Source of the DNA: Clostridiales bacterium
GTDB taxonomy: Bacteria > Bacillota > Clostridia > Oscillospirales > Oscillospiraceae
DNA: 64,000 bases
Assembly: GCA_012521555.1 (NCBI GenBank)
Contig: JAAYMC010000024.1
Span: forward strand, 1,437 to 65,436
Direction: 5' to 3'
Shown here: positions 1 through 64,000 of the stretch, in pieces
How positions within the stretch are numbered: the stretch's first letter is position 1
Layout of the letters: every line of letters begins with the position of its first letter
Notes under the pieces: model-generated
Told to the model about the DNA's origin: nothing
Databases searched by the model: none
What the model saw: only the letters and a program-made list of their open reading frames with translations
Program-made: the position numbers and the translations under genes

Positions 1-314
1 ACGGCTGCGGTTTTTACGCCGCTGGGCAGCAGCAGCTCCGTTATGGCCGTGACCTTGCCCGACACGCCGCTGTGAATGGGCGCCGACACCGGGCGGTCGC
101 AGTCGCCGACGACCTGGCCGACCTCCACCGTATCGCCCGCTTTCACCAAAGGAACGCAGGGGGCGCCCGCGTGCTGGGACATGGGGAGGATGATGCGCTG
201 GGGCACGGGCAGAACGCGCGTTTCGCAGTCGGCCGTGTTTTTGCGGTGCGGCACATGCACGCCGCCGCGGGGCTTTAAGCGAATAGACTCCAGAACTCTC
301 ATTATGAAAACCAT
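1..314 (-). CDS. rnfC: Rnf/Rsx electron transport complex subunit C, N-terminal part (runs off window start)
   Basis: Manual translation from ATG at 314, preceded by GAAAGG: MVFIMRVLESIRLKPRGGVHVPHRKNTADC...IILPMSQHAGAPCVPLVKAGDTVEVGQVVG...SAPIHSGVSGKV. GGVH, LPMSQHxGAP and APIHSxVSGKV are typical RnfC N-terminal motifs. A PrdC-type paralog cannot be excluded from this fragment. Confidence 0.85.
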   Translation of the reverse strand, partial: MVFIMRVLESIRLKPRGGVHVPHRKNTADCETRVLPVPQRIILPMSQHAGAPCVPLVKAGDTVEVGQVVGDCDRPVSAPIHSGVSGKVTAITELLLPSGVKTAA

Positions 315-470
315 GCCTTTCCATATCGGGCGAATCTGTGCCCGGAAGTTACGAAGAGAGACGGCGCGGCAGAGCGCCGTAAAGCGCAGTAAAACATCAA
401 GAGGAAACCGCGCGTCGAAGGGGATAGAACCTGACGGGCTTTTGAGCAGGTTCCATCGTCAATCGAGTTT

Positions 471-499
471 ATTATAATATATTTGTACTCAATGTACAA
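471..499 (-). promoter_or_regulatory. sigmaA-type promoter for rnfC
   Basis: Minus strand TTGTAC (499-494), 17-nt spacer, TATAAT (476-471). Confidence 0.6.
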
Positions 500-600
500 T
501 ATTTGCGCGGCGAAGACTCAGATTTTTTGGACAATATTGTTAATTAAAATTATAAGTGCGTTAAATTTCAGGAGGAAAACCTTATCTTTCACACAATTCT

Positions 601-618
601 TTGTCAAATAAATAACAA
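601..618. promoter_or_regulatory. Rex-like operator upstream of rnfC
   Basis: TTGTCAA-ATAA-ATAACAA, 2 mismatches to the clostridial Rex consensus TTGTTAA-N4-TTAACAA. Confidence 0.5.
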
Positions 619-816
619 CTAGTCGGATTGCCATTCTGACTGCCGGAAAAAGCCGGGCTAAAGCGTATCGCCACCGGGTTGCGGGAGAGCTTCAAACCTC
701 CTTCGGCATAAAAAATCGAGCAGGCGCTAAAGCCTGCTCTGTATTATTCAGGGAAAACCTGCGGCAAAAGAAAAAAGTGTTCATCGGGACTAAAAATCCT
801 TCATGAACACTCGTTC

Positions 817-892
817 TGGTCCGAGTGACAGGACTTGAACCTGCGGCATCCTGCTCCCAAAGCAGGCGCGCTACCAACTGCGCTACACCCGG
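817..892 (-). tRNA. tRNA-Pro (anticodon TGG)
   Basis: Reverse complement CCGGGTGTAGCGCAGTTGGTAGCGCGCCTGCTTTGGGAGCAGGATGCCGCAGGTTCAAGTCCTGTCACTCGGACCA: 7-bp acceptor stem, D loop, TGG anticodon, GTTCAA T loop, encoded CCA. Confidence 0.97.
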
Positions 893-1099
893 GCGTTTAT
901 TCAGTTTTCGCGTTTTGCACGGTATATTATACAGGATGCGCCCGAAACGTTCAAGTGGGTACTTAGCGCGCCGCCACGCGCGTTTTGGCAGGACGCGAGC
1001 GGAATTGTGATTGAAGTTTGCCGGATGTGCTGTTATAATGCTTTTAGTTAAACTGGCACCGCACTTTAACGACTTATGATGTATTGTGGAGGTATACCT

Positions 1100-1978
1100 A
1101 TGGAAGTCAGGTTAGTTGACCACGGCAAGGGCAAGCTGAAAACGCTCGTCTATTTCGCGCCCGAGGACGGGTTCTCCGTCGCTTCCGTCATCGTGTACGG
1201 CGAGAAGGAGGCCGTTCTCATCGACACGCAGTGGAGACGTTCCGACGCGTACCGCGTGGCGGCCCTCATCAGCGAGCTGGGCAGGGATCTCACGCACATC
1301 TTCGTCACCCACGCCCACCCGGACCACTACTTCGGTACGGCGTACATCGCCGAGCAGTTCCCGGGCGTAAAGTGCGTCGCACCGAAGGACTGCTACAAGA
1401 TGATTTACGACCAGTTCTATGACAAGATTGACCACTGGACGCAGGTCATCGGCAAGCTCAACGTCTGCACGAAGCGCGTCGAGCTCGAGCCGCTCGGGGA
1501 CGACAAGTGCATCATGATCGAAGGCGAGCGCATCGAAATCTTCACCGAGCGCATGGGCGACGTGAAGTACAACTCCCTCGTCTGGATCCCCTCGATTAAG
1601 ACGGTCTACGGCAGCGACATTCTCTTCTCCGAGTCGCACCCGTTCACCTGCGAAGTGACGAAGGCCGAGCGCCAGAAGTGGCTCGAGGACCTCGACTTCA
1701 TCGAGAGCTTAAAGCCGGAAGTCATCATCCCGGGCCACGCCAAACCCGGCATGCCGTTTACGCTCTGCTCCGTCGATTTCACCCGTGCCTACCTGCACGC
1801 GACGGAAGAAGTCCTCGCGAGCACCAGGACGGCCGGCGAGTTCTTCCTCGAGATGTGCCGCCGCTTCCCGAACGCCAACCTGGTCATGCTCTCCAACGAG
1901 ATGAACGCCACGGTATTCAAGGGCGGCAGAGAGTGGAACTGGCGCGAAGACGACGTCGACCCGACGACTGGCGAGTAA
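1100..1978 (+). CDS. MBL-fold metallo-hydrolase, substrate unknown
   Basis: LIDTQW, THAHPDHYFG (HxHxDH) and IIPGH motifs. GGAGG RBS 7 nt before ATG 1100. Confidence 0.85.
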   Translation: MEVRLVDHGKGKLKTLVYFAPEDGFSVASVIVYGEKEAVLIDTQWRRSDAYRVAALISELGRDLTHIFVTHAHPDHYFGTAYIAEQFPGVKCVAPKDCYKMIYDQFYDKIDHWTQVIGKLNVCTKRVELEPLGDDKCIMIEGERIEIFTERMGDVKYNSLVWIPSIKTVYGSDILFSESHPFTCEVTKAERQKWLEDLDFIESLKPEVIIPGHAKPGMPFTLCSVDFTRAYLHATEEVLASTRTAGEFFLEMCRRFPNANLVMLSNEMNATVFKGGREWNWREDDVDPTTGE

Positions 1979-2019
1979 CTGACTTACTTACTGACTTACT
2001 TAAAGTACATGCAGAGAAA

Positions 2020-2052
2020 AAAACGCGTGCCGCTTTAAGCGGCACGCGTTTT
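2020..2052. terminator. bidirectional intrinsic terminator
   Basis: AAAACGCGTGCCGC-TTTAA-GCGGCACGCGTTTT between convergent genes. Confidence 0.85.
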
Positions 2053-2082
2053 CTCAAGCATGACATAAACAGCGGAAAAACC

Positions 2083-3135
<1,053 letters not shown>

Positions 3136-3500
3136 TCATTATAGCAACATTCCGACATAAATTAAAGACTTTCGATAAAGAAAGCGATATTCTCACAAAA
3201 ACATGAGAAAAAAGTCTTGAGTATATCTCGTCGTTTTGCTATCATTAAAAAGTGTATTTTGCACCAAAACATAGCCTGATACATAGATTTCGACATGGTT
3301 TTTACTGCGCCGGTGGAAAGCTTTTACGCGTATTTTCCGCCGGAAATGCCCACATAGTTTTAGTAGCGGGGCTATAGTCTGACTTATCCTTAGAACGTCA
3401 AAGCGCCGGATTTCCCGGCGGACTTTTTGTGCCGGATAAGGCTTTTACAGAAAAATACGATCGAAAGGTGTTTTGTCCCTTGGTTGTGCGTCGTGACAAC

Positions 3501-4550
3501 ATGTATTCGCCCCTGTCTGTTGTCGTCCTGAAAGACGGAGAGGTGCTTTACTATGATCCCGCTGCGGCGGAAATCTTCCCGGATATTGAAAACTTAAACC
3601 CTGAGGCGATTTTTGACGGGCCGATCCCGGGCGCGGACGAAGAGCCCGTCGCAAAGGAAATCACGGTGGACGGGCAGGCCGTTTTCGTCAGCGCCGTCAC
3701 GCAAAACGGCTATACCGTGCTGGTCTTGCGCAAATCGGACAGCGTCGGCGAGCAGGCGCTGTGCGCCATCGAAGCGGCAAGCGGCGAGATGCGCAATCTC
3801 CTGAGCGTGATGAAGATGGCCTCCGGCCTGATGATCCAGCACGTTGAGAGCTTCGCTAACACAAAGCTGAACAAGTACGTGTCCATGCTGACGCACAGTT
3901 ATTTCAGCCTGCTGCGCCTGACCAACAATCTGTCCGACTTCAGCAGCTACCTGCGCGGCACGTACTACTTAAACTGCGCGTTTTTCGATATCGCCGCGCT
4001 CGTCAATGAACTGGCCGATTCGCTCAACACCGTGCTGCAGGACAAGGACATCGCCGTCGACGTCATCGGCGGGGACAAGCCGATCCTCATCTTCGCCGAC
4101 CGCGAGAAAGTCATAAAGCTCATTTTAAACCTCGTGTCCAACGCCGTCGCCGGCATCGGCGACCGTGGAACAATCACGCTCTCCGTCGCGTCAAACAAAG
4201 AGCGCGTCGTCCTGTCCGTCGCGGACAACGGGAGAGGACTGACGGAAGAGGAGATCGCCGCGGTCTGGAACCGCTATCAGGCGCGGGGAAGCGGCGAGGC
4301 GCACAAGGGAGTCGGCCTCGGCATGACGATTGTGCAGATGATTGCCCGCCAGCACGGCGGGAATGTCGTCCTGGAGTCTCAGGCCGGCGTGGGGACGAAA
4401 GTCACGGTGTCGCTGCCCCTGTTCGCTCAGGAAGACACGAGCCTTAAGACGGAAAAAACCGTGTACGAGAGCTCCGGCTTCTCGCCGGTGCTGACGGAGC
4501 TGGCCGGCGTCCTGAATTATACGAAGTACGACCCCAGGTTTATTGAGTGA
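3501..4550 (+). CDS. cytoplasmic histidine kinase-like protein (HATPase domain intact, H-box His apparently replaced)
   Basis: N box KLILNLVSNA, G1 DNGRG, G2 GVGLGM. The H-box position reads ASGEMRNLL. No transmembrane segment. Start codon uncertain. Confidence 0.8.
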   Translation: MYSPLSVVVLKDGEVLYYDPAAAEIFPDIENLNPEAIFDGPIPGADEEPVAKEITVDGQAVFVSAVTQNGYTVLVLRKSDSVGEQALCAIEAASGEMRNLLSVMKMASGLMIQHVESFANTKLNKYVSMLTHSYFSLLRLTNNLSDFSSYLRGTYYLNCAFFDIAALVNELADSLNTVLQDKDIAVDVIGGDKPILIFADREKVIKLILNLVSNAVAGIGDRGTITLSVASNKERVVLSVADNGRGLTEEEIAAVWNRYQARGSGEAHKGVGLGMTIVQMIARQHGGNVVLESQAGVGTKVTVSLPLFAQEDTSLKTEKTVYESSGFSPVLTELAGVLNYTKYDPRFIE

Positions 4551-4580
4551 CGCGGCTTTTTTCACGGGGGTGAAAGGGCT

Positions 4581-5840
4581 ATGGAGACGACGAAGACCCT
4601 CGGCATTTATATTCATATACCGTTTTGCATGGCAAAATGCGCCTACTGCGACTTTTACTCCCTGGCCGACCGCGAGAAGCTCATGCCGGATTTCCAGCAT
4701 GCCCTTCTCCGCCACATCAAGGAGTACGCGCCGCAGCTGGACGGGTACCTGATCGACACCGTCTATTTCGGCGGCGGCACGCCCAGTTTCTACGGGAGCG
4801 ACCGCCTCATCCGCATTTTCAACGCCCTGAAAAAATACGGCAACGTCCTTATCGACTCGGAGGTGACCGTCGAGGTCAACCCCGGCACCATCACGAAGGC
4901 GGATATGCAGCGCCTCATCCGCACCGGGTTTAACCGCATATCCATCGGCGTGCAGACGTCGGACGACGGGCTGCTCAAAAGCCTGGGCCGCCGCCACACC
5001 TTCGCCGACGCGGAGGAGACGGTGAAAAACGCGCGCGAGGCCGGGTTTAAAAACGTGAGCATCGACCTCATCTACGGCCTGCCGTCCCAGACGCGCGACG
5101 CGTGGGCGGAGACGCTCAACCGCGCCGCCGCGCTCAAGCCGGACCACATCTCGTGTTACGGCCTGAAAATTGAGGAGGGGTCGCAGCTTTATATCTACAA
5201 GAACTCGCCCTTCATCCCGGACGACGACGCGCAAGCCGATATGTACCTGTACGCGGTGGAGGCCCTCGAGCGGTTCGGCTACAGGCAGTACGAAATCTCA
5301 AACTTCGCCCGCCGCGGGTTTGAGTCGAAGCACAACCTCAAGTACTGGATGGGGGACGAGTACCTCGGCTTCGGCCCGGGGGCGCACTCCTACATCGGCG
5401 GCAAACGGTACAACTTCATCGCCGACCTCGAGCGGTATATCGAAAACGTCCTCAGCGGCAAGTCTGTGGTGGACTTAAGCGAGGAAATCACCGATTTCGA
5501 GCGCGCGAGCGAGTACCTCATGCTCCGGCTTCGCACGACGCGGGGCATCTCCGAGGAGGAGTACTACGAGATCTACCCGTGCAGCATGGAAAAGGCGGTC
5601 GAGCTCTTCAAGCAGTATGAAAAGCACGGCTGGGCGCAGTTTAAGGACGGGCGGTGGAGCTTCACGCCCGAGGGCTTTTTACGCTCGAACATCCTCATCG
5701 GCCAGCTCCTCGAGACGCAGACGAAGCAGCGCTCGCTGATGACGCGCCCGTGGGAGCAGCCGGAAGACGCCCTGCTGCGCTCGCAGCTGACGCTGTTCGA
5801 CTTAAAGCCCAAGGAAGTGCAGATGTTCCGCGGGATTTAG
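4581..5840 (+). CDS. hemW: radical SAM heme chaperone HemW (HemN-like)
   Basis: IYIHIPFCMAKCAYCDF (CxxxCxxC), YFGGGTPS, YEISNFA, HNLKYW, YLGFGPGAHS. Confidence 0.92.
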   Translation: METTKTLGIYIHIPFCMAKCAYCDFYSLADREKLMPDFQHALLRHIKEYAPQLDGYLIDTVYFGGGTPSFYGSDRLIRIFNALKKYGNVLIDSEVTVEVNPGTITKADMQRLIRTGFNRISIGVQTSDDGLLKSLGRRHTFADAEETVKNAREAGFKNVSIDLIYGLPSQTRDAWAETLNRAAALKPDHISCYGLKIEEGSQLYIYKNSPFIPDDDAQADMYLYAVEALERFGYRQYEISNFARRGFESKHNLKYWMGDEYLGFGPGAHSYIGGKRYNFIADLERYIENVLSGKSVVDLSEEITDFERASEYLMLRLRTTRGISEEEYYEIYPCSMEKAVELFKQYEKHGWAQFKDGRWSFTPEGFLRSNILIGQLLETQTKQRSLMTRPWEQPEDALLRSQLTLFDLKPKEVQMFRGI

Positions 5841-5983
5841 GGGAGCGCCCTGAAAGAGTAACAGATATTGTATCTAAATGTAATCGATTGTTCTTGAATT
5901 TACGGCGCTCGACTCGTTAGACTAATAGAAAAACCGCTGTGTTTTGCGGCGGTTTTTGGGAGAATGTGGACTTTTACGTAGAA

Positions 5984-7744
5984 ATGAGTGTTATGGTGAA
6001 GAAAGCAGCAGAAAAAAAAGGAAACAAGACGGTAAAAGTCATTATAATAACCGCTTTGGCGCTTGTTGTCGTCGTCGTGGGCGGCATACTCGGCGCCGGG
6101 CTTTACGCCGGCGGGATGGGCACCGTTTTTCCCAACGTCTCGGCAAGCGGCGTCCCCCTCGGGGGGCTGACGCTTTCTGAGGCGGCGCGCGCCCTTGCCG
6201 GCGCCGGATACGATAAGAGCCTTGAGCAGGTCTACGCCGTCATCAATTTCCCCGACGACGAGTCGCTCGTCGTGAAAGGGACGGAGGCGGGGCTTTCGCT
6301 CACGTCGCAGCAGGCGGCGCAGGTCGCCTACGATTACGGCAGGTCGCCGAACGTGTTCCGCCGCGGCGTCAACTATTTAACCTCGTTCTTTAAAAGCGTG
6401 GACGTGCTGCGCGATAAGCTCGGCCCGCTCAACGAAGGGTACCTGCGCGGCGTTGTCAGGGAGCGCGTGGAGGCTTTCAACCGCAAGGCCGAGAAAGACA
6501 GCTACACCGTCACCGAAACGCAGATTCTCATCACGAAGGGCAGCGCGGGCCGGAAGGCCGACGAGGACGCCGTGTACACGATGCTCGTCGACGCGCTGGT
6601 CAAGTCGGCGGAGCAGAACGCGCCCGTCGAAGTGGAATACAACATCGGCAGCGAGGGCGGGGACACCATCGACCTCGAGGCCATCTTAAACGACGTCAGG
6701 GTCGAGCCCGTCAACGCGCGGTACGACCCGGAGACGTACTCCATCGTCCCGCATGTAAACGGCGTGAGCTTCGACCTCGAGGCGGCCAGAAAAGCGCTCG
6801 AGAGCGCCGATACGGGCGAGACGGTGGCAATTGACCTCGTTATCGCCCCGCCGGATGTCACGACGGAGGCGCTCGAGAAAATCTATTTTGCCGACGTGCT
6901 CGTCGAGAAGACGACGCATGTGGCCGGCACGAGCAACCGCCGCCACAATGTGCGCCTTGCGGCCGAGACCATCAACAACCTCGTGCTCAATCCGGGCGAC
7001 ACCTTCTCGTTTAACAAGACGGTCGGCCAGCGCACGCTCGAGCGCGGCTACAAGCCGGCCGGCGCGTACGTGGGCGGCGAAGTCGTCGACGAAGTCGGCG
7101 GCGGGATATGCCAGGTCTCGTCGATGCTCTACCACAACGCGTTGTACGCGGATCTGGAAATCGTCAGCCGCAAAAACCACATGTTCACCGTCTCGTACCT
7201 GCCGCTCGGCATCGACGCCACAATCAACTGGGGCACCATCGACTTTAAGTTCAAAAACAACACCGATTACCCCATCCGCATCGTCACGCACTACGACGAG
7301 GAGAAACACGACCTGACCGTCACGTTCTACGGGACGAAGACGTCCGACAAGAGGATTGAGGTCGTCTACGAAGTCATAAAGAAGACGAACCCGGAGACGA
7401 TTTATAAAGAAGACCCGAGCGTCGCCGAGGGGAAGACCGTCACGAAGCAATCGGGCAGCGCCGGCTACACGGTGGACACCTATAAGCTGGTGTACGACAA
7501 GGACGGCAAGCTCGAGAGCAAGACGTACATCGACCGCAGCACGTACCGCCCGCAAAACAAGATCGTGCTCGTCCCCGTCGGCTCGCTCACCCAGGGCGAG
7601 GCGGGAGCGCCGGCGCAGGAGACGGGCGCAAATGAGTCGCCCGCGCCCGAAGCGCCTGAGACGCCCGTGACGCCGCCGCCCGCGCCCGAACCTCCCGCCG
7701 GAGAGCCCGCGGATGCTCAGACGGCCGGCGAGGCGGCGGAATAA
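5984..7744 (+). CDS. membrane-anchored VanW family protein with peptidoglycan-binding and G5-like regions and a Pro/Glu/Ala-rich tail
   Basis: N-terminal basic stretch plus TM helix. VanW core NRRHNVRLAA...FSFNKTVGQRT...GGGICQVSSMLY...DATINWGTIDFKFKN. Start uncertain (5984 or 5993). Confidence 0.85.
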   Translation: MSVMVKKAAEKKGNKTVKVIIITALALVVVVVGGILGAGLYAGGMGTVFPNVSASGVPLGGLTLSEAARALAGAGYDKSLEQVYAVINFPDDESLVVKGTEAGLSLTSQQAAQVAYDYGRSPNVFRRGVNYLTSFFKSVDVLRDKLGPLNEGYLRGVVRERVEAFNRKAEKDSYTVTETQILITKGSAGRKADEDAVYTMLVDALVKSAEQNAPVEVEYNIGSEGGDTIDLEAILNDVRVEPVNARYDPETYSIVPHVNGVSFDLEAARKALESADTGETVAIDLVIAPPDVTTEALEKIYFADVLVEKTTHVAGTSNRRHNVRLAAETINNLVLNPGDTFSFNKTVGQRTLERGYKPAGAYVGGEVVDEVGGGICQVSSMLYHNALYADLEIVSRKNHMFTVSYLPLGIDATINWGTIDFKFKNNTDYPIRIVTHYDEEKHDLTVTFYGTKTSDKRIEVVYEVIKKTNPETIYKEDPSVAEGKTVTKQSGSAGYTVDTYKLVYDKDGKLESKTYIDRSTYRPQNKIVLVPVGSLTQGEAGAPAQETGANESPAPEAPETPVTPPPAPEPPAGEPADAQTAGEAAE

Positions 7745-7747
7745 GTG

Positions 7748-7780
7748 AAAAAACAGCCGAACGCCGTTCGGCTGTTTTTT
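7748..7780 (+). terminator. intrinsic terminator
   Basis: AAAAAACAGCCGAAC-GCC-GTTCGGCTGTTTTTT. Confidence 0.8.
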
Positions 7781-7860
7781 GCCGCGCTCTCAAAGCGGAA
7801 TATCTCCGCCGCCGCGCCAATATCGTAAGAAAGGCAGTATGCAGAAAAGGAAGCCGGAGT

Positions 7861-8430
7861 ATGAGTTTTATTGAAATTATTGCGCTCGCATTTGGCCTTG
7901 CGATGGACGCCGTCGCCGTCGCAATCTGCAAGGGGCTTGGCGCCGTGCGCCTGACGTGGAAGAATACCCTGACCGTCGGCGCGTGGTTCGGCGGCTTTCA
8001 GGCCCTTATGCCGGCGCTCGGCTTCCTCCTCGGCACGACGTTTGCCGGCTACATCAAGGCGTATTCCGGATGGATTGCCTTTGTGCTCCTCGCCGTCATC
8101 GGCGTGAACATGATCCGCGAAGCCATTTCGGGAGAAGGCGCGGAGGACCACCCCGCCGTCTGCTCCTTTTCGGCGCGCTCGATGTTTCTGCCCGCCGTCG
8201 CCACCAGCATCGACGCTCTCGCCGTGGGCGTGACGTTTTCGTTCCTCGACGTCGATATCCTGCCCGCGGCGGCCCTCATCGGCGTGATGACGTTTATCCT
8301 CTCCGGCATCGGCGTGCGCATCGGGCACTTCTTCGGCAAGCGCTTTCAAAAGCCCGCGGAAATCACGGGCGGGTGCATCCTCTGCCTGCTGGGCGTGAAA
8401 ATCCTCCTTGAGCAGCTCGGCGTGCTGTAA
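7861..8430 (+). CDS. mntP: manganese efflux pump MntP family
   Basis: Two repeats GLAMDAVAVAI and ATSIDALAVG; six hydrophobic segments. Confidence 0.9.
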   Translation: MSFIEIIALAFGLAMDAVAVAICKGLGAVRLTWKNTLTVGAWFGGFQALMPALGFLLGTTFAGYIKAYSGWIAFVLLAVIGVNMIREAISGEGAEDHPAVCSFSARSMFLPAVATSIDALAVGVTFSFLDVDILPAAALIGVMTFILSGIGVRIGHFFGKRFQKPAEITGGCILCLLGVKILLEQLGVL

Positions 8431-8460
8431 GCGTCGAAGGTTATATGGCCAATAAAATAA

Positions 8461-8490
8461 AAAACCGCGCACTTGCCAGTGCGCGGTTTT
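8461..8490. terminator. bidirectional intrinsic terminator
   Basis: AAAACCGCGCACT-TGCC-AGTGCGCGGTTTT between convergent genes. Confidence 0.8.
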
Positions 8491-8565
8491 TCGCGTTTTG
8501 GCGGCTTGCCGCCGCTTTTTTGCAATTCGAGCGTTTTTGCGCGATGCAGCCTCATCGCGGTTGCT

Positions 8566-9693
8566 TTAGGCGTCCGGGCTGTCAGCAAGCCACGTGACGA
8601 GCAGGTCCACGCACGCACCGTAGGAGCGGACGCCGAGCTCCTGCCCGTAGCTTTTGAGGAACCCGTCGTACAGGGTCGACGCCGCCTCCGACGCCGGCGT
8701 CTCGAAACGCTCCCAGTAGGCGCTCTGCTCGGCAAAGTCGGAAAGGACTTCGGCGCTGAGCGTCTGGGACAGGGCGTACCACGCGTCGGGGTCGGCCCCG
8801 TAGAGCGCGTCGGAGAGGTAGAGCAGGCCGCCGAAGTACCCGGAGTAGGCGTAGACGTCGTTTCCGGAGGTGATGCAGGCGGCAATCGAGGCGAAGTTGG
8901 CCTCGTCCTCCGAGTGGACGCCGCGCTGGTGCGCCATTTCGTGGGCGATTGTAAACGGGATGGTAAAGACCGGCACGTCCACGTTGACGTTCGCCTCGCC
9001 CGTAAACCCGTAGTACACGCCCGTAAAGCCGAGGTAGCTCATGATTCTGGAAAAAATCATCGGCTTCGGGGGGTAGGCGGGGGCGTCCATCACGGGAAAC
9101 TCCGAGACAATCCCGTCGTACACGGCGGCGGACTGGTCGAAGATCTCGCGCAGGGGGACGCGCACGCGCCCGTTTTCATCCCGCGGGACTTTTCTGGAGT
9201 ATTCGCTCGCCTTCTCGGCAAACAGCGCCGTAACGCGCCTTAAGTCCTCGACGGAGACGCCGTCGCTTATCAGGCCGGTCTTTTCCGCGAGATTGCGGCC
9301 GCTGTAGCCGATGCCCCACGTCCACGAAAACAGCGCCGCTACCCACGCCGCCACGGTGACCATGACGGACAGGTGCCGCAAAACAGCCTTCAGCCGCGCG
9401 GTGCGGCGGATGAGCGCGACGATGAGCGCGGCAAGCGCCGCAAATACCCAGACAACGCACGCGGCGATGAGGATTTCGCTGACGGATATGTAGCGCAGCG
9501 GCCCGAGCGAGGTGACTTGAGCGAGAAAGCCGCGCAGCGGGGCGGAAATCGCTTGCTCCGCCCGGTCCGCCCGGGTCGGGTCCCCCCGCATGATAAGGAA
9601 GAGCAGGAGAGAGAAAAGCGGTATGATGAGCGCCGCAATGCGGACTGCAAGGGCGCAGCGCGCGGCGCGTTTTTGTCTGAGCTTATGTACCAT
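8566..9693 (-). CDS. DUF3810-like membrane zincin protein
   Basis: N-terminal TM helices; GFTGVYYGFTGEANVN, TIAHEMAHQRG (HExxH), EDEANF. Confidence 0.8.
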   Translation of the reverse strand: MVHKLRQKRAARCALAVRIAALIIPLFSLLLFLIMRGDPTRADRAEQAISAPLRGFLAQVTSLGPLRYISVSEILIAACVVWVFAALAALIVALIRRTARLKAVLRHLSVMVTVAAWVAALFSWTWGIGYSGRNLAEKTGLISDGVSVEDLRRVTALFAEKASEYSRKVPRDENGRVRVPLREIFDQSAAVYDGIVSEFPVMDAPAYPPKPMIFSRIMSYLGFTGVYYGFTGEANVNVDVPVFTIPFTIAHEMAHQRGVHSEDEANFASIAACITSGNDVYAYSGYFGGLLYLSDALYGADPDAWYALSQTLSAEVLSDFAEQSAYWERFETPASEAASTLYDGFLKSYGQELGVRSYGACVDLLVTWLADSPDA

Positions 9694-9899
9694 TGCGGCA
9701 CCTCCTTGCCGGTTCTACCGACAGTATAGAGGCCCGGGCGCCCGGACGCAAGCCATAAAACATGGCGGCGCAACCAGTTGCTCCATTACGCGCAAAAAAG
9801 ACGGAAAACGCCATCAGACCGCGGGTATTAACATTCTCGCTTGCAAGTCCGCGAAATTGTACTATAATGGTAATAACACAATATTTGGGAGGCGGCGTC

Positions 9900-10697
9900 A
9901 TGCTCGGTGCAATTATTGGCGACATCGTCGGTTCTCGGTTTGAGTGGCAAAACCACAAGAGCAAGGAGTTTGAGCTGCTCACGAAAGAGTGCTTCGTGAC
10001 GGACGACACCGTCATGACGCTGGCCGTCGCGAAAGCGCTGCTTGAGAGCTGGCCGGGCTTTGACGATCTATCGGAAAAAGCGGTGCGGTACATGCGCGAG
10101 CTCGGGAGGATGTATCCCGACTGCGGGTATGGAGCGCGTTTCGAGCAGTGGCTGCTCTCGCACGACCCGGAGCCCTACAACAGCTGCGGAAACGGCGCGG
10201 CCATGCGCGTGAGCGCCTGCGGGTGGGCGGCGCGAAGCCTTGAAGAGGTTAAAAAGCTTTCAAAAGCCGTCACGGAAGTGACGCACAACCACCCCGAAGG
10301 GCTCAAGGGCGCCGAGGCGACGGCCGCCGCCGTCTTCCTCGCCCGGACGGGGGCGAGCATATCCGAGATCCGCAGCTACATAACGGCGCACTATTACCCG
10401 ATTGACTTTACGCTCGACGAGATACGCGACAGCTACGCGTTCGACGAGTTCTGCCAGGGGACAGTCCCGCAGGCTCTCGAGGCGTTTTTCGAGTCGACGG
10501 GCTTTGAAGACGCGCTCCGCAACGCCGTCTCCATCGGGGGCGACAGCGACACAATCGCCGCCATAGCGGGGAGCGTCGCGGAAGCCTACTACGGCATCCC
10601 GACGTGCCTGCGGGCGCGCGCGATGAAGTACCTCGACGGGCGGCTGATGAAAATCCTTCTGGACTTTGAGGCGCAGTACCCGCCGAAAGTGATTTAA
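9900..10697 (+). CDS. ADP-ribosylglycohydrolase family protein
   Basis: GAIIGDIVGS, TDDT, SCGNGAAMR, GGDSDTIAA. GGGAGG RBS before ATG 9900. Confidence 0.9.
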   Translation: MLGAIIGDIVGSRFEWQNHKSKEFELLTKECFVTDDTVMTLAVAKALLESWPGFDDLSEKAVRYMRELGRMYPDCGYGARFEQWLLSHDPEPYNSCGNGAAMRVSACGWAARSLEEVKKLSKAVTEVTHNHPEGLKGAEATAAAVFLARTGASISEIRSYITAHYYPIDFTLDEIRDSYAFDEFCQGTVPQALEAFFESTGFEDALRNAVSIGGDSDTIAAIAGSVAEAYYGIPTCLRARAMKYLDGRLMKILLDFEAQYPPKVI

Positions 10698-10785
10698 GCG
10701 CGCGGGCAAAAAGTCAAACGCCGCGGCAAGGCAAAAGCGGCCAGGGGCGCCGCATTGCGCGCTTTAAAGCCGCTCGGGAGGCACC

Positions 10786-11521
10786 ATGGACTTTTTTCTC
10801 ACCCTTGCGTTTTTGTTTTTTATCGGCTCCGTCGCGGGCTGGGTCGTAGAGCTTTTATTCCGGCGGTTTTTCTCCTCGGCCAATCCGGACAGGAAGTGGA
10901 TAAACCCCGGTTTTTGCTCCGGCCCGTACCTGCCGCTTTACGGCGTCGGCCTTTGCCTGATGTACGTCATCGCCCTGCTCGAGGGGACCGGCCCGTTTCA
11001 AAGCCCCGTCCTCGGGGAAATCCTTTTGTGCCTTATCATGGCGCTTTGCATGACGGCGCTGGAGTTTGCCGCGGGCAGCCTCGCCCTGAAAATCGCCAAC
11101 GTGCGGTTGTGGGACTATACGGGGCAATGAGGGAACGTGCGGGGCGTTATCTGCCCGAAATTTTCGCTCGTCTGGGCGGCGTTCGGCGCGCTGTACACGT
11201 TTTTCGTGCACCGGCATGTGAAAAGCGCCGTGGCGTGGCTGTTCGGGCACCTATCGTTTTCGTTTTTCATCGGGCTGTTCTTCGGCGTCTTCCTCGTCGA
11301 CCTGGCGCAGTCGGCGCAGCTCGTGTCGAAGCTCAAGAAATTTGCGGAGGACTACGACGTCATCGGTCCGCTACGAGGCCCTCAAGGCCAAAATTCGGGC
11401 AAAGCGCGTGGAGGCCAGGCTCAAATACTACTTCTTCCGCCCGTTTTTCACAGAGCGCCCTTTAATCGAGCACCTTCTGGAGCTTAAGGAGTCCTTCGAG
11501 CGGAGGATAAAGCGCCGGTAA
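10786..11521 (+). pseudogene. disrupted putative ABC-transporter type IV (CmpB-like) membrane protein
   Basis: NPGFCSGPYLPLYG and WDY motifs. An in-frame TGA at 11128-11130 sits where W is expected (WDYTGQ*GNVRGVICPKFS). A +1 shift at 11365-11366 restores VRYEALKAKIRAKR...ending TAA at 11521. Confidence 0.7.
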
Positions 11522-11587
11522 AAACAAGCAGCGGCCACATTGTGCCGCTGCTTTTCGTTAAGACATAAGTTCGCCGGCGCTTCCGGC

Positions 11588-12115
11588 CTATTTGATAAAC
11601 GCCGTTTTGATTTTGTTCTCGGGAATCTCACGCGGCGCGTAGACCTCGTCCGTCCTGCCGACGATGATGCCGCAGCAGGGCGTAAACCCTTCCGGCAGGT
11701 TGACTTCCTTAAGAAGCGCCTCGTCGGAAGCCAGCGCGCGGACGGCGCCCCAGATATGGCACGCGCCGAGGCCGAGTTCGACGGCGGCCAGCGCCATGTT
11801 CTGGACGATGCAGGCGCAGTTGGAGTAGCCCACGTTGTCGTTGGGGCCCGAGAGCTTTGCCGACACGAGGATGAACACGGGCGCGCCGTACAGCGGGTGC
11901 ATGGACGGGTTTTGCATCATGGCCGCGCCGGCGCGGTCGATTTTATCGAGCAGGTCTTTTCTGGTGATGACCGTCAGGTGCACGTTTTCAAAGAGCGCGC
12001 GGCCGACGGGGGCGGCGTACGCCGCTTTCAGAAGGGTGCGGAGCTGTTCCTCAGTGATGTCGCCGGTAAAGGCGCGGACGGTTTTGCGGCTGAAAATGGC
12101 TTCGAGCGTGTTCAT
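11588..12115 (-). CDS. nitroreductase family protein
   Basis: MNTLEAIFSRKTVRAFT, AAYAAP, VQNMALAAVELGLGACHI. AAGGAGG RBS. Confidence 0.9.
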   Translation of the reverse strand: MNTLEAIFSRKTVRAFTGDITEEQLRTLLKAAYAAPVGRALFENVHLTVITRKDLLDKIDRAGAAMMQNPSMHPLYGAPVFILVSAKLSGPNDNVGYSNCACIVQNMALAAVELGLGACHIWGAVRALASDEALLKEVNLPEGFTPCCGIIVGRTDEVYAPREIPENKIKTAFIK

Positions 12116-12308
12116 GCAGTTTCCTCCTTTGTGGATGAGTGGGAAATGATTCATCTGAAGCCAATTATAGCATGCCTGTCTTCGTATGCAAGGCGGGATA
12201 AGCCGCCGCGAAAATATCTGTGAAAAAATCTTTTCTTTTGACGGGATTTGTGTTTTGATTATCATAAATAAAGCCGCGTGCGCGGCTTTTGTGAAGGAGG
12301 CGTTCATA

Positions 12309-12965
12309 ATGCCGGCATTCGACTACAAAAAAGCGTACAAGGACCTTTACGAGCCGAAGGCGGCGCCGGCCATCATCGACGTGCCGGCCATCAGCTTCAT
12401 CGCCGTGCGGGGCGAGGGGGACCCGAACGAGGAAGGCGGAGCGTATCAGAACGCCGTCGAGCTGCTCTACGGCGTCGCCTACACGCTGAAAATGAGCGAG
12501 AAGGCCGGATACAAAATCGACGGATACTTCGACTACGTCGTCCCGCCGCTGGAGGGGTTCTGGTGGCAGCCGGGCGTGAAGGGCGTCGATCTCACGCACA
12601 AGGAAAGCTTCCACTGGATTTCCGCCATCCGCACGCCGGACTTCGTCACGGAAGGGGACGTGAAATGGGCGGTGGAGACGGCCTCGAAAAAGAAAAAGCG
12701 GGACTTTTCCGCCGTTGAGTTTCTCACGATTACGGAGGGGCTTTGCGTCCAGTGCCTGCACGTCGGCCCATACGACTCAGAGCCGGAGACCGTCGCCGCC
12801 ATGCACCGGTTTATCGACGAAATGGGCTACGAAACGGACTTTTCCGACACGCGCTTTCACCACGAAATTTACCTGAGCGACCCGCGCAAGGTCAGCCCCG
12901 AAAAACTCAAAACCGTGATCCGGCACCCGATCAAAAACCGTTACGCGGCGCTCCGGAAGGCCTGA
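12309..12965 (+). CDS. GyrI-like small-molecule-binding domain protein
   Basis: FDYKKAYKDLY, GEGDPN, VVPPLEGFWW, LHVGPYDSE, HHEIYLSDPRK. Confidence 0.85.
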   Translation: MPAFDYKKAYKDLYEPKAAPAIIDVPAISFIAVRGEGDPNEEGGAYQNAVELLYGVAYTLKMSEKAGYKIDGYFDYVVPPLEGFWWQPGVKGVDLTHKESFHWISAIRTPDFVTEGDVKWAVETASKKKKRDFSAVEFLTITEGLCVQCLHVGPYDSEPETVAAMHRFIDEMGYETDFSDTRFHHEIYLSDPRKVSPEKLKTVIRHPIKNRYAALRKA

Positions 12966-13035
12966 CAGGCCGCCCGGAGCTTTGTTTTGCCGCTCGCGCG
13001 GAGCCTAAAAAGCAGCCGAAACTGCCCCGCAAGGG

Positions 13036-13064
13036 TTGACAAGATGGAAATTGTATGGTATCTA
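13036..13064 (+). promoter_or_regulatory. sigmaA-type promoter
   Basis: TTGACA (13036-13041), 17-nt spacer, TGn-TATCTA extended -10 (imperfect). Confidence 0.65.
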
Positions 13065-13068
13065 GTAA

Positions 13069-13095
13069 TTAGCACTCTAACCCGTCGAGTGCTGA
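13069..13095. promoter_or_regulatory. CIRCE element (HrcA operator)
   Basis: TTAGCACTC-TAACCCGTC-GAGTGCTGA, 17/18 match to TTAGCACTC-N9-GAGTGCTAA, just downstream of the -10 box. Confidence 0.85.
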
Positions 13096-13290
13096 CGAAA
13101 GTGAACAAAACAGTGTGACTGTATAGCAAATACAGAGCTGTCTTCCAAAAGAAGAGAGAAACGGTTTTGTGAAGCTTTTGCCTTGTATCGGGTGAACTTC
13201 GCGTTATCCCGCCGGATAACATTATCTTCCCATCAAAGCTGAATGAAGTTCATGACAAGGCGCTGTATCTGGTATACGGCGCCTTTTTCT
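13096..13290 (+). ncRNA. candidate structured leader or small RNA ending in an intrinsic terminator
   Basis: Nested stems identified by eye (see findings) and terminator AAGGCGCTGTAT-CTGGT-ATACGGCGCCTT-TTT at 13257-13288. No recognised family. Confidence 0.45.
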
Positions 13291-13344
13291 GTCTTCTTTT
13301 GCGTCAGCACCGGCGAAAATCCTAAAGAAGAACGAGGTGATGAA

Positions 13345-15192
13345 ATGCAGGCTTTGATACTCGCAGCCGGAATGGGGACGCGGCTGAAGGACCTGACGAA
13401 AAACGCCGCGAAATGCATGGTCAAGGTGGACGGGAAACCGCTGATTGAGCGGATGCTCTGCCAGCTTGACGAGCTGGAGCTGAGTGAGATTCACATCGTC
13501 GTCGGATACATGGCGCGGGACGTCATCTCCTTTGTCCGTTCCCTGAAGATACGCACTCCCGTCCGGTTTATTGAAAACGAACTGTACGCGACGACGAACA
13601 ACATCTACTCGCTGTACATGGCGCGGGAGGTGCTCAAAAAGGACGACACGCTGCTGCTTGAGTCCGACCTCATCTTGAGCGACGGCATCCTCGGCCGGCT
13701 CGCGGACAGCCCGCACCCGAACGTGGCCCTCGTTGCGCCTTATGAAAGCTGGATGGACGGCACCGTCGTCAAAGTCGACGGGGAAGGGAATATCACGCGG
13801 TTTATCGAGAAGAAGGAGTTTGATTTCCGGGAGATCCCGAGCTATTACAAGACCGTCAACATCTACAAGTTCAGCCGGGAGTTTTCCGAGCGGTATTTCG
13901 TGCCGTTCCTCGCCGCCCACATCGAGTCTGAGTGCAAAAACGCGTATTACGAGCACGTTTTGAAGGTGCTGAGCTTCATCGACGGCTCCCTGATAAAAGC
14001 GGAAATTCTGGGCGGCGAGGCATGGTATGAAATCGACGACGCGCAGGACCTCGATATCGCCGAGTCCCTCTTTACGGACTTAAAGTACGACAAAATCAAA
14101 AGCCGCTACGGGGGTTACTGGCGATACCCGAAGCTTTTGGATTTCTGCTACCTTGTCAATCCCTACTACCCGCCGCGCCGGATGCTGGACGAGCTGAAGG
14201 CGAATTTCGAGGCGCTGATTTGCAGCTACCCGTCGGGCATCGAAGTCAACAGCCTGATTGCGGGGAAATACTTCGGCCTGAAGAAAGAGCACGTCTGCCC
14301 GGGTAACGGCGCGGCCGAACTCATCCGCTCCCTGATGGGGGCCCTGAGCGGCAACGTCGGCATCGTATATCCCACTTTTGAGGAATACCCGAACCGCCTG
14401 TGCAAAAACAAAATCGTGCCGTACTACCCGAAAGGCAGGGATTTCACGTATACGGCCAAAGACCTGGCCGATTATTACGGGCGGTTTGCCGTCGAGGCCG
14501 TTATCCTCGTCAACCCGAACAACCCGACGGGCTTTATGCTCGGCCGGGACGAGGTGCTCGCTCTCGCCAAATGGGCGGGGGAGAGAGGAATCCGGCTTGT
14601 GGTGGACGAGTCGTTTGTCGACTTTTGTGACGCGCCGGAAAAGCAGACCCTGCTCTCGGAGGCGATTTTGCAGGACAACACAAACCTTGTCGTGATAAAA
14701 AGCATTTCCAAGTCCTTCGGGGTGCCCGGGCTGCGCCTCGGGATTGCCGCAAGCGCCGACGAGGAGCTCATTCGTTCCCTCAAGAGCGACGTGGCGATCT
14801 GGAACATCAACTCCATCGCCGAGTGCTTCCTGCAGATTTTTGAAAAATACAAAAAGGATTACGACCAGGCCCTTGAGACATTCCGCCTCGTCCGCAGGCA
14901 GTTTATCGAGAAGCTGCGCCATGTCCCGAATCTCAGGGTGCTGCCCACGCAGGCCAACTTCGTCCTGTGCGAAGTCCTGGGCGGGTGCTCGGCGGAAAAG
15001 CTCGCCGAGACGCTGCTGTGCGAGCATAACATCCTGATAAAGGACCTTGGCGGCAAAAAGGGCATCAGCGGCGAGTATATCCGCGTGGCCGTCAGAACGC
15101 GGGAAGACAACAGCCGTCTTGCCGCCGCCTTGAGCAAGGTCCTCGGGCAGTCCGGCCGGGTCAGGCAGTACAATCTCGGCATGAGCGGATAG
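13345..15192 (+). CDS. fused LicC-like nucleotidyltransferase and class I/II PLP-dependent enzyme (CobD/HisC-like)
   Basis: N-terminus MQALILAAGMGTRL...KCMV...TNNIYSL...LLESDL...WYEIDD. C-terminus GNGAAELI, NPNNPTG, VVDESF, KSISKSFGVPGLRLG (PLP lysine). GAGGTG RBS. Confidence 0.85.
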   Translation: MQALILAAGMGTRLKDLTKNAAKCMVKVDGKPLIERMLCQLDELELSEIHIVVGYMARDVISFVRSLKIRTPVRFIENELYATTNNIYSLYMAREVLKKDDTLLLESDLILSDGILGRLADSPHPNVALVAPYESWMDGTVVKVDGEGNITRFIEKKEFDFREIPSYYKTVNIYKFSREFSERYFVPFLAAHIESECKNAYYEHVLKVLSFIDGSLIKAEILGGEAWYEIDDAQDLDIAESLFTDLKYDKIKSRYGGYWRYPKLLDFCYLVNPYYPPRRMLDELKANFEALICSYPSGIEVNSLIAGKYFGLKKEHVCPGNGAAELIRSLMGALSGNVGIVYPTFEEYPNRLCKNKIVPYYPKGRDFTYTAKDLADYYGRFAVEAVILVNPNNPTGFMLGRDEVLALAKWAGERGIRLVVDESFVDFCDAPEKQTLLSEAILQDNTNLVVIKSISKSFGVPGLRLGIAASADEELIRSLKSDVAIWNINSIAECFLQIFEKYKKDYDQALETFRLVRRQFIEKLRHVPNLRVLPTQANFVLCEVLGGCSAEKLAETLLCEHNILIKDLGGKKGISGEYIRVAVRTREDNSRLAAALSKVLGQSGRVRQYNLGMSG

Positions 15193-15202
15193 AGGTCATG
15201 GC

Positions 15203-15835
15203 ATGATGGAGAAAAAAGAAAAAGAGTACACAATGCTGCACTTCCTGGCAGACATACCCAATCTCTGTTCCCTCGCGGGGCTGCTCTGCTCGTTTCTCGG
15301 CGTCTATTTTGCAATCCGCGGGCAGTTTCACTATGCCCTCGTGGGCGTTTTGTGGGCCGTCGTCTTCGACTGGCTGGACGGGATGGTCGCCAAAAGGATG
15401 AAAGACAGGGACGATAAGCACCGCGCCGTGGGCGTGCAGCTCGACTCGCTGATTGACATCGTCAGTTTCGGCGTCTTTCCGGCCGTCTTTCTGCTCAGTT
15501 TCGGGGAGTTCAAACCCGCCTTCATCCCGGGCGCGTTTCTCATCGTGGGCGGCGCGGCGCTGCGGCTCGGCTATTTCAACGTCTTCGGGATGATCGACAA
15601 GCACACGTACAGGGGGCTTGCGCTGGACAACAACGTCCTCCTGCTCGCGCTGATTTTCCTGCTGGAGCGGCTGATCCCGCGCGGGGTGTTTGCCGCCGTC
15701 CTCTACGCCGTCCTGATGGCGCTGCTCGCGCTCAATCTGGCGCCCATCCGCACGTATAAGTTCGGCGGCAAGTGGTTTTACGCGCTGCTGGGCTATGTCG
15801 TCGTCATGACGGCCTGCTACGTCTTTCTTTTGTAA
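15203..15835 (+). CDS. CDP-alcohol phosphatidyltransferase family protein
   Basis: DWLDGMVAK...GVQLDSLID matches the DGxxAR...GxxxDxxxD signature; multiple TM segments. Confidence 0.9.
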   Translation: MMEKKEKEYTMLHFLADIPNLCSLAGLLCSFLGVYFAIRGQFHYALVGVLWAVVFDWLDGMVAKRMKDRDDKHRAVGVQLDSLIDIVSFGVFPAVFLLSFGEFKPAFIPGAFLIVGGAALRLGYFNVFGMIDKHTYRGLALDNNVLLLALIFLLERLIPRGVFAAVLYAVLMALLALNLAPIRTYKFGGKWFYALLGYVVVMTACYVFLL

Positions 15836-15881
15836 CGCTCGCGCCGTAAGGTGCGCGCGCTAATAAGCGCGTTTCATATAA

Positions 15882-15916
15882 AGGACCCGGTTTGCGTCTT
15901 TCGCAAACCGGGTCCT
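15882..15916. terminator. perfect hairpin between convergent genes, probable terminator
   Basis: AGGACCCGGTTTGCG-TCTTT-CGCAAACCGGGTCCT. Confidence 0.75.
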
Positions 15917-15959
15917 GTGTGTGTCTGGGTGTGATTGGGCTGAAAGCGGGGCGGCGCGC

Positions 15960-16745
15960 TTATCCCGCCGGGATCATGCGCCCCGTGTGGTCGATGGTGT
16001 ACTCGCCCTTGAGCAGCAGCTCCGATACCGGCACAATCTGATACCCGTTTGCCAGCAGGTACTCGATGATTGCCGGCAGGGCGGCGGGCGTGTTCTTCGC
16101 CGCGTTGTGGAAGAGCACGATGCTGCCCGGCTGCACGCGGGACGTGACGCGCTGGACAATCTGGTCGGCCGTCAGGTCCTTCCAGTCCAGGCTGTCGACA
16201 TCCCACTGGATCGTGTACATGCCCATGGAAGTCAGGGCTTTAATCACGTGGTCGTCGTATTCGCCGTAGGGGCAGCGGAAGAGGGTGGGCGTCACGCCCG
16301 TGACGGCGGCGATTTTTTCGTTGCACTTTGTGACGTTGCTGATAATCTGGTCGGTGGACAGGCGCGAGAAGTGCGCGTGGTCGTTGGAATGGTTCATCAC
16401 CTCGTGCCCGGCGTCGTGCAGGGCTTTAACGGACTCGGGGTATTTGTCCACCCAGAAGCCCACGACGAAAAACGTGGCTTTCACGTTGTATTTGGCGAGA
16501 ATATCAATCAGCTCCTCGGTGTCCTCGTTGCCCCAAGCCGCGTCGAAAGTAAGCGAAACGGCCTTGTTGTCCCGCTTGACGCAGTAAATCGGCAGCTCCC
16601 GCTTTGTCGCCGACACGCCCACGATGGCCGGGGAGTTGACGGCCGTGAAAATCAAAACGGTGGCGAGCGCGGTAAGCAGCGCTGTTTTTATCTTCCGGTT
16701 TGAGATTTTCGGAAGCTTCAGCCCCATAATCTGCATGCGGCGCAT
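15960..16745 (-). CDS. polysaccharide deacetylase (CE4, PdaB-like)
   Basis: N-terminal TM segment, LTFDAAWG, NHSNDH, FRCPYGEY, IQWDVDSLDW, VLFHN. Confidence 0.9.
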   Translation of the reverse strand: MRRMQIMGLKLPKISNRKIKTALLTALATVLIFTAVNSPAIVGVSATKRELPIYCVKRDNKAVSLTFDAAWGNEDTEELIDILAKYNVKATFFVVGFWVDKYPESVKALHDAGHEVMNHSNDHAHFSRLSTDQIISNVTKCNEKIAAVTGVTPTLFRCPYGEYDDHVIKALTSMGMYTIQWDVDSLDWKDLTADQIVQRVTSRVQPGSIVLFHNAAKNTPAALPAIIEYLLANGYQIVPVSELLLKGEYTIDHTGRMIPAG

Positions 16746-16884
16746 GGTTCTCCCTCCAAAAACAGTCTTTCCGCTTGCGGCGGAAAGGCGGATGTTTCTA
16801 GTTGGAGCTTATGACAATCGGCGCGCTATTATACGCTGAAAAAATCACCACCATAATACGATGACATAATAGTAATCATTAAAA

Positions 16885-17850
16885 ATGAGGACAGGCGCAA
16901 GCCTGCCCCCATATATGGCAAACACTGAGACTTCTGGGCGCAATGTCGATAGATATGAGGCAATGTCCTCGAATGAAATAAACGTCGGCGGGGCGACCGT
17001 CCTCGACTGCGGCGTGCACGCCGAAGGCGGCTTTGAGGCCGGCTTGCTGCTGGCCCGCGCGTGCCTCGGCGGCCTTGCGGACGTGACGCTCATCTGGGCC
17101 GATTACGAGGGCTACCGCTGGCCGAGCGTCTCGGTGGCGACGGACCATCCGGTCCGCGCCTGCATGGCGTCCCAGTACGCGGGCTGGCCCATCAAATGCG
17201 GCGGGAAGCTGTACATGGGCTCCGGCCCGGCCTGCGCCGTCGTCTGCCGGGGGAGCCTGTTCCGCGAGCTCGAGTACAAGGATGAGACGGACGTTATCGT
17301 CCTCTGCCTTGAGTGCCCGCGCCTGCCGGACGAAGACGTCGTCCGCCTCGTAGCCGGAGAGTGCGGGTGCTCTCCCGAACGGCTGTACATCCTCGCCGCG
17401 CCGACGGCGTCCGTCGCCGGGACGGTGCAGGTGGCCGCCCGCGCGCTGGAGACGGCGCTGTTTAAGCTCAGGCGGCTCAAATACGACCTCGGGAAAATCG
17501 TCTCCGGCATGGCCGTGTGCCCCTTATCGCCCGTCGCGGGCTCGACGAAGCACGCGCTCGGCCGCACGAACGACGCCATCTCCTACGGCGCCGTGGCGCA
17601 GATTCATGTGCGCGACGAGGACGATGCGCTGCGTAAAATCGTCCCGCTGGTGCCGTCGTGCGCGGCGCCGGAGTACGGGAAGTCGTATGTCGACATCAAA
17701 ACCGAGCACAACAACTTCTTTAATCTCAGCCCGGAGCAGTTTAACCCCGCCGTCATCGAGATGTGCAACTTAAGCACGGGCCGCGTGTTCCGCGCCGGCG
17801 CCATCCGGGCGGACATCCTCGCGCGCTCCTTCGCCGTCGAAGCCTTTTAG
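16885..17850 (+). CDS. mch: methenyltetrahydromethanopterin cyclohydrolase homolog
   Basis: GATVLDCG, CLGGLA, TDHP...CMASQYAGW, MGSGPA, APTASVAGTVQVAARALET, GRTNDAI, YGKS and a C-terminal NLSTGRVFRAG follow the Mch family in order. Start uncertain (16885 or 16915). Confidence 0.85.
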   Translation: MRTGASLPPYMANTETSGRNVDRYEAMSSNEINVGGATVLDCGVHAEGGFEAGLLLARACLGGLADVTLIWADYEGYRWPSVSVATDHPVRACMASQYAGWPIKCGGKLYMGSGPACAVVCRGSLFRELEYKDETDVIVLCLECPRLPDEDVVRLVAGECGCSPERLYILAAPTASVAGTVQVAARALETALFKLRRLKYDLGKIVSGMAVCPLSPVAGSTKHALGRTNDAISYGAVAQIHVRDEDDALRKIVPLVPSCAAPEYGKSYVDIKTEHNNFFNLSPEQFNPAVIEMCNLSTGRVFRAGAIRADILARSFAVEAF

Positions 17851-17871
17851 GGGCGGTATGAGCAAAAAAGA

Positions 17872-17910
17872 AAAAACCTGATTTAAGGCGGGGCCTTAAA
17901 TCAGGTTTTT
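17872..17910. terminator. bidirectional intrinsic terminator
   Basis: AAAAACCTGATTTAAGGC-GGG-GCCTTAAATCAGGTTTTT. Confidence 0.88.
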
Positions 17911-17921
17911 GTTTTGGTGCG

Positions 17922-18269
17922 TCAGTCGCGGAGGAGCTTTTCGCCAAGCTTTCTGCCGGCGAGGACGTGGAAGTGCAGGTGGTGGACCGTCTGGCCCGCG
18001 TCGGCACCGTTGTTCGTGATGACGCGAAAGCCCCCGGCGAGGTTTTCCCGCTCGGCAAGCATGGCGATGACCTCAAAGCACTTTGCGACGAGATGGGAGT
18101 TTTCCGGCGTGACGGCCGCGGCGCCCGGGATGTGCGCGCGCGGAATCACGAGGAAGTGGACGGGCGCCTGAGGGCTGATGTCGTGGAAGGCGACGACGTT
18201 TTCGTCTTCATAGAGCTTGTTGGACGGAATCTCTCCCGCCGCGATTTTGCAAAAGATACAGTCGGACAT
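17922..18269 (-). CDS. HIT family nucleotide-binding protein
   Basis: MSDCIFCKIAAGEIP...HDISPQAPVHFLVIP...GQTVHHLHFHVLAG. Confidence 0.93.
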   Translation of the reverse strand: MSDCIFCKIAAGEIPSNKLYEDENVVAFHDISPQAPVHFLVIPRAHIPGAAAVTPENSHLVAKCFEVIAMLAERENLAGGFRVITNNGADAGQTVHHLHFHVLAGRKLGEKLLRD

Positions 18270-18301
18270 TATGAGCGCCTCCTCTTTATATTGCCGGCGG
18301 A

Positions 18302-20938
<2,637 letters not shown>

Positions 20939-21102
20939 GAACAAACATCCTTAAAACCAAGTGATCTGTGTTTTTTCTCCATCAGGTTACAAAGGAACCC
21001 TAACCTCGTTATACTATAATAATCATTTGCGCGTTGTCAATGCCCGCGCGCACGAAAGCCGTTTCCTTTTCGGAAAACGGCTTTCGTGCGTCCTCTTCCG
21101 GT

Positions 21103-21531
21103 TTAGCGTTTCCTGACGTTTGACGAAATTTCGGCCAGCGCTTTCGACGCCTCCATGGTAAACTGGTGCGTCTTTGCCATATCGCCGAGGGCGAGCATCC
21201 CGACGAGCCTGCCGCCCTCCACGACGGGCAGGCGGCGCACCTGCGCCTGCGCCATGCGCTCGGCCGCCTCCTCGACGGTGTCGTTCGGCGAGATGGTGAC
21301 GAGCGAGCGGGACATAATCTCGCCGACGGTCGTGCGGTCGGGGTCGTTATCGGTGGCGACGCAGCGCAGCGTGATGTCCCGGTCGGTCAGGATGCCGCGC
21401 AGGCGGCCGTCCGCCGTGCAGACGGGGATGGCGCCGATGTTGTGGCGGTAGAGCAGCCGAGCGGCGACGGACACCGGCTCGTCCGGCGAGACGGTGACGA
21501 CGGCGTCGGTCATGAGATCCGAAACGTTCAT
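21103..21531 (-). CDS. CBS-domain pair protein
   Basis: Two CBS repeats (IGAIPV...GILTDRDI; VRRLPVVE...VGMLALGD). Confidence 0.88.
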   Translation of the reverse strand: MNVSDLMTDAVVTVSPDEPVSVAARLLYRHNIGAIPVCTADGRLRGILTDRDITLRCVATDNDPDRTTVGEIMSRSLVTISPNDTVEEAAERMAQAQVRRLPVVEGGRLVGMLALGDMAKTHQFTMEASKALAEISSNVRKR

Positions 21532-21686
21532 ACAGTACCTCCTCCATTACGCTTCAAGCAGCGTGTTATAAAGGCATTATTTCCCGCTTCGCCATACAGT
21601 ATACAAAGGGGAGGCGCGTTGAACGTTTACAGCCCCAAAGTGGTTATGATAGGATAGGGTAAGCAGATTTTTCCTGTGGAGGAAGT

Positions 21687-22187
21687 ATGGAACACGAAGC
21701 GAGAATGCGTCTGGCTTTAGAGGAGGCGCGCCGCGCCGCCGAAGAAGGGGAAGTGCCCGTCGGCTGCGTGATTGTGGACGCTCAAGGGCGCGTCATCGGC
21801 CGCGGGCGCAACCGGCGCGAGCAGAAAAAAAGCGCGCTTGCGCACGCTGAAATAGAAGCCATCGAACAGGCGTGCCGCGCCCTCAATGACTGGCGGCTGA
21901 CCGGCTGCTTTATGTATGTCACGCTCGAGCCGTGCCCGATGTGCGCCGGCGCGGCGATCAACGCCCGCCTCGCGCGCATCTACTACGGCGCCCGCGAGGA
22001 GCACAGCGGCGCCTGCGGCAGCGTGTTTAATATGTTCGTGGAAAACCTGCCGAACAAGCCGCAGATTTTCGGCGGGATTTTAGAGGCCGAGTGCGCCGCG
22101 CTGCTCTCGGAATTTTTCCAGGGGCTGCGGCGGAAGGGTCAGACCGGCAGCGGCCTGCCTGACCCGTCAAACAGCGGCAGCTCGTGA
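21687..22187 (+). CDS. tadA: tRNA adenosine(34) deaminase
   Basis: GEVPVGCVIV, AHAE, TLEPCPMCAGA. Confidence 0.9.
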   Translation: MEHEARMRLALEEARRAAEEGEVPVGCVIVDAQGRVIGRGRNRREQKKSALAHAEIEAIEQACRALNDWRLTGCFMYVTLEPCPMCAGAAINARLARIYYGAREEHSGACGSVFNMFVENLPNKPQIFGGILEAECAALLSEFFQGLRRKGQTGSGLPDPSNSGSS

Positions 22188-22696
22188 AGGTAGAGGATGT
22201 CCTTCCTCTTGACCGCATCGCCCTCGGCCAAAACGGCCATGCGCCCCATGACAATGCCGCCGGCTTTCGTCACCAGCGCCTCCACGGCCGCAAGGGACTG
22301 GCCCGTGGAGATGACGTCGTCGACGATGACGATTTTCCGCCCCCTCATCTTTTCCGCGTCGGCGCCGTCTATGTAAAGGCGCTGCGCCGCGGCGGTGGTG
22401 ATGGAGCGCACCTCCGCCTCGAAGACGTCCCGCATGTAGAGCTTTTTGGCCTTGCGGGCGACGATGTACGTGTTGCGCCCGCTCTGACGGGCCATTTCGT
22501 GGATAATCGGGATGGCCTTGGCCTCCGGCGCGATGAGATAGTCGAACTCCGGCGCGATTTTCAGAAGCTCCCGCGCGCACGCGCAGGTGAGCTCCACGTC
22601 GCCGAAGGGGTTAAACGCCGCGATCATGAGGTTGTCCCCGATGGGGCACAGGGGAAGGGCGCGGCGGCACCCGGCAATCGTCATTTCATAGACCAT
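22139..22696 (-). CDS. adenine phosphoribosyltransferase-like PRTase
   Basis: PRPP-binding IVIVDDVISTGQS, APEAKAIP, VARK. Confidence 0.8.
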   Translation of the reverse strand: MVYEMTIAGCRRALPLCPIGDNLMIAAFNPFGDVELTCACARELLKIAPEFDYLIAPEAKAIPIIHEMARQSGRNTYIVARKAKKLYMRDVFEAEVRSITTAAAQRLYIDGADAEKMRGRKIVIVDDVISTGQSLAAVEALVTKAGGIVMGRMAVLAEGDAVKRKDILYLHELPLFDGSGRPLPV

Positions 22697-22738
22697 GCTA
22701 TCGCTCCTTCCTACTAAGGCGGCTATAAGCCGCCTTTT

Positions 22739-24001
22739 TTACTCGGCCATGAGCTCCTGGAGGCGGCTTTTGTAGTATTCCGCCGACTCCGTTTTGCCGA
22801 CGGCCGAAAACGATACCTGCGAGAAATCGAACGTCCGCTGGGCCAGCGCGTAGATGCGCTCGGACGTGACGGCGTCGTACGCGGCGATGATTTCGTCCGG
22901 CTCCATCACGCGCCCGAAGTACAGCTCGCCCCGCCCGAGGCGGTTCATGCGCGTGTTCGTGGACTCCAGGCCCATCAGGACGTTGGCCTTGACCTGCTCG
23001 CGCGCGCGGCGCAGCTCTTCGTCCGTCACGCCGTACGCCTTCATCTTTTTGATTTCCTCGACGATGAGCGCGAGCGCTTCGTTTTCCGTCTCGCGGCCGA
23101 GCGCCGTGTAGACGCACAAGAGTCCCGTGTCGATGTAGCTTGAGCCGTAGGAGTAGACCGAGTAACACAGCCCCCGCTCCTCGCGGACGGTCTGGAACAG
23201 GCGGGAGCTCATCCCGCCGCCGAGGATGTCCGAGAGAAGCTGCAGGGTAAAGCGCTCCGGATCCGTGACGCGCACGCCGGGGAAGGCCAGCTTCAGATGG
23301 TTTTGCTCGAAGGCCTTGCGCCGGACCGTAAAGGACGGGGTGTACTTTGCCGGCGTAAACGTGCTTTTCTCGCCCGGCTCGGCGGCGGCAAACAGCCGGC
23401 ACAGCGCGTCGACCTCCGAAGCGGGGTAGCTGCCCGAAAGCGCCACGACGATGCGCTCGGCGCCGTACTGCGCCTTCATGTACGCCTTGAGGGACTGGCC
23501 CGTCATGCGCTCAAGGGTTGATTTTTTCCCGAGGATGGGGCGGGCGAGAGGGGTGCCGCGGAAGACGGCGGCGGAAAGGCACTCGGAGACGAGGTCTTCC
23601 GGCGTGTCGCGGTACATGTCGATTTCCTCAAGGATGACGCCGCGCTCGTTTGCCACGTCCGACTCGTCGAAGCGCGCGTTGAAGAACATGTCGCACAGCA
23701 CGTCGCGCATTTCCGGAAGGTGCAGGTCAAGGGAGCGGCCGTGAAAGCAGGTGCACTCCTTCGTGGTGAAGGCGTTGATCTGGCCGCCGATGCCGTCCAT
23801 CATCCGCGCAAGCTCCGCGGCCGAGCGGGTGGTAGTGCCCTTGAACACGAGGTGCTCGATGAAGTGGGACGCGCCGTTCATGGCGGCGCTTTCGTACCGC
23901 GAGCCGGTGCCGACCCACAGCCCGAGCGAGCAGGAGCGCACGTGCGGGATGTGCTCGTGGAGGATACGCACCCCGTTGGGGAGCGTTATTTTTTCATACA
24001 A
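22739..24001 (-). CDS. M16 family peptidase (MlpA-like)
   Basis: GASHFIEHLVFKGT (HxxEH), INAFTTKECT, GGGMSSRLFQTVREERGLCYSVYS. TTG start after GAGGTG. Confidence 0.92.
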   Translation of the reverse strand: MYEKITLPNGVRILHEHIPHVRSCSLGLWVGTGSRYESAAMNGASHFIEHLVFKGTTTRSAAELARMMDGIGGQINAFTTKECTCFHGRSLDLHLPEMRDVLCDMFFNARFDESDVANERGVILEEIDMYRDTPEDLVSECLSAAVFRGTPLARPILGKKSTLERMTGQSLKAYMKAQYGAERIVVALSGSYPASEVDALCRLFAAAEPGEKSTFTPAKYTPSFTVRRKAFEQNHLKLAFPGVRVTDPERFTLQLLSDILGGGMSSRLFQTVREERGLCYSVYSYGSSYIDTGLLCVYTALGRETENEALALIVEEIKKMKAYGVTDEELRRAREQVKANVLMGLESTNTRMNRLGRGELYFGRVMEPDEIIAAYDAVTSERIYALAQRTFDFSQVSFSAVGKTESAEYYKSRLQELMAE

Positions 24002-24079
24002 ACAAATCACCTCAAAGAAAGCAGGCAAGGCGGGCGCCCTGCCTGCTCATTCGCTTTTGTGGACTGCCGACGGCAGGAT

Positions 24080-26266
24080 TTACTTGCCGCGCCCCTTCTT
24101 CGGCTGAGGCTGTGGCTGGGGCTGAGGCTTATGTGTCTGAGTCTGGCCCTGAAGCTCACGCAGCGCGTCGCGCCGGGAGAGGTTGACGCGGCCTTTTTCG
24201 TCGATGTCAGTGACCTTGACCCACGTCATGTCGCCTTCCTTGAGAACGTCCTCGACCTTCTCGACGCGGCGGTTTTCAAGCTTGGAGATGTGGATCATGC
24301 CGTCCTTGCCGGGGGCCAGCTCGACGAAGGCGCCGATGGGAATCGTGCGCACGACTTTGCCGTAATAGAGCTTGCCGACTTCCGGCTCGAAGATGATGTT
24401 CTCGATGGCTTGCTGCGCGGCGCGGCAGGCCTCGATGTCGGAGCTGGCGATGAAGACGCTGCCGTCGTCCTCGATGTCGATTTTGCAGCCCGTGTCGGCC
24501 ACAATCCTCTGGATGACCTTGCCGCCCGTGCCGATGACTTCGCGGATTTTGTCCGGGTGAATCTTCATGGTGATGATCTTCGGCGCGGTGGGGGCCAGTT
24601 CCTTCCGCGGCGCGGGGATGACGGGGAGCATGCACTTGTCGAGGATTTCAATGCGCGCCTCCCGCGTTATTTCAAGGGCGTTCTTGATGATCTCGTACGT
24701 CAGGCCGTCGTTTTTTAGGTCCATCTGGATGGCGGTGATGCCCTTCTTCGTGCCACCGACCTTGAAGTCCATTTCGCCGTGGAAGTCCTCGACGCCCTGG
24801 ATGTCGATGAAGGTGGTCCACTTGTCGCCCTCGGTAATCAGGCCGCAGGAGATGCCGGCGACGGGGGCCTTAATCGGCACGCCGGCGTCCATGAGCGCGA
24901 GCGTGGAGCCGCAGATGGAGCCCTGCGACGTCGAGCCGTTGGAGGAGAGGACCTCCGAGACGATGCGGATGGTGTAGGGGAACTCCTCCATGGAGGGCAG
25001 CACCGGCTCGATGGCCTTTTCCGCGAGGGCGCCGTGCCCGTATTCGCGTCGGGAGGGCGAGCGGCTCGGCCGCGCCTCGCCGACGGAGAAGGCGGGGAAG
25101 TTGTAGTGGTGCATGAAGCGCTTGCTCTCTTCCTCGAAGATTGTGTCAAGCCGCTGCGCGTCCGACACGGTGCCGAGGGTGACGATGGAGAGGACCTGCG
25201 TCTGGCCGCGCGTGAACAGGCCGGAGCCGTGGACGCGCGGGACGACGCCGACTTCGCAGGAGATCGGGCGGATTTCGTTCATGCGGCGCCCGTCGACGCG
25301 CTTGCCCTGAAGCAGCCACTCCTTGACCACGATTTTCTGAATCCGGTAGATGATTTCGTTGAGCTGCTCGTTGATTTCGGGGTATTCCTCGCCGTACTGC
25401 TCGAGCCATTTGTCCACGATGGCGTTCATGCGCTCCTCGCGGACGTTCTTGTCGTCCGTGTCCATGGCGTAGCGGACGTCGTCGAGGTAGCCTTCCACGA
25501 GCTTATTGAACAGTTCTTCGTTGAAGGGCGCCTTTTCGTACTCAAACTTCGGCTTGCCGACTTCGGCCACCATCTGGTTAATGAGCTGGATGATGGGCTT
25601 GATGGCCTCGTGGGCGTAGATGATGCCACCCAGCATCACATCCTCGGGGATTTCCTTGCCGCCGGCTTCAATCATGACGATTTTCTCCATCGTCGCGGCG
25701 ATGGTGCAGTACATTTCGCTCGTCTTGCGCTCTTCGGACGTGGGGTTGATGATATACTTGCCGTCCTTAAGGCCCAAAGCGACGGCGCCGATGGGGCCGG
25801 CCTTCGGGGAGAAGGGGATGTCCGAAATGCTCACGGCGGCCGACGCGCCGATCATCGCGGCGATTTCGGGGGAGTTGTCGTAGTCGTTGGACAGGACAGT
25901 GCAGGTGATGACCACGTCGTTGCGCAGGTCGCTGGGGAAGAGCGGGCGCATCGGGCGGTCGATCATGCGCGCGGCGAGGATGCCGCGCTCGGACGGACGG
26001 CCTTCGCGGCGGAGATACCCGCCGGGGATGCGGCCGACGGCGTAGATTTTTTCCTCAAAGTCGACGGACAGCGGGAAATAGTCGATGCCGGCCTTGGGGC
26101 GGGGCGACGCCGTCGCCGTGACGAGGACGGTCGTCTCGCCGTAGCGGACTAAGACGGAGCCGTTGGCCAGTTCCGCGAGTTTGCCGACTTCCAGCGTAAG
26201 CGGGCGGCCGGCGAGCGTCATGGAATAGACTTTGTGGTTCGGGAATTCTCTCTTGCTGATAATCAC
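24080..26266 (-). CDS. pnp: polyribonucleotide nucleotidyltransferase
   Basis: FPLSVDFEEK, HGSGLFTRGQTQ, SNGSTSQGS, KH and S1 domains. GTG start inferred from the AAGGAG RBS. Confidence 0.96.
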   Translation of the reverse strand: MIISKREFPNHKVYSMTLAGRPLTLEVGKLAELANGSVLVRYGETTVLVTATASPRPKAGIDYFPLSVDFEEKIYAVGRIPGGYLRREGRPSERGILAARMIDRPMRPLFPSDLRNDVVITCTVLSNDYDNSPEIAAMIGASAAVSISDIPFSPKAGPIGAVALGLKDGKYIINPTSEERKTSEMYCTIAATMEKIVMIEAGGKEIPEDVMLGGIIYAHEAIKPIIQLINQMVAEVGKPKFEYEKAPFNEELFNKLVEGYLDDVRYAMDTDDKNVREERMNAIVDKWLEQYGEEYPEINEQLNEIIYRIQKIVVKEWLLQGKRVDGRRMNEIRPISCEVGVVPRVHGSGLFTRGQTQVLSIVTLGTVSDAQRLDTIFEEESKRFMHHYNFPAFSVGEARPSRSPSRREYGHGALAEKAIEPVLPSMEEFPYTIRIVSEVLSSNGSTSQGSICGSTLALMDAGVPIKAPVAGISCGLITEGDKWTTFIDIQGVEDFHGEMDFKVGGTKKGITAIQMDLKNDGLTYEIIKNALEITREARIEILDKCMLPVIPAPRKELAPTAPKIITMKIHPDKIREVIGTGGKVIQRIVADTGCKIDIEDDGSVFIASSDIEACRAAQQAIENIIFEPEVGKLYYGKVVRTIPIGAFVELAPGKDGMIHISKLENRRVEKVEDVLKEGDMTWVKVTDIDEKGRVNLSRRDALRELQGQTQTHKPQPQPQPQPKKGRGK

Positions 26267-26440
26267 TTTTAATGGATGCTCCTTTCTACAAAAACGGCGT
26301 TCGTCTTGTATGAGGAGCGGCAATCCCTTAGCATTTGAAAATACACCCGAAGGAGCGTTCGGATCCATTTTCAACTGCTACGAAACTGCTACTCCACATA
26401 TACAGGACGAACGGTTTGCCCAAACATAGTATAGCGTAAG

Positions 26441-26480
26441 AGGGCTGATCTGATACGCATAACACGCACAGATCAGCCCC
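26441..26480 (-). terminator. hairpin after rpsO, probable terminator
   Basis: GGGCTGATCTG...CAGATCAGCCC inverted repeat 12 nt after the rpsO stop. Confidence 0.6.
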
Positions 26481-26491
26481 GTTTGGCAACT

Positions 26492-26758
26492 TTATTTTCT
26501 GATGCCGAGCTTTTGGATACAGGCTCTGTAGCGCTCGATGTCTTTTTTAGCGAGGTAGTCGAGCAGGTTGCGGCGGCGGCCGATCAGCTTGTACATACCG
26601 AGTCGGCTGTGATTGTCCTTCTTGTGGACGCGGAGGTGTTCCGTCAGCTGGTTGATGCGCTCGGTCAGAATGGCGATTTGCACTTCCGGCGAGCCGGTGT
26701 CTGTTTCATGCTGGCGGAATGCCTCGATAACGGCGGATTTTTGTTCCTTGGTGATCAT
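26492..26758 (-). CDS. rpsO: 30S ribosomal protein S15
   Basis: [16 protein letters not shown]...[14 protein letters not shown]...LGIRK. Confidence 0.97.
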
Positions 26759-26900
26759 GCTAGGTTCCTTTCTTTGATGAGATTTCCTCGGGCTGAGTAA
26801 CGGGCGGAAAGGCACCGGAGAAAACCGGCTGTATCCCGAAACTAAGACCCGGGATTTACAAAAGCGATTGTATTCTAACACACCGCTTGCCGCTTGTAAA
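26759..26900 (-). promoter_or_regulatory. rpsO promoter and probable S15 autoregulatory leader
   Basis: TTTACA-N17-TAGAAT (26900-26872) and a ~105-nt leader with an ATCCCG/CGGGAT stem. Leader function inferred from known rpsO autoregulation, not from a motif match. Confidence 0.5.
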
Positions 26901-26914
26901 GCATTATTTCCAGA

Positions 26915-28780
26915 TTATGCTTTTCCCAAATAAATCATCAGAGCCGCGATATCGGCGGGGGAGACGCCGGAGATGCGCGAGGCCTGTCCCAGATTCAGCG
27001 GGCGGATGCGCGAGAGTTTCTGCCGCGCCTCGATGCGCAGCCCCGGCAGGGTGTTGTAGTCGATGTCCGGCGGCAGCGGGACGTTTTCCATCCGCCGCAG
27101 CTCCTCGATCTGGCGCGCCTGCCTTTTGAGGTACCCCTCGTACTTGATCATGATTTCGACCTCCTCGCACACGGCGCGGGGAAGCTCCGGGCGGGCGGCG
27201 TCGAACGGGGCAAGGCTGAAGTAATCGAGCTCCGGGCGGCGCAGCAACGAGGCGAGGCTCACGCCGGACGCGGGCGCCGCCGTGCCGCGCGCCGTGAGGA
27301 AAGCGGCAAGCTCCGGCGAAGGCGCGATGAACGTCTTTTCAAGGCGCCTGACTTCCCGCTCGACGGCCTCGTATTTTTCCACGACGCGCCGGTACTGCTC
27401 CTCGGAGACGAGCCCGATGCGCCGGCCGATGTGCGCGAGGCGGAAGTCGGCGTTGTCCTGCCTGTGCAGCAGGCGGTATTCCGAGCGGGACGTCATCATG
27501 CGGTACGGCTCTTCCGTGCCTTTCGTCACGAGGTCGTCGATGAGCGTGCCGATATAGCCGTCGTCGCGCCGCAAAATCATCGGCTCGCGGCCAAGGATTT
27601 TCAGCGCCGCGTTGACGCCGGCGACAAACCCCTGGACGGCCGCCTCCTCGTAGCCGGAAGTGCCGTTAAACTGCCCTGCGCCGTAAAGCCCCTTGATTTT
27701 CTTCGTCTCAAGGGTGGGCAGCAGCTCGAGGGGGTCGATGCAGTCGTACTCGATGGCGTAGCCGCAGCGCATCATCTCCGCGTGCTCAAGGCCGGGAATG
27801 GTGCGCATCATCTGAAGCTGTACGTCCTCCGGCAGGCTGGAGGAAAATCCCTGCACGTACACCTCGTCCGTCCCGAGCCCCATCGGCTCGATGAACAGCT
27901 GGTGGCGCTTTTTATCGGCGAAGCGGACGACCTTGTCCTCGATGGACGGGCAGTACCGCGGGCCGACGCCTTCGATGACGCCCGAGTAGAGCGGGCTGCG
28001 GTGGAGGTTTTCGCGTATAATTCTGTGCGTCTCCTCGGTCGTATATGTGAGGTAGCAGACGGCTTTGTTTACCGGCTTTTCCGTCGTCTGGAAAGAGAAG
28101 GGGACGGGGTCGTCGTCCCCGGGCTGGACTTCCATTTTCGAGTAATCGATGGTGCGGCCGTTCAGGCGCATCGGCGTGCCCGTCTTAAAGCGGCGCAGGG
28201 AGAGCCCCATATCGCGCAGCCGCTGGCCAAGCGGCACGGAGGCGAACATCCCGTCCGGCCCGCCTTCGCGGATGACGTCGCCGATGATGGTGCGGCCTCT
28301 TAAGTACGTGCCGGAGCAGACGACGGCGGCCCTGACCTTAAAGACCGCGCCCGTGTGCGTCACAACGGCGGAGACGGCGCCGTTTTCCGTCTCGATATCG
28401 ACGACTTCCGCCTGGCGCAGGGTGAGGTTTTCCTGGCGCTCAAGCGTGTTTTTCATGATTTTCTGGTATTCGCGCCGGTCGGCCTGCGCCCGAAGGGAGT
28501 GGACGGCCGGCCCCTTGCCGCGGTTGAGCATGCGGAACTGGATGCACGCCTTGTCCGCCGCTTTTGCCATTTCGCCGCCGAGGGCGTCAAGCTCCCGGAC
28601 GAGATGGCCCTTCGCGGTGCCTCCGATAGAGGGGTTGCACGGCATGTTGCCGACGGCGTCAAGATTGAGCGTAAAACAGATTGTTTTCAGGCCGAGCCGC
28701 GCGCAGGCGAGCGCCGCCTCGATGCCGGCGTGGCCGGCGCCGATGACGGCGACGTCGTATTCTCCCGCAAAGTAGCGCAT
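26915..28780 (-). CDS. mnmG: tRNA uridine-5-carboxymethylaminomethyl synthesis enzyme MnmG
   Basis: [44 protein letters not shown]. Confidence 0.97.
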
Positions 28781-28911
28781 TGTCGCCCGCCTCCTTTGGT
28801 GCAAAGCAATAAGGCCGAATGGTATCGTCCCAAACGGTAACAATACATTTTACGAAAAAGGAAAATAAAATGCAAGACGCAGGAAATGGTCGGATTTGGG
28901 AGTTACGGCAA

Positions 28912-28939
28912 TTGACAAGGTATGTGGAAAGGGTATAAT
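28912..28939 (+). promoter_or_regulatory. sigmaA promoter for glyQS
   Basis: TTGACA, 16-nt spacer, TATAAT. Confidence 0.65.
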
Positions 28940-29011
28940 AAGTAAATATGTATCCTGCACAAAACACACAGTATCCTGTAGGTGTTTTCGCTGCAGATGT
29001 GGGAGGAAAAC

Positions 29012-30415
29012 ATGCTGAAAAATACAGAAAAAACGATGGACAAAATTGTCGCTCTCTGCAAGGGGCGCGGTTTTGTGTACGCCGGCAGCGAAATTTACGG
29101 CGGTCTCGCCAATACGTGGGACTACGGCCCGCTCGGCGTGGAACTGAAAAATAACGTTAAACGCGCGTGGTGGAAGAAATTCGTCCAGGAAAGCCCGTAC
29201 AACGTCGGGCTGGACGCCGCCATTCTGATGAACCCGCAGGTGTGGGTTGCCTCGGGACACGTCGCGACGTTCAACGACCCGCTCATCGACTGCAAATCCT
29301 GCAAAACGCGCCACCGGGCCGACAAGCTTGTCGAAGAATGGAACAAGCAAAACGGCGTGGAAGGCGTCGTCGTCGAGAAGATGGGCAACGACGAGCTGAT
29401 CCAGTACATCCGCGAGAAGGGCGTCTCCTGCCCGAACTGCGGCGCGAAGGACTTTACGGACATCCGCAAGTTCAACCTCATGTTCAAGACGTTCCAGGGT
29501 GTGACGGAGGACTCCGCTTCGCTCATCTACCTCCGCCCCGAGACGGCGCAGGGCATCTTCGTCAACTTCAAGAACATCCTGCGCACGACGCGCAGGAAGA
29601 TCCCCTTCGGCGTGTGCCAGATCGGCAAGTCCTTCCGCAACGAGATTACGCCCGGCAACTTCACGTTCCGCACGCGCGAGTTCGAGCAGATGGAGCTGGA
29701 GTTCTTCTGCAAGCCGGGCACGGACCTCGAGTGGTTTGACTACTGGCGCGACTTCTGCCACAAGTGGCTCCTGAGCCTCGGCATGAAGGACGAGAACATC
29801 CGCCTGCGCGACCATGAAAAGGAAGAGCTCTCGCACTACTCCAAGGCCACGACGGACTTTGAGTTCCTCTTCCCGTTCGGCTGGGGCGAGCTGTGGGGCG
29901 TCGCGGACAGGACGGACTTTGACCTCAGCTCTCACCAGAAGGTGTCCGGCGAGAGCATGGAGTACTTCGACCAGGAGACGAACGAGAGGTATATCCCGTA
30001 CGTCATCGAGCCGTCCCTCGGCGTCGACCGCGTGACGCTGGCGTTCCTCATCGACGCCTACGACGAGGAAGTCCTCGACGCGGAGAAAAACGACGTGCGC
30101 GTCGTCCTGCACCTGCACCCGGTGCTCGCGCCGTTTAAGTGCGCGGTGCTGCCGCTTTCCAAGAAACTCTCCCCGCAGGCGGAGGCCATTTACATGCGCC
30201 TGAAGAAGCGCTTTAACGTCGACTTCGACGACAGCGGCTCCATCGGCAAGCGCTACCGCCGCCAGGACGAAATCGGCACGCCCGTGTGCGTGACGTACGA
30301 CTTTGAGTCCGAACAGGACGGCTGCGTCACCGTGCGCGACCGCGATACGATGAAGCAGGAGCGCATTAAGATTGACGCCATCGAGGCGTATCTTGAGGAG
30401 ATGCTTCAGTTCTAA
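29012..30415 (+). CDS. glyQS: glycine--tRNA ligase (alpha2 type)
   Basis: [48 protein letters not shown]. Confidence 0.96.
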
Positions 30416-32241
30416 TGGAACAGGTGGAACAGGAATCAAAAAGCAGCTGCAGCAAGCTTAAGAGCTTTCAGCGCAAGGTCGCGGAGAAACCCGCGCTTAC
30501 CATAATCGGCCTCTTTATACTGTCGTTGGGGACAGGTTTTGTCACGCTCCTGCTCGGCGCGTCGTATTTCGGGCTGCCGATGTTCTGGGCGTATTTCAAC
30601 CAGCCGCTGCTTGTCGTCCTCAACGTGCTGCCCGCCGTACTCATCGCATTTCTGCTTTACGCGGCAGTCGGCCGCGCGTGGATTGCCTTTTTTGGCACGT
30701 CTTTAGTCATGGAACTGCTCGCCCTTGTGAGCTTCTTTAAGTGCCAGCTGCGCGGGGACCCGCTCATCCCCACCGATTTCCTGCTCACGGGGGAGGCGCT
30801 CAAGTTCCTCCCGAACTACACGCTCAACTTTAACTGGAAGGTATGGGTGGCCGTCTTTTATCTCATCGCCGCGACGGTTTTCGCCTTTTACTTCCTGCGG
30901 TACAGGCCGCGCCCCGCTTTCCGCGGCGGCGTGGGCGCCGCCATGGCTGTCTTTAGCGTCGTCCTCTACATGACGGCGTACACGGACGCCGACCTTTACA
31001 ACTCCATGGAAATCATGGAAGGCGTGAACAAGTGGTCCAACGCCGAGATGATGATCGCGCGCGGATTTACATATCCGTTCATCTACCACTTCGTCGACGA
31101 GGAGACGCGCGACTTCGAGCCCGGCTGGCGCGACAAGGCCGCCGAGACGCTTGCGTCTTACGAGGACGGCGTCATTCCCGAGGACAAGAAAGTCAACGTC
31201 GTGGCCATCATGCTCGAGTCGTTTGCAGACCTGACGGAGTTTGACGCCATCGACTTCACCGAGGACGTCTTCGCCCCGTGGCACGCGCTGCAGCAGGAGT
31301 CCGTCTACGGCAGTCTCATCGTCAGCACGTTCGGCGGCAACACCATCGACACCGAGCGCAAGTTCATGACGGGCTTCGTCCACCTCAAGGACTTCCAGCA
31401 CCCGACGAACAGCTACGTGCGCTTCTTCAAGGAGCAGGGGTACTACGCGGAAGGGTACCACGCCGGCAACAACTGGTATTATGACCGCCAGACGGTGCAC
31501 GCAAATCTCGGGTTTGACAGCTACTACTTCCTCGAAGACTACGAGGGCTCCGACAGGACCGACGAGTTTTTCTTCAAGACCATCAAGGAGCTCTACTCCA
31601 GGCGCGACAAATCCACCCCGTACTTCATGTACAACTTAACGTACGAAAACCACGGCCCGTATCCCACGGATTACACGGGCGAAAAAGCGTATTTAAGACG
31701 CGGAAATCTCTCTGACGAGGGGTATAATATCCTCAACAACTATCTGACCGGCGTCGCCGGCACGGCGCAGAAGGTGTACGAGTTCATCGACTGGCTGCGC
31801 AGCGACGAGGAGCCCGTCGTCGTCGTGCTCTTCGGCGACCACAAGCCGTGGCTCGGCAACGGGTGCAGCGTCTACCACGAGCTGGGCGTGAACATCGACA
31901 CGTCCACGCCGGAAGGGTTTTACAACTTCTACTCCACGCCCTATATCATCTGGGCCAACGACGCGGCGAAAGAGGTGCTCGGCCGCGACTTTACCGGTTA
32001 CGGCGGGGTCATCTCCCCGAACTTCCTCATGAACAAGCTTTTCGAGGAATGTGGGTGGACGGGAAACGCGTGGATGCAGATTTCCGACAACTTCCGCAAA
32101 AATGTGGACGTCATCAGCTCCGCGGCCGTGTACTTCAGGGAAAACGGGGAGTATACGGCGGAGCTGTCCGAGGAGTCGAAAAACGCGTACAGGGAGTTTC
32201 GGCAGATAGAGTATTACTGGCAGCTAAATTTTAAAGGATGA
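30415..32241 (+). CDS. LTA synthase family / alkaline-phosphatase-superfamily membrane protein
   Basis: Five N-terminal TM helices, IMLESF, FGGNTIDTE, TYENHGPY, LFGDHKP. Start overlaps the glyQS stop (TAATG). Confidence 0.85.
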   Translation: MEQVEQESKSSCSKLKSFQRKVAEKPALTIIGLFILSLGTGFVTLLLGASYFGLPMFWAYFNQPLLVVLNVLPAVLIAFLLYAAVGRAWIAFFGTSLVMELLALVSFFKCQLRGDPLIPTDFLLTGEALKFLPNYTLNFNWKVWVAVFYLIAATVFAFYFLRYRPRPAFRGGVGAAMAVFSVVLYMTAYTDADLYNSMEIMEGVNKWSNAEMMIARGFTYPFIYHFVDEETRDFEPGWRDKAAETLASYEDGVIPEDKKVNVVAIMLESFADLTEFDAIDFTEDVFAPWHALQQESVYGSLIVSTFGGNTIDTERKFMTGFVHLKDFQHPTNSYVRFFKEQGYYAEGYHAGNNWYYDRQTVHANLGFDSYYFLEDYEGSDRTDEFFFKTIKELYSRRDKSTPYFMYNLTYENHGPYPTDYTGEKAYLRRGNLSDEGYNILNNYLTGVAGTAQKVYEFIDWLRSDEEPVVVVLFGDHKPWLGNGCSVYHELGVNIDTSTPEGFYNFYSTPYIIWANDAAKEVLGRDFTGYGGVISPNFLMNKLFEECGWTGNAWMQISDNFRKNVDVISSAAVYFRENGEYTAELSEESKNAYREFRQIEYYWQLNFKG

Positions 32242-32249
32242 GGTGCAGT

Positions 32250-33125
32250 ATGGAAAGAAAAAGCGCAAAGGAGCTGCGCGTGATCGCCGAGGGGATACGC
32301 CTCGTGACGCTCCAGACGCTCGCGAGCTTCGGCGCGGGGCATATCGGCGGCGCGATGAGCATCGTCGAAACGCTCGCCGTGCTCTACGGGTGCGAACTCA
32401 GGTGCGACCCGTCTAATCCCCAGTGGGAGGGGCGGGACAGGCTCGTTTTGTCAAAAGGGCACGCCGGCCCGGCGCTTTACGCCACGCTTTCCCTGAAAGG
32501 CTTCTTCCCCAAGGAGATGCTCTCGGAGCTCAACAAGGGCGGCGGCCGCCTGCCCAGCCACTGCGACCGCAACAAGACGCCGGGCGTCGATATGACGACG
32601 GGCTCGCTCGGCCAGGGCATCTCCGCCGCCATCGGCATGGCGCTCGGCAACCGCATGAACGGGTCGGACAGCATCACTTATCTCATTATGGGCGACGGCG
32701 AGTGCAACGAAGGGCAGGTCTGGGAAGGGGCGATGTTTGCCGCCCACCACAAGCTCGACAACCTCATCGCCTTCGTCGACTGCAACAAGCAGCAGCTTGA
32801 CGGGTACACGAAAGACGTGCTCGACATGGGCGATATCGGTGAGAAGTTTAAGGCCTTCGGCTGGTTCGTCCAGAAGGTCGACGGGCACGACACCGGCGCC
32901 ATTCTCGACGCGGTCGAGGCCGCGAAAGCCCACAAGGGCAGCCCGTCCGTGATTATCCTCGACACCATCAAGGGGTACGGCACCTTTGCCGCGGGGCTTG
33001 AGAACAACCACCACATGAGCCTGTCCAAGGAGCAGATTGAAGACGCCGTCCGCGAGGTGACGGCGCGGCTCGAGGAAGCGAAGGCGCTGGCCGAGTCGGA
33101 GAGGGAGGTGCTGTCGAATGTTTAA
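32250..33125 (+). CDS. transketolase N-terminal subunit
   Basis: GHIGG, LSKGHAGP, TGSLGQG, MGDGECNEG (ThDP motif). Confidence 0.93.
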   Translation: MERKSAKELRVIAEGIRLVTLQTLASFGAGHIGGAMSIVETLAVLYGCELRCDPSNPQWEGRDRLVLSKGHAGPALYATLSLKGFFPKEMLSELNKGGGRLPSHCDRNKTPGVDMTTGSLGQGISAAIGMALGNRMNGSDSITYLIMGDGECNEGQVWEGAMFAAHHKLDNLIAFVDCNKQQLDGYTKDVLDMGDIGEKFKAFGWFVQKVDGHDTGAILDAVEAAKAHKGSPSVIILDTIKGYGTFAAGLENNHHMSLSKEQIEDAVREVTARLEEAKALAESEREVLSNV

Positions 33126-34101
33126 GGTGCGCGAAAAGCTCGAAAAATCCGCGAAAATGATGCGCGAGGCCTACTGCGAGACGCTCATGGCGCTGGCCGA
33201 GGAAAACAAGGACATCGTCGCGCTCGACGCGGACCTCGTCAGCTCCTCCGGCATGAAGCCGTTTTTCAAAAAGTTCCCCGAGCGGGCCATCAACGTCGGC
33301 ATCGCGGAGGCGAACATGATCGGCATCGCGGCGGGCCTGTCCGCCGTGGGGAAAATCCCCTTCGCGCACAGCTTCGGGTGCTTCGCCTCGCGCAAGACGT
33401 GCGACCAGGTCATGATTTCGGCGGCGTACGCGAAGCTCAACGTGAAAATCCTCGGCTCCGACCCGGGCGTCACCGCCACGTACAACGGCGGCACGCACAT
33501 GCCCTTCGAGGACGTCGGCGTGCTGCGCTCCATTCCGGAGATTACGATCATCGAGATGACGGACCCCGTCATGGTCGCCGATATCGTGCGCCAGGTGGCG
33601 GGCATCTACGGCGTGCACTACCTGCGCATGGCGCGCAAGAACGTCACGGCCATATACGAGGAAGGCTCGACCTTTGAAATCGGCAAGGGCAATATCCTCC
33701 GGGACGGGAAGGACGTGACCATTATCGCCAGCGGCATCATGGTCGCCGAAGCGCTCCGCGCGGCGGATATGCTCAAGGAAGAGCGCATTATGGCCCGCGT
33801 GGTGGATATGTTCACGATCAAGCCCGTCGACGTTGAGCTCGTGGAGAGGTGCGCGCGGGAGACGCGCGCCATCGTCACGGCGGAAAACCACAACATCTAC
33901 GGGGGGCTCGGCTCGGCCGTCAGCGAGGCCGTGTGCGCCACGCACCCCGTCCCCGTCGAGATGGTCGGCGTCAAGGACAGGTTCGGCCAGGTCGGGACGG
34001 AGGACTGGCTGAAGAAGGAGTACGGGCTTACGGCGGAGGAGATTGTCGCGGCGGTCAAACGCGTCCTGCCGCGAAAGAAGCGCGGAATCCTCCCGATTTA
34101 A
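33118..34101 (+). CDS. transketolase C-terminal subunit
   Basis: NVGIAEANM, GGTHMPFED, ENHNIYGGLGSAV. 8-nt overlap with the upstream gene. Confidence 0.93.
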   Translation: MFKVREKLEKSAKMMREAYCETLMALAEENKDIVALDADLVSSSGMKPFFKKFPERAINVGIAEANMIGIAAGLSAVGKIPFAHSFGCFASRKTCDQVMISAAYAKLNVKILGSDPGVTATYNGGTHMPFEDVGVLRSIPEITIIEMTDPVMVADIVRQVAGIYGVHYLRMARKNVTAIYEEGSTFEIGKGNILRDGKDVTIIASGIMVAEALRAADMLKEERIMARVVDMFTIKPVDVELVERCARETRAIVTAENHNIYGGLGSAVSEAVCATHPVPVEMVGVKDRFGQVGTEDWLKKEYGLTAEEIVAAVKRVLPRKKRGILPI

Positions 34102-34252
34102 CTGCAAGACAAAGCGCGGGCAGCGGCTTATGGCCTCTGCCCGTGCCGCTGTGTTTTAGCGCGGGCTTTTAAGCCCGCGCCTTCAATCGTCCGCACAGCG
34201 GTATGTATGATGCCCGCGGCATACAGCCGCGGGCGGGAAGCGAGGGAACAAA

Positions 34253-35623
34253 ATGGCTGACACGATCGCCGCTGTGGCAACGGGCGGCGGCATATCGGCG
34301 ATTGGCGTCATCCGCGTCAGCGGGGACGACGCCATCGGCATCGTCTCGAAAGTCTTCCGGCCGAAAAGCGGGCGGAGCATAGACGAATACGAGAGCGGCC
34401 GCCTTGTCTACGGAGAGCTCATCGGGGCGGACGGGGCGGCCATCGACCTGTGCCTGTGCACAATCAGCCGCGCGCCCCATAGTTATACGGGGGAGAACAC
34501 GGCGGAGCTGCACTGCCACGGCTCGCCCGTCGTGCTGGCGGAAGGGCTCAGGGCGCTCTTTAAGGCCGGCGCGCGTCAGGCGCTGGCCGGCGAGTTTACA
34601 AAGCGCGCCTTCCTCAACGGGAAGATGGACTTATCGCAGGCCGCCGCCGTCATCGACCTCATCGACGCGCAGACGGAAATCGCCGCGCGAAACGCCCTGG
34701 GTCAGCTCAAAGGCGCCGTCGGGCGGAAAATCGAGGAGATTTACTCAGGCCTCCTCGACATCCGCTCGCACTATTTTGCCGTCATCGACTATCCGGACGA
34801 GGACATCGAGCCGTTTCTCCTCTCGCAGTACAAGGAGACGCTCGGGCGCATCGAGGCGCAGCTTGAGCGGTTGCACGGCACGTACGAGAGCGGCCGCGTC
34901 CTGAAGGACGGCGTTGTGACGGCGATTATCGGGCGGCCGAACGTGGGCAAATCGTCGCTCCTCAACGCCCTCGCCGGGTACGACCGCGCCATCGTCTCGC
35001 CCTACGCGGGCACGACGCGGGACACCATCGAGGAGCGGGTGCGCCTCGGCAGCGTCGTGCTGCGCCTGACGGACACGGCGGGCCTTCGCGACACGCGCGA
35101 CGAGATTGAGCGGCTCGGCGTGGAGCGCTCGAAGGCGGCGGCGGAGTCGGCGGCGCTCGTCCTGGCCGTGTTTGACGGCTCCGAGCCGCTTTCAGAGCAC
35201 GACCGCGCCGTCATGGACGCCGCCGCCGGCGCGCGGCGGTGCATCGCGGTTGTCAATAAATCGGATCTGCCGCGCCGGATTGAGACGGCGGAGATTGAAA
35301 AGGCCCTCGGCGTGCCCGTTTTTGTCTCGGCCAAAACGGGGCAGGGGACGGAGGAACTGAAAAAGGCCGTCGAAGACCTTTACGGCTTAGGGCGGCTGCA
35401 GCCGGACGGCGAAGTCCTCACCAACGCCCTGCAGGCCGACGCCGTCCGTCGTGCGCTTTATTCCGTGGGGCAGGCGCGGCGCGCGCTCGACGCCGGGTAC
35501 ACGCCCGACGCTGTTCTGTATGATCTGGAGGAGGCGATGACAGCGCTTGGCGAGATTACGGGGCGCACCGTAAAGGAAGATACCATATCGCGCATTTTCG
35601 AGCGTTTCTGCGTCGGCAAATAG
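34253..35623 (+). CDS. mnmE: tRNA modification GTPase MnmE
   Basis: DTIAAVAT, SYTGEN, GEFTKRAFLNGK, GRPNVGKSS, DTAG, NKSD, FCVGK end. Confidence 0.97.
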   Translation: MADTIAAVATGGGISAIGVIRVSGDDAIGIVSKVFRPKSGRSIDEYESGRLVYGELIGADGAAIDLCLCTISRAPHSYTGENTAELHCHGSPVVLAEGLRALFKAGARQALAGEFTKRAFLNGKMDLSQAAAVIDLIDAQTEIAARNALGQLKGAVGRKIEEIYSGLLDIRSHYFAVIDYPDEDIEPFLLSQYKETLGRIEAQLERLHGTYESGRVLKDGVVTAIIGRPNVGKSSLLNALAGYDRAIVSPYAGTTRDTIEERVRLGSVVLRLTDTAGLRDTRDEIERLGVERSKAAAESAALVLAVFDGSEPLSEHDRAVMDAAAGARRCIAVVNKSDLPRRIETAEIEKALGVPVFVSAKTGQGTEELKKAVEDLYGLGRLQPDGEVLTNALQADAVRRALYSVGQARRALDAGYTPDAVLYDLEEAMTALGEITGRTVKEDTISRIFERFCVGK

Positions 35624-35805
35624 GGCCTGGTTTTCAGTCTGATTTTGCCATAAAACGCCGGAAAAAACGGTATTTTCAAACTGAAATACTGTAAAATTAA
35701 ATGATGTTTTTTGCCCCTTGTTGTTTTTGACACAGGCCTGGTGCTATAATTTATTGTAAAATTCTCATTCGGCTTGCACCGGAGTTTAATCTTAGGAGGA
35801 TTTTT

Positions 35806-38436
35806 GTGAGCAAAAAGTATGTATACCTCTTCTCCGAGGGCAACGGCAATATGAGGGAGCTCCTTGGCGGTAAGGGAGCAAACCTTGCCGAAATGACGAA
35901 TCTCGGTTTGCCGGTCCCGCGCGGTTTCACGGTGACCACCGAAGCGTGCACCCGCTACTACGAAGACGGCGAAACGATTGCGCCCGAGATTGAAGAAGAG
36001 ATCATGGTGTATGTGAACAAACTCGAGGAGATGACCGGGAAGAAGTTCGGCGACTCCGAAAAGCCGCTTCTCGTCTCCGTGCGCTCGGGGGCGAGGGCGT
36101 CGATGCCCGGCATGATGGACACCATTCTCAACCTCGGACTCAACGAACAGGTCGTCGAAGTCATGGCCAGGAAGTCCGGCAACCCGCGCTGGGCTTACGA
36201 CTGCTACAGGCGCTTTATCCAGATGTATTCGGACGTCGTCATGGGCGTCGGCAAGAAGCACTTTGAGGAACTCATCGACGAGATGAAGGAAAAGCGCGGC
36301 GTTCAGCACGACACGGAGCTGACGGCGGAAGACCTCCGCGAGCTGGCCGAGATGTTCCTGAAAGAGTACAAGGAGAGCACGGGCAGCGAGTTCCCGCGCG
36401 ACCCGAAAGTGCAGCTCATGGGCGCCGTCAAGGCCGTTTTCCGCTCCTGGAACAACGAGCGCGCCATCGTCTACCGCCGCCTCAACGACATCCCCAGCTG
36501 GTGGGGCACGGCCGTCAACGTCCAGGAAATGGTCTTCGGCAACCTCGGCAACACGTCCGGCACGGGCGTCGCCTTCACCCGCAACCCGGCGACGGGCGAA
36601 AAGAAAATCTTCGGCGAATTCCTTCTCAACGCGCAGGGCGAGGACGTCGTCGCCGGCATCCGCACGCCGCAGCCCATCGACCAGCTTAAAGAGATCATGC
36701 CCGAGGTCTACGAGCAGTTCGTCGAAATCTGCGACAAGCTCGAAAAGCACTACCGCGACATGCAGGACATGGAGTTTACCATTGAAGACCGTAGACTTTT
36801 CATGCTCCAGACGCGTAACGGCAAGAGGACGGCCCGGGCCGCGCTGAAAATCGCGTGCGACCTTGTGGACGAAGGCCTCATCGACGAAAAGCAGGCCGTT
36901 TTGATGATCGACCCGAAAGTCCTCGACTCGCTGCTCCACCCGCAGTTTGACGACGAAGCGCTCAAGAAAGCCAAGCCCATCGGGCAGGGCCTCGCCGCGT
37001 CGCCCGGCGCCGCCACAGGGCGCGTTGTCTTCACGGCGGACGACGCCAAGGCGTGGGCCGCCCGCGGCGAAAAGGTCATCCTCGTGCGCCTTGAGACGTC
37101 CCCCGAGGACATCGAGGGCATGGTCGCCGCGCAGGGCATCCTCACCGTCCGCGGCGGCATGACGTCCCACGCGGCCGTCGTCGCCCGCGGCATGGGCATC
37201 TGCTGCGTGGCCGGCTGCGGCGCCATCAAGATGGACGAGGAGAACAAGACATTCGAGCTGGGCGGGCGCGTCTTCAAGGAAGGCGACTGGATCAGCCTCG
37301 ACGGCTCCACCGGCAACATCTACGGCGAAGCCATCGCCACGACGGACGCGACCATCAGCGGCGAGTTCGGCCGCATCATGGCGTGGGCCGACAAATACAG
37401 AAAGCTCAAGGTGCGCACGAACGCCGACACGCCGCGCGACGCCAGGCAGGCGAAGAAATTCGGCGCCGAAGGCATCGGCCTGTGCCGCACGGAGCACATG
37501 TTCTTCAACGAAGACCGCATCCCGGCCTTCCGCGAGATGATTTTCTCCGACACGGTGGAAGAGCGCGAAAAGGCGCTTGCCAAGCTCGAGCCCATGCAGC
37601 AGGCCGACTTCGAGGGCATCTACGAGGCGATGGAGGGCCTGCCGGTCACCATCCGCTACCTTGACCCGCCGCTGCACGAGTTTGTCCCGACGGAAGAGGA
37701 AGACATCAGGGCGCTGGCCGAGGCGAAAGGCAAGACCGTCGCCCAGATCAAGGCGGTTATCACCTCGCTCCACGAGTTTAACCCGATGATGGGCCACCGC
37801 GGCTGCCGCCTGACGATTACATATCCGGAAATCGCCGTCATGCAGACGCGCGCCGTCATCAAGGCGGCCATCAACGTCCAGAGGCGCCATCCGGAGTGGA
37901 AAATCGAGCCCGAGATTATGATTCCGCTTGTCGGCGAGGCCAAGGAGCTCAAGTTCGTTAAGAAAATCGTCTGCGAGACGGCCGACGCGCTCATCAAGGA
38001 AGCCGGCATTTCGATGCGCTACTATGTCGGCACGATGATTGAAATCCCGCGCGCCGCCCTCACGGCCGACGAGATCGCCAAGGAAGCCGAATTCTTCTCC
38101 TTCGGCACGAACGACCTCACCCAGATGACCTTCGGCTTCTCGCGCGACGACGCGGCCAAGTTCCTCGACGCGTACTACTCCAAGAAGATTTTCGAGTCCG
38201 ATCCGTTCGCCCGCATCGACCAGGTGGGCGTCGGCAAGCTGATGGAGATGGCCGTAAAGCTCGGCAAGCAGACGCGCCCCGACATTAAGCTCGGCATCTG
38301 CGGCGAGCACGGCGGCGACCCGTCCTCCGTCATCTTCTGCCACAAGATCGGCCTCAACTACGTCTCCTGCTCGCCCTTCCGCGTGCCGATCGCCCGCCTT
38401 GCCGCGGCGCAGGCGGCCATCCAGGAAGGAAATTAA
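35806..38436 (+). CDS. ppdK: pyruvate, phosphate dikinase
   Basis: LLGGKGANL, SVRSGARASMPGMMDT, GGMTSHAAVVARG, GICGEHGG. Confidence 0.97.
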   Translation: MSKKYVYLFSEGNGNMRELLGGKGANLAEMTNLGLPVPRGFTVTTEACTRYYEDGETIAPEIEEEIMVYVNKLEEMTGKKFGDSEKPLLVSVRSGARASMPGMMDTILNLGLNEQVVEVMARKSGNPRWAYDCYRRFIQMYSDVVMGVGKKHFEELIDEMKEKRGVQHDTELTAEDLRELAEMFLKEYKESTGSEFPRDPKVQLMGAVKAVFRSWNNERAIVYRRLNDIPSWWGTAVNVQEMVFGNLGNTSGTGVAFTRNPATGEKKIFGEFLLNAQGEDVVAGIRTPQPIDQLKEIMPEVYEQFVEICDKLEKHYRDMQDMEFTIEDRRLFMLQTRNGKRTARAALKIACDLVDEGLIDEKQAVLMIDPKVLDSLLHPQFDDEALKKAKPIGQGLAASPGAATGRVVFTADDAKAWAARGEKVILVRLETSPEDIEGMVAAQGILTVRGGMTSHAAVVARGMGICCVAGCGAIKMDEENKTFELGGRVFKEGDWISLDGSTGNIYGEAIATTDATISGEFGRIMAWADKYRKLKVRTNADTPRDARQAKKFGAEGIGLCRTEHMFFNEDRIPAFREMIFSDTVEEREKALAKLEPMQQADFEGIYEAMEGLPVTIRYLDPPLHEFVPTEEEDIRALAEAKGKTVAQIKAVITSLHEFNPMMGHRGCRLTITYPEIAVMQTRAVIKAAINVQRRHPEWKIEPEIMIPLVGEAKELKFVKKIVCETADALIKEAGISMRYYVGTMIEIPRAALTADEIAKEAEFFSFGTNDLTQMTFGFSRDDAAKFLDAYYSKKIFESDPFARIDQVGVGKLMEMAVKLGKQTRPDIKLGICGEHGGDPSSVIFCHKIGLNYVSCSPFRVPIARLAAAQAAIQEGN

Positions 38437-38470
38437 ACGCAGGGAAAGCGCTTTAAGCCAAACAGCATGA

Positions 38471-38509
38471 AAAAAGGGTATTGCATCGAAACGGTGCAAT
38501 ACCCTTTTT
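38471..38509. terminator. bidirectional intrinsic terminator
   Basis: AAAAAGGGTATTGCATCG-AAA-CGGTGCAATACCCTTTTT. Confidence 0.85.
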
Positions 38510-38549
38510 GCATCCTAAGAGTTTTTGGAGTCTTTTGCATGAGGCAAGC

Positions 38550-39779
38550 CTACTCATTTTTTGCCCTTGCGACGCCGCGCTTTAATAGCACCTGAAACAC
38601 GACGGAGAGGATCGGCAGCACGCAGCCTAAAAGCACCGCCGCGCGCAGGCCGAACTGTTCCGCCGATATGGAAAAGCTGTCGGGCACAAGGGGAGCGAGC
38701 AAATCCGCCGCCGTTCCCACCAGGAATGAGGAGATGGCGGTGCCCAGGTCGCCCGCCGCGGCGAGCAGGCCGAAAAGGGCGGCGCCCGCCGCGGGCAGGG
38801 CGGAAGCGGCCACCACGAGCGTCTCCGGCCAGAGCAGGCAGGTGGCGGCGCCGGCAACCCAGCAGGCGAAAACGGTCAGCGCCGTCGAAGGGGAAAGGGC
38901 GACGACAAGATAACACGCCGCCGCCGCGGCCGAGCCGTAAATCATCAGCTTATGGGTGTCCCACTTTTTGCCGAAGATGCTGAAAACGAGCCGCCCCAGG
39001 CCGAAGCACAGGGCAAATCCGCACAGGCCCAGCAGGTCCCCCGCCAGCTTCGACATGCCGGTGCCCCGCTCAAGGAAGGTGGAAATCCACTGCATCAGGG
39101 TAATTTCCGCGGCGGCGCCGAAGAAAATGGCCAAAAACGAGAGGATGAAGACCCTGTTTTTAAGAAGCGATCTTGTCTTCATCAGCTGTTCCTGCGGCTT
39201 CGTGGAGGGCAGGGGCGCGCCCCAGAACTGGATGAGGTTAATAAGCGGCAGGATCGACCAGATCAGGACGATAAGCTGCCATCCGCGGGCGCCGAAGACC
39301 TTGAGCAGGAGGGTCGTCCCCGCGATGCCCGCAATCATCCCCCAGGCGAGGAAGGAGTGGAGAATCGCCATGGACGACTCCTTGTGTTCGCCCGGCAGGC
39401 CGTTGATGATGGGGCTGAGAATGACTTCCCAAATCCCAAGCGAAGCGGAGAAGATGGCGGTGGCGACGCACAGGCCGGCAAACGTAAAGCGCCCCGCCCA
39501 GCTGGGAACCGACGCGAAGAGGGCAAGGCCTAGAAAACACGTCAGGGGAGCAAGGCGCGAGAAAGCCTTGAATCCGAACCGGTCGAGCGGCTTTGAAAAG
39601 ACCACGTCCGCGAGGAGCTGAAAGACGAAATTGATAAACACCAGCGTCCCCAGCTGGGTGTATGTAAACCCGTAGAGGGTCTGCAGGGGGACGAAGAGGA
39701 CGGCCGTCAAATTCATGACGATGCCCTGGGTAAAGTACGAAACGTAGCAGGCAAGTTTTGTCCGCAAGAAGCTGCGCAC
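38550..39779 (-). CDS. MFS transporter (sugar/FucP-like, substrate unknown)
   Basis: About 12 hydrophobic segments, PLDRFG loop motif, FFGAAAE. GTG start after AAGGAG. Confidence 0.85.
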   Translation of the reverse strand: MRSFLRTKLACYVSYFTQGIVMNLTAVLFVPLQTLYGFTYTQLGTLVFINFVFQLLADVVFSKPLDRFGFKAFSRLAPLTCFLGLALFASVPSWAGRFTFAGLCVATAIFSASLGIWEVILSPIINGLPGEHKESSMAILHSFLAWGMIAGIAGTTLLLKVFGARGWQLIVLIWSILPLINLIQFWGAPLPSTKPQEQLMKTRSLLKNRVFILSFLAIFFGAAAEITLMQWISTFLERGTGMSKLAGDLLGLCGFALCFGLGRLVFSIFGKKWDTHKLMIYGSAAAAACYLVVALSPSTALTVFACWVAGAATCLLWPETLVVAASALPAAGAALFGLLAAAGDLGTAISSFLVGTAADLLAPLVPDSFSISAEQFGLRAAVLLGCVLPILSVVFQVLLKRGVARAKNE

Positions 39780-39911
39780 GATTGAGCGTCTCCTTTTCCT
39801 TGTGTAATGGTCAGATGAACGATATAATTATATCGCAGCCGAACCGACTAAAATAGAAAAGAATACTCATAAAATATAACAATATTACCACTTTGCAAAG
39901 GAATGGGCGGC

Positions 39912-40817
39912 ATGAACCGGCAGGCCATCTCAACGGACAGCTCCCTGCAGTCCCTCAATGATTACGGCGGATACGATTTCCCGATGCGGCTTTATCTGGA
40001 CGATTTTCGCAGTCTCCCTCTCGGGCACATCAACTGGCACTGGCACAAGCAGCTTGAGTTTTCCTGCGTGCTGCGGGGCGAAATTGAATACAGCGTGGGG
40101 GAGGCGAAAATCCGGCTGGGGCAAGGAGAGGGTGTTTTCATCAACGCCGGGCGGCTGCACGCAATAAGGCCCGCCGCCGGCCATGAAAACGCGATGGCCT
40201 TTTCCCTCGTTTTCAGCCCGGCAATCCTGTCTTACGGCGTGGAGAGCATCGTTTACCAAAAGTACGTCCTGCCGGTCGCGCAGGACAGGCGCCTGCACTG
40301 CTTAACGCTCAGACAGGACATCCCCTGGCAGAGGGAGATGCTGGCGCTGCTGGCTCAGCTTTACGGCCTTTTTCAGGAGCGGCCCTACGGGTTTGAGCTT
40401 TCCGCCCAGTCGCTTCTGGTGCAGGCCTGGCGGGAGATGGTTCTCCACCTTAACCGGAATACGGCGGAAAAGGGCGGCGCGGGAGACGCGAGCGAAGAGA
40501 GGCTCAAGCGCATGATCTCCTGCATTCAGGCAAATTTCAGCGAGGCTCTGACCCTTCAGCAGATTGCGTCGGCCGCCAGCGTGAGCAAAAGCGAGTGCAT
40601 CCGCTGCTTTAAGAAGCGGCTTGGCGTCACGCCGGTTGAATACCTGATTGAGTACCGCCTGTCAAAGGCGATGGAGTATTTGGACGGGACGGATTTGCCC
40701 GTTGCGGAAATCGGCCAGCGCTGCGGCTTTGAAAGCGCCAGCTATTTCGCGAAAACCTTCAGGCGCCGGACGGGGCTGAGCCCCTCCGGCTACCGGAAAA
40801 GGCGCGCGTCCGGCTGA
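39912..40817 (+). CDS. AraC family transcriptional regulator (cupin sensor plus HTH)
   Basis: WHWHKQLEF cupin; C-terminal LQQIA...ECIRCFKK...GFESASYFAKTFRRRTGLSPSGYRK. Confidence 0.93.
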   Translation: MNRQAISTDSSLQSLNDYGGYDFPMRLYLDDFRSLPLGHINWHWHKQLEFSCVLRGEIEYSVGEAKIRLGQGEGVFINAGRLHAIRPAAGHENAMAFSLVFSPAILSYGVESIVYQKYVLPVAQDRRLHCLTLRQDIPWQREMLALLAQLYGLFQERPYGFELSAQSLLVQAWREMVLHLNRNTAEKGGAGDASEERLKRMISCIQANFSEALTLQQIASAASVSKSECIRCFKKRLGVTPVEYLIEYRLSKAMEYLDGTDLPVAEIGQRCGFESASYFAKTFRRRTGLSPSGYRKRRASG

Positions 40818-41011
40818 AAACAAACCGAAGGCTCCATGACGCGTTTGCGGCATGGAGCCTGGGTGTTTTGGCGGAATTTGCCTAATTTTAGGTATAAGAT
40901 GATGATATTTTTGCATTTTACAAAGAAAAAACAGGCTGGTAACATTTGATTGCGGGTACCAGAAAGGTATACAATGAAAGAAAGACCGCACATAAAAGGG
41001 GGCTTACAGGG

Positions 41012-43465
41012 ATGTATCAGTTCAGGCCGGTGACAGAACGCATGGAGCGGATGCACCAGCTCATTCGGGACCGCGTCATTCAGACAGACTCTGAGATTGC
41101 GCTGATTATCACGCGTGTTTTTCAGGAGAACGAAAACCTCGTCCCGATGATTCGCCGTGCGAAGGTCCTCAAAGCGATTTGCGAGGAGATGACCGTTCGC
41201 GTTGAAGATTTTGAGATGCTTGTGGGCAGTATCAGCCGGTACTTTTGCGGCCGGAGCGTTTTCCCCGACTGGGAAGGCGCCGGCCTCGTGCCGCACTTTG
41301 TGGAATCCGGCGTCTGGACAATGCGGGAAGACGGGCGGTACCATAACCCCGACGACGAGATGGTGCGCCTGTGCATCGCGCCGGAGGATTTGGAGAAGCT
41401 CAAGTCGATCCAGCCCTACTGGAAAGGCAGGACGTACAACGACATCGCCTCGGCGTGGCTGCCGCCCGGATACGAGGAGCTTGCCCGCATGGAAGTGTCC
41501 GCCACGAAAAAGGGGATGCCCGTCCTCATGATGCCGTCCGGGCACCTCACGCCGGGCTTTAAGAAGATCATCGACTTAGGTTACGGGGCCATCCGCCGGC
41601 AGGCGCAGGAATGGCTCGACGCGCACTACAACAACCTCATGGGCGACGACGCGACGAAAGCGATGTTTTACACCGCCGTCGTGATGTGCTGCGACGCGGC
41701 GTCGACGCTGCTGCGGCGCTACGCGAAAAATTGCCTTGAGAAGGCCGCCGTCTGCGCGGATCCAAAGCGCAGGGCGGAGCTTCAGTCCATGGCGGACAGC
41801 CTGGCGTGGATCTCCGAAAACCCCTGCCGCACCTTCCGCGAGGCCTGCCAGGCGGCCATCACATACCAGTACATCCTGCGTTTAAGCTACATCAACGACG
41901 TCAGCTCCTTCGGCCGGTTCGACCAGTATACGTGGCCGTACCTGAAGAAGGATCTGGAGGAAGGGCGCCTGACGATGGACGAGGCGCAGGAAATCGTCGA
42001 CTGCTTCTTCCTCAAGGTCAACTCCATGTACTACGGCGGCGCCGGCGACGGGAAGCTCGCGGCCATCATCGGCATCGGCAACACCTACCTGCACACGACC
42101 ATCGGCGGCGTCGACCCGAAGACGGGGGAGGACGCGTCCAACCCCGTCACCTACATGGTTTTAGAGAGCCTGTCCCGCCTGAGCCTGCACGACCCGACGA
42201 TTTCGCTGCGTGTGAGCAGCAAAACGCCGGATGCGCTGTGGAACCTCGCGCTGCTCACGTCGACGAAAGTCGGCGGCCTGCCGCTGTTCCAGAACGACGA
42301 CGTCATCATCCCCGGCATCGTGCGCGAGCTGGGCTTTACGCTGGAGGACGCGCGGGATTACGCCATTATCGGCTGCCAGGAGATCACCGGCTCCGGCAAC
42401 GACTATTCCGCGGCCAACGGCGTCTGCCCGCCCCACTCCTCAATCCACTACAGCGCCGTCCTGGCGACGGCCCTCAACAACGGCAAAAACCCCATGAACG
42501 GGGAGCAGTGCTCCATCAAGACGGGGTATCTCTACGAGATGAAGTCCATAGAGGAAGTCAAGGAGGCATGGCTGAAGCTTGCCAAGTACTTCCTCAAGGC
42601 GCAGGTGTCCCTCAACAACTACTTAGAGTACATCGTCCAGTACCACACGCCGCACCCGATGCTCTCCATGTCCATCGAAGGGTGCATGGAGTCAGGCAAG
42701 GACTGCACGTGGGGCGGCGCCAAATACAACTCGTACGGCGGCACCGCGACGGGCCTTGCCACCGTGGCCGACTCCCTCACGGCCATCCGGTACATGGTCT
42801 TTGACAAGAAACTGTGCACCGCCCGCGAGATGTACGACGCCATCATGGCCAACTGGGAAGGCTACGAAGAGCTCCAGCAGAGAATCATCAGCGAAGTGCC
42901 CCACTTCGGCAACGCCGACCCGTACGCCGACGAGATGATGGCGTGGGTCATAAACGCCTACTACGAGGCCTGCAGGGAGTGCTACTCCAGCCGGGCGAAG
43001 GTTTTCAAGGCGGGGCTCTACGGCGCGGCCGACCACGTCGGGCAGGGCTACACGACGTGGGCCACGCCCGACGGGCGCAAGGCCGGCACGCCGATTGCCG
43101 ACGCGGCTTCCCCCGTCCAGGGGCGCGACACAAACGGGCCGACGGCCGTGTTCGTCTCGTCCCTCTGCTACGACCACTCCAAGTTCATGGACGGCGTGTG
43201 CCTCAACGTGAGACTGCACCCGACGGTTTTAAGCCGAGAAGACGGCATCTATAAGCTGCGCGACATGGTCAAAGCGTACATGGCCGCCGGCGGCGCGGAA
43301 GCGCAGTTTAACGTCGTGTCCACCGAGACGCTGCGCGCCGCGCAGGCAAAGCCCGACGAATACCGCAACCTCGTCGTCCGCATCGCCGGCTACTCGGCCT
43401 ACTTCGTCGAGCTCACGCGCGACTGCCAGGACGACCTCATCTCCCGCACCGAAAATCTGCTCTAG
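41012..43465 (+). CDS. glycyl radical enzyme (PFL2/dehydratase-like, uncharacterised subfamily)
   Basis: 817 aa; GRFDQY, Cys loop AIIGCQE (42371-42382), ATPDGRKAG, glycyl loop VVRIAGYSAYF (Gly at 43388-43390). Confidence 0.92.
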   Translation: MYQFRPVTERMERMHQLIRDRVIQTDSEIALIITRVFQENENLVPMIRRAKVLKAICEEMTVRVEDFEMLVGSISRYFCGRSVFPDWEGAGLVPHFVESGVWTMREDGRYHNPDDEMVRLCIAPEDLEKLKSIQPYWKGRTYNDIASAWLPPGYEELARMEVSATKKGMPVLMMPSGHLTPGFKKIIDLGYGAIRRQAQEWLDAHYNNLMGDDATKAMFYTAVVMCCDAASTLLRRYAKNCLEKAAVCADPKRRAELQSMADSLAWISENPCRTFREACQAAITYQYILRLSYINDVSSFGRFDQYTWPYLKKDLEEGRLTMDEAQEIVDCFFLKVNSMYYGGAGDGKLAAIIGIGNTYLHTTIGGVDPKTGEDASNPVTYMVLESLSRLSLHDPTISLRVSSKTPDALWNLALLTSTKVGGLPLFQNDDVIIPGIVRELGFTLEDARDYAIIGCQEITGSGNDYSAANGVCPPHSSIHYSAVLATALNNGKNPMNGEQCSIKTGYLYEMKSIEEVKEAWLKLAKYFLKAQVSLNNYLEYIVQYHTPHPMLSMSIEGCMESGKDCTWGGAKYNSYGGTATGLATVADSLTAIRYMVFDKKLCTAREMYDAIMANWEGYEELQQRIISEVPHFGNADPYADEMMAWVINAYYEACRECYSSRAKVFKAGLYGAADHVGQGYTTWATPDGRKAGTPIADAASPVQGRDTNGPTAVFVSSLCYDHSKFMDGVCLNVRLHPTVLSREDGIYKLRDMVKAYMAAGGAEAQFNVVSTETLRAAQAKPDEYRNLVVRIAGYSAYFVELTRDCQDDLISRTENLL

Positions 43466-43530
43466 CGGATTTATGCCGCCAAAGACCGCAATATCATCCT
43501 CTTTGCCCGGAAACGAGGCTTTTTTGCCGG

Positions 43531-43563
43531 AAAGGGCGCCGCTGACAAAGCGGCGCCCTTTTT
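43531..43563 (+). terminator. intrinsic terminator after the GRE gene
   Basis: AAAGGGCGCCGCT-GACAA-AGCGGCGCCCTTTTT. Confidence 0.8.
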
Positions 43564-43731
43564 GTATTTTCTTTAGGAGGAGGGAGACTGACAGTACAAA
43601 TTTGAGCGCAGTCATTCCGACTAAAAATACTACAAATTAATTATGAGTAATTAATATCAATTAGGCAAATACGAAATTTTGTAAAAATTCTTGCAATTTT
43701 ATAACTATCCGATGGACATTCGGCTTTGAGA

Positions 43732-43760
43732 TTGACAAAAATTTATCAAACTTCTATCCT
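43732..43760 (+). promoter_or_regulatory. sigmaA promoter of the hbd operon with an overlapping Rex-like palindrome
   Basis: TTGACA-N17-TATCCT; TTGACAA-AAAT-TTATCAA (43732-43749) covers the -35 box. Confidence 0.55.
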
Positions 43761-43859
43761 GACAGTAGATAAATCGTTATATTGTTGACAGCATGCACGA
43801 AGGCGTCGCGAAAAAGCGGAATACGGCATCGGCAACAATGAGAAAGAGGAGATCGTTAT

Positions 43860-44747
43860 ATGGAAAAGGTATTTATCGTCGGCGGAGGCATTATGGGAAC
43901 CGGCATGGCGCAGGTGTTTGCCCAGAACGGTTTTGAGACGATTCTCCGCGTCCGGAATCTCGGCGGCGGCCGGAAAGAGGAGCTCGCGGCCGGGTTTGAA
44001 AAGAGCTTTGGAAAGCTTGTCAAAAAAGGCAAGATGACCGAAGACGAGGCGTGGGCGGCGCTCGCCAGGATTACATACACGGAAAATCTGGCGGACGCAA
44101 AGGACTGCGATCTCGTCATCGAGGCGATTGTTGAGGACCTGGAGCTGAAGAAGGAGCTGTTTGCGGAGCTCGACGCGATCTGCAAACCTGAAACGATTCT
44201 GGCGACGAACACGTCGTCCCTGTCCATCACGGCCATCGCTCAGGCGACAGGCAGAGGCGACAAGTGCATCGGCATGCACTTCTTCAACCCCGTTCCGGTG
44301 ATGGCGCTCGTCGAGGTCATCAAGGGCGCGCACACCACGGACGAGACGAAGGACAAGGTGTTTGAGATTGTCAGGGCCATCGGCAAAACGCCTGTGCTCG
44401 TCAACGAGGCGCCGGGCTTCGTCGTCAACCGCCTGCTTGTCCCCATGATCAACGAGGCCGTTTTCTGCCTGCAGGAAGGCGTCGCCACCGCGGAAGATAT
44501 CGACAACATCATGCGGCTCGGCGCGAACCACCCGATGGGCCCCCTCGCGCTGGGCGACCTCATCGGCCTGGACGTGTGCCTGAACATCATGGACGCGCTC
44601 TACGAGGAGACGCGCGACTCCAAGTACAGGGCGTGCACGCTGCTGAGGAAGATGGTCGCGGCGGGACTGCTCGGGCGCAAGACGGGCCGCGGCTTCTTCG
44701 ACTACACATCGTCCGAGACGCAGAAAGAGAACCAAAAAGTGGGATAA
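43860..44747 (+). CDS. hbd: 3-hydroxybutyryl-CoA dehydrogenase family
   Basis: GGGIMG, IEAIVE, ATNTSSLSIT, GMHFFNPVPVM, GANHPMGP. Confidence 0.92.
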   Translation: MEKVFIVGGGIMGTGMAQVFAQNGFETILRVRNLGGGRKEELAAGFEKSFGKLVKKGKMTEDEAWAALARITYTENLADAKDCDLVIEAIVEDLELKKELFAELDAICKPETILATNTSSLSITAIAQATGRGDKCIGMHFFNPVPVMALVEVIKGAHTTDETKDKVFEIVRAIGKTPVLVNEAPGFVVNRLLVPMINEAVFCLQEGVATAEDIDNIMRLGANHPMGPLALGDLIGLDVCLNIMDALYEETRDSKYRACTLLRKMVAAGLLGRKTGRGFFDYTSSETQKENQKVG

Positions 44748-44763
44748 AACCTAGGAGGAAACA

Positions 44764-45906
<1,143 letters not shown>

Positions 45907-45931
45907 CCCTTAAGCTTAAAGGAGTGAAATT

Positions 45932-46705
45932 ATGAACGTCCTTTACGAAGTGAAAGACCACGTCGCCGTCCTTACCATAAACAGGCCTGAGGTCCTCAAC
46001 GCGCTGAATCTCGACGTGTTTGCGGAAATAAAAGACGCCGTCGAGAAGGCGGAGCGGGACGAGGACGTCTATGTGGTTGTGATTACCGGCGCGGGGCGCG
46101 CCTTCGTTGCCGGCGCGGATATTAAACAGATGAAGGATCTCGGCCCCATGGAGGCGCGCCACTTCGGCGAGTTCGGCAACGAAGCGCTTTATAAGATCGA
46201 AACGCTCACGAAGCCCGTCATCGCCGCCGTCAACGGCTACGCCCTCGGCGGCGGGTGCGAGCTGGCCTGCGCGTGCGACATCCGCATCGCCAGCGACCGC
46301 GCCAAGTTCGGCCAGCCCGAGGTGGGGCTCGGCATTATCCCCGGCGCGGGCGGGACGGTGCGGCTGCCCCGCATCGTCGGCGCCGCGAAGGCGAAGGAGC
46401 TCATCTTCACGGGGCGCATCATCGACGCGCAGGAGGCGCTGCGCATCGGCCTCGTCAGCGACGTCGTCCCCGCCGAGTCGCTCATGGAGAAGGTCATGTC
46501 CCTCGCCAAGGAGATTGCGGCCAACGCGCAGATTGCCGTGCGTCAGGCGAAGGCGTCGATCAACAACGCGCTGCAGTGCGACGTTCAGTCGGCCCTGAAG
46601 TTTGAGGCGCAGGCGTTTGCCGTCTGCTTCTCGACGGAAGACCAGAAAGACGCCATGACGGCTTTTGTCAACAAAAGCAAGGTCACGGCATTTAAGAATA
46701 AATAA
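45932..46705 (+). CDS. crt: enoyl-CoA hydratase (crotonase)
   Basis: NRPEVLNALN, FVAGADI, GGGCEL, FGQPEVGLG. Confidence 0.92.
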   Translation: MNVLYEVKDHVAVLTINRPEVLNALNLDVFAEIKDAVEKAERDEDVYVVVITGAGRAFVAGADIKQMKDLGPMEARHFGEFGNEALYKIETLTKPVIAAVNGYALGGGCELACACDIRIASDRAKFGQPEVGLGIIPGAGGTVRLPRIVGAAKAKELIFTGRIIDAQEALRIGLVSDVVPAESLMEKVMSLAKEIAANAQIAVRQAKASINNALQCDVQSALKFEAQAFAVCFSTEDQKDAMTAFVNKSKVTAFKNK

Positions 46706-46733
46706 TGGCTAATCCACCAAAGGAGTCTGCTCA

Positions 46734-47522
46734 ATGAACATCATTGTCTGTATCAAACAGGTGCCGGATACGACGGAAGTCAAGCTCGACCCGGTGACCA
46801 ACACGCTGATTCGGGAAGGCGTCCCCTCCATTATAAACCCCGACGACAAGGCCGGCATTGAAGCCGCGCTTCGCATAAAGGAGACGCACGGCGCGCACGT
46901 TACCGTCGTCTCCATGGGCCCCGCGCAGGCGGACAAGGCGCTGCGCGAGGCTCTCGCCATGGGCTGCGACGAGGCCGTCCTGCTCTCGGACAGGGCTTTC
47001 GGCGGCGCCGACACGTGGGCGACGTCCTCGACGATCGCCGGCGCGCTGAAGAAGATGAAGTTCGACCTCGTCATCTGCGGCCGCCAGGCCATCGACGGCG
47101 ACACGGCCCAGGTCGGCCCGCAGCTGGCCGAGCACCTCGGCATCCCGCAGGTCAGCTACGTCGAAGACCTGAAAATCGAGGGCGACAAGGTCATCGCAAG
47201 GCGGCAGTTTGAGGACAGGTACCACATCATCGAAGTGAAGATGCCCTGCCTGCTCACGACGCTGTCGGAGCTTAACAAGCCGAGATACATGTCCGTCGCC
47301 GGCGTGTTCGACGCGTACCGCGAGAAGGAAGTGCGCGTCATGACGCTGGAAGACATTAAGGATACCGTCGACGTGGCGAACATCGGCCTGAAAGGCTCGC
47401 CCACGCGCGTGAAGAAGTCCTTTACGAAGACGGCCAAGGGCGCCGGCACGAAGTACGAGCTCGAGCCGGACGAAGCCGTCAAGGTCATCATGGAAAAACT
47501 GGCCCAAAAGTGCCTCATTTAA
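46734..47522 (+). CDS. etfB: electron transfer flavoprotein beta subunit
   Basis: VCIKQVPDT, GADTWATS, GRQAIDGDTAQVGP. Confidence 0.96.
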   Translation: MNIIVCIKQVPDTTEVKLDPVTNTLIREGVPSIINPDDKAGIEAALRIKETHGAHVTVVSMGPAQADKALREALAMGCDEAVLLSDRAFGGADTWATSSTIAGALKKMKFDLVICGRQAIDGDTAQVGPQLAEHLGIPQVSYVEDLKIEGDKVIARRQFEDRYHIIEVKMPCLLTTLSELNKPRYMSVAGVFDAYREKEVRVMTLEDIKDTVDVANIGLKGSPTRVKKSFTKTAKGAGTKYELEPDEAVKVIMEKLAQKCLI

Positions 47523-47534
47523 GGAGATAAGGAT

Positions 47535-48542
47535 ATGAGCGAGAGCAAGAATGTCTTTGTATTTTGCGAGCAAAGGGACGGCCTGATCGCCAAGGTCTCC
47601 ATCGAACTGATTGGCAAAGGGCGTGAGCTTGCCGACGCGCTGGGCCAGAAAGTCGTCGCCGTTTTGCTGGGGCACAACATCAAGGATAAGGCGCAGCTTC
47701 TCATCGACCACGGGGCGGACGAAGTCCTCGTCGTCGACCACGAGATGCTCGCCGAATACGTCACGGAGCCTTACGCCAAAGCGATGACGCACGTCATCAG
47801 GACGTACAGGCCTGAGATTCTCCTCTACGGCGCCACCGCCATCGGCCGCGACCTCGCGCCGCGCATCGCCGCGCGCATCCACACGGGCCTGACGGCCGAC
47901 TGCACGGGGCTCGAGATCGACCCGGAGACGAAGCTGCTGCTCATGACGCGCCCGGCCTTCGGCGGCAACATCATGGCGACCATCGTCTGCGAAAACCACA
48001 GGCCCCAGATGGCCACCGTCCGCCCCGGCGTGATGAAGGCGCTTGACCGGATGGACAGAACCGGCACCGTCACGGAAGTGCCTGTAGACTTTAAGCCTGA
48101 GGACATGAACGTCACCATCCGCTCCGTCGTCCGCGAGACGAAGCATAAGACCGACATCACCGAGGCGAAAATCCTCGTCTCCGGCGGCCGCGGCCTCGGC
48201 AAGCCCGAGGGCTTTGAGATGCTGAAAGAGCTCGCTGACGCCCTCGGCGGCGACATCTCCTCGTCGAGAGCGGGCGTCGACGCCGGCTGGCAGCCGAAGG
48301 ACAGGCAGGTCGGCCAGACGGGCAAGACCGTCCGCCCGAACCTGTACATCGCCTGCGGCATCTCCGGCGCCATCCAGCACCTTGCGGGCATGGAGTCCTC
48401 GGAATACATCATCGCCATCAACAAGGACGCCGACGCGCCCATTTTCGACGTGGCGGACTTAGGGATTGTGGGCGACGTGTACGCCATCGTCCCGAAGCTC
48501 ACGGAAGCCGTCCGCAAGTACAAGGAGGCCGGCCGCCTCTAA
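47535..48542 (+). CDS. etfA: electron transfer flavoprotein alpha subunit
   Basis: [34 protein letters not shown]. Confidence 0.96.
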
Positions 48543-48629
48543 GCGGACGCCTCCTCATACAGAAGAAAATTACGGCTACAATAAATGCGGCCGGCTTTTA
48601 GACCAAGGGAGAGTACAGGGAGACAGAGC

Positions 48630-49535
48630 ATGCTGAAATCTTTTGAAGAAATAAAGGCGCGACTGGGCGGATATGAGCAGAAAAAGCGCATCGGCGTCGT
48701 CTGCGCTCAGAACGAGCACACGCTCGACGCCGTCATGCTGGCCGCGCGGGAAAACCTTGTGGAGCCGGTTCTCATCGGCAAAAAGGGCGAGATAGAGCGG
48801 CTCCTGAGCAATATGGGCGACAAACCCGGCGACATAGAAATCATCGACCTGGATGAGCCGGAAGCGTGCGCCGCCGAAGCGGCGCGGCTTGTGAGGGAAG
48901 GGCGGCTTGACTGCATCATTAAGGGCAACATCGAGACGGGCGTCATGATGAAGGTCCTCGTCAGCCGCGAGCAGGGGATCCGGGAGAGCAAGACGCTCTC
49001 GCACATCTCGTTTTTCGAGTCGCCGTACTACCACAAGATGTTCGCCATGACGGACGGCGCCCTGCTTGTCTACCCCACGGTGGAGCAGAAGCGCGATGCG
49101 ATTGAAAACGCCGTGCGCGCCTTCCACAAGCTGGGGATTGAGGAGCCGAAAGTCGCCGTTCTCGCCGCGGTGGAGCATGTCAACCCCAAGATGAAGGAGA
49201 CCGTCGAGGCGGCGGAGCTGAAGAAGATGTGGGAAGAGGGCGCCTTTTCCCGCTGCATCGTGGAAGGGCCGATTTCCTACGACCTTGCGATGCAGAAAGA
49301 CGCCGCCGAGATTAAAAAATTCGACAGCCCCGTCGCCGGAGACGCGGACATTCTCGTCGTGCCGGACATCGCAACCGGCAACATTCTCCTCAAAGCGCTG
49401 AGCGGGACGGGCGGCGCGAAATTTGCCGGCACAATTATCGGCGCGCAGGTGCCGGTTATCGTCACGTCGCGCTCCATGCCGATGCGGGACAAGTACCTGT
49501 CCATCGTGCTCACCGCCGTCATCGGAAAAATGTAA
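48630..49535 (+). CDS. ptb: phosphate butyryltransferase family acyltransferase
   Basis: VAVLAAVEHVNPKM, EGPISYDLA, VAGDADILVVP, PVIVTSRS. Confidence 0.85.
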   Translation: MLKSFEEIKARLGGYEQKKRIGVVCAQNEHTLDAVMLAARENLVEPVLIGKKGEIERLLSNMGDKPGDIEIIDLDEPEACAAEAARLVREGRLDCIIKGNIETGVMMKVLVSREQGIRESKTLSHISFFESPYYHKMFAMTDGALLVYPTVEQKRDAIENAVRAFHKLGIEEPKVAVLAAVEHVNPKMKETVEAAELKKMWEEGAFSRCIVEGPISYDLAMQKDAAEIKKFDSPVAGDADILVVPDIATGNILLKALSGTGGAKFAGTIIGAQVPVIVTSRSMPMRDKYLSIVLTAVIGKM

Positions 49536-49550
49536 GAGGGGGGCTGCCTG

Positions 49551-50669
49551 TTGAAGACGTATCGCATTCTCGCCATCAACCCCGGCTCCACCTCGACGAA
49601 AGTGGCGCTGTTTGAAAACGACAAGGTTATCTTTCGCGTCAACATCGAGCACAACATGGAGGAACTCAACAAGTTCCCCGAAGTGTCCGACCAGAAGCCG
49701 TACCGCCTCGAGAAAATCAGGGAGGTTTTAAAGGAGCACGGCGTCGATCTAGCGTCGATAGACGCCTTCGTCGGCCGCGGCGGCGGGCAGGAGGCCATGG
49801 AGGGCGGCACGTACCGCGTCAACGACCTCGCCTACGAACACGCCCGCATCGGGTACAGGCTCGTGCACCCGTGCATCCTCGGCTCGCAGCTCGCCCGCGA
49901 CCTGGGCGACCAGTACGGCAAGCCGTCCTTCTTCGTCAACCCACCGTGCGTGGACGAGCTGGAAGACGTCGCGCGCGTGTCCGGCATGAAGGAGATTCTC
50001 CGCCGGCAATACGTCCACGCCCTCAACCAGAAGGAAGTCGCCAAGCGCTTTGCCGAGTCCATCGGCAAGCGGTACGAGGACATAAACCTCATCGTCTGCC
50101 ACATCGGCGGCGGGCTGTCCGTCACGGCGCACCGCCGCGGGCGCATGGTGGACTCCAACGACGCCCTCGGAAGCACCGGCCCGTTTTCGCCGACGCGCAG
50201 CGGCGACGTGTCCGCCATCGGGCTTATGCGCATGTGCTTTTCGGGCAAGTACACCGAGCAGGATATTTACAACAAAATCACGAAAAACGGCGGCCTCGTC
50301 GATTACCTCGGCACGAACGACGTCCGCGAAGTGAAGGCCCGCATCGCCAGGGGCGACAAATACGCGCGGCTCATCCTCGACGCCATGTACTACCAGATCA
50401 AGAAGGAAATCGGCGCGATGAGCGTCGTTCTGGAAGGGCAGGTGGAGGCGATTATTCTCACGGGCGGCGTCAGCTACGACGAGGACCTCGTCGAGAGCGT
50501 GCGGAAATCGTGCTCGTTTATCGCCCCCGTCGTCGCCATGCCGGGCGAATTTGAGATGGAAGCCCTCGCCAGAGGCGCGCTCGCCGTCCTCACGGGTGAG
50601 GAGGAGGCAAAGGAGTACACCGGCGTCTCCCCCATAAACCCCGAGCTCTTCGGCGACGCAATCTGGTAA
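49551..50669 (+). CDS. buk: butyrate kinase family
   Basis: ILAINPGSTSTK, HALNQK, HIGGGLSV, GPFSP, PGEFEMEAL. TTG start. Confidence 0.88.
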   Translation: MKTYRILAINPGSTSTKVALFENDKVIFRVNIEHNMEELNKFPEVSDQKPYRLEKIREVLKEHGVDLASIDAFVGRGGGQEAMEGGTYRVNDLAYEHARIGYRLVHPCILGSQLARDLGDQYGKPSFFVNPPCVDELEDVARVSGMKEILRRQYVHALNQKEVAKRFAESIGKRYEDINLIVCHIGGGLSVTAHRRGRMVDSNDALGSTGPFSPTRSGDVSAIGLMRMCFSGKYTEQDIYNKITKNGGLVDYLGTNDVREVKARIARGDKYARLILDAMYYQIKKEIGAMSVVLEGQVEAIILTGGVSYDEDLVESVRKSCSFIAPVVAMPGEFEMEALARGALAVLTGEEEAKEYTGVSPINPELFGDAIW

Positions 50670-50714
50670 AGTTATAAAGCTCTACCTTTCGCGTTCATTC
50701 CGACCCAACCACTT

Positions 50715-50755
50715 AAAGCGGAAAGACCCCGGAAACGGGGGCTTTCCGCTTTTTT
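50715..50755 (+). terminator. intrinsic terminator after buk
   Basis: AAAGCGGAAAG-ACCCCGGAAACGGGGG-CTTTCCGCTTTTTT. Confidence 0.85.
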
Positions 50756-50914
50756 CCGGCAATATGGAAGGGGCAAGGCGCGCCCGGATGGTAAAATATC
50801 ACAATCCCGGGCGGACAAGTTGATGAATTTTCTCAATAGGAAAAAAATAGAGGATGTGATAGGGTGTAAATCAGAAACGTCATCTGACACCAATAAGTGG
50901 AAGGGAGAGAAGGT

Positions 50915-52636
50915 ATGTTTTTCAAAAAGTTTACCCGGCTGTCAGCCGAAGTGATTGACGAAAAGCTCAGCCAGTGTACCGGGCCGAAAAGCGGGAACGT
51001 ATCCTTCGAGGCGCTTCCGCCGGGGAACATCGACATCGTCTTCGACGACGGCCTCACCCTCAGCTACGCCATCGAGTCGGGGGACACGCTCTCCTTCAGC
51101 GAAAACGGCGGCGCGCCCGTCACTGTCAGGTACGGGGCGCTCAAGATGGAGCAGATCGTCCTCATCTCGCACCTTATCCCCAAAACGCGGTACGCGTATC
51201 ACGTTGCAATCGACATGCGCACGGGGCTTGTCACGGCGTTTGAGACGTGGTTTTGCGGGTTTGAGCACGACCTGCGGGAGGTGCACCGCCATATCCGCCA
51301 CGGGTATGTCAAGCGGGAGGGCGCGGCGCCCCCGGAAAAGCGGCACACGCTGACAAACCGCGTGGAAGGGAAGGGCTTTTACTGGAAAGACAGCACCGGT
51401 TACGAGACGCTCACGTTCTACCCTTCCGTGATGTGGTCCTCCTTCATTGAGCTCAATACCCCCGACGGCGGGCTGACCGTCACGGCGCCCTCCGATTTCA
51501 TCCGCATCGACGACGTGTTCTTCATCTACTCGCGCGTGGAGTGCGAGTATTCGGGGACGCTTACCCTCGAGGTCATCGACCTGTTTCACATCGCCAAAAT
51601 CGGCGTGCGCATCGGGTTTGACGAATACGACAACCTCGAGTACGTCATGTACACGGGCAGGGGGAAAATCACGGGGCACTCCAGCACCTTCGAGCCGTTT
51701 AACGACTACGGCACGGAGATTGTCCTGTCGCCGGACAGCAAAAACCGCCCAAAGCCGGGGAAAGGGCAGAGGCCCGTCTACCGCCCGCGCTTTCTGTACA
51801 AGGACTTTACGAAAGAAGAAGTGGACGCGCTCATCAGGGAAAAGCTCAGGCTGTTTGAGGGCAAGACGATTATGTCGAGCTACAACACCATGGAAGAGAC
51901 GGACGCGCTCGCGGGCAGGACGCTGACCCTTAAATACGACGACGGCCCCGCATGGGAGTACACGTTTGTCGACGGCAGGACGCTAAAGTTCCGCCCCGCA
52001 GGGAGCGATAAGTGGCAGGAGGAGCAGTACCGCGCGTTCGAGCCGGCGAAGGACATTTTCTTCTTCTCCCACATCGTCACGGGGAGCGACCCGTTCCGCA
52101 ACCTCACCCACGCGGTGGACGTGTCCACGGCGCTGTGCACCTGCATCGACGCGCAGGTGGGCAACGGCCGCAAGGTCTGGGAAGTGGGGCATAAGGCGCT
52201 GTTCGGCGTTGTGGAGGGCTGCGGCGTCACGCCGCCGAGCGTCCGCCGCCACGGCTTTACGACCGACCTTGTGGGCAAGGCCTTCGCGTGGATTTACAGC
52301 GACGTCATGAGCTCCATCCACGTCTACTCCTCGCCGGAGTCGTACTCGTGGACGATTATGCTCCCAAACTACGCCGGCGGCTTTATGTGGAGCTCGCCGT
52401 GCCTGTACATAAAGCTCCGGGAGGACGCCTACCTCTTCAGCTGGACGGAGGATACCTGCAACGGCAACCAGGGCACGATGGTCTTCAACCCGAACCTGAT
52501 GCACGACGCGGGCTTTTTCTTCGGCGTCGGGGACGACGACGTCCACCTGTCCGCCATGGGCGCGTATGCCCGCGCGGCCGGCGGGTTCGATATTCTAAAG
52601 TACTTCGATATCAAACGCCCGGGTTCGGAGCTTTAA
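50915..52636 (+). CDS. protein with two tandem MoaF-like (N plus C domain) repeats, function unknown
   Basis: Internal duplication: LTNRVEGKGFYW...FIRIDDVFFIYSRVE versus FTTDLVGKAFAW...YIKLREDAYLFSWTE. Family assigned from memory of MoaF C-terminal motifs. Confidence 0.6.
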   Translation: MFFKKFTRLSAEVIDEKLSQCTGPKSGNVSFEALPPGNIDIVFDDGLTLSYAIESGDTLSFSENGGAPVTVRYGALKMEQIVLISHLIPKTRYAYHVAIDMRTGLVTAFETWFCGFEHDLREVHRHIRHGYVKREGAAPPEKRHTLTNRVEGKGFYWKDSTGYETLTFYPSVMWSSFIELNTPDGGLTVTAPSDFIRIDDVFFIYSRVECEYSGTLTLEVIDLFHIAKIGVRIGFDEYDNLEYVMYTGRGKITGHSSTFEPFNDYGTEIVLSPDSKNRPKPGKGQRPVYRPRFLYKDFTKEEVDALIREKLRLFEGKTIMSSYNTMEETDALAGRTLTLKYDDGPAWEYTFVDGRTLKFRPAGSDKWQEEQYRAFEPAKDIFFFSHIVTGSDPFRNLTHAVDVSTALCTCIDAQVGNGRKVWEVGHKALFGVVEGCGVTPPSVRRHGFTTDLVGKAFAWIYSDVMSSIHVYSSPESYSWTIMLPNYAGGFMWSSPCLYIKLREDAYLFSWTEDTCNGNQGTMVFNPNLMHDAGFFFGVGDDDVHLSAMGAYARAAGGFDILKYFDIKRPGSEL

Positions 52637-52767
52637 GCGGCTTAAGACAAGGCAGGGGAGGGGACGCCTTCCCTGCCTTGTTTTGACGCAGGCTGCCGTG
52701 TTGCACGGGCCTCACAGATTGCCGCACGGCAGGAGCCTTGCGGCGCGGGAGATGCTTAAATAAAAAG

Positions 52768-52794
52768 AAAACCGGCGCTCAAGGCGCCGGTTTT
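52768..52794. terminator. bidirectional intrinsic terminator
   Basis: AAAACCGGCGC-TCAAG-GCGCCGGTTTT. Confidence 0.8.
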
Positions 52795-52851
52795 GTTCTG
52801 CGTGGGAGATGTTGATTTTCGCTGCGGGCAATCGGCAGGATAGCGCCGGAG

Positions 52852-53895
52852 CTATGACTTGATCTTCACCCATAGCTCGTCGTAGAGGTTGAGGATATCC
52901 TGCGGAAGGTTGAGGAAGACCTCGGTGTTGGCCAGGATCTCGTCGCTCGGGAACAGGATGGCTTTGGCGTGGTCGTCCAGCATCGCGGCGTACTGCTCGG
53001 ACGCCTCCCTGTTGGCGGACGTGTACACGACGACGTCCATATTCCGCAGGCTCGCTTCCGTGCTGCACATGAAGTTGATGAAGAGCTCGGCGTTCTTCTT
53101 ATTTTGCGCCCCTTTGGGGATGCACATCGCGTCGACGAAGCGGTTGGTGCCCTCCTTGGGGAAGACGAACTCGAGGTCGGGGTTGTTTTCGAGCATAATC
53201 AGGTAGTCGCCGGCGTAGTACGGGCCGATGGCCGCCTCACCGCTTTCGAGCTTGTCGAAAATCTGGTCCATGACGAAGGCCTGGCGGACGGCGCCCTGCG
53301 CTTTAATCAGCTCGTACGCCTCGTACAGTTCGTCCGGGTTTGTGGTGTTCAGCGAGTAGCCGAGGTATTTGAGGGCCACGCCGAACGCGTCGCGCGAGTT
53401 GTCGAACATGAGGATCAGCCCGGCGTAGCGCTCGTCGAACAGGGCGCCCCAGCTGTCTATCTCATCGGGAATCATGGCCTTGTTGTAAATGAGCCCAACC
53501 GTGCCGGTCATGTACGGGACGGAGTATTCGCCGGTCGGGTCGTACTCGAGGTTTTTATACTTGTCGTCGATTAGGCTGTAATTCGGGATGTTTGAAAAGT
53601 CGAGCTTTTCAAGCATCCCCTCGCTGATGAGGCGGGAGATCATATAGTCCGATGGAATGATCACGTCGTAATGCGCGCCGCCCGTTTTGAGGACGGAGTA
53701 CATCGCTTCGTTGCTCGTAAACGTGCTGTAATTGACCTTAATTCCCGTTTGCTTTTCAAACTCCTTGAGCAGGGATTCGTCAATGTACTCACCCCAGTTG
53801 TACACATTGACTTCTTCTTTGCTTGTGGAGCATCCGGAAATCAGGGCAAGTACGAAGACGAGAGCGGCAAACAGGGCCGCAAGCCTTTTTTTCAA
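52852..53895 (-). CDS. potD: spermidine/putrescine ABC transporter substrate-binding lipoprotein
   Basis: Lipobox LISGC, VYNWGEYI, YDVIIPSDYM, DNSRDAF. TTG start. Confidence 0.92.
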   Translation of the reverse strand: MKKRLAALFAALVFVLALISGCSTSKEEVNVYNWGEYIDESLLKEFEKQTGIKVNYSTFTSNEAMYSVLKTGGAHYDVIIPSDYMISRLISEGMLEKLDFSNIPNYSLIDDKYKNLEYDPTGEYSVPYMTGTVGLIYNKAMIPDEIDSWGALFDERYAGLILMFDNSRDAFGVALKYLGYSLNTTNPDELYEAYELIKAQGAVRQAFVMDQIFDKLESGEAAIGPYYAGDYLIMLENNPDLEFVFPKEGTNRFVDAMCIPKGAQNKKNAELFINFMCSTEASLRNMDVVVYTSANREASEQYAAMLDDHAKAILFPSDEILANTEVFLNLPQDILNLYDELWVKIKS

Positions 53896-53912
53896 CTTCG
53901 TTGTCTCCTCCT

Positions 53913-54737
53913 TTACTTTGATTTGAGTGTTCTGAGCTTTTTTTCACGCTCTTCCTGCCGGATCTGCCGCACGTTGATGATAATCAGAAGCAGCAGGATG
54001 AACAGGAACAGCAGTGTTGACACGGCGTTGATTTTCGGGCTGACGCGCTTGCGCGTCATCGCGTAAATCGCCATGGACAGCGTCTGGACCTTTGAGCCGG
54101 CCGTAAAGTAGCTGATGACGAAGTCGTCGATGGACATGGTGAAGGCGATCATCATGCCGTTGATGATGCCGGGCATGATTTCCGGAATGATGACCTTGTA
54201 AAACGCCTGGAACCACGTGCAGCCGAGGTCCATCGCCGCGTCCACGAGGTTTCTGTCCATCTGCCGGAGCTTCGGCAGGACGGACAGGATGACGTAGGGG
54301 ATGTTGAACGTAATGTGCGCGATGAGCAGCGTCCCGAACCCGAGCTGGTATTTGAGCACCGAGCCGAGCGAGACGAACAGAAGGCACAGCGACACGCCCG
54401 TGACGATATCGGCGTTCATGACGGGGATGTTGTTGATCGCCAGAAGCGGGCTTCTCCAGCGCTTGCGCATATTGAAAAACCCGATGGCGGCGAACGTGCC
54501 GGCGATCGTCGCGACGATGGCGGCAAGGACGGAGACGCCGATCGTCGTCGTCAGGGAGGAGATAATCATGCTGTCGCTGAAAAGCTCGGTGTACCAGTCC
54601 AGGGTGAAGCCCGACCAGACGGAGCGGCTCTTCGACGCGTTGAACGAAAAGACGATCATGATGAAAATCGGGGCGTAGAGAAAGAGGTAAATCAGGGCAA
54701 GGAAGATGCGGCTTGCAACGCGCGGTCTTCTTCTCAC
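53913..54737 (-). CDS. potC: spermidine/putrescine ABC permease
   Basis: YLFLYAPI, FSFNAS, EAA-like DAAMDLG, FTMSIDDF. GTG overlaps the potB TGA. Confidence 0.92.
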   Translation of the reverse strand: MRRRPRVASRIFLALIYLFLYAPIFIMIVFSFNASKSRSVWSGFTLDWYTELFSDSMIISSLTTTIGVSVLAAIVATIAGTFAAIGFFNMRKRWRSPLLAINNIPVMNADIVTGVSLCLLFVSLGSVLKYQLGFGTLLIAHITFNIPYVILSVLPKLRQMDRNLVDAAMDLGCTWFQAFYKVIIPEIMPGIINGMMIAFTMSIDDFVISYFTAGSKVQTLSMAIYAMTRKRVSPKINAVSTLLFLFILLLLIIINVRQIRQEEREKKLRTLKSK

Positions 54738-55546
54738 AGCATGACAGCCTCCTCTCCGCCGGCGCCGAATTTGTTCATCAGCCACATGCAGATCATGACG
54801 ATGACCATCATGACAAGCGCGATGGCCGAACCGAGGTGCGGGTTGTACGCGGCGCCGAGAAATTGCATTTCAATGAGGTCGCCGAGGAGCATGTTCGCGC
54901 CGCCGCCGAGCAGCTGGGAGATGACGAACGTCGAAACGGCCGGCACGAAAACCATCGTGATGCCCGAGAACACGCCGGGCAGGCTCAGCGGGAAGATGAC
55001 GCGCCGGAACACGGTGACGGCGTTGGCGCCGAGGTCCTGCGCCGCCTCGATGAGGCTGCGGTCGATTTTCACGATGACGGAGTAGATGGGGAGAATCATA
55101 AACGGCAGGAAGTTGTAGACCATGCCGATGACGATGGCCGTGGGCGTGTTGATGATGTTCACCGCCGGCAGGCCCAAAAGCGTAAGCAGGCGGTTGAGCA
55201 GTCCCGTGTTTTCAAGGATGGACATCCACGCGTAGGTGCGCAGGAGGAAGTTCATCCACATCGGCAGCATGATGAGCATGATGAGAATGCGCTGCTGCCG
55301 CGCCCGCTCCTTCGAGAGAATGTACGCCACGGGATAGCCGATGATGATGCAAATCGCCGTGGAAATAATGGCGAGAAGGAACGAACGGGAAAAGACGGAG
55401 ACGTACCCGCCCATTTTCGCGAAGTTGTCGAAGGTGAACTCACCTGCAGCGCTCGTAAAGGCGTACACCACCACGATAATGACGGGGGCGACGACAAACA
55501 GCGCCATCCAGACGATATAGGGCGCGCTCAGGTACTTAAGCTTCAT
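54734..55546 (-). CDS. potB: spermidine/putrescine ABC permease
   Basis: [31 protein letters not shown]. Confidence 0.92.
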
Positions 55547-56702
55547 AGAGCTTATCCTCCGAAACGGTCTCTTCCGGCCCAAGCTCCGCGTCGCTGATTT
55601 CCTCGTATTCGGCGCTGTAGGAGCTGTAGTCGCCGAACATGCCGGAATACTGGCTCTTGTGCATGACATGTATCCCGTCCGGGTCGATTTTGATGCCAAT
55701 GCGGGAGTTGACGGGGCAGTAGTCCGTGGTCTGAATGAGCCACTTAAAGCCCTTGAAGTCCACGATGACGTCGTAATGCACGCCTTTGAACGTGACGTTC
55801 GTGACCGTCCCTGTGAGCATGCCGTCCTTGATGTCGACGATGTCCACGTCCTCGGGGCGGATGACGACGTCGACGGGCTCGTTCGGGGCAAAGCCCGCGT
55901 CGAGGCAGGCAAACTTCTTCCCAAAGATTTCCACGACGCCGTCTTCTATCATGATGCCGTCGACGATGTTGCTCTCGCCGATGAAGTCGGCGACGAACGC
56001 GTTGACGGGCTCGTTGTAGATGTCTTCCGGCGTCCCGATCTGCTGGATGACGCCGCCGTCCATGACGACGACGGTGTCGCTCATCGAGAGCGCCTCTTCC
56101 TGGTCGTGCGTGACGTAGACGAACGTAATGCCCGTCGCTTCCTGGATGCGCTTGAGCTCAATCTGCATGTCCTTGCGAAGGCGCAGGTCCAGCGCGCCGA
56201 GCGGCTCATCAAGAAGGAGTACTTTCGGGCGGTTGACGAGCGCCCGCGCAATGGCCACACGCTGCTGCTGCCCGCCGGAAAGGGACGTGACGTCGCGGTG
56301 CTCGAATCCCTTGAGGCTGACAATTTCCAGCATTTCCATGACGCGGGAGTGTATCTCGTCCTTGGATAGTCGTCGCCCCTCGTGCCTGTTGATGCGGAGA
56401 CCGAAAGCGATGTTCTCATACACGTCAAGATGCGGGAAAAGCGCGTATTTTTGAAAAACCGTGTTGACGGTCCGCTTATGAGGCGGAACATCATTAATCC
56501 TCACACCATTAAAGAAGACGTCTCCGGATGTCGGTTTCACGAAGCCGCCAATAATCCTCAGCGTCGTCGTCTTGCCACAACCGCTGGGCCCTAACAGTGT
56601 GAGGAACTCGTTATCTTTAATTGAAAGGTTGATTTTGTTGAGAACAACGTCGTCGTCAAACACCATCGTGCAGTCACGGAGGCGAATCAACTCTTTTGCC
56701 AT
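55536..56702 (-). CDS. potA: spermidine/putrescine ABC ATP-binding protein
   Basis: [35 protein letters not shown]. Confidence 0.93.
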
Positions 56703-56780
56703 TTATCGTACCCCATTCGTGATGATACTTGTTCCATTGGATTGGAAACAGATTAAATATACATTTAACATAGGGTGTTG

Positions 56781-57746
56781 TCAATTAAAATTAAAGTATT
56801 TTTCGACAAAATCTATTGAGCTGATTTTGAACTCCTTACCATTTAAATAGTTAAGCGCGCCGCCGTCTGTTTTGAAGTTGAAAACGAGGCGCCACGAGCA
56901 CAGCGCCTGGCTGCTCTCGCCATACTGCCTGTTGAGTTTTTCGCGCCCGTATTTGCCGTCGCCGAGGAGGGGGCAGCCCGCGTGCGCCAGCTGCGCGCGG
57001 ATCTGGTGCGTGCGCCCCGTGATAAGATGGCACTCGAGAAGGCTTAAGTTTCCCGCCGTTTTGACGGTGCGGTATTCCAGAATCGCCGTTTTCGCGCCGG
57101 GGACGCTTTTGTCCGAGACGTACACCTGGTTTTTCGCGGCGTCTTTAACAAGGTATCCCACAAGCCGCCCGCTTGGGGGATTCATCCGGCCGTGCACGGC
57201 GGCGTAGTAGTACTTGTCGATCTCCCGCAGGCGGATTTTTTCGTTCATGATGCGCAGCGCCTCGGCGTTTTTCGCGGCGATGACGATGCCGGAGGTGTTC
57301 CGGTCGATGCGGTTGCACAGGGCGGGAGTGAAGGCGTTTTCCTCCTGAGGGCGCCACTCTCCTTTTAGATAAAGGTAGGCCTGGATATGCGCGATGAGGG
57401 TATTGTGCGCGTTTCCCTCCTCGTCGCTGTGGCACAGCTGGCCGGAGCGCTTGTTGACAAGCAGGATGTTCTCGTCTTCATATACGATAACCAAATCCGG
57501 TTTGGTGATGCGCAGGTACGCGTTCTCTTCCGTCGGTTTTTCAAAAAACTCATCGTTTATATAAAGCTGCAGCGTGTCGCCCTCCCGGAGCTTGTACGCC
57601 CGGTCGGCCCCGCGGCCGTTGACTTTGATGCGTTTGAGGCGTATATATTTCTGGAGCAGGGACGCGGGCAGCAGCGGGACGGCTTTCGACACGAAGCGGT
57701 CGAGCCGCTGGCCGGCGTCGTTTTGCCCGACGATGATTTCTTTCAA
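56781..57746 (-). CDS. RluA family pseudouridine synthase with S4 domain
   Basis: QRLDRF S4 domain, catalytic NRIDRNTSG, TGRTHQIR. Confidence 0.92.
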   Translation of the reverse strand: MKEIIVGQNDAGQRLDRFVSKAVPLLPASLLQKYIRLKRIKVNGRGADRAYKLREGDTLQLYINDEFFEKPTEENAYLRITKPDLVIVYEDENILLVNKRSGQLCHSDEEGNAHNTLIAHIQAYLYLKGEWRPQEENAFTPALCNRIDRNTSGIVIAAKNAEALRIMNEKIRLREIDKYYYAAVHGRMNPPSGRLVGYLVKDAAKNQVYVSDKSVPGAKTAILEYRTVKTAGNLSLLECHLITGRTHQIRAQLAHAGCPLLGDGKYGREKLNRQYGESSQALCSWRLVFNFKTDGGALNYLNGKEFKISSIDFVEKYFNFN

Positions 57747-57842
57747 AGTAACTCCGCCTTTTTCGGGTAATAATAGAAGAAAAAGGGCGCCGGTGATGCA
57801 TAAAGCGCCTCGGTGATTTCACTATACAAGATAAAAAATAGT

Positions 57843-57871
57843 TTGACAATACATGCTTTATCACTTATAAT
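57843..57871 (+). promoter_or_regulatory. consensus sigmaA promoter for DUF177-rpmF
   Basis: Perfect TTGACA-N17-TATAAT. Confidence 0.85.
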
Positions 57872-57897
57872 GTCAAGGCGAATATGCGAGGTGGGCT

Positions 57898-58386
57898 ATG
57901 CAGCTTGATCTTCGTGACATCATAAATGCTCCGGGCGAGGCCGTCAGCTTTGACTACGAGCCCGATTTGTCGGACGCCGCCGGCGGCTGCATCGTCGCCG
58001 TGAAGCCCGGCGCGAAAGCGAAGGGGTCGGTGCGCAACAGCGCCGGCGTTCTCTATTTTGAGGCCGACGTGGACGCCGTGCTGGAGTGCGCGTGCGCCCG
58101 CTGCCTGAAGGAATTTGAGCTGCCCGTTCACCGTCATATTCACGCCGTCCTATCCGAGGGAGAAAACGAAGACGACCCCGATGTTTACGCGCTCTCCGGC
58201 GAAAGCGTCGACGTCGACGAAATCATCCTCACGGACTTTATCCTTAACACGGACCAGCGCCTCTTATGCAGGGAAGACTGCAAGGGGCTCTGTGTAAAGT
58301 GCGGCGCCGACCTAAACGCCGGGCCGTGCCGTTGTAAACCGGAGACAGACCCCAGGCTCGCTGTCCTAGAACAGCTCCTGGAATAA
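57898..58386 (+). CDS. DUF177 (YceD) family protein
   Basis: CARCL, LCREDCKGLCVKCGADLN, DPRLAVL; upstream of rpmF. Confidence 0.92.
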   Translation: MQLDLRDIINAPGEAVSFDYEPDLSDAAGGCIVAVKPGAKAKGSVRNSAGVLYFEADVDAVLECACARCLKEFELPVHRHIHAVLSEGENEDDPDVYALSGESVDVDEIILTDFILNTDQRLLCREDCKGLCVKCGADLNAGPCRCKPETDPRLAVLEQLLE

Positions 58387-58407
58387 AGAAAGGCAGGAGG
58401 TGTCAAC

Positions 58408-58596
58408 ATGGCGATTTGTCCGAAGAGAAAGGTATCGAAGGCGAGAAGGGACAAGCGGCGTTCCTCACACTGGAAGCTCGAGGCCCCGGGTCTTGTCAAG
58501 TGTTCAAAGTGCGGCGAATTCCGTCTTCCCCACAGAGTATGTAAAGCCTGCGGCACATACAATGGGCGAGAGGTCGTTAAAGTCAGTGCGAAATAA
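58408..58596 (+). CDS. rpmF: 50S ribosomal protein L32
   Basis: [14 protein letters not shown], CxxC...PHRVCxxCGxY. Confidence 0.96.
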
Positions 58597-58719
58597 ATGC
58601 CAAGGCGGGGGAACACGCACCCCCGCCGCATTTTTCTTGTTTTCCCCGCACGTTATAACCCCTCGTCCCGCCAAAGCGGCTTTTTAGCACCATCGAGCGA
58701 CCGACTGGAACGGAACGAC

Positions 58720-60021
58720 ATGAGCGCTGTCATCAAATCGATTGCAAAGGGGAGCCCCTGCGACGGACGCCGCATTGCGCCTGGGGACCGCCTTGTGAAA
58801 ATCAACGGGCACAGAATACGCGACGTGCTCGACTACAAATACTATTCAGCCGAAGCCTGCCTGCTGCTTGAGTTGCACACAGCGGAGCAGGCTATTCGCC
58901 TTGTCCGGATTTACAAACGCGAGGAGGAAGACCTCGGGCTGGAGTTTACGTCCTACCTCATGGACGCGCCGCGCGCGTGCGTCAACCGCTGCATTTTCTG
59001 CTTTGTCGACCAGCTGCCGCGCGGCATGCGCAAGACGCTCTATTTTAAGGACGACGACGTGCGGCTGAGCTTCCTGCAGGGCAATTACGTCACGCTGACG
59101 AATCTCACGGAGCGGGATATAAGGCGCATCATCGCGATGCGCATCTCGCCGCTGAACGTCTCCGTCCACTCGACGGACCCGGCCCTGCGCAGCTTTATGC
59201 TCGGCGTGGGGCACATCGGCGCGGGGCTTGACGCGCTGCGCCGCTTTCAGGACGCGGGCATCCGGATGAACTGCCAGATCGTCTGCTGCCCCGGCGTCAA
59301 CGACGGCGCGCACCTGCAGCGCACGATGGAGGACCTCGCGGCGATGCACCCGTCCGTTATGAGCGTGTCCGTCGTCCCCGTGGGGCTGACGAAGCACCGC
59401 GAGGGGCTTTTCCCATTAGAGCCGTTCCGCGCGGAAAACGCGCTGGAGACGGTCCGGCAGGTGGAGCGGTTTGCGCGGCTGTGCAAGGTCCGGCTCGGGA
59501 CGAATTTTGTCTTTCCCGCCGACGAGTTTTATGTGAAGGCGGGCCTTCCCATCCCACCGGACGCGTTTTACGAAGACTACCCGCAGCTTGAAAACGGCGT
59601 GGGGCTCCTGCGCCTTTTAAAAACGCAGTTTGACGCGGCGCTGCCGGAAATATCTCAGGCGTCGGACAAGCCCTTTTCCATCGCGACGGGGCTTGCCGCG
59701 CTGGAGTGGATCAAAGGGCTTGCCGGCGAGGCGAAGGGGAAATTTCCGCAGATAAATGTAAGCGTCTTCGGCATTGTCAACGACTTTTTCGGCGATACTG
59801 TGGATGTGGCGGGCCTCATCACGGGGCGCGACCTTATCAGTCAGCTGCGCGGCAAAGACCTCGGCGAGCGCCTTCTCATCGCGCGCAACATGCTGCGGCA
59901 CGGCGAGACCGTCTTCCTCGACGACACGACGGTCGAGGACGTGGAAAAGGCCCTCGGCGTGCCCGTCCGCGTTGTCGAGCAGGACGGGGCGGACCTCGCC
60001 CGCGCGCTGTGCGGCAACTAG
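58720..60021 (+). CDS. DUF512 / PDZ-associated radical SAM-like protein
   Basis: N-terminal PDZ-like segment, CVNRCIFCFVDQ, FKDDDVRLSFLQGNY, YPQLENGVG. Confidence 0.88.
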   Translation: MSAVIKSIAKGSPCDGRRIAPGDRLVKINGHRIRDVLDYKYYSAEACLLLELHTAEQAIRLVRIYKREEEDLGLEFTSYLMDAPRACVNRCIFCFVDQLPRGMRKTLYFKDDDVRLSFLQGNYVTLTNLTERDIRRIIAMRISPLNVSVHSTDPALRSFMLGVGHIGAGLDALRRFQDAGIRMNCQIVCCPGVNDGAHLQRTMEDLAAMHPSVMSVSVVPVGLTKHREGLFPLEPFRAENALETVRQVERFARLCKVRLGTNFVFPADEFYVKAGLPIPPDAFYEDYPQLENGVGLLRLLKTQFDAALPEISQASDKPFSIATGLAALEWIKGLAGEAKGKFPQINVSVFGIVNDFFGDTVDVAGLITGRDLISQLRGKDLGERLLIARNMLRHGETVFLDDTTVEDVEKALGVPVRVVEQDGADLARALCGN

Positions 60022-60272
60022 CGTTTCCGAGACCCGCCGCGCTCTGGCGGCGCAAAACCCCGGCGCGCGCCCGCTGCGGATGAAGCGAAGCGCCCCGCTT
60101 TTTCTCCCTCGGCGTGTTCGCTGTTTTGAAAACATTTGTAAATTTTTTTAAACGAACCGGGGACACGAGTAGACGGCGGAACAAGTCTTTGATATGATAT
60201 TATGAGCGGCTTGTCCGCACTTTTAAAAAGGAACCTCCTGCGGCCGATTTCGCAGGTTTGGGAGGTGCTTTT

Positions 60273-61592
60273 GTGGCAAAACCACTGGTCGCCATCGTGG
60301 GGCGGCCGAATGTTGGAAAATCCATGCTGTTTAACAGGCTCGTCGGGAAGCGGCTTGCGATTGTGGAGGACACGCCGGGCGTCACGCGGGACCGCATCTA
60401 CGGCAAGACCGACTGGGCCGGCCGCGAGTTTTCCATTGTCGACACCGGCGGCATCGAGCCGACGACGGACAACGAACTGCTTGTTTTCATGCGCGAGCAG
60501 GCGCTACTGGCCATCGAAATGGCGGACGTGATTGTGTTCGTCACGGACCTGACGACGGGCGTGACGGCGGCGGATCAGGAAATCGCCACGATGCTGCTTA
60601 AATCGCGCAAGCCCGTCATATTGGCGGTGAACAAAGCCGACTCCGTCGGCCCCACCGACCCCGGCGTGTACGAGTTTTACGCGCTCGGGCTGGGCGACCC
60701 CATTCCCATCTCCGCCATACACGGCCACGGGACGGACGAACTGCTCGACAAGTGCCTCGAGTACTTCCCGCCCGAAGCGGAGGAGGAAGAGGACGATGAG
60801 AGCATCCGCGTCGCCGTCATCGGAAAGCCGAACGTGGGGAAGTCGTCCCTTATCAACAGGATTCTCGGCGAAGAGCGCGTCATCGTCAGCGAAATCGCCG
60901 GCACGACGCGGGACGCCATCGACACGCCGTTTGAAAACGAAAAAGGAAAGTATGTGTTCATCGACACTGCCGGCATCCGCCGCCGCTCGAGGATAGACGA
61001 CCGCATCGAAAAATTCAGCGTGCTGCGGTCGGAGATGGCCATCGAGCGGGCCGACGTGTGCCTCGTTATGATAGACGCCCGCGAGGGCGTGACCGAGCAG
61101 GACACGAAAATCGCCGGGCTCGCCCACGAGGCGGGCAAGGCGAGCATCATTGTGGTCAACAAGTGGGACCTCGTCGAAAAAGACAGCAGCACGATGGACC
61201 GGATGCGCCGGGAAATCCAGAGGGACCTCGCGTTCATGGCGTACGCCCCGATTCTCTTTATCTCCGCGCAGACCGGCCAGCGCGTCGAACGGCTGTTTGA
61301 CCTCATCAACTATGTGTACGAGCAGGCGTCCATGCGCGTGACGACGGGGATGCTCAACAACGTCCTCGCCGATGCGACGATGCGCATGCAGCCGCCTTCG
61401 GACAAGGGCAAACGGCTGAAAATCTACTATATGACGCAGGCGAGCGTCCGCCCGCCGACGTTTATCTGCTTCTGCAACGACGCCGAGCTGTTTCATTTTT
61501 CGTATCAGCGTTACTTGGAAAACAGAATACGCGCCGTTTTCGGACTGGAGGGGACGCCGATCCGGCTCATCATCCGGGAAAGAGGCGACTAG
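60273..61592 (+). CDS. der: ribosome biogenesis GTPase Der
   Basis: Two G domains (GRPNVGKS, GKPNVGKSS) and a C-terminal KH-like PPTF segment. Confidence 0.97.
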   Translation: MAKPLVAIVGRPNVGKSMLFNRLVGKRLAIVEDTPGVTRDRIYGKTDWAGREFSIVDTGGIEPTTDNELLVFMREQALLAIEMADVIVFVTDLTTGVTAADQEIATMLLKSRKPVILAVNKADSVGPTDPGVYEFYALGLGDPIPISAIHGHGTDELLDKCLEYFPPEAEEEEDDESIRVAVIGKPNVGKSSLINRILGEERVIVSEIAGTTRDAIDTPFENEKGKYVFIDTAGIRRRSRIDDRIEKFSVLRSEMAIERADVCLVMIDAREGVTEQDTKIAGLAHEAGKASIIVVNKWDLVEKDSSTMDRMRREIQRDLAFMAYAPILFISAQTGQRVERLFDLINYVYEQASMRVTTGMLNNVLADATMRMQPPSDKGKRLKIYYMTQASVRPPTFICFCNDAELFHFSYQRYLENRIRAVFGLEGTPIRLIIRERGD

Positions 61593-61630
61593 GCAGCTTA
61601 TAAGCGGTTATTCTTTTTGAGTAAGGGCGT

Positions 61631-62278
61631 TTGTGGAGGAGTCCGACCTTGTTTATCCTACTTCATGTATTTGTTGCTGTCTTGGCCTACCTCATCGGAG
61701 GCATCAACGGCGCAATCATTACGTCTAAGTACTTTTACAAGAAAGACATCCGCCAGTACGGCAGCGGCAATCCGGGCCTGACGAACTTCTACCGCGTCTT
61801 CGGGAAGCGCGCCGTGACGGGTGTCATCCTCATCGACATGCTCAAGACAATTGTCCCCGTCGTCATCGGAAGGGTGCTTTTCCGGAACTTCTACGACATG
61901 GAAGTCTACGGGAGCATTTTCGCCGGGCTGTGCGTCATGCTCGGGCACAGCTACCCCGTCTATTACGGCTTTCAGGGCGGCAAGACCGTCATGGCCATCG
62001 GGACGTTTGTGTTCTTCGTGGACTGGCGCCTTGCGCTGATTGCCTGGGGCGTCTTTCTTGTGGTCTTTGCGGTGACGCGATACGTCTCCCTCGGCGCCAT
62101 GATCGCCGCGCTCACGTACCCCATATTGATTTACGCCCTTGGGATCGGCGGGACGCGGGAGATTATCGTTTCCGTGCTGAGCGTCTTGCTCCTCGTTTTC
62201 CGGCACAGAGACAATATCCGCCGGCTGATAAACGGGACGGAATCGAAGTTCAGGATTAAAAAAGACGACGAATCCTGA
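61631..62278 (+). CDS. plsY: glycerol-3-phosphate acyltransferase PlsY
   Basis: DIRQYGSGNPGLTN, GHSYP, FQGGK, HRDNIRRL. Confidence 0.93.
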   Translation: MWRSPTLFILLHVFVAVLAYLIGGINGAIITSKYFYKKDIRQYGSGNPGLTNFYRVFGKRAVTGVILIDMLKTIVPVVIGRVLFRNFYDMEVYGSIFAGLCVMLGHSYPVYYGFQGGKTVMAIGTFVFFVDWRLALIAWGVFLVVFAVTRYVSLGAMIAALTYPILIYALGIGGTREIIVSVLSVLLLVFRHRDNIRRLINGTESKFRIKKDDES

Positions 62279-62316
62279 CGGGAAGGTGTACGAAGGAAAG
62301 GCAGGAGCAGGTCAAC

Positions 62317-63327
62317 ATGAACATTTCGATTTTGGGCGGCGGCGCGTGGGGCACGGCGCTGGCGACGGTTCTGGCAAACAACGGCCACGGTGTGACGCTC
62401 TGGCTCCGCAGCCCGGACGCGGCGCGGGCCGTGGAGGAGACGAGAGAGAACAGGAAGCTCCCGGGCGTCATTCTCGATAAAAGCGTGAAGGTGACGAGCG
62501 ACCTTGAAAAGGCCGTGGGAAGCGCCGAAGCCGTCGTGCTGGCGACGCCGTCTTACGGCGTTTCGGAGACGGCACAGAAAATCGCCGGGATGCTGCCGAA
62601 GGACGCCCTTGTGATTTGCGCCTCGAAAGGGATTGAAAAAGACACGTCGCGCCTCTTTTCGGAAATCCTGCGGGAGACGCTGGGGGAGGGCGTGCGCCTC
62701 GCGTCCATCTCCGGCCCCATGCACGCGGAGGAAGTGGCGCGGAAGGTCCCGACGGCGTGCGTCGCCGCCTCGGCGGACGTCGGGACGGCCCTGCTGGTGC
62801 AGGATATCTTTATGAACGACTACCTGCGCGTGTACACGACGACGGACGTCGTCGGCGTGGAGCTGGGCGGGGCGCTGAAAAACGTCATCGCGCTGTGCGC
62901 CGGCGTGTGCGACGGGCTGGGGTTTGGCGACAACACCATCGCCATGCTCATGACGCGCGGCCTTGCTGAAATCGCGCGGCTGTGCAGCCGCCTCGGCGGA
63001 AAGATGGCGACGCTCGCGGGGCTGGCGGGGCTCGGCGACCTTATCGTCACGTGCACCTCGCGCCACTCGCGCAACAGGCGCGCCGGCGTGCTCATCGGCA
63101 AGGGGTACGACGTAAAAAAGGCGATGGAAGCAGTCGGCGCCGCCGTGGAAGGGTACTACGCCGCGAAGGCGGCGTACGAGCTGGCGCAGAAAACCGGCAT
63201 CGAGATGCCGATTTTTACGGAGGCGTACCGCGTCCTGTACGAAGGCAAGCCCGCGACGGACGCCATGCGCGAGCTGATGCAGCGCGACAGAAAACACGAA
63301 TCAGGCGAGGTAGACTGGGTAACTTAA
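62317..63327 (+). CDS. gpsA: NAD(P)H-dependent glycerol-3-phosphate dehydrogenase
   Basis: GGGAWGTALA, GVELGGALKN, GLAGLGDL, TCTSRHSRN. Confidence 0.96.
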   Translation: MNISILGGGAWGTALATVLANNGHGVTLWLRSPDAARAVEETRENRKLPGVILDKSVKVTSDLEKAVGSAEAVVLATPSYGVSETAQKIAGMLPKDALVICASKGIEKDTSRLFSEILRETLGEGVRLASISGPMHAEEVARKVPTACVAASADVGTALLVQDIFMNDYLRVYTTTDVVGVELGGALKNVIALCAGVCDGLGFGDNTIAMLMTRGLAEIARLCSRLGGKMATLAGLAGLGDLIVTCTSRHSRNRRAGVLIGKGYDVKKAMEAVGAAVEGYYAAKAAYELAQKTGIEMPIFTEAYRVLYEGKPATDAMRELMQRDRKHESGEVDWVT

Positions 63328-63461
63328 GTCTACATAGAAAACAAGGCACGGGATACATCCCGTGCCTTTTCGCTTAAAAAGACGCGAATGAGCGAAGCGC
63401 GCGAAAAAAGCGGCGCTTACTGCGCCGCAGATAAGTAGGTTTTCAATCGGCAGAGCGGGAG

Positions 63462-64000
63462 CTAAATCATCTTCTCGTACGCCTTGCGCACGGCGCCTGA
63501 GATGATGGCGTAGACGCCGGCGGCGTCCATGTGCAAAATGCCCTGCTCCGTCGCGCCGCCGCGCGTGGCGACGGCTTTCACCGTGCCCTTGTAATCGCCG
63601 CGGTTGAGGGCGTTGCGGAACGTGATTTCCGCGATTTTAAGGCTGTCCTGCAGCGAAAAGCCCATCATCTCGCCGGCGGAGACGAACGCGTCGATGAGGT
63701 ACGCGGCAAAGCCGAGCCCGCACGAGGAAAACGCCATGACCTTTTCGATTTCATCCGGCTTAACCTCAAAAGCGTAGCCGAGGCGGTGGAAGAGCGCCGC
63801 GACGGGTTCCGGCGCGCTCGTGTAGCCGATGACGCCGTCGCACGACGCGATGGCGAGGGACGGCATGGCGCGCACGATCTCGGCGTCCCCGAGTTTTACG
63901 CGCAGCGTATCCAGCGGCACGCCGGCCATGAAGCTGACGATTGTTTTCCCATCCAGCGAGACGGACGCGATGATTGGCGCCATCTCGTCAAACACATGCC
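63462..64000 (-). CDS. pyrroline-5-carboxylate reductase family, C-terminal part (5' end beyond window)
   Basis: IVSFMAGV, VRAMP, GGAT near the C-terminus; ProC-like but divergent. Confidence 0.7.
   Translation of the reverse strand, partial: HVFDEMAPIIASVSLDGKTIVSFMAGVPLDTLRVKLGDAEIVRAMPSLAIASCDGVIGYTSAPEPVAALFHRLGYAFEVKPDEIEKVMAFSSCGLGFAAYLIDAFVSAGEMMGFSLQDSLKIAEITFRNALNRGDYKGTVKAVATRGGATEQGILHMDAAGVYAIISGAVRKAYEKMI

Follow-up and report, generated by a model that had tools for sequence, protein, structure and literature searches.

The repressor HrcA and its operator CIRCE are commonly portrayed as governing a small regulon made up of chaperones only. We describe a CIRCE-bearing promoter, at positions 13036-13095 of a 64-kb stretch of Clostridiales DNA (hereafter, the window), that lies ahead of a long structured leader and two biosynthetic genes. 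The operator and its position are those of a canonical CIRCE element; the target is not and, judged from sequence, the locus seems to extend the HrcA regulon beyond chaperones. We lean towards a model in which HrcA gates the promoter, and a terminator opposed by an antiterminator acts as a second checkpoint on the two-gene operon. A wider proposal, which we put forward tentatively, is that HrcA may have recruited a biosynthetic operon under two-key control, where folding stress and a second signal jointly govern a Kennedy-type route to a PE-like lipid or to a thermoprotective phosphodiester.

If true, such an arrangement, with a CIRCE retained over long evolutionary time, would link proteostasis sensing directly to envelope or solute chemistry in Clostridia-type anaerobes, and the chaperone regulon would then count control of membrane or solute chemistry among its direct and conserved outputs. 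To date, only indirect connections of HrcA to the cell envelope have been described (PMC3842655). We flag 2 uncharacterised items: the orphan attenuator leader, and the pair formed by the fusion enzyme and a PssA-like transferase, which may represent a route to CDP-ethanolamine in bacteria. As the organisms that carry the locus are uncultured inhabitants of digesters, its immediate value is as a hypothesis for heterologous tests.

Promoter, CIRCE operator and their conservation

The promoter combines a -35 hexamer, TTGACA (13036-13041, plus strand), with an extended -10 element, TGgTATCTA (13056-13064, plus strand), whose hexamer TATCTA occupies 13059-13064; the -35/-10 spacer is 17 nt. Four nucleotides beyond the -10 lies CIRCE, TTAGCACTC-N9-GAGTGCTGA (13069-13095, not assigned to a strand), the predicted HrcA binding site, built from the arms TTAGCACTC (13069-13077) and GAGTGCTGA (13087-13095) around N9 (13078-13086). 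Measured against the consensus TTAGCACTC-N9-GAGTGCTAA (PMC545781, PMC3842655), the element agrees at 17 of 18 arm positions, with 1 mismatch and a spacer of exactly 9. A pattern search of the whole 64-kb window with this consensus, allowing up to 3 mismatches, returned this single site, where the chance expectation is 0.01 per window (mean of 100 dinucleotide shuffles). Direct reading and pattern search thus bear out the original prediction of TTGACA-N17-(-10) with CIRCE after it. Its claim that the operator follows immediately is true of promoter and CIRCE, but not of operator and gene: 276 nt and a terminator separate CIRCE from the ATG.

Transcription is predicted to start at about 13070-13072, within the left CIRCE arm. 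The layout is that of a sigma-A/sigma-70 type promoter with the operator at the start site, and the same arrangement recurs in the 16 loci described below. Apart from a weak internal candidate (TTGCGT at 13299-13304, 18 nt, TAAAGA at 13323-13328), the window leader showed no further sigma-70-like promoter.

The transcription unit has recognisable boundaries. Upstream, a hairpin followed by CTTTGTTTTG (12950-12989, plus strand; -27 kcal/mol, z -3.3) is the probable terminator of a GyrI-like gene with its stop codon at 12963-12965, and probably insulates the CIRCE promoter from upstream transcription. Downstream, a hairpin at 15883-15915 (no strand assigned; -35.7 kcal/mol, z -8.6) lies between convergent genes at the end of the operon; the next gene, on the minus strand (15960-16745), encodes a polysaccharide deacetylase. 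The unit therefore consists of the promoter, CIRCE, a terminated leader of about 220 nt, and 2 genes.

The absence of a chaperone downstream, as originally proposed, is confirmed: enzymes follow instead, and chaperone domains were found neither in the scanned set of roughly 40 larger window ORFs nor in the 10 kb past the window 3' end. Likewise, hrcA was not seen among these ORFs or among the called genes of that 10 kb. The gene content is that of an ordinary member of the Bacillota, with GAPDH, AlaRS, PNPase, MnmG/MnmE, ProRS, PPDK, bcd/etf, and Der-PlsY-GpsA in the window and the housekeeping genes for HprK, MurB, RapZ, and WhiA beyond its 3' end; HprK, WhiA, and Der-PlsY-GpsA identify the host as Bacillota. 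To our knowledge, HrcA is near-universal in this phylum.

Conservation was followed in genomes and metagenomes. With one genome scanned per species, 66 loci were found that encode relatives of the fusion protein specified by the first gene. The 7 closest relatives (66-86% identity) are all from MAGs, labeled Bacillota, Desulfotomaculaceae, Clostridiales, Syntrophomonadaceae, Firmicutes, Oscillospiraceae, and, in 1 case, 'Burkholderiales'; the last label is doubtful because the GC content is 48%. All 7 carry CIRCE, with 0-3 mismatches and with TTGACA-17-TGnTA, 255-428 nt 5' of the orthologue. Among the 66 loci, these 7 are also the only ones to have the downstream CDP-alcohol transferase in common; the rest of their neighborhoods is unshared. 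CIRCE is absent within 6 kb of all 59 remaining, more distant homologues, many of which belong to Bacillota and which include those of Paenibacillus, Bacillus, Planomicrobium, Enterococcus, Lachnospiraceae, and Oscillospiraceae. An alignment of the transferase, used to scan metagenomes, supplied 80 further loci. Wherever the N-terminus of the fusion was at least 66% identical to that of the window and enough upstream sequence was available, CIRCE stood at the expected place. A divergent class of around 35 loci (32-46% identity) lacks CIRCE and has unrelated upstream regions, and no other recognisable heat-shock element was found upstream of these divergent cassettes either.

Removal of duplicates left 16 distinct loci from genomes and metagenomes, in hosts of 33% to 60% GC. 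Throughout this close clade, CIRCE lies 241-693 nt 5' of the same two-gene cassette, amid unrelated flanking genes. MAGs with the cassette include JAAYMN01, JAQVGZ01, DUPP01, JBMNGN01, MWCQ01, and JBMNPV01, together with the bin of Ga0134101_1000169. The TTGACA hexamer is invariant in the 16 leaders, 33-40 nt 5' of CIRCE, and TG-n-TA keeps a constant distance from it (17-nt spacing) in every one. Within CIRCE, conservation is 100% for the left arm, 94% for the right arm, and 54% for the spacer, of which there are 16 different versions; 4 loci are exact to the 18-nt consensus, and the others carry 1-3 mismatches. Conservation of CIRCE upstream of orthologous operons, which the original prediction had named as a check, is thus seen in 16 of 16 distinct close loci.

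With this pattern, the palindrome seems to be a genuine, functional HrcA operator and not a relic. That it might be the remnant of a deleted or relocated chaperone gene was considered from the outset, and is contradicted by the comparison: in 16 distinct lineages, across the full GC range and with differing neighbors, the cassette has this promoter, CIRCE, and leader in front of it, the arms have been kept while the spacers have fully diverged, and no groES, dnaK, or hrcA fragment lies nearby. We consider the chance of a relic to be close to negligible. It is also very unlikely, in our view, that the palindrome serves something other than HrcA, either as a 5' RNA stem-loop for mRNA stability or as the site of another protein. 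Such a stem-loop would fit the 14 of 16 loci where the predicted start lies just 5' of CIRCE and the transcript would open with a 9-bp hairpin; in the window, however, the start falls inside the left arm, and the RNA hairpin would be incomplete. Moreover, the arms stay within 3 mismatches of the HrcA consensus and are fixed in sequence, not merely in their ability to pair: the core changes in 3 loci (L005, L006, L075) break palindrome pairs and are never compensated, the pattern of a protein-binding DNA site and not of an RNA helix.

The two-gene cassette and its predicted product

Gene 1 (13345-15192, plus strand) is preceded by the RBS GAGGTG (13334-13339, plus strand), 5 nt 5' of the ATG, and ACGAGGTGA is conserved in all leaders. 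A longer ORF from 13243 was rejected, as it crosses the terminator and is unsupported by homologues; the true start is the ATG at 13345. In Pfam and NCBIfam, the product is an NTP_transferase domain fused to Aminotran_1_2: residues 1-180 form a LicC/IPCT-like nucleotidyltransferase, and residues 250-600 a CobD-like PLP-dependent phospho-amino-acid decarboxylase. The best NCBIfam match is to a CobD-like decarboxylase, TIGR01140, at 187.7 versus a cut-off of 290.6, which places gene 1 below the cut-off of the CobD L-threonine-O-3-phosphate decarboxylase equivalog. The best PDB matches are 6oux (1e-47), CobD 1lc5 of Salmonella (2e-26), and LicC 1jyk. Entry 6oux, a 'threonine phosphate decarboxylase-like enzyme', is closer to the decarboxylase half than 1lc5; we take it to be the L-serine-O-phosphate decarboxylase of norcobamide synthesis in Sulfurospirillum. 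The nucleotidyltransferase half resembles cytidylyltransferases of the LicC, IPCT, and PntC types and matches the IPCT/DIPPS family NF041135 at 2e-13.

Gene 2 (15203-15835, plus strand) encodes a PssA-like integral-membrane protein of the CDP-OH_P_transf family (PF01066, 36.9 bits versus a cut-off of 22). It carries the motif D-x2-D-G-x2-A-[RKN]-x12-G-x3-D-x3-D of our alignment A2, with the invariant residues D56, D59, G60, A63, G77, D81, and D85 all present and, in the window, K at the R position of the family signature D-x2-D-G-x2-A-R-x8-12-G-x3-D-x3-D. Matches to archaetidylserine synthase and pssA fall below the family cut-offs (TIGR00473, 73.7 versus 107; NF038087, 85 versus 240), so that gene 2 is not assigned as a PssA equivalog, and its only PDB matches are PssA 7pow and 7b1k. 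The downstream genes are, then, what had been read from the sequence at the start, a cytidylyltransferase/PLP fusion and a CDP-alcohol phosphotransferase.

What might these enzymes make? As our best inference from domain content, phosphoserine or phosphothreonine would be decarboxylated to phosphoethanolamine or aminopropanol phosphate, activated to a CDP-alcohol, and transferred to a lipid acceptor; the two-gene operon probably makes a head group of the ethanolamine-phosphate type. We found no description of a decarboxylase-cytidylyltransferase fusion paired with a PssA-like transferase in the literature searched. The regulation could also be as proposed and the product be different: a soluble stress-protective phosphodiester, formed in the way that IPCT/DIPPS form di-myo-inositol phosphate, or phospho-amino-alcohol groups that decorate a glycopolymer. 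The membrane CDP-alcohol transferase DIPPS uses soluble substrates and yields a product that builds up under heat stress; together with the match of the nucleotidyltransferase half to the bifunctional IPCT/DIPPS family, this speaks for a soluble product. In more distant relatives, the fusion adjoins LicD, Wzy-like, and octopine-dehydrogenase-like genes, neighbors that fit a CDP-activated phospho-amino-alcohol donor and indicate glycan decoration. The transferase itself, however, has no match to DIPPS; with single sequence and with profile, it matches only phosphatidylserine and archaetidylserine synthases of the PssA type, weakly and below cut-offs. We judge a non-lipid product unlikely, and take a lipid head group as the working assignment.

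The leader RNA and a proposed two-step control

From the predicted start to the T-run of a terminator, about 220 nt (13071-13299, plus strand; MFE -75.5 kcal/mol, z -5.1 versus shuffles) form a structured 5' leader or short RNA. Besides promoter and CIRCE, 2 elements of the leader are conserved in most of the 16 loci: a terminator and a box. The intrinsic terminator (13257-13299, plus strand) has a 12-bp stem (13257-13285), then TTTTTCTGTCTTCTTTT, and folds at -19.9 kcal/mol (z -5.4). Its sequence is kept in 14 of 16 leaders, with G-C/G-U/A-U exchanges and the family consensus GGCGCTGTATAT...ATACGGCGC then TTTTTCTGTTGTT; it lies 45-110 nt from the RBS across the 16 loci.

The box has the family consensus TTAATGTGCAGCGCT, 50-63 nt past the CIRCE start, and is present in the window as a degenerate copy, AAATACAGAGCTGTC (13128-13142, plus strand). 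It resembles the 3' arm of the terminator and is able to pair with the 5' arm, which makes it the putative 5' strand of an antiterminator, with its partner in the window at 13259-13268. The 2 pairings would compete. In 12 of 14 leaders, no other leader segment is a better partner for the 5' arm than the box, and there the duplex energies are -14 to -22 kcal/mol versus -9 to -19 for the terminator hairpins. When the nascent transcript is folded just before the 3' arm is made, the 5' arm pairs with the box in 9 of 14 leaders. For the variable outer helix, complementarity is higher within a locus than across loci (0.6-1.1% of permutations reach the observed value). The window and locus L001 are the weakest cases: their box, ATACAGAGCT, forms a duplex of -11.9 kcal/mol that ranks 7th of 116 windows, and the predicted fold of the nascent transcript does not join it to the terminator arm. 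A strain variant that co-occurs in the digesters differs at about 15% of positions across the leader and is identical over 13257-13290; its substitutions A13132G and A13136C bring back the canonical box ATGCAGCGCT. Taken together, a terminator that can be opposed by the box suggests an attenuator of the antiterminator type. With such a leader present, HrcA is probably not the sole control.

Another hairpin, GTTATCC-CGCC-GGATAAC then ATTATCTTCC (13203-13220, plus strand), has its stem preserved both in L001 and in the strain variant, where only the loop differs, at 13212/13213. Two RNA contigs stop at 13230-13232, just past it.

Several searches addressed the class of the leader. Rfam returned no family match, either for the whole window at gathering score or for 12900-13450 at E<=10; the best E-values (0.8-9) belong to unrelated families, among them RAGATH-19, which hits the CIRCE hairpin at E=3. 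RNAalifold gave no consensus pairs in the 5' domain and, for whole leaders, the CIRCE and terminator hairpins only. The region from box to terminator (87-226 nt) holds no universal block or shared core among the leaders. A known riboswitch or cis-RNA family was rejected on these grounds, and a leader peptide was rejected as no SD-preceded small ORF is common to the leaders. Two candidate protein sites were also dismissed: a sigma-54 site near the box has the wrong spacing by eye, and TTTGACC, before the terminator, is a single heptad where a CtsR site requires a repeat. As temperature rises, the antiterminator-terminator energy gap merely shrinks as everything melts, with no informative trend. 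We could not assign the leader to any described RNA family found, and refer to it as an orphan attenuator leader.

Transcription of the locus was viewed in steady-state anaerobic-digester metatranscriptomes, as assembled contigs and not reads; many contig ends are graph branches from strain variants, and depths and ends are to be read as hints only. Transcription of the leader begins near the predicted start. In 10 RNA runs, contigs end at 12947-13004, and cover is missing as far as about 13068. Leader contigs unjoined to the upstream gene begin at 13080 (X41), 13084 (X34, with Illumina adapter directly abutting this 5' end), and 13089 (X25), 9-18 nt past the start predicted from the -10. Leader-only contigs cover 13080-13230 in X41, 13084 to about 13250 in X34, 13089-13290 in X25, and 13137-13313 in X35. 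The X25 contig stops five bases into the T-run, and 13291-13335 is uncovered. Depth of leader versus ORF is 43 versus 8.9 in X34 and 6.1 versus 2-4.7 in X41, and about equal (13.8 versus 14-17) in X25; in X35, the leader has a depth of 13.2, and the ORF start is uncovered. Contigs span the promoter in 5 or 6 runs, as read-through or as DNA. In at least 5 runs, ORF contigs begin at 13336-13420 without leader cover, which suggests a second 5' end near the ORF start, from the weak promoter TTGCGT-18-TAAAGA or from a processing site; basal expression may in that case bypass CIRCE. At the orthologous locus L071, the 10 small RNA contigs are confined to the two ORFs, with the leader and flanks left uncovered; the operon is thus transcribed there, and these contigs are uninformative on the leader.

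Repression by HrcA kept active by GroEL, and its release by stress, are established for groESL and dnaK. We infer the same for the operon described here, and with it HrcA binding, heat induction, control of read-through, and the enzyme chemistry. In unstressed cells, HrcA would occupy 13069-13095 and keep the promoter from initiating. Titration of GroEL by heat or protein-folding stress would release HrcA, and the promoter would fire. RNA polymerase would then transcribe the structured leader, with the two genes reached by read-through. At 13257-13299 the transcript would meet the terminator, against which the box may pair with the 5' arm as antiterminator, and read-through into the genes would need a second condition besides release of HrcA. 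The fusion would make a CDP-amino-alcohol, e.g., CDP-ethanolamine, and the PssA-like transferase would place the phospho-head-group on a lipid.

An alternative reading is that the CIRCE promoter mainly yields a terminated sRNA, about 160-220 nt long, with a role in trans or a function of its own, and that the operon starts separately near 13335; HrcA would then regulate an sRNA and not the enzymes. The original prediction had raised a small RNA, and part of this stands: the promoter drives a structured RNA of about 220 nt to a strong terminator, recovered as a separate contig piece. The terminator is conserved, leader contigs lie apart from ORF contigs with the X25 gap between them, leader depth exceeds ORF depth in X34 and X35, ORF contigs lack leader cover in 5 runs, and locus L004 has a perfect TTGACG-17-TATAAT right past its terminator. 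This, however, is the only strong internal promoter, and none is conserved among the leaders. Terminated riboswitch leaders likewise accumulate as short RNAs, processing of read-through RNA would yield the same contig pattern, and in L071 the RNA fragments favor the ORFs. Most of all, the leader is always on the same strand and directly 5' of the same operon in 16 loci whose other neighbors differ, and a box predicted to compete with a terminator is how a cis-attenuator is laid out. The contig gap and the leader-free ORF contigs favor an sRNA; the strict synteny and the attenuator layout favor control in cis; the two would be squared if read-through RNA is processed. We prefer the cis-acting attenuator, and hold a mainly sRNA-producing promoter to be improbable, if well short of dismissal.

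Comparison with known systems

CIRCE and HrcA are best known from groESL and hrcA-grpE-dnaK-dnaJ in Bacillus subtilis, clostridia, and many other bacteria. The element described here is the same 9-N9-9 inverted repeat, with conserved arms and a free spacer, in the same position on or just past a sigma-A-type start. The differences lie downstream. The two genes encode biosynthetic enzymes and not chaperones, and none of the products that mark a class I heat-shock operon (GroES/GroEL, DnaK/DnaJ/GrpE, HrcA, Clp/Lon) is found among them. The distance from operator to start codon is 241-693 nt, versus about 50-70 nt for those tabulated in PMC545781, and a terminator/antiterminator leader intervenes here.

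Precedents exist for HrcA control outside groE and dnaK. In the delta-proteobacteria, groESL is the HrcA/CIRCE regulon's sole constant member, and in Geobacter sulfurreducens CIRCE precedes a non-chaperone gene, rpoH (PMC545781). In Waddlia, of the Chlamydiota, CIRCE precedes the type III effector gene wcw_0502, with HrcA ChIP (PMC12038028). In both precedents the regulon reaches further, as we propose for the present locus, and CIRCE is, as here, conserved among orthologues. What is controlled there is a stress sigma factor in one case and a secreted effector in the other, whereas the present locus is predicted to serve head-group or phosphodiester biosynthesis in Clostridia-type Bacillota.

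The leader shares with riboswitch, T-box, and PyrR- or ANTAR-type attenuation systems a long 5' region, a terminator ahead of the RBS, and, putatively, a segment that would compete for the 5' arm. It differs from these in having no Rfam match, aptamer-like core, specifier or T-box, or leader peptide, and it is unusual for such a leader to be paired with a repressor operator at the promoter. The enzymes are related part by part, at the level of domains, to LicC/LicD, the Treponema CDP-choline route, IPCT/DIPPS, and CobD or the L-serine-O-phosphate decarboxylase. They share the logic of CDP-alcohol pathways, that is, activation of a phospho-alcohol with CTP and then a CDP-alcohol transferase. 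Unlike these pathways, the cassette pairs a fusion protein with a PssA-like transferase, with all family scores below equivalog cut-offs.

Possible second 5' end near the start of the operon

In five metatranscriptome runs of anaerobic-digester RNA, contigs that carry the open reading frames start at 13336-13420 of the window without covering the leader; these starts may reflect initiation at a second promoter or, alternatively, RNA processing. The window contains a weak promoter-like sequence, TTGCGT (13299-13304) and TAAAGA (13323-13328) separated by 18 nt, with a predicted start at ~13335.

A perfect TTGACG-17-TATAAT occurs in L004 (JBLNCA010000037.1), one of the close CIRCE-bearing orthologous loci, where it overlaps the leader terminator's T-run. 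The record is labeled Burkholderiales, but the locus has a GC content of 48% and combines the same leader with a perfect CIRCE and a promoter of the Clostridia type; either the taxonomic assignment or the binning appears to be wrong.

Variation in the leader and its terminator

The box (a putative antiterminator strand) and CIRCE (the predicted HrcA site) are intact in loci L117 and L123, which carry a ~430-nt insertion within the leader-terminator loop (about 1190-1590) that widely separates the terminator arms GGCGCGTTGCAAAACG and CGTTTTGCATCGCGCC. In L069 (1283-1626), the box region is present in two copies, GCAGCGCTAAA and GCAGCACTAAATCT. The leader apparently lacks the 5' arm of the terminator and may have lost attenuation. 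A conserved block, TTTTTCTGTTGTT...AAGCATGCGATTTTCAT...TTTCAACCTGAAA, is located 10-60 nt 3' of the leader terminator and before the ribosome-binding site in L002-L007 and L069-L079; the window and L001 do not carry it.

Distant relatives of the fusion and other genes of the window

The decarboxylase-cytidylyltransferase fusion is also present in Paenibacillus, Enterococcus, Merdimmobilis, Akkermansia, and Perlabentimonas (L008, L043, L017, L024, and L009; about 5000-9300), where it adjoins LicD, Wzy-like, octopine-dehydrogenase-like, or DUF1015 genes, with neither the transferase nor CIRCE at these loci.

Elsewhere in the window, a tRNA lies at 820-892 (minus strand), and the phospholipid genes plsY and gpsA lie close to the 3' end (61631-63327). 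The region 39903-48542 includes an AraC-family regulator adjoining a glycyl-radical enzyme (40946-43465), which is followed by a cluster of 3-hydroxybutyryl-CoA dehydrogenase, acyl-CoA dehydrogenase, and ETF genes. At 16885-17850 (plus strand), the otherwise Bacillota chromosome encodes a homologue of methenyl-tetrahydromethanopterin cyclohydrolase (Mch), matched by PF02289 (1.8e-98) and by TIGR03120 (320 bits versus a cut-off of 229); a Bacillota chromosome is an uncommon host for Mch.

Follow-up and report, generated by a model that had tools for sequence, protein, structure and literature searches.

We found that the interval at 13096-13290 of the window (the whole stretch of 64,000 nucleotides of DNA that was analysed) is best explained as the 5′ leader of a two-gene operon under HrcA/CIRCE control, and not as a separate gene. 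Judging from its sequence and that of its homologues, this leader would act in cis as a terminator/antiterminator attenuator in series with HrcA control, a reading that we hold to be reasonably probable. It matches no catalogued RNA family and is most likely undescribed. A preliminary description of this DNA had offered two readings of the interval, a heat-induced sRNA or an attenuator/riboswitch; the comparative evidence reported below favours an attenuator, whereas neither a trans-acting sRNA nor a ligand riboswitch gained support. The features discussed are collected in Table 1.

Table 1. Positions of the promoter, operator, leader elements and genes in the window
Feature	Position	Strand	Description
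Sigma-A-type promoter	13036..13064	+	-35 TTGACA 13036-13041, 17-bp spacer, -10 TATCTA 13059-13064; read directly
CIRCE operator (predicted HrcA site)	13069..13095	.	TTAGCACTC-N9-GAGTGCTGA, one mismatch to consensus
5′ domain, three-way junction	13096..13180	+	MFE fold
P1 (outer stem)	13105-13111/13164-13170, extended by 13096-13102/13174-13180	+	ACAAAAC/GTTTTGT, extended by CGAAAGT/GCTTTTG
P2 (hairpin)	13119-13124/13130-13135	+	CTGTAT/ATACAG
P3 (hairpin)	13141-13145/13151-13155	+	TCTTC/GAAGA
Block A, putative antiterminator strand	13130..13139	+	ATACAGAGCT; complementary to 13259-13268 at 9/10 positions
Second domain	13180..13262	+	Hairpin GTTATCC 13203-13209/GGATAAC 13214-13220 within TGAACTTC 13193-13200/GAAGTTCA 13245-13252
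Intrinsic terminator	13257..13288	+	12-bp stem AAGGCGCTGTAT/ATACGGCGCCTT (13257-13285), loop CTGGT, T5 run to 13288
Post-terminator read-through segment	13289..13344	+	Helix TCTTCTTT 13292-13299/AAAGAAGA 13324-13331, then SD 13334-13339
Regulated operon	13345..15835	+	Two genes; Pfam
Gene 1	13345-15192	+	615-aa NTP-transferase + class I/II aminotransferase-fold fusion (nucleotidyltransferase/PLP-enzyme); Pfam
Gene 2	15203-15835	+	CDP-alcohol phosphatidyltransferase; Pfam

The CIRCE promoter, the operon and the distribution of the cassette

The spacer of the window promoter ends in TGn at 13056-13058, and the TTGACA-17-TGnTAT(A/C)TA arrangement is also present in homologous loci. The consensus promoter scanner omits this promoter because its -10 element ends in A. 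Only 4 nt separate TATCTA from the CIRCE operator, which was searched for as the inverted repeat TTAGCACTC-N9-GAGTGCTAA and is the sole match within the window, where the chance expectation is 0.01. Three CIRCE sites were found genome-wide, the other two preceding groES-groEL and hrcA. Moreover, CIRCE was found in all 19 homologous loci, and HrcA (PF01628) scored above its cut-off in all 8 genomes tested, that of the window and 7 more that carry the cassette. On sequence grounds, the cassette promoter is predicted to be under HrcA control, and its start site is predicted at ~13071, just inside CIRCE.

The leader interval is flanked by a GyrI-like gene ending at 12965 and by the ATG of gene 1 at 13345, which follows the SD sequence GAGGTG. 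The longest open reading frame of gene 1 starts at ATG 13243 (649 aa), and this 649-aa form is present in the protein collection (P0001). The 34 additional codons overlap the terminator, are not preceded by an SD and are missing from those homologues that begin MQALI. Because of the SD and these homologues, we take ATG 13345 to be the true start of gene 1. The GyrI-like gene, of a small-molecule-binding type, immediately precedes the cassette in the window (12186-12965) and in L153 (556-1191)/L154, and not in the other loci. The only Rfam match of the window at gathering score is a tRNA gene at 820-892 on the minus strand.

Homologues were gathered via a protein search of species genomes, metagenome contigs and a large protein collection. 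Wherever the protein was 62-86% identical and enough upstream DNA was available, the locus carried the cassette of promoter, CIRCE, leader and operon, and there were 19 distinct loci with promoter, CIRCE, leader (~210-430 nt) and fusion gene. The gene for the CDP-alcohol phosphatidyltransferase comes next in all cases with a record of the downstream gene, namely the window and 9 loci. These 19 leader sequences, several of which are closely related, come from metagenome contigs, from the cultured Herbinix luporum (locus L155) and from Clostridia-type MAGs, whose labels include Desulfotomaculaceae, Syntrophomonadaceae, Oscillospiraceae and Anaerovoracaceae; where a source was named, it was mostly an anaerobic digester, biogas or sludge sample. 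Each genome checked had one copy of the cassette and neighbouring genes varied among loci. Since the flanking genes differ, the unit behaves as a cassette. One locus (L008) lies on a contig labelled Burkholderiales (JBLNCA010000037.1, 447 kb) and has a Firmicutes-style AT-rich cassette with CIRCE, in a genome that encodes HrcA; its label or binning may be wrong.

Outside these loci the leader was not found. Profile HMMs of two conserved leader blocks matched only the 19 among ~170 loci, and once in the window's genome, and the terminator pattern occurred exactly once in each of 7 carrier genomes; neither search revealed extra copies of the motif ahead of other genes in the genomes checked. A DNA search of 60 relatives with the leader returned only a CIRCE match, and the downstream operon was present in one of the 60, there without the leader. 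Homologues of 60% identity or less (Akkermansia, Bacteroidales, Clostridium, Bacillus and others) had no CIRCE and no match to the leader profile. Eight upstream regions of such homologues lie behind other coding sequence or contain no recognisable leader.

The preliminary description had seen no convincing promoter between the terminator and the ATG, and this was borne out: the scanner detected no sigma-70-like site there, nor any promoter-like site at the same place in 18 of the 19 loci. The exception is L008, where TTGACG-17-TATAAT (~2412-2440; 11/12 match) lies downstream of the terminator and may bypass the attenuator in that lineage. In the window clade, the helix TCTTCTTT/AAAGAAGA links the terminator tail with the purine run that precedes the SD. 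L005 (GUUCC.UUUGG/CCAAA..GGAAC) and L151 (GUUCU.UUUGA/UCAAA...AGAAC) both retain this helix, and two compensatory changes distinguish their versions of it. It is possible only in read-through RNA and so favours a cis-acting leader, a point that is only suggestive because its energy is not better than that of shuffled sequences (z = 0.12). We assign the interval to a cis-acting leader because the element never occurs without the operon, lacks a downstream promoter in nearly all loci, persists where the terminator has decayed and has this helix in the window clade.

Further features of the segment after the terminator were observed. Two sequences are complementary to TCAGCACC (13304-13311), the SD region GGTGATGA (13336-13343) and the right arm of CIRCE, GTGCTGA (13089-13095); TCAGCACC itself is conserved in L005 and occurs in L151 as TCGGCACC. 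It could be an anti-SD element or make a long-range contact in the read-through mRNA. Between terminator and SD, the AT-rich group (L006-L010, L074, L155, L159-L164) has a block AAGCATGCGATTTTCATG, which persists in L160 and L163 despite the decay of their attenuator. The TTTTCAT of this block can pair with GTGAAAA of the SD/spacer in ~9/13 loci, and a second, translation-level control is possible in this group. The stretch directly after the U-run (13289-13300 in the window) reads CTGTTCTCTTTGA in L151 and CTGTTGTTTTTAA in the AT-rich group, and resembles a boxA-type NusB/NusE site as in rrn leaders.

Folding domains of the leader and a putative antiterminator strand

All helices listed in the preliminary description, namely both parts of the outer stem, the two hairpins within it and those of the second domain, were recovered at their coordinates by direct reading of the sequence (Table 1). 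The proposed three-way junction is the RNAfold MFE structure of 13096-13181 (-24.5 kcal/mol, z = -3.88), and none of 200 shuffled sequences folded as well. Rfam 15, searched at gathering and permissive thresholds, gave no family match in the interval (best scores of 14-18 bits against thresholds of 35-86), so the RNA remains unrecognised, as had been claimed; no recurrent match was obtained in 10 homologous loci. T-box, RAT and ANTAR elements were considered and rejected on their layout and the lack of Rfam matches.

The 5′ domain has 39.5% G+C in a genome of 60.7% G+C, and its closing stem P1 is kept A/U-rich even in G+C-rich hosts. An unbiased scan for the best ungapped 9-mer complement recovered the P1 motif pair in 9 of 18 leaders. 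Within segments registered by hand on the structure tested, a procedure that biases the counts towards that structure, 92% of cells were paired and 4 pairs had changed on both sides. Compensatory changes in P1 included C-G to U-A (L164) and G-C to A-U (L162, L009). In AT-rich leaders the 3′ strand of P1 is found much farther downstream (block CATCTGTTTTGTATTTAAAT), beyond an insert whose length varies; a nearer U-rich run was tried as the partner in these loci and was not better than shuffles, the farther CTGTTTTGT block pairing better. MAFFT and RNAalifold applied to the 5′ domains misaligned the P1 strands and returned only P2.

The other helices of this domain are less widely shared. P2 was found only in the window clade (window, L151, L152 and L153), and is absent from L162 and L164. 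P3 is variable and in L152 and L153 is replaced by a hairpin on the other side of P2. In L005, the closest relative, the 3′ strand of P1 is deleted, P3 is missing and the antiterminator is weakened. Covariation among homologous leaders, suggested earlier as a check on the fold, was seen as compensatory changes in P1, but it was limited in the antiterminator and consisted of wobble changes only in P2.

The second domain gave a mixed result: its helices are present and its fold is more stable than shuffles (z = -3.42), but its outer stem is not conserved in the closest relatives. Its closing helix, GCCTTGT 13180-13186/ACAAGGC 13255-13261, extends into the base of the terminator. Only L005 and L151 retain the inner hairpin, and they do so without the TGAACTTC/GAAGTTCA stem; the position is occupied by other hairpins in L152 and L153 and by unrelated inserts of 25-190 nt in other loci. 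Because the domain is only partly common to L005 and L151, with its outer stem lost, we read it as a putative spacer or lineage-specific addition.

The U-tailed terminator of the preliminary description was found by the terminator scanner as well. Its 12-bp stem contains 6 G-C pairs and is followed by TTTTT, with a 5-nt loop, an energy of -18 kcal/mol and z = -4.53. Seventeen of the 19 loci conserve this terminator, as AAGGCGCTGTAT...ATACGGCGCC and then TTTTTCTGT, with 94% of cells paired and 3 pairs changed on both sides.

Besides the terminator, the near-universal features of the leaders are an A-rich stretch right after CIRCE (AAGTrAAyAAAAyrG) and block A. The latter has the consensus TGTGCAGCGCT, lies 33-50 nt after CIRCE and closely mimics the 3′ arm of the terminator, and it is therefore complementary to the 5′ arm. 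An earlier suggestion had been that the upstream CTGTAT pairs with the terminator 3′ arm; this is not the conserved pairing, which instead joins block A (ATACAGAGCT, 13130-13139) to the 5′ arm GGCGCTGTAT (13259-13268). In 17 of 19 loci block A can pair with the 5′ arm over 10-15 bp. The duplex energies of this antiterminator range from -10.7 to -21.6 kcal/mol and are thus similar in magnitude to those of the terminators (-8.8 to -20.9).

For the pair counts of antiterminator and terminator, the three strands were anchored on their cores, which gave a gapless alignment. In the antiterminator register 88% of cells were paired (12 columns, 17 leaders) against 19-54% when the register was slid; two of the pair-count alignments used in this work were registered by hand on the structure under test. 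Changes on both sides were confined to 2 pairs and 3 cells, and the observed percentage paired was also reached by 23 of 500 shuffles; covariation is limited here because both strands are highly conserved. Two loci are informative in detail. In L164, block A reads CAGTGCC, the 5′ arm GGCACTG and the 3′ arm CAGTGTC, a change of C-G to U-A that involves all three strands, and L074 has changed G-U to G-C at a terminator-loop position that pairs only in the antiterminator. The sequence of block A and its flanks is conserved beyond the needs of pairing, for example as GTGTTAATGTGCAGCGCTAAATCTA in the AT-rich group.

The two remaining loci have decayed. L160 (991-1200) has lost block A and has a terminator hairpin without a U-run, while in L163 (860-1200) block A is present twice (GCAGCGCT and GCAGCACT) and the terminator 5′ arm is missing. 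Each has lost one partner and a working terminator, and both fit the attenuator model as natural losses. Together, the conserved complementarity shows the pattern that a functional terminator/antiterminator pair predicts, and it would be hard to explain otherwise. We found no uniform anti-antiterminator partner for block A across lineages.

Attenuation model, possible triggers and rival explanations

In the proposed mechanism, HrcA would leave its operator and transcription would start at ~13071. The 5′ domain of the nascent RNA would be closed by the A/U-rich stem ACAAAAC/GUUUUGU, and block A (AUACAGAGCU, 13130-13139) would be held partly paired in the CUGUAU/AUACAG hairpin. As long as the 5′ domain stays folded, the hairpin at 13257-13285 and its U-run would form, and transcription would stop ~55 nt before the start codon, leaving an RNA of ~220 nt. 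If the 5′ domain opened, block A would pair with the terminator 5′ arm GGCGCUGUAU, the terminator would be blocked and the polymerase would read through into the operon. We infer that these two folds alternate in vivo.

The modelled folds bear on this mechanism. In nascent RNA ending before the 3′ arm, the antiterminator was within the MFE structure in 11 of 17 leaders and was disfavoured in the other six (window, L152, L153, L162, L010 and L159). The window, L152, L153 and L162 have a strong P1, and their antiterminator penalty was 5-7 kcal/mol at 37 °C; the modelling fits a folded 5′ domain that would withhold block A, as an anti-antiterminator. With the full terminator present, the terminated fold won in most leaders, and in the window it was favoured by 5-7 kcal/mol at all modelled temperatures. 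The terminated ~220-nt RNA probably accumulates, and may well do so after heat shock.

What would open the 5′ domain is a separate matter. We favour heat, because of the heat-shock operator, the low G+C content of the domain and the closing stem that is kept A/U-rich; heat-labile folding of the weak, A/U-rich 5′ domain is put forward only tentatively as the trigger. A full temperature-sensing attenuator, in which melting at heat-shock temperature would free block A and the operon would depend on two independent heat signals in series, HrcA release as the response to protein-folding stress and physical temperature as sensed by the RNA, seems to us unlikely. In silico there was no sharp thermal switch, the gap between the folds shrinking smoothly with temperature. 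Within the limited literature covered, a search for a CIRCE-linked attenuator or a termination-level thermometer found no precedent.

Several other explanations were weighed against the attenuator. The CIRCE promoter could drive an independent, heat-induced and trans-acting RNA of ~220 nt, with the operon expressed from elsewhere. The well-structured RNA and the strong terminator (-18 kcal/mol, T5 run) agree with such an sRNA, as does the terminated fold being the predicted ground state in most leaders, from which a short RNA should accumulate with HrcA inactive. However, the element was never seen away from the operon and travels with it between genomic contexts, 18 of 19 loci lack a promoter between terminator and ATG, a plain sRNA would have no use for the conserved complement to the terminator 5′ arm, and L160 and L163 retain leader and gene despite a decayed terminator. 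We consider an independent sRNA quite unlikely, and a trans-acting role of the ~220-nt RNA found no support. Still less likely, in our judgement, is that there is no switch, only a constitutive and partly leaky terminator or a stabilising structure, with the complementarity as a relic of duplication. The complementarity is present in 17 of 19 leaders although the intervening sequence can no longer be aligned, all three strands changed in concert in L164, and the two leaders without one partner are also without termination signals. These observations outweigh, for us, the weak covariation statistics of the antiterminator, the search for a conserved sensor, which found none, and the resemblance of block A to the 3′ arm, which is close enough for an old duplicate.

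Two further alternatives retain the switch and differ in what it senses. In an OFF-type metabolite riboswitch, the P1-closed domain would bind CTP, a phospho-amino-alcohol or a CDP derivative and lock block A away. The layout is alike, in that a terminator and a competing strand come after a multi-helix domain closed by P1; the absence of a regulator gene from the cassette fits a protein-free sensor; and the U-rich 3′ strand of P1 could be a NusG-type pause site. Pause sites of this type are reported for many riboswitches (PMC11602163). Such a riboswitch is nevertheless improbable, given that neither the window leader nor 10 homologous loci gave a corresponding match in Rfam 15, that only block A, the P1 strands and the purine run are common to the leaders, and that junctions and inner helices are not conserved, with 25-190-nt inserts in other loci. 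When the leaders were compared for a riboswitch core, over 19 sequences only, P1 covaried and the junctions and inner helices differed between lineages. The alternative sensor is a widely conserved RNA-binding protein that would act on block A or on the A-rich/U-rich strands, in the manner of TRAP or PyrR. Conservation of block A and its flanks beyond pairing needs, and of the P1 strand sequence even in G+C-rich hosts, is what such a protein would leave, but no candidate gene travels with the cassette, neither TRAP-like triplet repeats nor a layout of the RAT or ANTAR type could be seen on inspection, and Rfam gave no PyrR-site match. We regard a protein-mediated attenuator of this type as unlikely.

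Relation to known regulatory systems and biological meaning

The regulon of HrcA and CIRCE usually consists of a few chaperone operons with short leaders. The cassette resembles the CIRCE operons groESL and hrcA-grpE-dnaK in that an inverted repeat of the perfect type directly follows a sigma-A promoter, and its genome also uses this repeat for groES-groEL and hrcA. In chaperone operons, CIRCE lies ~30-45 nt from the start codon, whereas here a structured leader of 250 nt with a terminator stands between them, and the genes encode lipid head-group enzymes and not chaperones.

As an attenuator, the leader would be similar to the trp (TRAP) and pyr (PyrR) leaders of B. subtilis, in which a distant upstream strand competes for the 5′ arm of an intrinsic terminator, further structure decides whether that strand is free, and there is no leader peptide. 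Unlike them, it has no (G/U)AG repeats, PyrR loop, Rfam match or linked regulator, and its promoter is HrcA-controlled. With OFF riboswitches such as SAM-I it shares a multi-helix domain closed by P1, after which come an antiterminator and a terminator that exclude each other, in a self-contained, cis-acting unit; the antiterminator strand, however, lies inside the P1-closed domain, whereas in the SAM-I type it is the 3′ strand of P1, and the leader has no conserved ligand-binding core and matches no catalogued family.

In the window clade, CUGUAU, AUACAGAGCU, GGCGCUGUAU and AUACGGCGCC follow the 1:2 / 2:3 / 3:4 logic of trpL and hisL. Unlike those leaders, none of the 19 has an SD-led or conserved small open reading frame, and ribosome-mediated attenuation through a leader peptide was ruled out on this ground; the earlier statement that the window leader holds no credible open reading frame agrees with the absence of an SD-led one there. 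If the thermal reading is right, the leader would be comparable to ROSE and fourU thermometers in having a conserved, weak, A/U-rich helix on a heat-shock-controlled transcript. The known RNA thermometers, to our knowledge, mask the ribosome-binding site and act on translation, whereas the helix described here would govern transcription termination.

CIRCE here drives a long structured leader with a putative terminator switch ahead of lipid head-group enzymes, in a cassette that moves between anaerobic Firmicutes. If the switch is real, it would be an uncatalogued cis-regulatory RNA whose core, block A against the terminator 5′ arm, can be tested by mutation. Were its trigger a metabolite, this would point to the still unproven product of the operon. 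Were it temperature, a transcription-level thermometer would be added to the heat-shock response, acting on termination and not on the ribosome-binding site, and membrane head-group synthesis would be tied to that response. Either result on the trigger would help settle what the operon makes.

Follow-up and report, generated by a model that had tools for sequence, protein, structure and literature searches.

A candidate phosphoserine-to-CDP-ethanolamine cassette under predicted HrcA/CIRCE control, built from a cytidylyltransferase-PLP fusion and a PssA-fold phosphotransferase

What do two adjacent genes make when one joins a cytidylyltransferase to a PLP domain and the other encodes a CDP-alcohol phosphotransferase? 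Such a pair lies in a 64-kb window of a Clostridiales contig (the window being the whole stretch of DNA analysed), and the original prediction had read it as a Kennedy-like route to an amino-alcohol phospholipid. Its description of the locus holds. Pfam, NCBIfam and PDB matches bear out the fusion of a cytidylyltransferase to a CobD/HisC-type PLP domain; the phosphotransferase gene (P2) does begin 10 nt downstream, its ATG at 15203 following the fusion stop codon at 15190-15192; and kinase, LicD and transporter genes are indeed absent from the gene flanks of the operon, which has a GyrI-like gene upstream and, past P2, a polysaccharide deacetylase gene on the opposite strand. The predicted start of the fusion at 13345 is also right: the ORF list begins at 13243, but we kept the later start because homologues begin MQALILAAG and a GAGGTGA RBS precedes that ATG, and the alternative 34-codon N-terminal extension would cross a conserved terminator hairpin. 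The features are collected in Table 1; the inverted repeat behind P2 was not picked up by the terminator scan. We found no paper in the literature that describes the module.

Table 1. Features of the operon and its upstream region (positions in the window).
Feature	Position	Strand	Basis
Promoter-like site: -35 TTGACA (13036-13041), 17-nt spacer, -10 TATCTA (13059-13064)	13036-13064	+	read from sequence
CIRCE element (putative HrcA operator): TTAGCACTC-taacccgtc-GAGTGCTGA	13069-13095	+	consensus match
Structured leader, ~250 nt, no credible ORF	13096-13344	+	ORF list, RNA fold
Intrinsic-terminator-like hairpin (GGCGCTGTAT...ATACGGCGCC) and T-run, candidate attenuator	13257-13295	+	terminator scan
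RBS GAGGTGA, 4 nt 5' of the 13345 ATG	13334-13340	+	sequence
Fusion gene, cytidylyltransferase + PLP	13345-15192	+	N-terminal LicC/PntC-like, C-terminal CobD-like
N-terminal domain, aa 1-245, LicC/PntC/FrbH-type cytidylyltransferase	13345-14079	+	Pfam, PDB, motifs
C-terminal domain, aa 254-615, CobD/SMUL_1544/FrbH-type PLP enzyme	14104-15192	+	Pfam, NCBIfam, PDB
P2, CDP-alcohol phosphotransferase, 210 aa	15203-15835	+	PF01066
GC-rich inverted repeat after P2 stop, no U-tract; likely operon end (weak)	15838-15860	+	read from sequence

Upstream of the fusion gene, an inverted repeat of the HrcA/CIRCE regulon type is placed between the promoter-like site and the gene. It differs by one mismatch from TTAGCACTC-N9-GAGTGCTAA, which we take to be the CIRCE consensus, the HrcA operator, and is the sole match in the 64 kb (0 expected in 100 shuffles). 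The element was found at the equivalent position in all 20 loci of the fused type with P2 that had enough upstream sequence, and was absent from the ~55 LicD-type and ~45 split-type loci examined. A similar TTGACA-17-TATAAT-type arrangement lies just 5' of CIRCE in each of the 14 other lineages inspected; in the window, the consensus promoter scan passed over 13036-13064, its rule demanding that the -10 hexamer end in T. CIRCE control is predicted from these elements to place the operon in the chaperone regulon, and in Firmicutes a sigma-A-type promoter that the CIRCE operator overlaps, followed by the leader terminator, would turn the module on under protein-folding or heat stress. The HrcA regulon is normally restricted to groESL and dnaK, and a conserved metabolic member is unusual; this link stands apart from the chemistry. 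The leader holds sequence blocks conserved across lineages and folds with an MFE of -90.2 kcal/mol (z = -4.3 vs shuffles), and an Rfam search of it returned no family at E<=1 save one chance-level sRNA match. Its terminator-like hairpin is present in all leaders inspected, with a 10-bp stem kept in 10 lineages mainly through sequence conservation (compensatory changes at one pair), and the (G/A)AGGTGA RBS is invariant across the leader alignment. Both the CIRCE operator and the leader terminator had been missed in the first reading of this DNA.

The N-terminal domain of the fusion matches PF00483/PF12804 at aa 3-180 and LicC (1JYK) with 69.6 bits in the PDB search, and its alignment with Tde-PntC (6PD1) spans aa 2-239. 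The GxG(T/S)R...K signature is present as AAGMGTRLKDLTKNAAK23, with K23 nearly invariant in homologues; in FrbH, the K38A mutation abolishes activity (PMC6697681). Residues E106 and E203 align with Glu104 and Glu196 of Tde-PntC, which touch the primary amine of AEP (PMC6697681), and LicC has Asp at both places. A LicC-type choline pocket was rejected at these two amine-facing positions, while homology to LicC remains. The features of the domain are conserved in the fused forms with P2, the fused forms with LicD and the split forms. Paralogous fusions (49-60 % identity, same active-site motifs) have LicD as a neighbour in 34 loci, with TagF-like, GT2 and flippase genes as further company, and from these LicD partners we conclude that the fusion makes a CDP-activated donor. 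Together with the Glu pair shared with Tde-PntC, this supports the earlier claim of a CDP-activated small primary-amine head group.

The C-terminal PLP domain is probably a decarboxylase, judged by its sequence relatives. It matches PF00155 at aa 301-596 of the fusion, its best NCBIfam model is CobD (TIGR01140, 187.7 bits) and the HisC model (TIGR01141) scores 141.5 bits, an advantage for CobD of ~40 bits that is found in fused and in very divergent split enzymes alike. Neither equivalog assignment was retained: the scores lie below the cut-offs of 290.55 (CobD) and 276.55 bits (HisC), and the flanks hold no cobamide genes, making the domain a relative of CobD and not an orthologue. The best PDB match is 6OUX, named like SMUL_1544 (E = 4e-48, 167 bits), which shares a 'CYLxNPY' motif with the PLP domain; 3FTB (117 bits), Salmonella CobD (98 bits) and the next best HisC-named structure (~90 bits) come after it. 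K456, within KSISKSFG, is the Schiff-base PLP lysine by alignment to that of CobD. The SMUL_1544 gene governs synthesis of norcobamide, which carries an ethanolamine-phosphate linker. Another member of the group, Cj1436, supplies a surface structure with ethanolamine phosphate obtained by decarboxylation of serine phosphate (PMC12409886), and the decarboxylase reading gains support from the characterised precedent FrbH, a cytidylyltransferase-decarboxylase (PMC6697681, PMC8976061).

We consider it quite unlikely that the PLP domain is a transaminase, converting dihydroxyacetone phosphate (DHAP) into serinol phosphate or, in phosphonate clusters, phosphonoacetaldehyde into AEP, so that the head group would be serinol phosphate or another amino alcohol. 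This caveat was already attached to the original prediction and is consistent with the HisC score and with Cj1437, a transaminase of the same enzyme group that makes serinol phosphate from DHAP (PMC12409886); DHAP is, moreover, as ubiquitous as phosphoserine. A transaminase is also expected at the Treponema locus L057, where the fusion, almost identical in its PLP-site motifs, has CTP_transf_like-Ppm and Ppd behind it and occupies the position of the PntC-AEPT fusion of T. denticola (PMC6697681). However, the CobD model leads in fused and split forms, the SMUL_1544-type structure scores 167 bits against ~90 for the best HisC-named match other than 3FTB (117), and FrbH, the sole characterised enzyme of the same domain architecture, is a decarboxylase. 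Of 62 fusion loci just 2 have Ppm/Ppd nearby, and the P2 cassettes of at least 55 % identity have none; in one of the two, L054, an Fe-alcohol dehydrogenase joined to Ppd removes the need for a transaminase.

The substrate of the decarboxylase is most likely O-phospho-L-serine, by analogy with FrbH, which acts on L-2-amino-4-phosphonobutyrate, a C-P isostere of phosphoserine (PMC6697681, PMC8976061). Ethanolamine is favoured among the two head groups first proposed, ethanolamine and aminopropanol. The least probable of the readings that we weighed starts from another phospho-amino acid: O-phospho-L-threonine would give CDP-1-amino-2-propanol, or O-phospho-L-homoserine CDP-3-aminopropanol, and the outcome would be an unusual phospholipid isobaric with N-methyl-PE. 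CobD proper does act on phosphothreonine and TIGR01140 is the best model; phosphohomoserine is a universal metabolite and the FrbH product has a 3-aminopropyl chain. Set against this, the closest structure is of the SMUL_1544 type (167 bits) and not Salmonella CobD (98 bits), the FrbH substrate is isosteric with phosphoserine and not with phosphohomoserine, and the same methyltransferase family accompanies P2-type cassettes and aminoethylphosphonate-type loci. Kinase genes, threonine kinase included, were found in none of the cassettes examined; a route from phosphoserine requires none, since phosphoserine is a central metabolite.

The pairing of the fusion with P2 is far beyond chance. A P2 homologue lies directly downstream of the fusion in 7/7 of the closest genome loci, and among the 56 independent P2 loci from metagenomes whose upstream sequence sufficed for a judgement, 51 (~91 %) show an NTP-transferase and a CobD-like PLP enzyme encoded immediately before P2, fused in 13 and split in 38, always in the same gene order. 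Start and stop codons overlap at L154 and L158, and one metatranscriptome contig spans a junction of the fusion/P2 type. The fused form occurs in Firmicutes and the two-gene form in Desulfobacterota, while P2-family sequences number thousands across Clostridia, Desulfobacterota, Spirochaetes, Chloroflexota and Actinomycetota. The module is a widespread, mobile three-activity cassette, a point that the first reading had also missed. Its flanks are variable, at times mobile themselves. P2 relatives keep comparable company: at L157 the partner is a cytidylyltransferase of another fold (PF01467), and at L155 a P2 relative adjoins Ppm (EDKTFPKTNS), Ppd and a methyltransferase, an aminoethylphosphonate cluster in which transfer from CMP-AEP to an alcohol is the only possible chemistry, because AEP has no hydroxyl. 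The AEP link of P2 relatives rests on this single locus and on the literature, in which clusters of PntC with a CDP-OH transferase are predicted phosphonolipid loci (PMC8942020). The coupling and the contexts of its relatives support the view that P2 most likely takes the head group of the fusion as donor and is not an unrelated PssA.

P2 has the PF01066 motif (D56-x2-D59-G60-x2-A63-K64-R65...G77-x3-D81-x3-D85), with K64 where most of the family has R, R65 following it, and a spacing four residues longer than in MjPSS through an insert with a conserved Arg after DGxxAR. The family is at least 56-60 % identical across phyla. The top Foldseek match of its AF2 model (pLDDT 88.5) is MjPSS (7B1K/7POW), over the full length with TM 0.63-0.73 at a sequence identity of just 21-23 %, and the model retains the eight-helix PssA architecture, helices 7 and 8 included. 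No CPT/EPT structure is among the top 50 Foldseek matches, and membership of the Kennedy-type CPT/EPT enzymes (CHPT1/CEPT1-type, 10-TM) is not supported, although P2 may work alike. We class P2 as a candidate CDP-ethanolamine:alcohol phosphoethanolamine transferase of PssA fold.

It is highly improbable that P2 works as a conventional synthase dependent on CDP-diacylglycerol (PssA- or Pcs-like), with the fusion product used elsewhere or serving as acceptor or precursor. Although its best family and fold matches are all CDP-diacylglycerol enzymes and its relatives carry the automatic annotation phosphatidylserine synthase, P2 scores 73.7 bits against a cut-off of 107 for the PssA equivalog TIGR00473 (and 85.1 against 240 for the archaeal NF038087), and the 55 relatives sampled also appear to lie below the PssA cut-off (best E = 8.7e-26, estimated at ~90 bits). 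With such a synthase the cytidylyltransferase would have nothing to do, although the genes co-occur in ~91 % of loci and are translationally coupled; neither ethanolamine phosphate nor CDP-ethanolamine has a suitable hydroxyl, and the scheme is chemically impossible for the relative at L155. No psd gene is adjacent, and none occurs elsewhere in the window or in the flanks that we examined.

The acceptor of P2 is most likely a lipid, given the complete PssA architecture of the model: helices 7 and 8 make the acyl-chain channel in MjPSS (PMC8633023), and several residues of these helices and of the small beta-sheet are invariant in P2. The acceptor-serine residues of MjPSS (Asp62, Ser63, Asp66, Phe105, Arg101) are conserved as D81, S82, D85, F125 and R121, and the MjPSS 'GLP(I/S)PAG' has become an invariant 'GLALDNN' within a polar TYxGLALDNN, which replaces the region contacting the diacylglycerol part of CDP-DAG in MjPSS (PMC8633023). 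A conserved serine site beside a remodelling confined to that diacylglycerol-contacting region favours an alternative that we regard as unlikely, namely that the donor is the same CDP-ethanolamine but the acceptor is L-serine or a small polar alcohol. The product would be a soluble phosphodiester, for example serine-phosphoethanolamine (the EC 2.7.8.4 reaction), as a stress-induced solute or a precursor for ATP-grasp ligases, in analogy to IPCT-DIPPS making di-myo-inositol phosphate in heat stress. Control by CIRCE, with the chaperone regulon, fits this alternative, as do the L-amino-acid-ligase-type ATP-grasp genes found behind P2 in 11-15 split-type loci and, as a pair with a HAD hydrolase and an MFS exporter, in Saccharothrix, and lipid-metabolism genes neighbour none of the cassettes examined. 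DIPPS (4MND), itself a Foldseek match, is a membrane CDP-OH transferase on soluble substrates (PMC8633023), but DIPPS-type enzymes lack the helices 7 and 8 and the small beta-sheet that enclose the acyl chains in MjPSS and that P2 keeps. Neither the window nor any fused-type cassette contains the accessory ATP-grasp gene. No serine-phosphoethanolamine-type solute is known in bacteria, which also counts against this alternative.

The reading that we prefer, and hold to be about evenly balanced between right and wrong, runs from phosphoserine to CDP-ethanolamine and on to phosphoethanolamine carried by an alcohol, most likely diacylglycerol, in a stress-regulated head-group module. The fusion would take a ubiquitous phospho-amino acid, most likely O-phospho-L-serine, and with CTP and PLP yield CDP-ethanolamine, either by decarboxylation first, as in CobD and SMUL_1544, or by cytidylylation first and decarboxylation of CDP-serine, the order followed by FrbH. 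At the membrane, P2 would move phosphoethanolamine from the CDP-alcohol donor to a hydroxyl acceptor with release of CMP, most likely sn-1,2-diacylglycerol or its ether/plasmalogen analogue, giving PE without CDP-diacylglycerol, PssA or Psd. The Kennedy-like interpretation made at the outset is thus supported in part: the CDP-activated head group and its role as donor have stood, and the diacylglycerol acceptor, and with it the lipid product, is still a prediction. Several observations speak against the preferred reading: the nearest characterised relatives of P2 (PssA, Pcs) use a CDP-diacylglycerol donor; a diacylglycerol acceptor means that both P2 pockets were remodelled, a serine acceptor only one; the ATP-grasp genes after P2 suit a product with a free amino-acid moiety; and there are the lack of lipid genes beside the cassettes, the variable flanks, the PLP domain below the CobD cut-off, the transaminase expected at L057 and the single locus behind the AEP link. 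A bolder version, which we consider doubtful, is that several anaerobic phyla have a mobile, CDP-diacylglycerol-independent route from phosphoserine via CDP-serine/CDP-ethanolamine, which in Firmicutes has entered the HrcA/CIRCE regulon and lies behind a leader attenuator of an undescribed kind. The product of the route, an on-demand PE 'lipid chaperone' or a soluble chemical chaperone of the serine-phosphoethanolamine type, would extend the classical heat-shock response by a small-molecule arm, with P2 as the gene for the orphan reaction EC 2.7.8.4.

Textbook bacterial PE synthesis proceeds through CDP-diacylglycerol, PssA and Psd. If the preferred reading is true, the cassette is a membrane-lipid route not known in bacteria, a compact and widely distributed second de novo path to the ethanolamine head group in anaerobes from an intermediate of the serine pathway, and a use of FrbH-type chemistry, for which a phosphonate antibiotic was the one earlier example. 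Many proteins automatically annotated 'aminotransferase class I/II' and 'phosphatidylserine synthase' would be reassigned, the long-predicted phosphonolipid clusters would gain a testable transferase, and the interpretation of intact-polar-lipid biomarkers in anoxic sediments and digesters would be affected.

Among known systems, the eukaryotic Kennedy pathway (ECT/PCYT2, EPT/CEPT1) shares the passage from phospho-alcohol to CDP-alcohol to diacylglycerol and a DGxxAR...GxxxDxxxD transferase. The CDP-choline pathway of Treponema denticola (LicCA-CPT) is a bacterial precedent of this logic and the only bacterial Kennedy-type route that we know of. Unlike either, the window operon has no kinase and would use no free ethanolamine, the phospho-alcohol deriving from phosphoserine decarboxylation; its cytidylyltransferase is of LicC fold and not PF01467 fold, and P2 has the small PssA fold. 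FrbH, from the FR-900098 cluster of Streptomyces rubellomurinus, is alike in its N-terminal PF12804-type cytidylyltransferase and C-terminal PLP decarboxylase and in turning an alpha-amino acid into a CMP-activated head group of amino-alkyl phosphorus type. It differs in having a phosphonate substrate, within a Ppm-dependent antibiotic cluster, and a product that is hydrolytically released, whereas the window operon lacks Ppm, presumably uses a phosphate ester of primary metabolism and would pass its product to a membrane phosphotransferase. FrbH is likened here by description; the sequence comparison was made with a Saccharothrix FrbH-like fusion that has FrbG- and FrbF-like genes on its flanks and is 35 % identical to the window fusion over the full length. 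Pnt pathways also use a LicC-family cytidylyltransferase (PntC) for a small primary amine, at times fused to a PLP domain (Tde1415; PMC6697681), and in 'Burkholderiales_CDP-OH' clusters a CDP-alcohol phosphotransferase is presumed to load the head group on a lipid (PMC8942020); the P2 relative at L155 sits in such a cluster. These systems, whose products are C-P compounds and whose lipids and transferases are predicted only, depend on Ppm, Ppd and a class V transaminase; in the window cassette, phosphonate genes are absent and the PLP domain is CobD-like. PssA subclass II (MjPSS) matches P2 in full-length fold, metal-binding Asp quartet and the Arg101/Phe105/Ser63 equivalents, but in its gene context P2 is partnered by a cytidylyltransferase and not by psd. 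CobD and SMUL_1544, threonine- or serine-phosphate decarboxylases of cobamide synthesis, are the closest sequence relatives of the PLP domain, yet these enzymes and Cj1436 are stand-alone, lie in cobamide or capsule loci and use the phosphate ester without cytidylylation. Finally, IPCT-DIPPS and the FtaABCD system of C. difficile (CDP-threonine) likewise combine a cytidylyltransferase with a phosphotransferase that moves a CDP-activated polar group to an alcohol. Their head groups and acceptors are different, DIPPS lacks helices 7 and 8 and FtaD is TagF-like, not PF01066; FtaABCD has a CDP-amino-acid intermediate, and its methyltransferase acts on the CDP conjugate.

The cassette comprises two genes, the first encoding a fusion of a LicC/PntC-like cytidylyltransferase with a CobD-like PLP domain and the second (P2) a CDP-alcohol phosphotransferase. 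Pfam places NTP_transferase/NTP_transf_3 at residues 3-180 of the fusion and Aminotran_1_2 at residues 301-596; P2 starts 10 nt past the fusion stop, contains the catalytic Asp quartet and is the sole PF01066 gene of the window. The two-gene arrangement of the original prediction is thus confirmed in domains and coordinates, and, as it also stated, the flanks of the pair contain no kinase, LicD or transporter gene. The automatic call of the fusion (P0001, 649 aa) carries 34 extra 5' codons (13243-13344) that cross the leader terminator hairpin. Since MQALILAAG is the N-terminus of the homologues and the ATG at 13345 follows a GAGGTGA ribosome-binding site after 4 nt, we assign the fusion gene to 13345-15192 (615 aa), in agreement with the start first proposed. 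Further downstream lies an MCH-like ORF of a family unusual for Bacillota; the host looks like a digester Bacillota genome.

Coordinates of the features in the window and in homologous loci (L numbers)
Feature	Location	Strand	Remark
Promoter-like sequence	13036-13064	+	TTGACA, 17-nt spacer, TATCTA; from sequence, within 380 nt upstream of the operon
CIRCE	13069-13095	+	TTAGCACTC-N9-GAGTGCTGA; sole match in 64 kb
Leader	13096-13344		~160 nt without ORF between CIRCE and hairpin
Terminator hairpin	13257-13295		10-bp GC stem and T-run, then ribosome-binding site
Fusion ORF as called	13243-15192	+	ORF list
P2 ORF	15203-15835	+	PF01066, CDP-alcohol phosphotransferase, 210 aa
MCH-like ORF	16885-17850	+	PF02289, methenyl-tetrahydromethanopterin cyclohydrolase family
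CIRCE in other loci	L001:7109-7135, L002:7689-7715, L004:7689-7715, L082:3821-3847, L105:189-215		and 14 more
Dehydrogenase/cyclodeaminase linkage to the fusion	L010:9824-10936, L038:5957-6877, L050:11068-11958		examples among L008-L064
SAM methyltransferase	L130:3075-3923, L144, L109, L116		
SAM methyltransferase	L155:778-1662, L157:8810-9703	-	
ATP-grasp gene	L070:8668-9939, L102, L111, L101, L112, L138-L140, L146, L150, L151		
P0250 cluster	L155:152-3911		
LysE-linked PssA-like relative	L156:498-1589		
P2 homologue, Spirochaetaceae	L068:8001-8711		also in L069
Saccharothrix ecbatanensis cluster	L158:4057-12973		

When one genome per species was scanned, with neighbourhoods covered to about +/-8 kb, at least 66 fusion-encoding loci were found. 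Among the fusion loci listed, only the seven closest (66-86% identity), all from MAGs of Bacillota, Desulfotomaculaceae, Syntrophomonadaceae and Oscillospiraceae, have a P2 homologue, which is the next gene in 7/7. A second, independent scan of metagenome contigs, seeded with the P2-family alignment, yielded 80 loci, and the 56 with at least 1.9 kb of upstream sequence were judged. An NTP-transferase and a PLP enzyme are both encoded directly upstream of P2 in 51 of these 56; the PLP gene stands alone in two, and neither partner is present in three. The 51 loci divide into 13 with the fused form (~65% identity to the window fusion) and 38 with separate genes in unchanged order (31-40% identity), the split form being that of Desulfobacterota genomes. 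The split-form PLP enzyme is also CobD-like (177.6 bits vs 137.2 for HisC). Since P2 pairs with split and fused forms alike, the window fusion can be regarded as a Rosetta-stone form of a cassette with three activities. Between fused and split types, P2 keeps 56-63% identity whereas the two partners reach 31-40% (L072-L151 vs the window), an asymmetry that may reflect either much stronger constraint on P2 or its separate exchange. The flanks differ in every lineage and include toxin-antitoxin or transposase genes in some, which speaks for a self-contained, mobile cassette that draws on common metabolites. We conclude that it is real, non-trivial and widespread.

The operon is preceded by a promoter-like sequence, a CIRCE element and a leader with a terminator hairpin. 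HrcA, which represses groESL and dnaK, has CIRCE as its operator, and the CIRCE pattern had no match in 100 shuffles. With 0-3 mismatches, the element was found 5' of the fusion in 20/20 fused-type loci with P2 and enough upstream sequence (~14 distinct lineages), always on the 3' side of a sigma-A-like promoter. Its distance from the fusion start, measured in 14 lineages other than the window's, is 667 nt in L122 and 229-402 nt in the other 13. None was found in the LicD-type (fusion with LicD) or split-type loci searched. In the leader alignment, conservation is confined to four elements: the promoter, CIRCE, the terminator hairpin and a second block, which reads aatGTGCAGCGCTaaat in most lineages; the window and the L001 lineage show a variant first block. 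The second block is similar to the 3' arm of the terminator and, judged by this likeness, could act as an anti-terminator. The leader folds far above shuffles (z = -4.3), an Rfam scan of it gave no meaningful family match, and with its hairpin it is a candidate attenuator or riboswitch. Since CIRCE is the HrcA operator, heat or protein-folding stress is predicted to switch on the cassette in Firmicutes, with attenuation as a second input; the heat-shock chaperone regulon would thereby include a conserved metabolic member. A digester metatranscriptome contig covers 14839-16008 and spans the fusion/P2 junction, but its depth is flat across all neighbouring genes on both strands, so that it is no proof of transcription or induction, DNA carry-over being possible.

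What the fusion makes can be approached from the loci in which it occurs without P2. These other loci, at least ~55 with 49-60% identity, belong to Akkermansia, Bacteroidales, many Clostridia, Bacillus, Paenibacillus, Planomicrobium, Enterococcus and Treponema, and sit in glycan or teichoic-type clusters with LicD (at least 34 loci) and also TagF-like, GT2 and flippase genes. LicD enzymes move the phospho-alcohol from a CDP-alcohol to glycans in the Lic pathway. Given this context, and because the active-site motifs of both fusion domains are alike whether P2-linked and fused, LicD-linked or split, the fusion product is predicted to be a CDP-activated head group. LicC (1JYK) and Tde1415 (6PD1), a PntC-AEPT fusion, are the structural matches of the N-terminal part. 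In Tde-PntC, Glu104 and Glu196 contact the primary amine of aminoethylphosphonate (AEP) (PMC6697681). They align with E106 and E203 of the fusion, positions occupied by Asp in the phosphocholine enzyme LicC, and this Glu pair points to a small primary amine.

The C-terminal part of the fusion scores best with the CobD model TIGR01140 (187.7 bits, vs 141.5 for HisC), both scores being below the NCBIfam equivalog cut-offs. Compared with solved structures, it matches 6OUX first (E = 4e-48), 3FTB second and Salmonella CobD (1LC5) third; the product name of 6OUX is identical to that of SMUL_1544, the Sulfurospirillum gene that governs norcobamide synthesis. CobD and SMUL_1544 are thus kin of the PLP domain, as FrbH and PntC are of the module's first enzyme. 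As PMC6697681 and PMC8976061 describe FrbH, its N-terminal cytidylyltransferase acts on L-2-amino-4-phosphonobutyrate and its C-terminal decarboxylase then on the CMP conjugate. FrbH is the sole characterised enzyme with exactly the architecture of the window fusion, and its substrate is O-phosphoserine with the ester oxygen replaced by CH2. HMM scores, structure ranking and the FrbH precedent together favour a decarboxylase, which the PLP domain probably is. The enzyme group holds decarboxylases (Cj1436) and transaminases (Cj1437) (PMC12409886), and we consider it unlikely that the domain is a transaminase (the "TRANSAMINASE" alternative). Downstream of the fusion on a contig of a rumen Treponema lie genes for a CTP_transf_like-Ppm (PEP mutase) fusion and for Ppd (phosphonopyruvate decarboxylase), an arrangement that hints at an AEP transaminase. 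However, phosphonate genes accompany the fusion in only one further locus, L054 of Akkermansia, and there Ppd forms a single protein with an Fe-alcohol dehydrogenase, a hydroxyethylphosphonate route for which a transaminase is not required, so that fusions beside phosphonate genes may just reflect mixed surface-decoration loci. For a decarboxylase, the most economical substrate would be O-phospho-L-serine and the product CDP-ethanolamine, considering the FrbH precedent, the affinity to SMUL_1544 and the lack of a kinase together with the amine-type Glu pair; we favour this conversion with some reserve. Decarboxylation would come first (CobD order) or proceed via CDP-serine (FrbH order), and CDP-amino-acid intermediates are real, as in C. 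difficile FtaABCD. The module would then resemble the Kennedy pathway in logic, with the kinase step replaced by phospho-amino-acid decarboxylation.

The P2 family has more than 2,300 matches, of which the best 120, all at least ~59% identical, span Firmicutes, Desulfobacterota and Spirochaetes; in a representative search the scores form a continuum without a clean P2 clade. The family motif is the canonical DWADGxxAR. K64 of the window P2 (R-to-K in DGxxAR) was rejected as a family trait, R being present in most aligned members, and appears to be a lineage-specific change. The AlphaFold model (pLDDT 88.5) shows the PssA architecture, with eight helices besides an interfacial one and a sheet of two strands. 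Among solved structures it is closest to those of MjPSS, the M. jannaschii phosphatidylserine synthase (TM 0.63-0.73), with PIPS, DIPPS, PgsA and AF2299 far behind; eukaryotic CPT/EPT are absent from the top 50, and homology of P2 to them is not supported. Asp62, Ser63, Asp66, Phe105 and Arg101, which in MjPSS hold the acceptor serine and a nearby anion (PMC8633023), are all conserved in P2. The MjPSS stretch contacting the diacylglycerol end of CDP-DAG is GLP(I/S)PAG in PssA and an invariant polar TYxGLALDNN in P2. As P2 and 54 relatives also appear below the PssA equivalog cut-off, P2 is PssA-like in fold but not a PssA orthologue.

Their almost invariable linkage to a cytidylyltransferase gene, in fixed order and often with translational coupling, argues that P2-type enzymes take a CDP/CMP-activated head group as donor, as does the fact that LicD fills the transferase role in otherwise equivalent clusters. 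In Saccharothrix, a 618-aa fusion (35% identity to the window fusion, full length) adjoins Lys/Orn-N-oxygenase-like and aminoglycoside-N-acetyltransferase-like genes, whose families we take to match FrbG and FrbF, and its stop overlaps the start of a P2-like gene 36% identical to P2. For the P2 relative P0391, the partner cytidylyltransferase has an unrelated fold (PF01467); therefore the constant partner of P2-type proteins is an activity and not a single protein family. Another, P0250 (39% identity), adjoins a methyltransferase, Ppd and a bona fide PEP mutase carrying the diagnostic EDKxxxxxNS (EDKTFPKTNS). Since AEP has no hydroxyl, the one transfer open to P0250 is that of the phosphonyl group of CMP-AEP to an alcohol, and the protein is a candidate CMP-AEP:alcohol phosphonyl transferase for long-predicted phosphonolipids; many Ppm/Ppd/AEPT/PntC clusters have been grouped as 'Burkholderiales_CDP-OH', with phosphonolipids predicted and still putative (PMC8942020). 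That P2 takes the fusion product as donor is likely. The core logic of the original prediction, a CDP-amino-alcohol made and then passed on by P2, finds support in the conserved pairing and in the LicD, PF01467 and AEP contexts, and we hold it with good confidence. Full-text literature searches returned analogues alone (FrbH, PntC, FtaABCD, Cj1436/1437 and MjPSS) and gave no account of the cassette itself, of what it makes or of its control by CIRCE.

The invariant Asp of GLALDNN was rejected as a strict marker of CDP-amine donors, the fusion-coupled Saccharothrix protein having GLPIVHN. It is kept in P0241, P0247 and P0250 and missing from two LysE-linked relatives; the marker may still be compatible with Saccharothrix because the amine there is probably N-acylated. 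In L156 and on the P0343 contig, distant PssA-like relatives without this Asp adjoin a LysE-type amino-acid exporter gene and not a cytidylyltransferase.

The acceptor is the weakest link. Diacylglycerol ranks first, at about even chances: MjPSS encloses acyl chains with helices 7 and 8 and the sheet (PMC8633023), P2 retains these elements with several residues invariant, and the phosphonolipid clusters provide an analogy. A small polar or soluble acceptor such as L-serine ranks second and is rather doubtful. It would require the shortest path from a PssA ancestor, the serine site being intact and the diacylglycerol-contacting stretch alone remodelled; L-amino-acid-ligase-type ATP-grasp genes lie 3' of P2 in 11-15 split-type loci, and the Saccharothrix P2-like gene is followed by two ATP-grasp genes, a HAD hydrolase and an MFS exporter. 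Moreover, lipid genes are near no cassette within about +/-8 kb, and the CIRCE predicts an operon within the chaperone regulon. With diacylglycerol as acceptor, the complete reading ends in PE, and we give it an equal chance of being right or wrong.

Several neighbouring genes were seen in passing. A 423-aa ATP-grasp protein like the L-amino-acid ligases LdmS and BesA, encoded directly 3' of P2 in Desulfobacterota-type cassettes, might alter the head group or a product that contains serine. In two Spirochaetaceae loci (L068 and L069), a P2 homologue (62% identity) without cytidylyltransferase or PLP neighbours lies among FabA, alpha-oxoamine-synthase-like, ACP, ketoreductase, enoyl-CoA hydratase and HMG-CoA-synthase genes, a cluster possibly making an unusual amino-lipid backbone. 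Class-I SAM methyltransferases of one family, whose C-terminal tail is hydrophobic, are encoded together with P2-type proteins both in phosphoserine-type cassettes and in the AEP-type cluster; they are candidates for N-methylation of the aminoethyl head group, with PmtA and FtaC as comparison enzymes.

Among the P2-less fusions of L008-L064, in glycan or teichoic-type clusters with LicD, the next gene is octopine-dehydrogenase-like in 19 loci and ornithine-cyclodeaminase/mu-crystallin-like in 17; DUF1015 occupies this slot in Bacillus, Planomicrobium and Enterococcus. The dehydrogenase/cyclodeaminase linkage suggests an opine-type N-(carboxyalkyl)-ethanolamine-phosphate decoration, and groups of this type are found in Proteus O-antigens. 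Finally, the Saccharothrix ecbatanensis locus is an apparent natural-product cluster without Ppm, with genes for an N-acetyltransferase, an N-oxygenase-like protein, the FrbH-like fusion, the P2-like transferase, a HAD hydrolase, two ATP-grasp ligases and an MFS exporter. Its product, presumably fosfoxacin-like, could be a phosphate-ester analogue of FR-900098/fosmidomycin joined to an amino acid or peptide.

Follow-up and report, generated by a model that had tools for sequence, protein, structure and literature searches.

A stand-alone Mch variant of anaerobic Bacillota with a conserved catalytic pair and altered putative cofactor-recognition residues

A gene from a Clostridiales bacterium was found to encode a real, intact relative of the methenyl-H4MPT cyclohydrolase (Mch) of methanogens and to belong to a stand-alone, previously unremarked subfamily. 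The reading toward which we lean, with modest confidence, is that this subfamily is a neofunctionalized Mch paralog of anaerobic Bacillota in which the catalytic residues are kept, cofactor recognition has been altered, and the substrate is putative.

Results

The gene encodes an Mch-family protein

Within the window, by which we mean the whole 64-kb stretch of DNA that was analyzed, a 321-aa ORF occupies exactly the interval (16885..17850, forward strand) that a first-pass annotation had assigned to a full-length Mch-like protein. This assignment was confirmed by HMM searches, in which the product matched the Pfam MCH model (PF02289; E 1.8e-98, 330 bits versus a cut-off of 25) and the NCBIfam equivalog model one_C_mch (TIGR03120; 320.7 bits versus a cut-off of 228.8). 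Matches in the PDB include 1qlm (E 1.9e-79), 4gvq (E 2e-68), and 4gvr, which is the E186Q mutant, and the protein is ~43% identical to the M. kandleri structure. An AF2 model of the protein (pLDDT 74, pTM 0.73) retrieved 1qlm, 4gvq, and 4fio only in a Foldseek search (E 1e-32 to 1e-28, TM ~0.72), which supports the two-domain alpha/beta Mch fold as the predicted architecture. Every motif that the first-pass annotation had quoted is present in the ORF: VQVAARALET, GRTNDAI (residues 226–232), SQYAGW, and GSGPAC. Features of the gene and its surroundings are collected in Table 1.

Table 1. Features of the Mch gene and its locus (positions are those of the window)
Feature	Position	Strand	Basis or remark
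Polysaccharide deacetylase (PF01522), divergent syntenic neighbor, not functionally linked	15960..16745	-	Pfam, synteny
Segment replaced in this lineage (codons 1–32 and the 33 nt before them)	16852..16980	+	Flanks conserved, interior non-homologous
Variant-type Mch (MCH family, PF02289) ORF, 321 aa	16885..17850	+	HMM, PDB, AF2/Foldseek
12-bp hairpin overlapping first ATG	16885..16912	+	Sequence scan
TDHP (residues 86–89), common to canonical Mch	17140..17151	+	Sequence comparison
SQYAGW (residues 96–101)	17170..17187	+	Q97 and A99 match the active-site segment 93–95 of A. fulgidus Mch
GSGPAC (residues 112–117)	17218..17235	+	C117 where canonical GSGPAR has Arg
R186-A-L-E189, catalytic Arg/Glu pair within VQVAARALET	17440..17451	+	Aligns with A. 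fulgidus R183/E186
R196-R197 (FKLRR), subfamily signature	17470..17475	+	Canonical: M/L/H/K then Glu
GRTND (residues 226–230), common to canonical Mch	17560..17574	+	Sequence comparison
Y268, subfamily signature	17686..17688	+	Canonical Phe 100% conserved
NFFNLSPEQFN (residues 277–287) with F279, Q285, N287	17713..17745	+	Sequence comparison
Bidirectional intrinsic terminator, 18-bp stem, common to Mch (+) and HIT (-)	17872..17910	.	Hairpin scan
HIT-family gene, convergent syntenic neighbor	17922..18260	-	Pfam, synteny
AlaRS, syntenic neighbor after HIT gene	18302-20944		Pfam, synteny

Catalytic residues are kept and canonical-invariant residues are replaced

The split between variant and canonical signatures was drawn from 120 homologues and 85 loci, throughout which R186 and E189 are invariant. 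The variant clade likewise keeps the remainder of the catalytic core (Gln97-x-Ala99, TDHP, and GRTND), and 51 invariant residues, including the Arg/Glu pair, are common to the two types. Tyr98 takes the place of the archaeal Lys in every Bacillota copy.

The canonical state of the remaining positions was taken from 60 sequences drawn from Bacillota, Planctomycetota, Alphaproteobacteria, and Archaea. All 60 carry Arg at position 117 (the Arg of GSGPAR) and all 60 carry Phe at position 268 (the Phe of YGxPF), whereas position 279 (the Tyr of FYxIDP) is Tyr in 98% and position 285 is Leu in 90% of them. The variant clade carries the replacements R117C, F268Y, Y279F, L285Q, and E197R together with a new Arg196, giving a signature of C/S/G117, R196-R197, Y268, F279, and Q285 with R186 and E189 kept. 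The window protein has C, RR, Y, F, and Q at these positions, with F279 in a loop (274–280) where the AF2 confidence is low. The change to GSGPAC that had been listed among altered motifs is real, and it is a hallmark of a Bacillota paralog clade and not a private mutation.

The variant clade is monophyletic and stands apart from H4MPT gene clusters

In neighbor-joining (NJ) trees based on Kimura distances, the Mch proteins of Bacillota were monophyletic in 200 of 200 bootstraps, and the variant clade, which is confined to Bacillota, was monophyletic in 190 of 200. The window Mch is sister to that of Papillibacter in an Oscillospiraceae group of this clade, whose carriers also include Sporobacter, Oscillospiraceae WX1, Dehalobacterium, Formimonas, and many Desulfosporosinus. 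Among the best 120 matches the clade accounts for ~40 clusters at 90% identity, and every variant member passes the TIGR03120 equivalog cut-off.

The NJ tree nests the variant clade among unclustered Desulfosporosinus/Peptococcaceae copies, and the unclustered Desulfosporosinus paralogs (e.g., D. youngiae, L007; L025–L034) form the grade out of which it emerges. These paralogs stand alone like the window copy and are 47–54% identical to it, but they retain R117, F268, Y279, and Glu197. Cluster-embedded Bacillota copies (Sporomusa sphaeroides, Moorella, Desulfosporosinus lacus, the second Formimonas copy, and Gracilibacter) belong to the same phylum-level clade as the window protein, with 46–51% identity and with Tyr98 and RAC(M/L)A(S/A)QYAGW in both. 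In contrast to the variant, they carry the canonical signature and are located between fhcC and an ATP-grasp gene in a ~17-gene H4MPT/methanofuran cluster.

A tblastn search with 17 H4MPT-cluster proteins yielded no matches in the 10-kb flanks of 19 distinct variant loci, and four more variant loci with 6-kb flanks are likewise stand-alone (~23 variant loci in all). By tblastn, full H4MPT clusters are present at L006, L031, L035, L036, L039, and L040 and a partial one at L037, and canonical Bacillota copies often reside inside complete 17-gene clusters. Both Mch types occur in one genome in Formimonas (L010 and L039) and in three Desulfosporosinus MAGs. All-versus-all clustering of neighboring ORFs at the 19 variant loci gave lineage-specific synteny only, and a conserved operon partner was rejected on this basis, as was an association with ABC transporters, which are unrelated paralogs at varying distances. 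Four further Pfam-annotated variant contexts had no consistent neighbor. As a single case, a RACo corrinoid-activase gene is located immediately upstream of the variant Mch at L088.

Conserved synteny points to vertical inheritance

The gene is monocistronic between a divergent deacetylase gene and a terminator, and its composition resembles that of the host (65.8% GC versus 59.8% for the window; GC3 of 0.85, inside the range of neighboring genes), as the first-pass annotation had described. Its report that H4MPT genes are missing from the 64 kb was also upheld: Pfam scans of ~53 predicted genes revealed no ftr/fhc, mtd, pterin, or methanofuran genes, and 17 Sporomusa H4MPT-cluster proteins used as tblastn queries had no matches anywhere in the window. 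Rfam searches found no riboswitch or leader at E ≤ 1 between 15800 and 18400 and none near Mch in seven variant loci, and a simple scan for a sigma-70-like promoter gave no match.

The description of this gene as an orphan, in the sense of a unique or recently acquired one, did not hold. The deacetylase-Mch-HIT-AlaRS synteny block is kept across Oscillospiraceae relatives down to ~60% Mch identity, and the identity of the window Mch to that of Papillibacter is 79–82%, compared with 72–95% for neighboring orthologs. Because the synteny is shared with these relatives, our findings point to vertical inheritance of Mch within the block. Recent horizontal acquisition was rejected in view of the host-like GC and GC3 values, the conserved synteny, and the neighbor-like divergence.

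A replaced 5′ end precedes a constrained coding region

The first 25–35 residues had been noted as atypical. This is indeed so, although the peculiarity is private to the species and does not extend to the subfamily. The DNA at positions 16779–16851 is 90.5% identical to locus L001 and homology returns at position 16981, and between these points 129 nt of unrelated, AT-richer DNA (49% GC) stand in for ~184 nt with the ortholog's GGAG ribosome-binding site and conserved N-terminus. Neither the family's conserved N-terminus nor the Papillibacter ortholog is homologous to the replaced segment, and no repeat of this segment was found elsewhere in the window. A frameshift was rejected as the origin of the odd N-terminus because the conserved N-terminus occurs in no frame and the DNA between the conserved flanks is non-homologous.

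At the protein level, the TIGR03120 match starts at profile position 18, versus position 3 in nine relatives. The conserved segment at profile positions 3–17 (..LSPN..A..) is absent, and the protein also lacks the family-invariant N10 and a further five N-terminal residues that are invariant in the variant clade. No Shine-Dalgarno sequence was found upstream of the ATG codons at 16885, 16915, and 16963. Because the conserved N-terminus, including N10, is missing and a Shine-Dalgarno sequence was not found, we doubt that the window copy is fully active. In this species, replacement of the ribosome-binding site and of codons 1–32 followed vertical inheritance, with the remainder of the protein staying as constrained as its ortholog.

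A dN/dS value near 1 had been named as a sign of decay that would speak against function. Instead, values inside the variant clade range from 0.05 to 0.28, and the clade is under purifying selection; the window gene gives 0.185 against Papillibacter. A relative-rate test over residues 33–321 counted 11–16 unique changes for the window protein and 15–17 for the Papillibacter ortholog, showing no acceleration, and this region has one private change only at a variant-invariant site. An intact ORF is present in the window, in a 99.6%-identical contig (L086), and in 8 metagenomes from 2016–2025. Two differences separate the window gene from L086, both nonsynonymous, and a pN/pS comparison across the 8 metagenomes encountered 3–4 variable sites in a nearly clonal population. 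The gene is probably transcribed: metatranscriptome contigs, which are assembled and possibly include DNA, span it in 4 runs, and the RNA contig depth over Mch is ~1/3 of that of its neighbors.

Discussion

If the subfamily is indeed a neofunctionalized paralog, it would retain the reaction type of Mch, in which the ring of an N5,N10-methenyl imidazolinium is opened or closed on a reduced pterin-type C1 carrier, with Glu189 activating water and Arg186 tuning it. The changed residues may remodel cofactor recognition away from the reactive center. Specifically, a positive charge behind the GSGP loop would be lost, the catalytic helix would gain an Arg-Arg pair, and a hydroxyl would be swapped between two positions by Tyr/Phe exchange. 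Judging from these residue patterns, the cofactor of the variant subfamily is probably not the textbook one, and the altered recognition residues suggest that the substrate in Oscillospiraceae is most likely not a product of the classical H4MPT pathway. The earlier proposal of a repurposed cyclohydrolase gains support because GSGPAC marks a clade that coexists with canonical Mch (Formimonas, some Desulfosporosinus). The proposal is also favored by the monophyly and stand-alone character of this clade, the coordinated changes at canonical-invariant residues, and purifying selection, but the other pterin that it invoked as substrate is still putative.

The leading candidate for this putative substrate is a tetrahydrofolate-bound methenyl or formyl unit. 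We regard as possible rather than likely the tentative proposal that, in strictly anaerobic Bacillota lacking H4MPT, the Mch fold has been recruited to a C1 carrier other than methanopterin, for which tetrahydrofolate is the most plausible choice. FolD and FchA yield the N10-formyl product and Mch yields the N5-formyl product; a folate enzyme of the kind proposed might keep the Mch-like N5 regiochemistry and interconvert methenyl- and 5-formyl-H4F. FolD and FchA may be analogous to the variant in methenyl-pterin ring opening and would represent the most plausible alternative reaction class. However, they have no sequence or fold relation to the window protein, whose Pfam match is to MCH only and whose Foldseek matches are to Mch only. 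No THF_DHG_CYH or FTCD_C-type homology was found, so that the analogy is functional at most.

Compared with canonical Mch (EC 3.5.4.27; 1QLM, 4GVQ/4GVR/4GVS, 4FIO), the window protein has the same fold and length, is 35–43% identical to the archaeal structures, and shares the Arg/Glu pair, the Gln and Ala of the 93–95 segment, TDHP, GRTND, and the 51 invariant residues. It differs in having other residues in place of Arg117, Phe268, Tyr279, and Leu285 and Arg in place of Glu197, in that the variant is unlinked to ftr/fhc, mtd, and cofactor-biosynthesis genes at ~23 loci and in the window, and in that the conserved N-terminal segment is missing in this species. The kept catalytic and family-invariant residues, together with a score above the equivalog cut-off, would also suit an ordinary methenyl-H4MPT cyclohydrolase whose partners (fhcABCD/ftr, mtd, cofactor biosynthesis) reside elsewhere in the genome and whose signature is neutral or reflects isoenzyme tuning, an explanation that we consider unlikely. 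H4MPT genes in Firmicutes have already been published, and complete H4MPT clusters exist in Bacillota (PMC5020050). The variant could be a same-cofactor isoenzyme because several of its carriers possess the H4MPT pathway, namely, Formimonas, probably Dehalobacterium, and some Desulfosporosinus. Yet where Bacillota have the pathway, its 17 genes form a single tight cluster that includes a canonical Mch, the variant being extra and unlinked, and residues invariant in three bacterial phyla and Archaea have changed in concert. The variant copy was alone in six Oscillospiraceae/Clostridiales genomes in a peptide-pattern scan that is blind to a Sporomusa-type second copy, no Oscillospiraceae name appeared among the best 120 Bacillota-type FTR matches (~1/4 of which carried names), and the 64-kb window has none of the partner genes.

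The replaced 5′ end raises the question of whether the gene in this species is an early-stage relic, crippled by the replacement too recently for further decay. Such a fate would agree with the unrelated, AT-richer DNA in place of the GGAG site and N-terminus, the loss of N10 and five other variant-invariant residues, the profile match from position 18 instead of 3, candidate starts without a Shine-Dalgarno sequence and a hairpin over the first of them, the reduced RNA contig depth, and two differences from L086 that are both nonsynonymous. We nevertheless judge it improbable, given the intact ORF in the window, L086, and 8 metagenomes, the unaccelerated residues 33–321 with just one private change at a variant-invariant site, the dN/dS of 0.185 versus Papillibacter, and an in-frame ATG that was retained or recruited. 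Salvage or cross-feeding, whereby methanopterin-type cofactors or their breakdown products would be taken from co-resident methanogens by a host that makes none, is in our view very improbable. The organism does recur in methanogen-rich digester, biogas reactor, and manure metagenomes, and biosynthesis genes were not found nearby. However, no neighboring transporter or partner enzyme is conserved at any variant copy, a lone cyclohydrolase step offers no obvious benefit without a formyltransferase or dehydrogenase, and the changed invariant residues speak against an unchanged cofactor. Moreover, several variant carriers are free-living isolates that have been cultured pure.

Mch is in wide use as a metagenome and metatranscriptome marker of methanogenesis and H4MPT-linked methylotrophy, and a sizeable Bacillota clade passes the curated equivalog model yet is uncoupled from the pathway at the loci examined and altered at canonical-invariant residues. 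Literature searches gave no report of a stand-alone Mch from Firmicutes and nothing on what the changed residues do. If the cofactor of the subfamily is indeed a different one, pathways inferred from Mch in anaerobic communities would be partly wrong, and the variant would add a new enzyme to anaerobic C1 or folate metabolism. Under the folate reading, it would form a third class of methenyl-folate cyclohydrolase, not homologous to the others, that is now misnamed in public databases through the equivalog HMM. Use of H4MPT would be noteworthy too, as Oscillospiraceae would then join the organisms with methanopterin-type cofactors. Digesters, peat, and contaminated aquifers commonly harbor the variant clade, whose cultured carriers include Sporobacter termitidis DSM 10068 and Desulfosporosinus species.

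Family membership of the window protein

The listed open reading frame for methenyl-H4MPT cyclohydrolase (Mch) encodes 321 aa. Its match to Pfam MCH (PF02289; 330 bits, E 1.8e-98) and its score of 320.7 bits with the NCBIfam equivalog TIGR03120 (cut-off 228.8) answered clearly the HMM search proposed in the first-pass annotation, which had described a full-length Mch-like sequence. The protein aligned over nearly its full length with the Methanopyrus kandleri Mch structure (1qlm, E 1.9e-79) and likewise with structures from Archaeoglobus fulgidus (4gvq and 4gvr) and Methanobrevibacter ruminantium (4fio). An AlphaFold2 model generated with 23 relatives as input (mean pLDDT 74, pTM 0.73) matched only Mch structures in a Foldseek search of the PDB (TM ~0.72). 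Every motif that had been quoted could be located: R186 and E189 of VQVAARALET (nt 17440–17451), which align to R183 and E186 of A. fulgidus Mch (4gvr is the E186Q mutant), GRTNDAI, SQYAGW, and GSGPAC.

The gene is therefore certain to belong to the MCH fold family. Its status as a functional equivalog of canonical Mch is doubtful, because three tested features of the canonical enzyme (invariant residues, N-terminal segment, and pathway linkage) are all lacking.

Two types of Mch in Bacillota

A protein database search yielded 5679 homologs, and the source-named sequences among the closest 120 were all from Bacillota. The closest is a 99% twin in another assembly. Identities to the window protein are 79% for a Papillibacter MAG (82% without the N-terminus), 63% for Sporobacter termitidis, 60% for Oscillospiraceae WX1, 61% and 51% for the two copies of Candidatus Formimonas warabiya, 49% for Sporomusa sphaeroides, and 46% for Moorella; Dehalobacterium, Dehalobacter sp. 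DCM, and many Desulfosporosinus are also among the best 120. A MAFFT alignment of these homologs with the archaeal structure sequences split cleanly into two types, and at least ~42 of the best 120 of 5679 matches carry the same variant signature as the window protein. Thus, the gene is no orphan in the sense of being unique, and the substitution of GSGPAC for GSGPAR, although correctly noted, is a mark of the variant type rather than private.

In the variant type, position 117 is C (rarely S or G) versus the Arg of GSGPAR in all others, positions 196–197 are R196-R197 versus M/L/H/K then Glu, position 233 is S or F versus Leu, position 268 is Tyr versus Phe, positions 279–280 are F279-N280 versus Tyr then Asp or Lys, and position 285 is Gln versus Leu. 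Typing of 78 further loci from a scan of species-representative genomes upheld this split. Among 60 canonical sequences drawn from Bacillota, Planctomycetota, Alphaproteobacteria, and Archaea, conservation is 100% for R117 and F268, 98% for Y279, and 90% for L285; 18 variant sequences have C, Y, F, and Q at these four positions. Both types have in common 51 near-invariant residues, including R186, E189, TDHP, GRTND, and also Q97 and A99, which correspond to active-site segment 93–95 of A. fulgidus Mch. Judged by these 51 residues, the reaction centre is kept, and a few positions that never vary elsewhere have changed in concert. Variant members score 321–344 bits with TIGR03120 and all pass its cut-off, which is why databases name them Mch; canonical Bacillota copies score 357–383 bits. 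The variant clade is relevant wherever mch serves as a marker gene.

The phylogeny called for in the first-pass annotation was computed by neighbor-joining (Kimura distances, 322 trimmed columns, 85 sequences, 200 bootstraps), and the deeper branching order is provisional because the method is not maximum-likelihood. Bacillota Mch is monophyletic (200/200). One subclade comprises cluster-embedded copies from Sporomusa, Moorella, D. lacus, Formimonas (copy 2), Gracilibacter, and Peptococcaceae. In its sister group are Desulfosporosinus copies that lie outside any cluster, have the canonical signature, and form a grade toward the variant clade (190/200, a few intermediates allowed). The window Mch falls inside this variant clade, in an Oscillospiraceae group (with Papillibacter, two Sporobacter, and WX1) that adjoins Formimonas copy 1 and Dehalobacterium. 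The canonical-signature Desulfosporosinus copies, including that of D. youngiae, are a second stand-alone class (loci L007, L025–L030, L032–L034, and L038), with no H4MPT genes within 10 kb.

Genomic context of canonical and variant copies

H4MPT and methanofuran genes in Firmicutes, full sets included, were already on record (Chistoserdova 2016, PMC5020050); the first-pass annotation had mentioned scattered occurrences. A full-text literature search found no description of the stand-alone, signature-altered clade or its function.

In Sporomusa sphaeroides, canonical Mch lies inside a contiguous H4MPT/methanofuran cluster with genes for a GHMP kinase, a flavoprotein, a DUF6513 pterin-binding protein, DUF447, an Mpt_N dehydrogenase, ATP-grasp enzymes, FhcB, FhcA, FhcD (FTR), FhcC, CitG, MfnB, an amino-acid kinase, a hydantoinase-like protein, and a HisA-like protein. 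By tblastn with the Sporomusa proteins, the full cluster surrounds the canonical copies of Gracilibacter, two Peptococcaceae contigs, D. lacus, and Formimonas (copy 2), and a partial cluster occurs in a Eubacteriales MAG. Contiguous clusters of ~17 genes for C1 transfer and cofactor synthesis, each enclosing a canonical Mch, are present at loci L006, L031, L035, L036, L039, and L040. The same proteins gave zero matches around 19 distinct variant loci, and precomputed Pfam annotations of four further variant contexts revealed no C1 genes save one. This exception, a RACo-type corrinoid reductive activator directly upstream of variant Mch on the same strand of a metagenomic contig (L088), is the sole C1-related neighbor among ~23 variant loci. 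Clustering of all neighboring ORFs identified no conserved partner gene beyond lineage-level synteny.

Formimonas and three Desulfosporosinus MAGs carry variant and canonical copies at separate places in the same genome. Both types thus persist as paralogs within one genome, which argues against simple redundancy.

The best 120 matches to Sporomusa FTR name Sporomusa, Negativicutes, D. lacus, Moorella, Formimonas, Dehalobacterium, Peptococcaceae, Syntrophaceticus, and some Desulfovibrionaceae. The Desulfovibrionaceae proteins (Solidesulfovibrio sp. DCM and Pseudodesulfovibrio; P0140, P0151, P0171, and P0188 in the search results) are 66–69% identical to Sporomusa FTR, on a par with other Bacillota FTRs, which suggests that the clustered pathway may have moved between phyla.

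Coordinates of window features and of selected loci in relatives
Feature	Sequence	Position	Strand	Remark
Mch	window	16885–17850	+	
Polysaccharide deacetylase	window	15960–16745	-	divergent neighbor of Mch
Bidirectional terminator, 18-bp stem	window	17872–17910		common to Mch and convergent HIT gene/AlaRS
PF06541 gene (CmpB-like, "ABC-transporter type IV")	window	10786–11518		frameshift-split, tblastn frames +1 and +2
Nucleotidyltransferase/class-I aminotransferase fusion and CDP-alcohol phosphatidyltransferase	window	13243–15835		between GyrI-like gene and deacetylase
AraC-type regulator, then PFL-like glycyl-radical enzyme	window	39903–43465		enzyme of 839 aa
Butyrate operon hbd-bcd-crt-etfBA-ptb-buk	window	43860–50669		complete
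H4MPT cluster	L006	185–17342		
RACo-type activator and variant Mch	L088	4293–7002		
Group II intron reverse transcriptase (RVT_1 and GIIM)	L087	300–1691		related Oscillospiraceae contig

Inheritance, alleles, and the replaced 5′ end

As first described, the gene sits between a divergent deacetylase and a strong terminator, and its composition (GC 65.8%, GC3 0.85) is similar to that of adjoining genes. The deacetylase-Mch-HIT-AlaRS-CBS-deaminase block is kept in four relatives: a 99.6%-identical twin contig (L086), Papillibacter, the contig of search result P0008 (68% Mch identity), and an uncultured Sporobacter MAG; WX1 has most of it (deacetylase, Mch, HIT, AlaRS, and CBS). Orthologs flanking Mch in the window and Papillibacter are 72–95% identical, a range that includes Mch. 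From this synteny and range, the gene is an old, vertically inherited resident of the Oscillospiraceae lineage; the conserved block and neighbor-like divergence from Papillibacter rule out recent import. On L087, ~4 kb separate the intron reverse transcriptase from the syntenic deacetylase-Mch block downstream of it. Pairwise Nei-Gojobori dN/dS values in the variant clade are 0.05–0.28 (0.185 for window versus Papillibacter), far from the value near 1 that the first-pass annotation had associated with decay.

The N-terminus proved as atypical as had been suspected. Residues 1–32 have no counterpart in any relative, the conserved "...LSPN..A..." N-terminus is absent from every reading frame, the TIGR03120 match starts at profile position 18 versus 3 in nine relatives, and AlphaFold2 confidence is <50 for residues 1–27. 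Window 16779–16851 matches the DNA upstream of Papillibacter Mch at 90.5% identity, and homology restarts at 16981 (N33-V-G-G-A-T); 129 nt (49% GC, AT-richer) stand in place of ~184 nt that in Papillibacter hold a GGAG ribosome-binding site and codons 1–32. A usable Shine-Dalgarno sequence is missing ahead of all three possible start codons (ATG at 16885, 16915, and 16963), the first of which is also overlapped by a 12-bp hairpin.

The same allele, with its replaced 5′ end, recurs intact in eight metagenomes of digesters, bioreactors, and manure dated 2016–2025. Position 17524 is T in the window (codon 214, Leu) and G (Val) in L086 and all eight metagenomes, so the window form is the minority one; variation also occurs at 17708 (H275R) and 17678–17679. 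In four digester metatranscriptome runs, assembled contigs cover Mch at ~1/3 of its neighbors' depth, which is supportive of transcription but not proof because assembled contigs may include DNA and one crosses the divergent intergenic region.

Proposed function of the variant enzyme

By homology, the conserved reaction centre would support the same chemistry as Mch, with Glu189 as the general base activating water, tuned by Arg186, and a methenyl-bridged reduced pterin ring being opened or closed. In the variant type, the Arg after the glycine-rich GSGP turn, where a helix begins, is lost; the catalytic helix gains an Arg-Arg pair and loses Glu; and the Phe/Tyr hydroxyl is swapped between positions 268 and 279. 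Such concerted changes would be expected if the cofactor differs in the portion that lies away from the reactive centre. From this pattern, the coexistence of paralogs, and the lack of linkage to H4MPT genes, we infer that the physiological substrate has probably changed, the best-supported reading. These anaerobes operate folate-based C1 metabolism, and a tetrahydrofolate-bound methenyl/formyl unit is therefore the leading candidate substrate. The variant finding itself is robust and testable in cultured carriers.

That the gene instead encodes an ordinary Mch of a dispersed H4MPT pathway, as the first-pass annotation allowed, is unlikely. A genome scan whose peptide patterns are blind to Sporomusa-type sequence brought up the variant copy alone for six Oscillospiraceae/Clostridiales genomes but also a canonical one for Formimonas, Desulfosporosinus, and Peptococcaceae; no Oscillospiraceae were named among the best 120 matches to Sporomusa FTR. 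The replaced 5′ end speaks for a crippled relic in the window species, which we consider improbable; outside the replaced N-terminus the window Mch shows no relaxation, with 11–16 window-unique versus 15–17 Papillibacter-unique changes in a relative-rate test against four outgroups and F56L as the sole private change at a variant-invariant site. Action on cofactors scavenged from methanogens, also raised in the first-pass annotation, is the least probable of these readings.

Other genes of the window

Calling by GC3 gave ~53 genes, whose functions by Pfam scan are housekeeping and fermentative: GAPDH, AlaRS, PNPase, MnmG, MnmE, PPDK, a split transketolase, a glycyl-radical enzyme, Der, PlsY, GpsA, and the butyrate operon. 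As had been asserted for the 64 kb, none of these genes encodes a formyltransferase/hydrolase, methylene-H4MPT dehydrogenase, Fae, or pterin/methanofuran biosynthesis enzyme by Pfam, and 17 Sporomusa H4MPT-cluster proteins gave zero tblastn matches across the window.

No activating enzyme directly adjoins the PFL-like glycyl-radical enzyme. The split PF06541 gene, intact in L086 (244 aa), is either a strain pseudogene or an assembly error. The fusion and phosphatidyltransferase module is found in the window and L086, and the corresponding site of the Papillibacter MAG (L001) lacks it; the module looks like a small insertion for head-group or phospho-alcohol modification.
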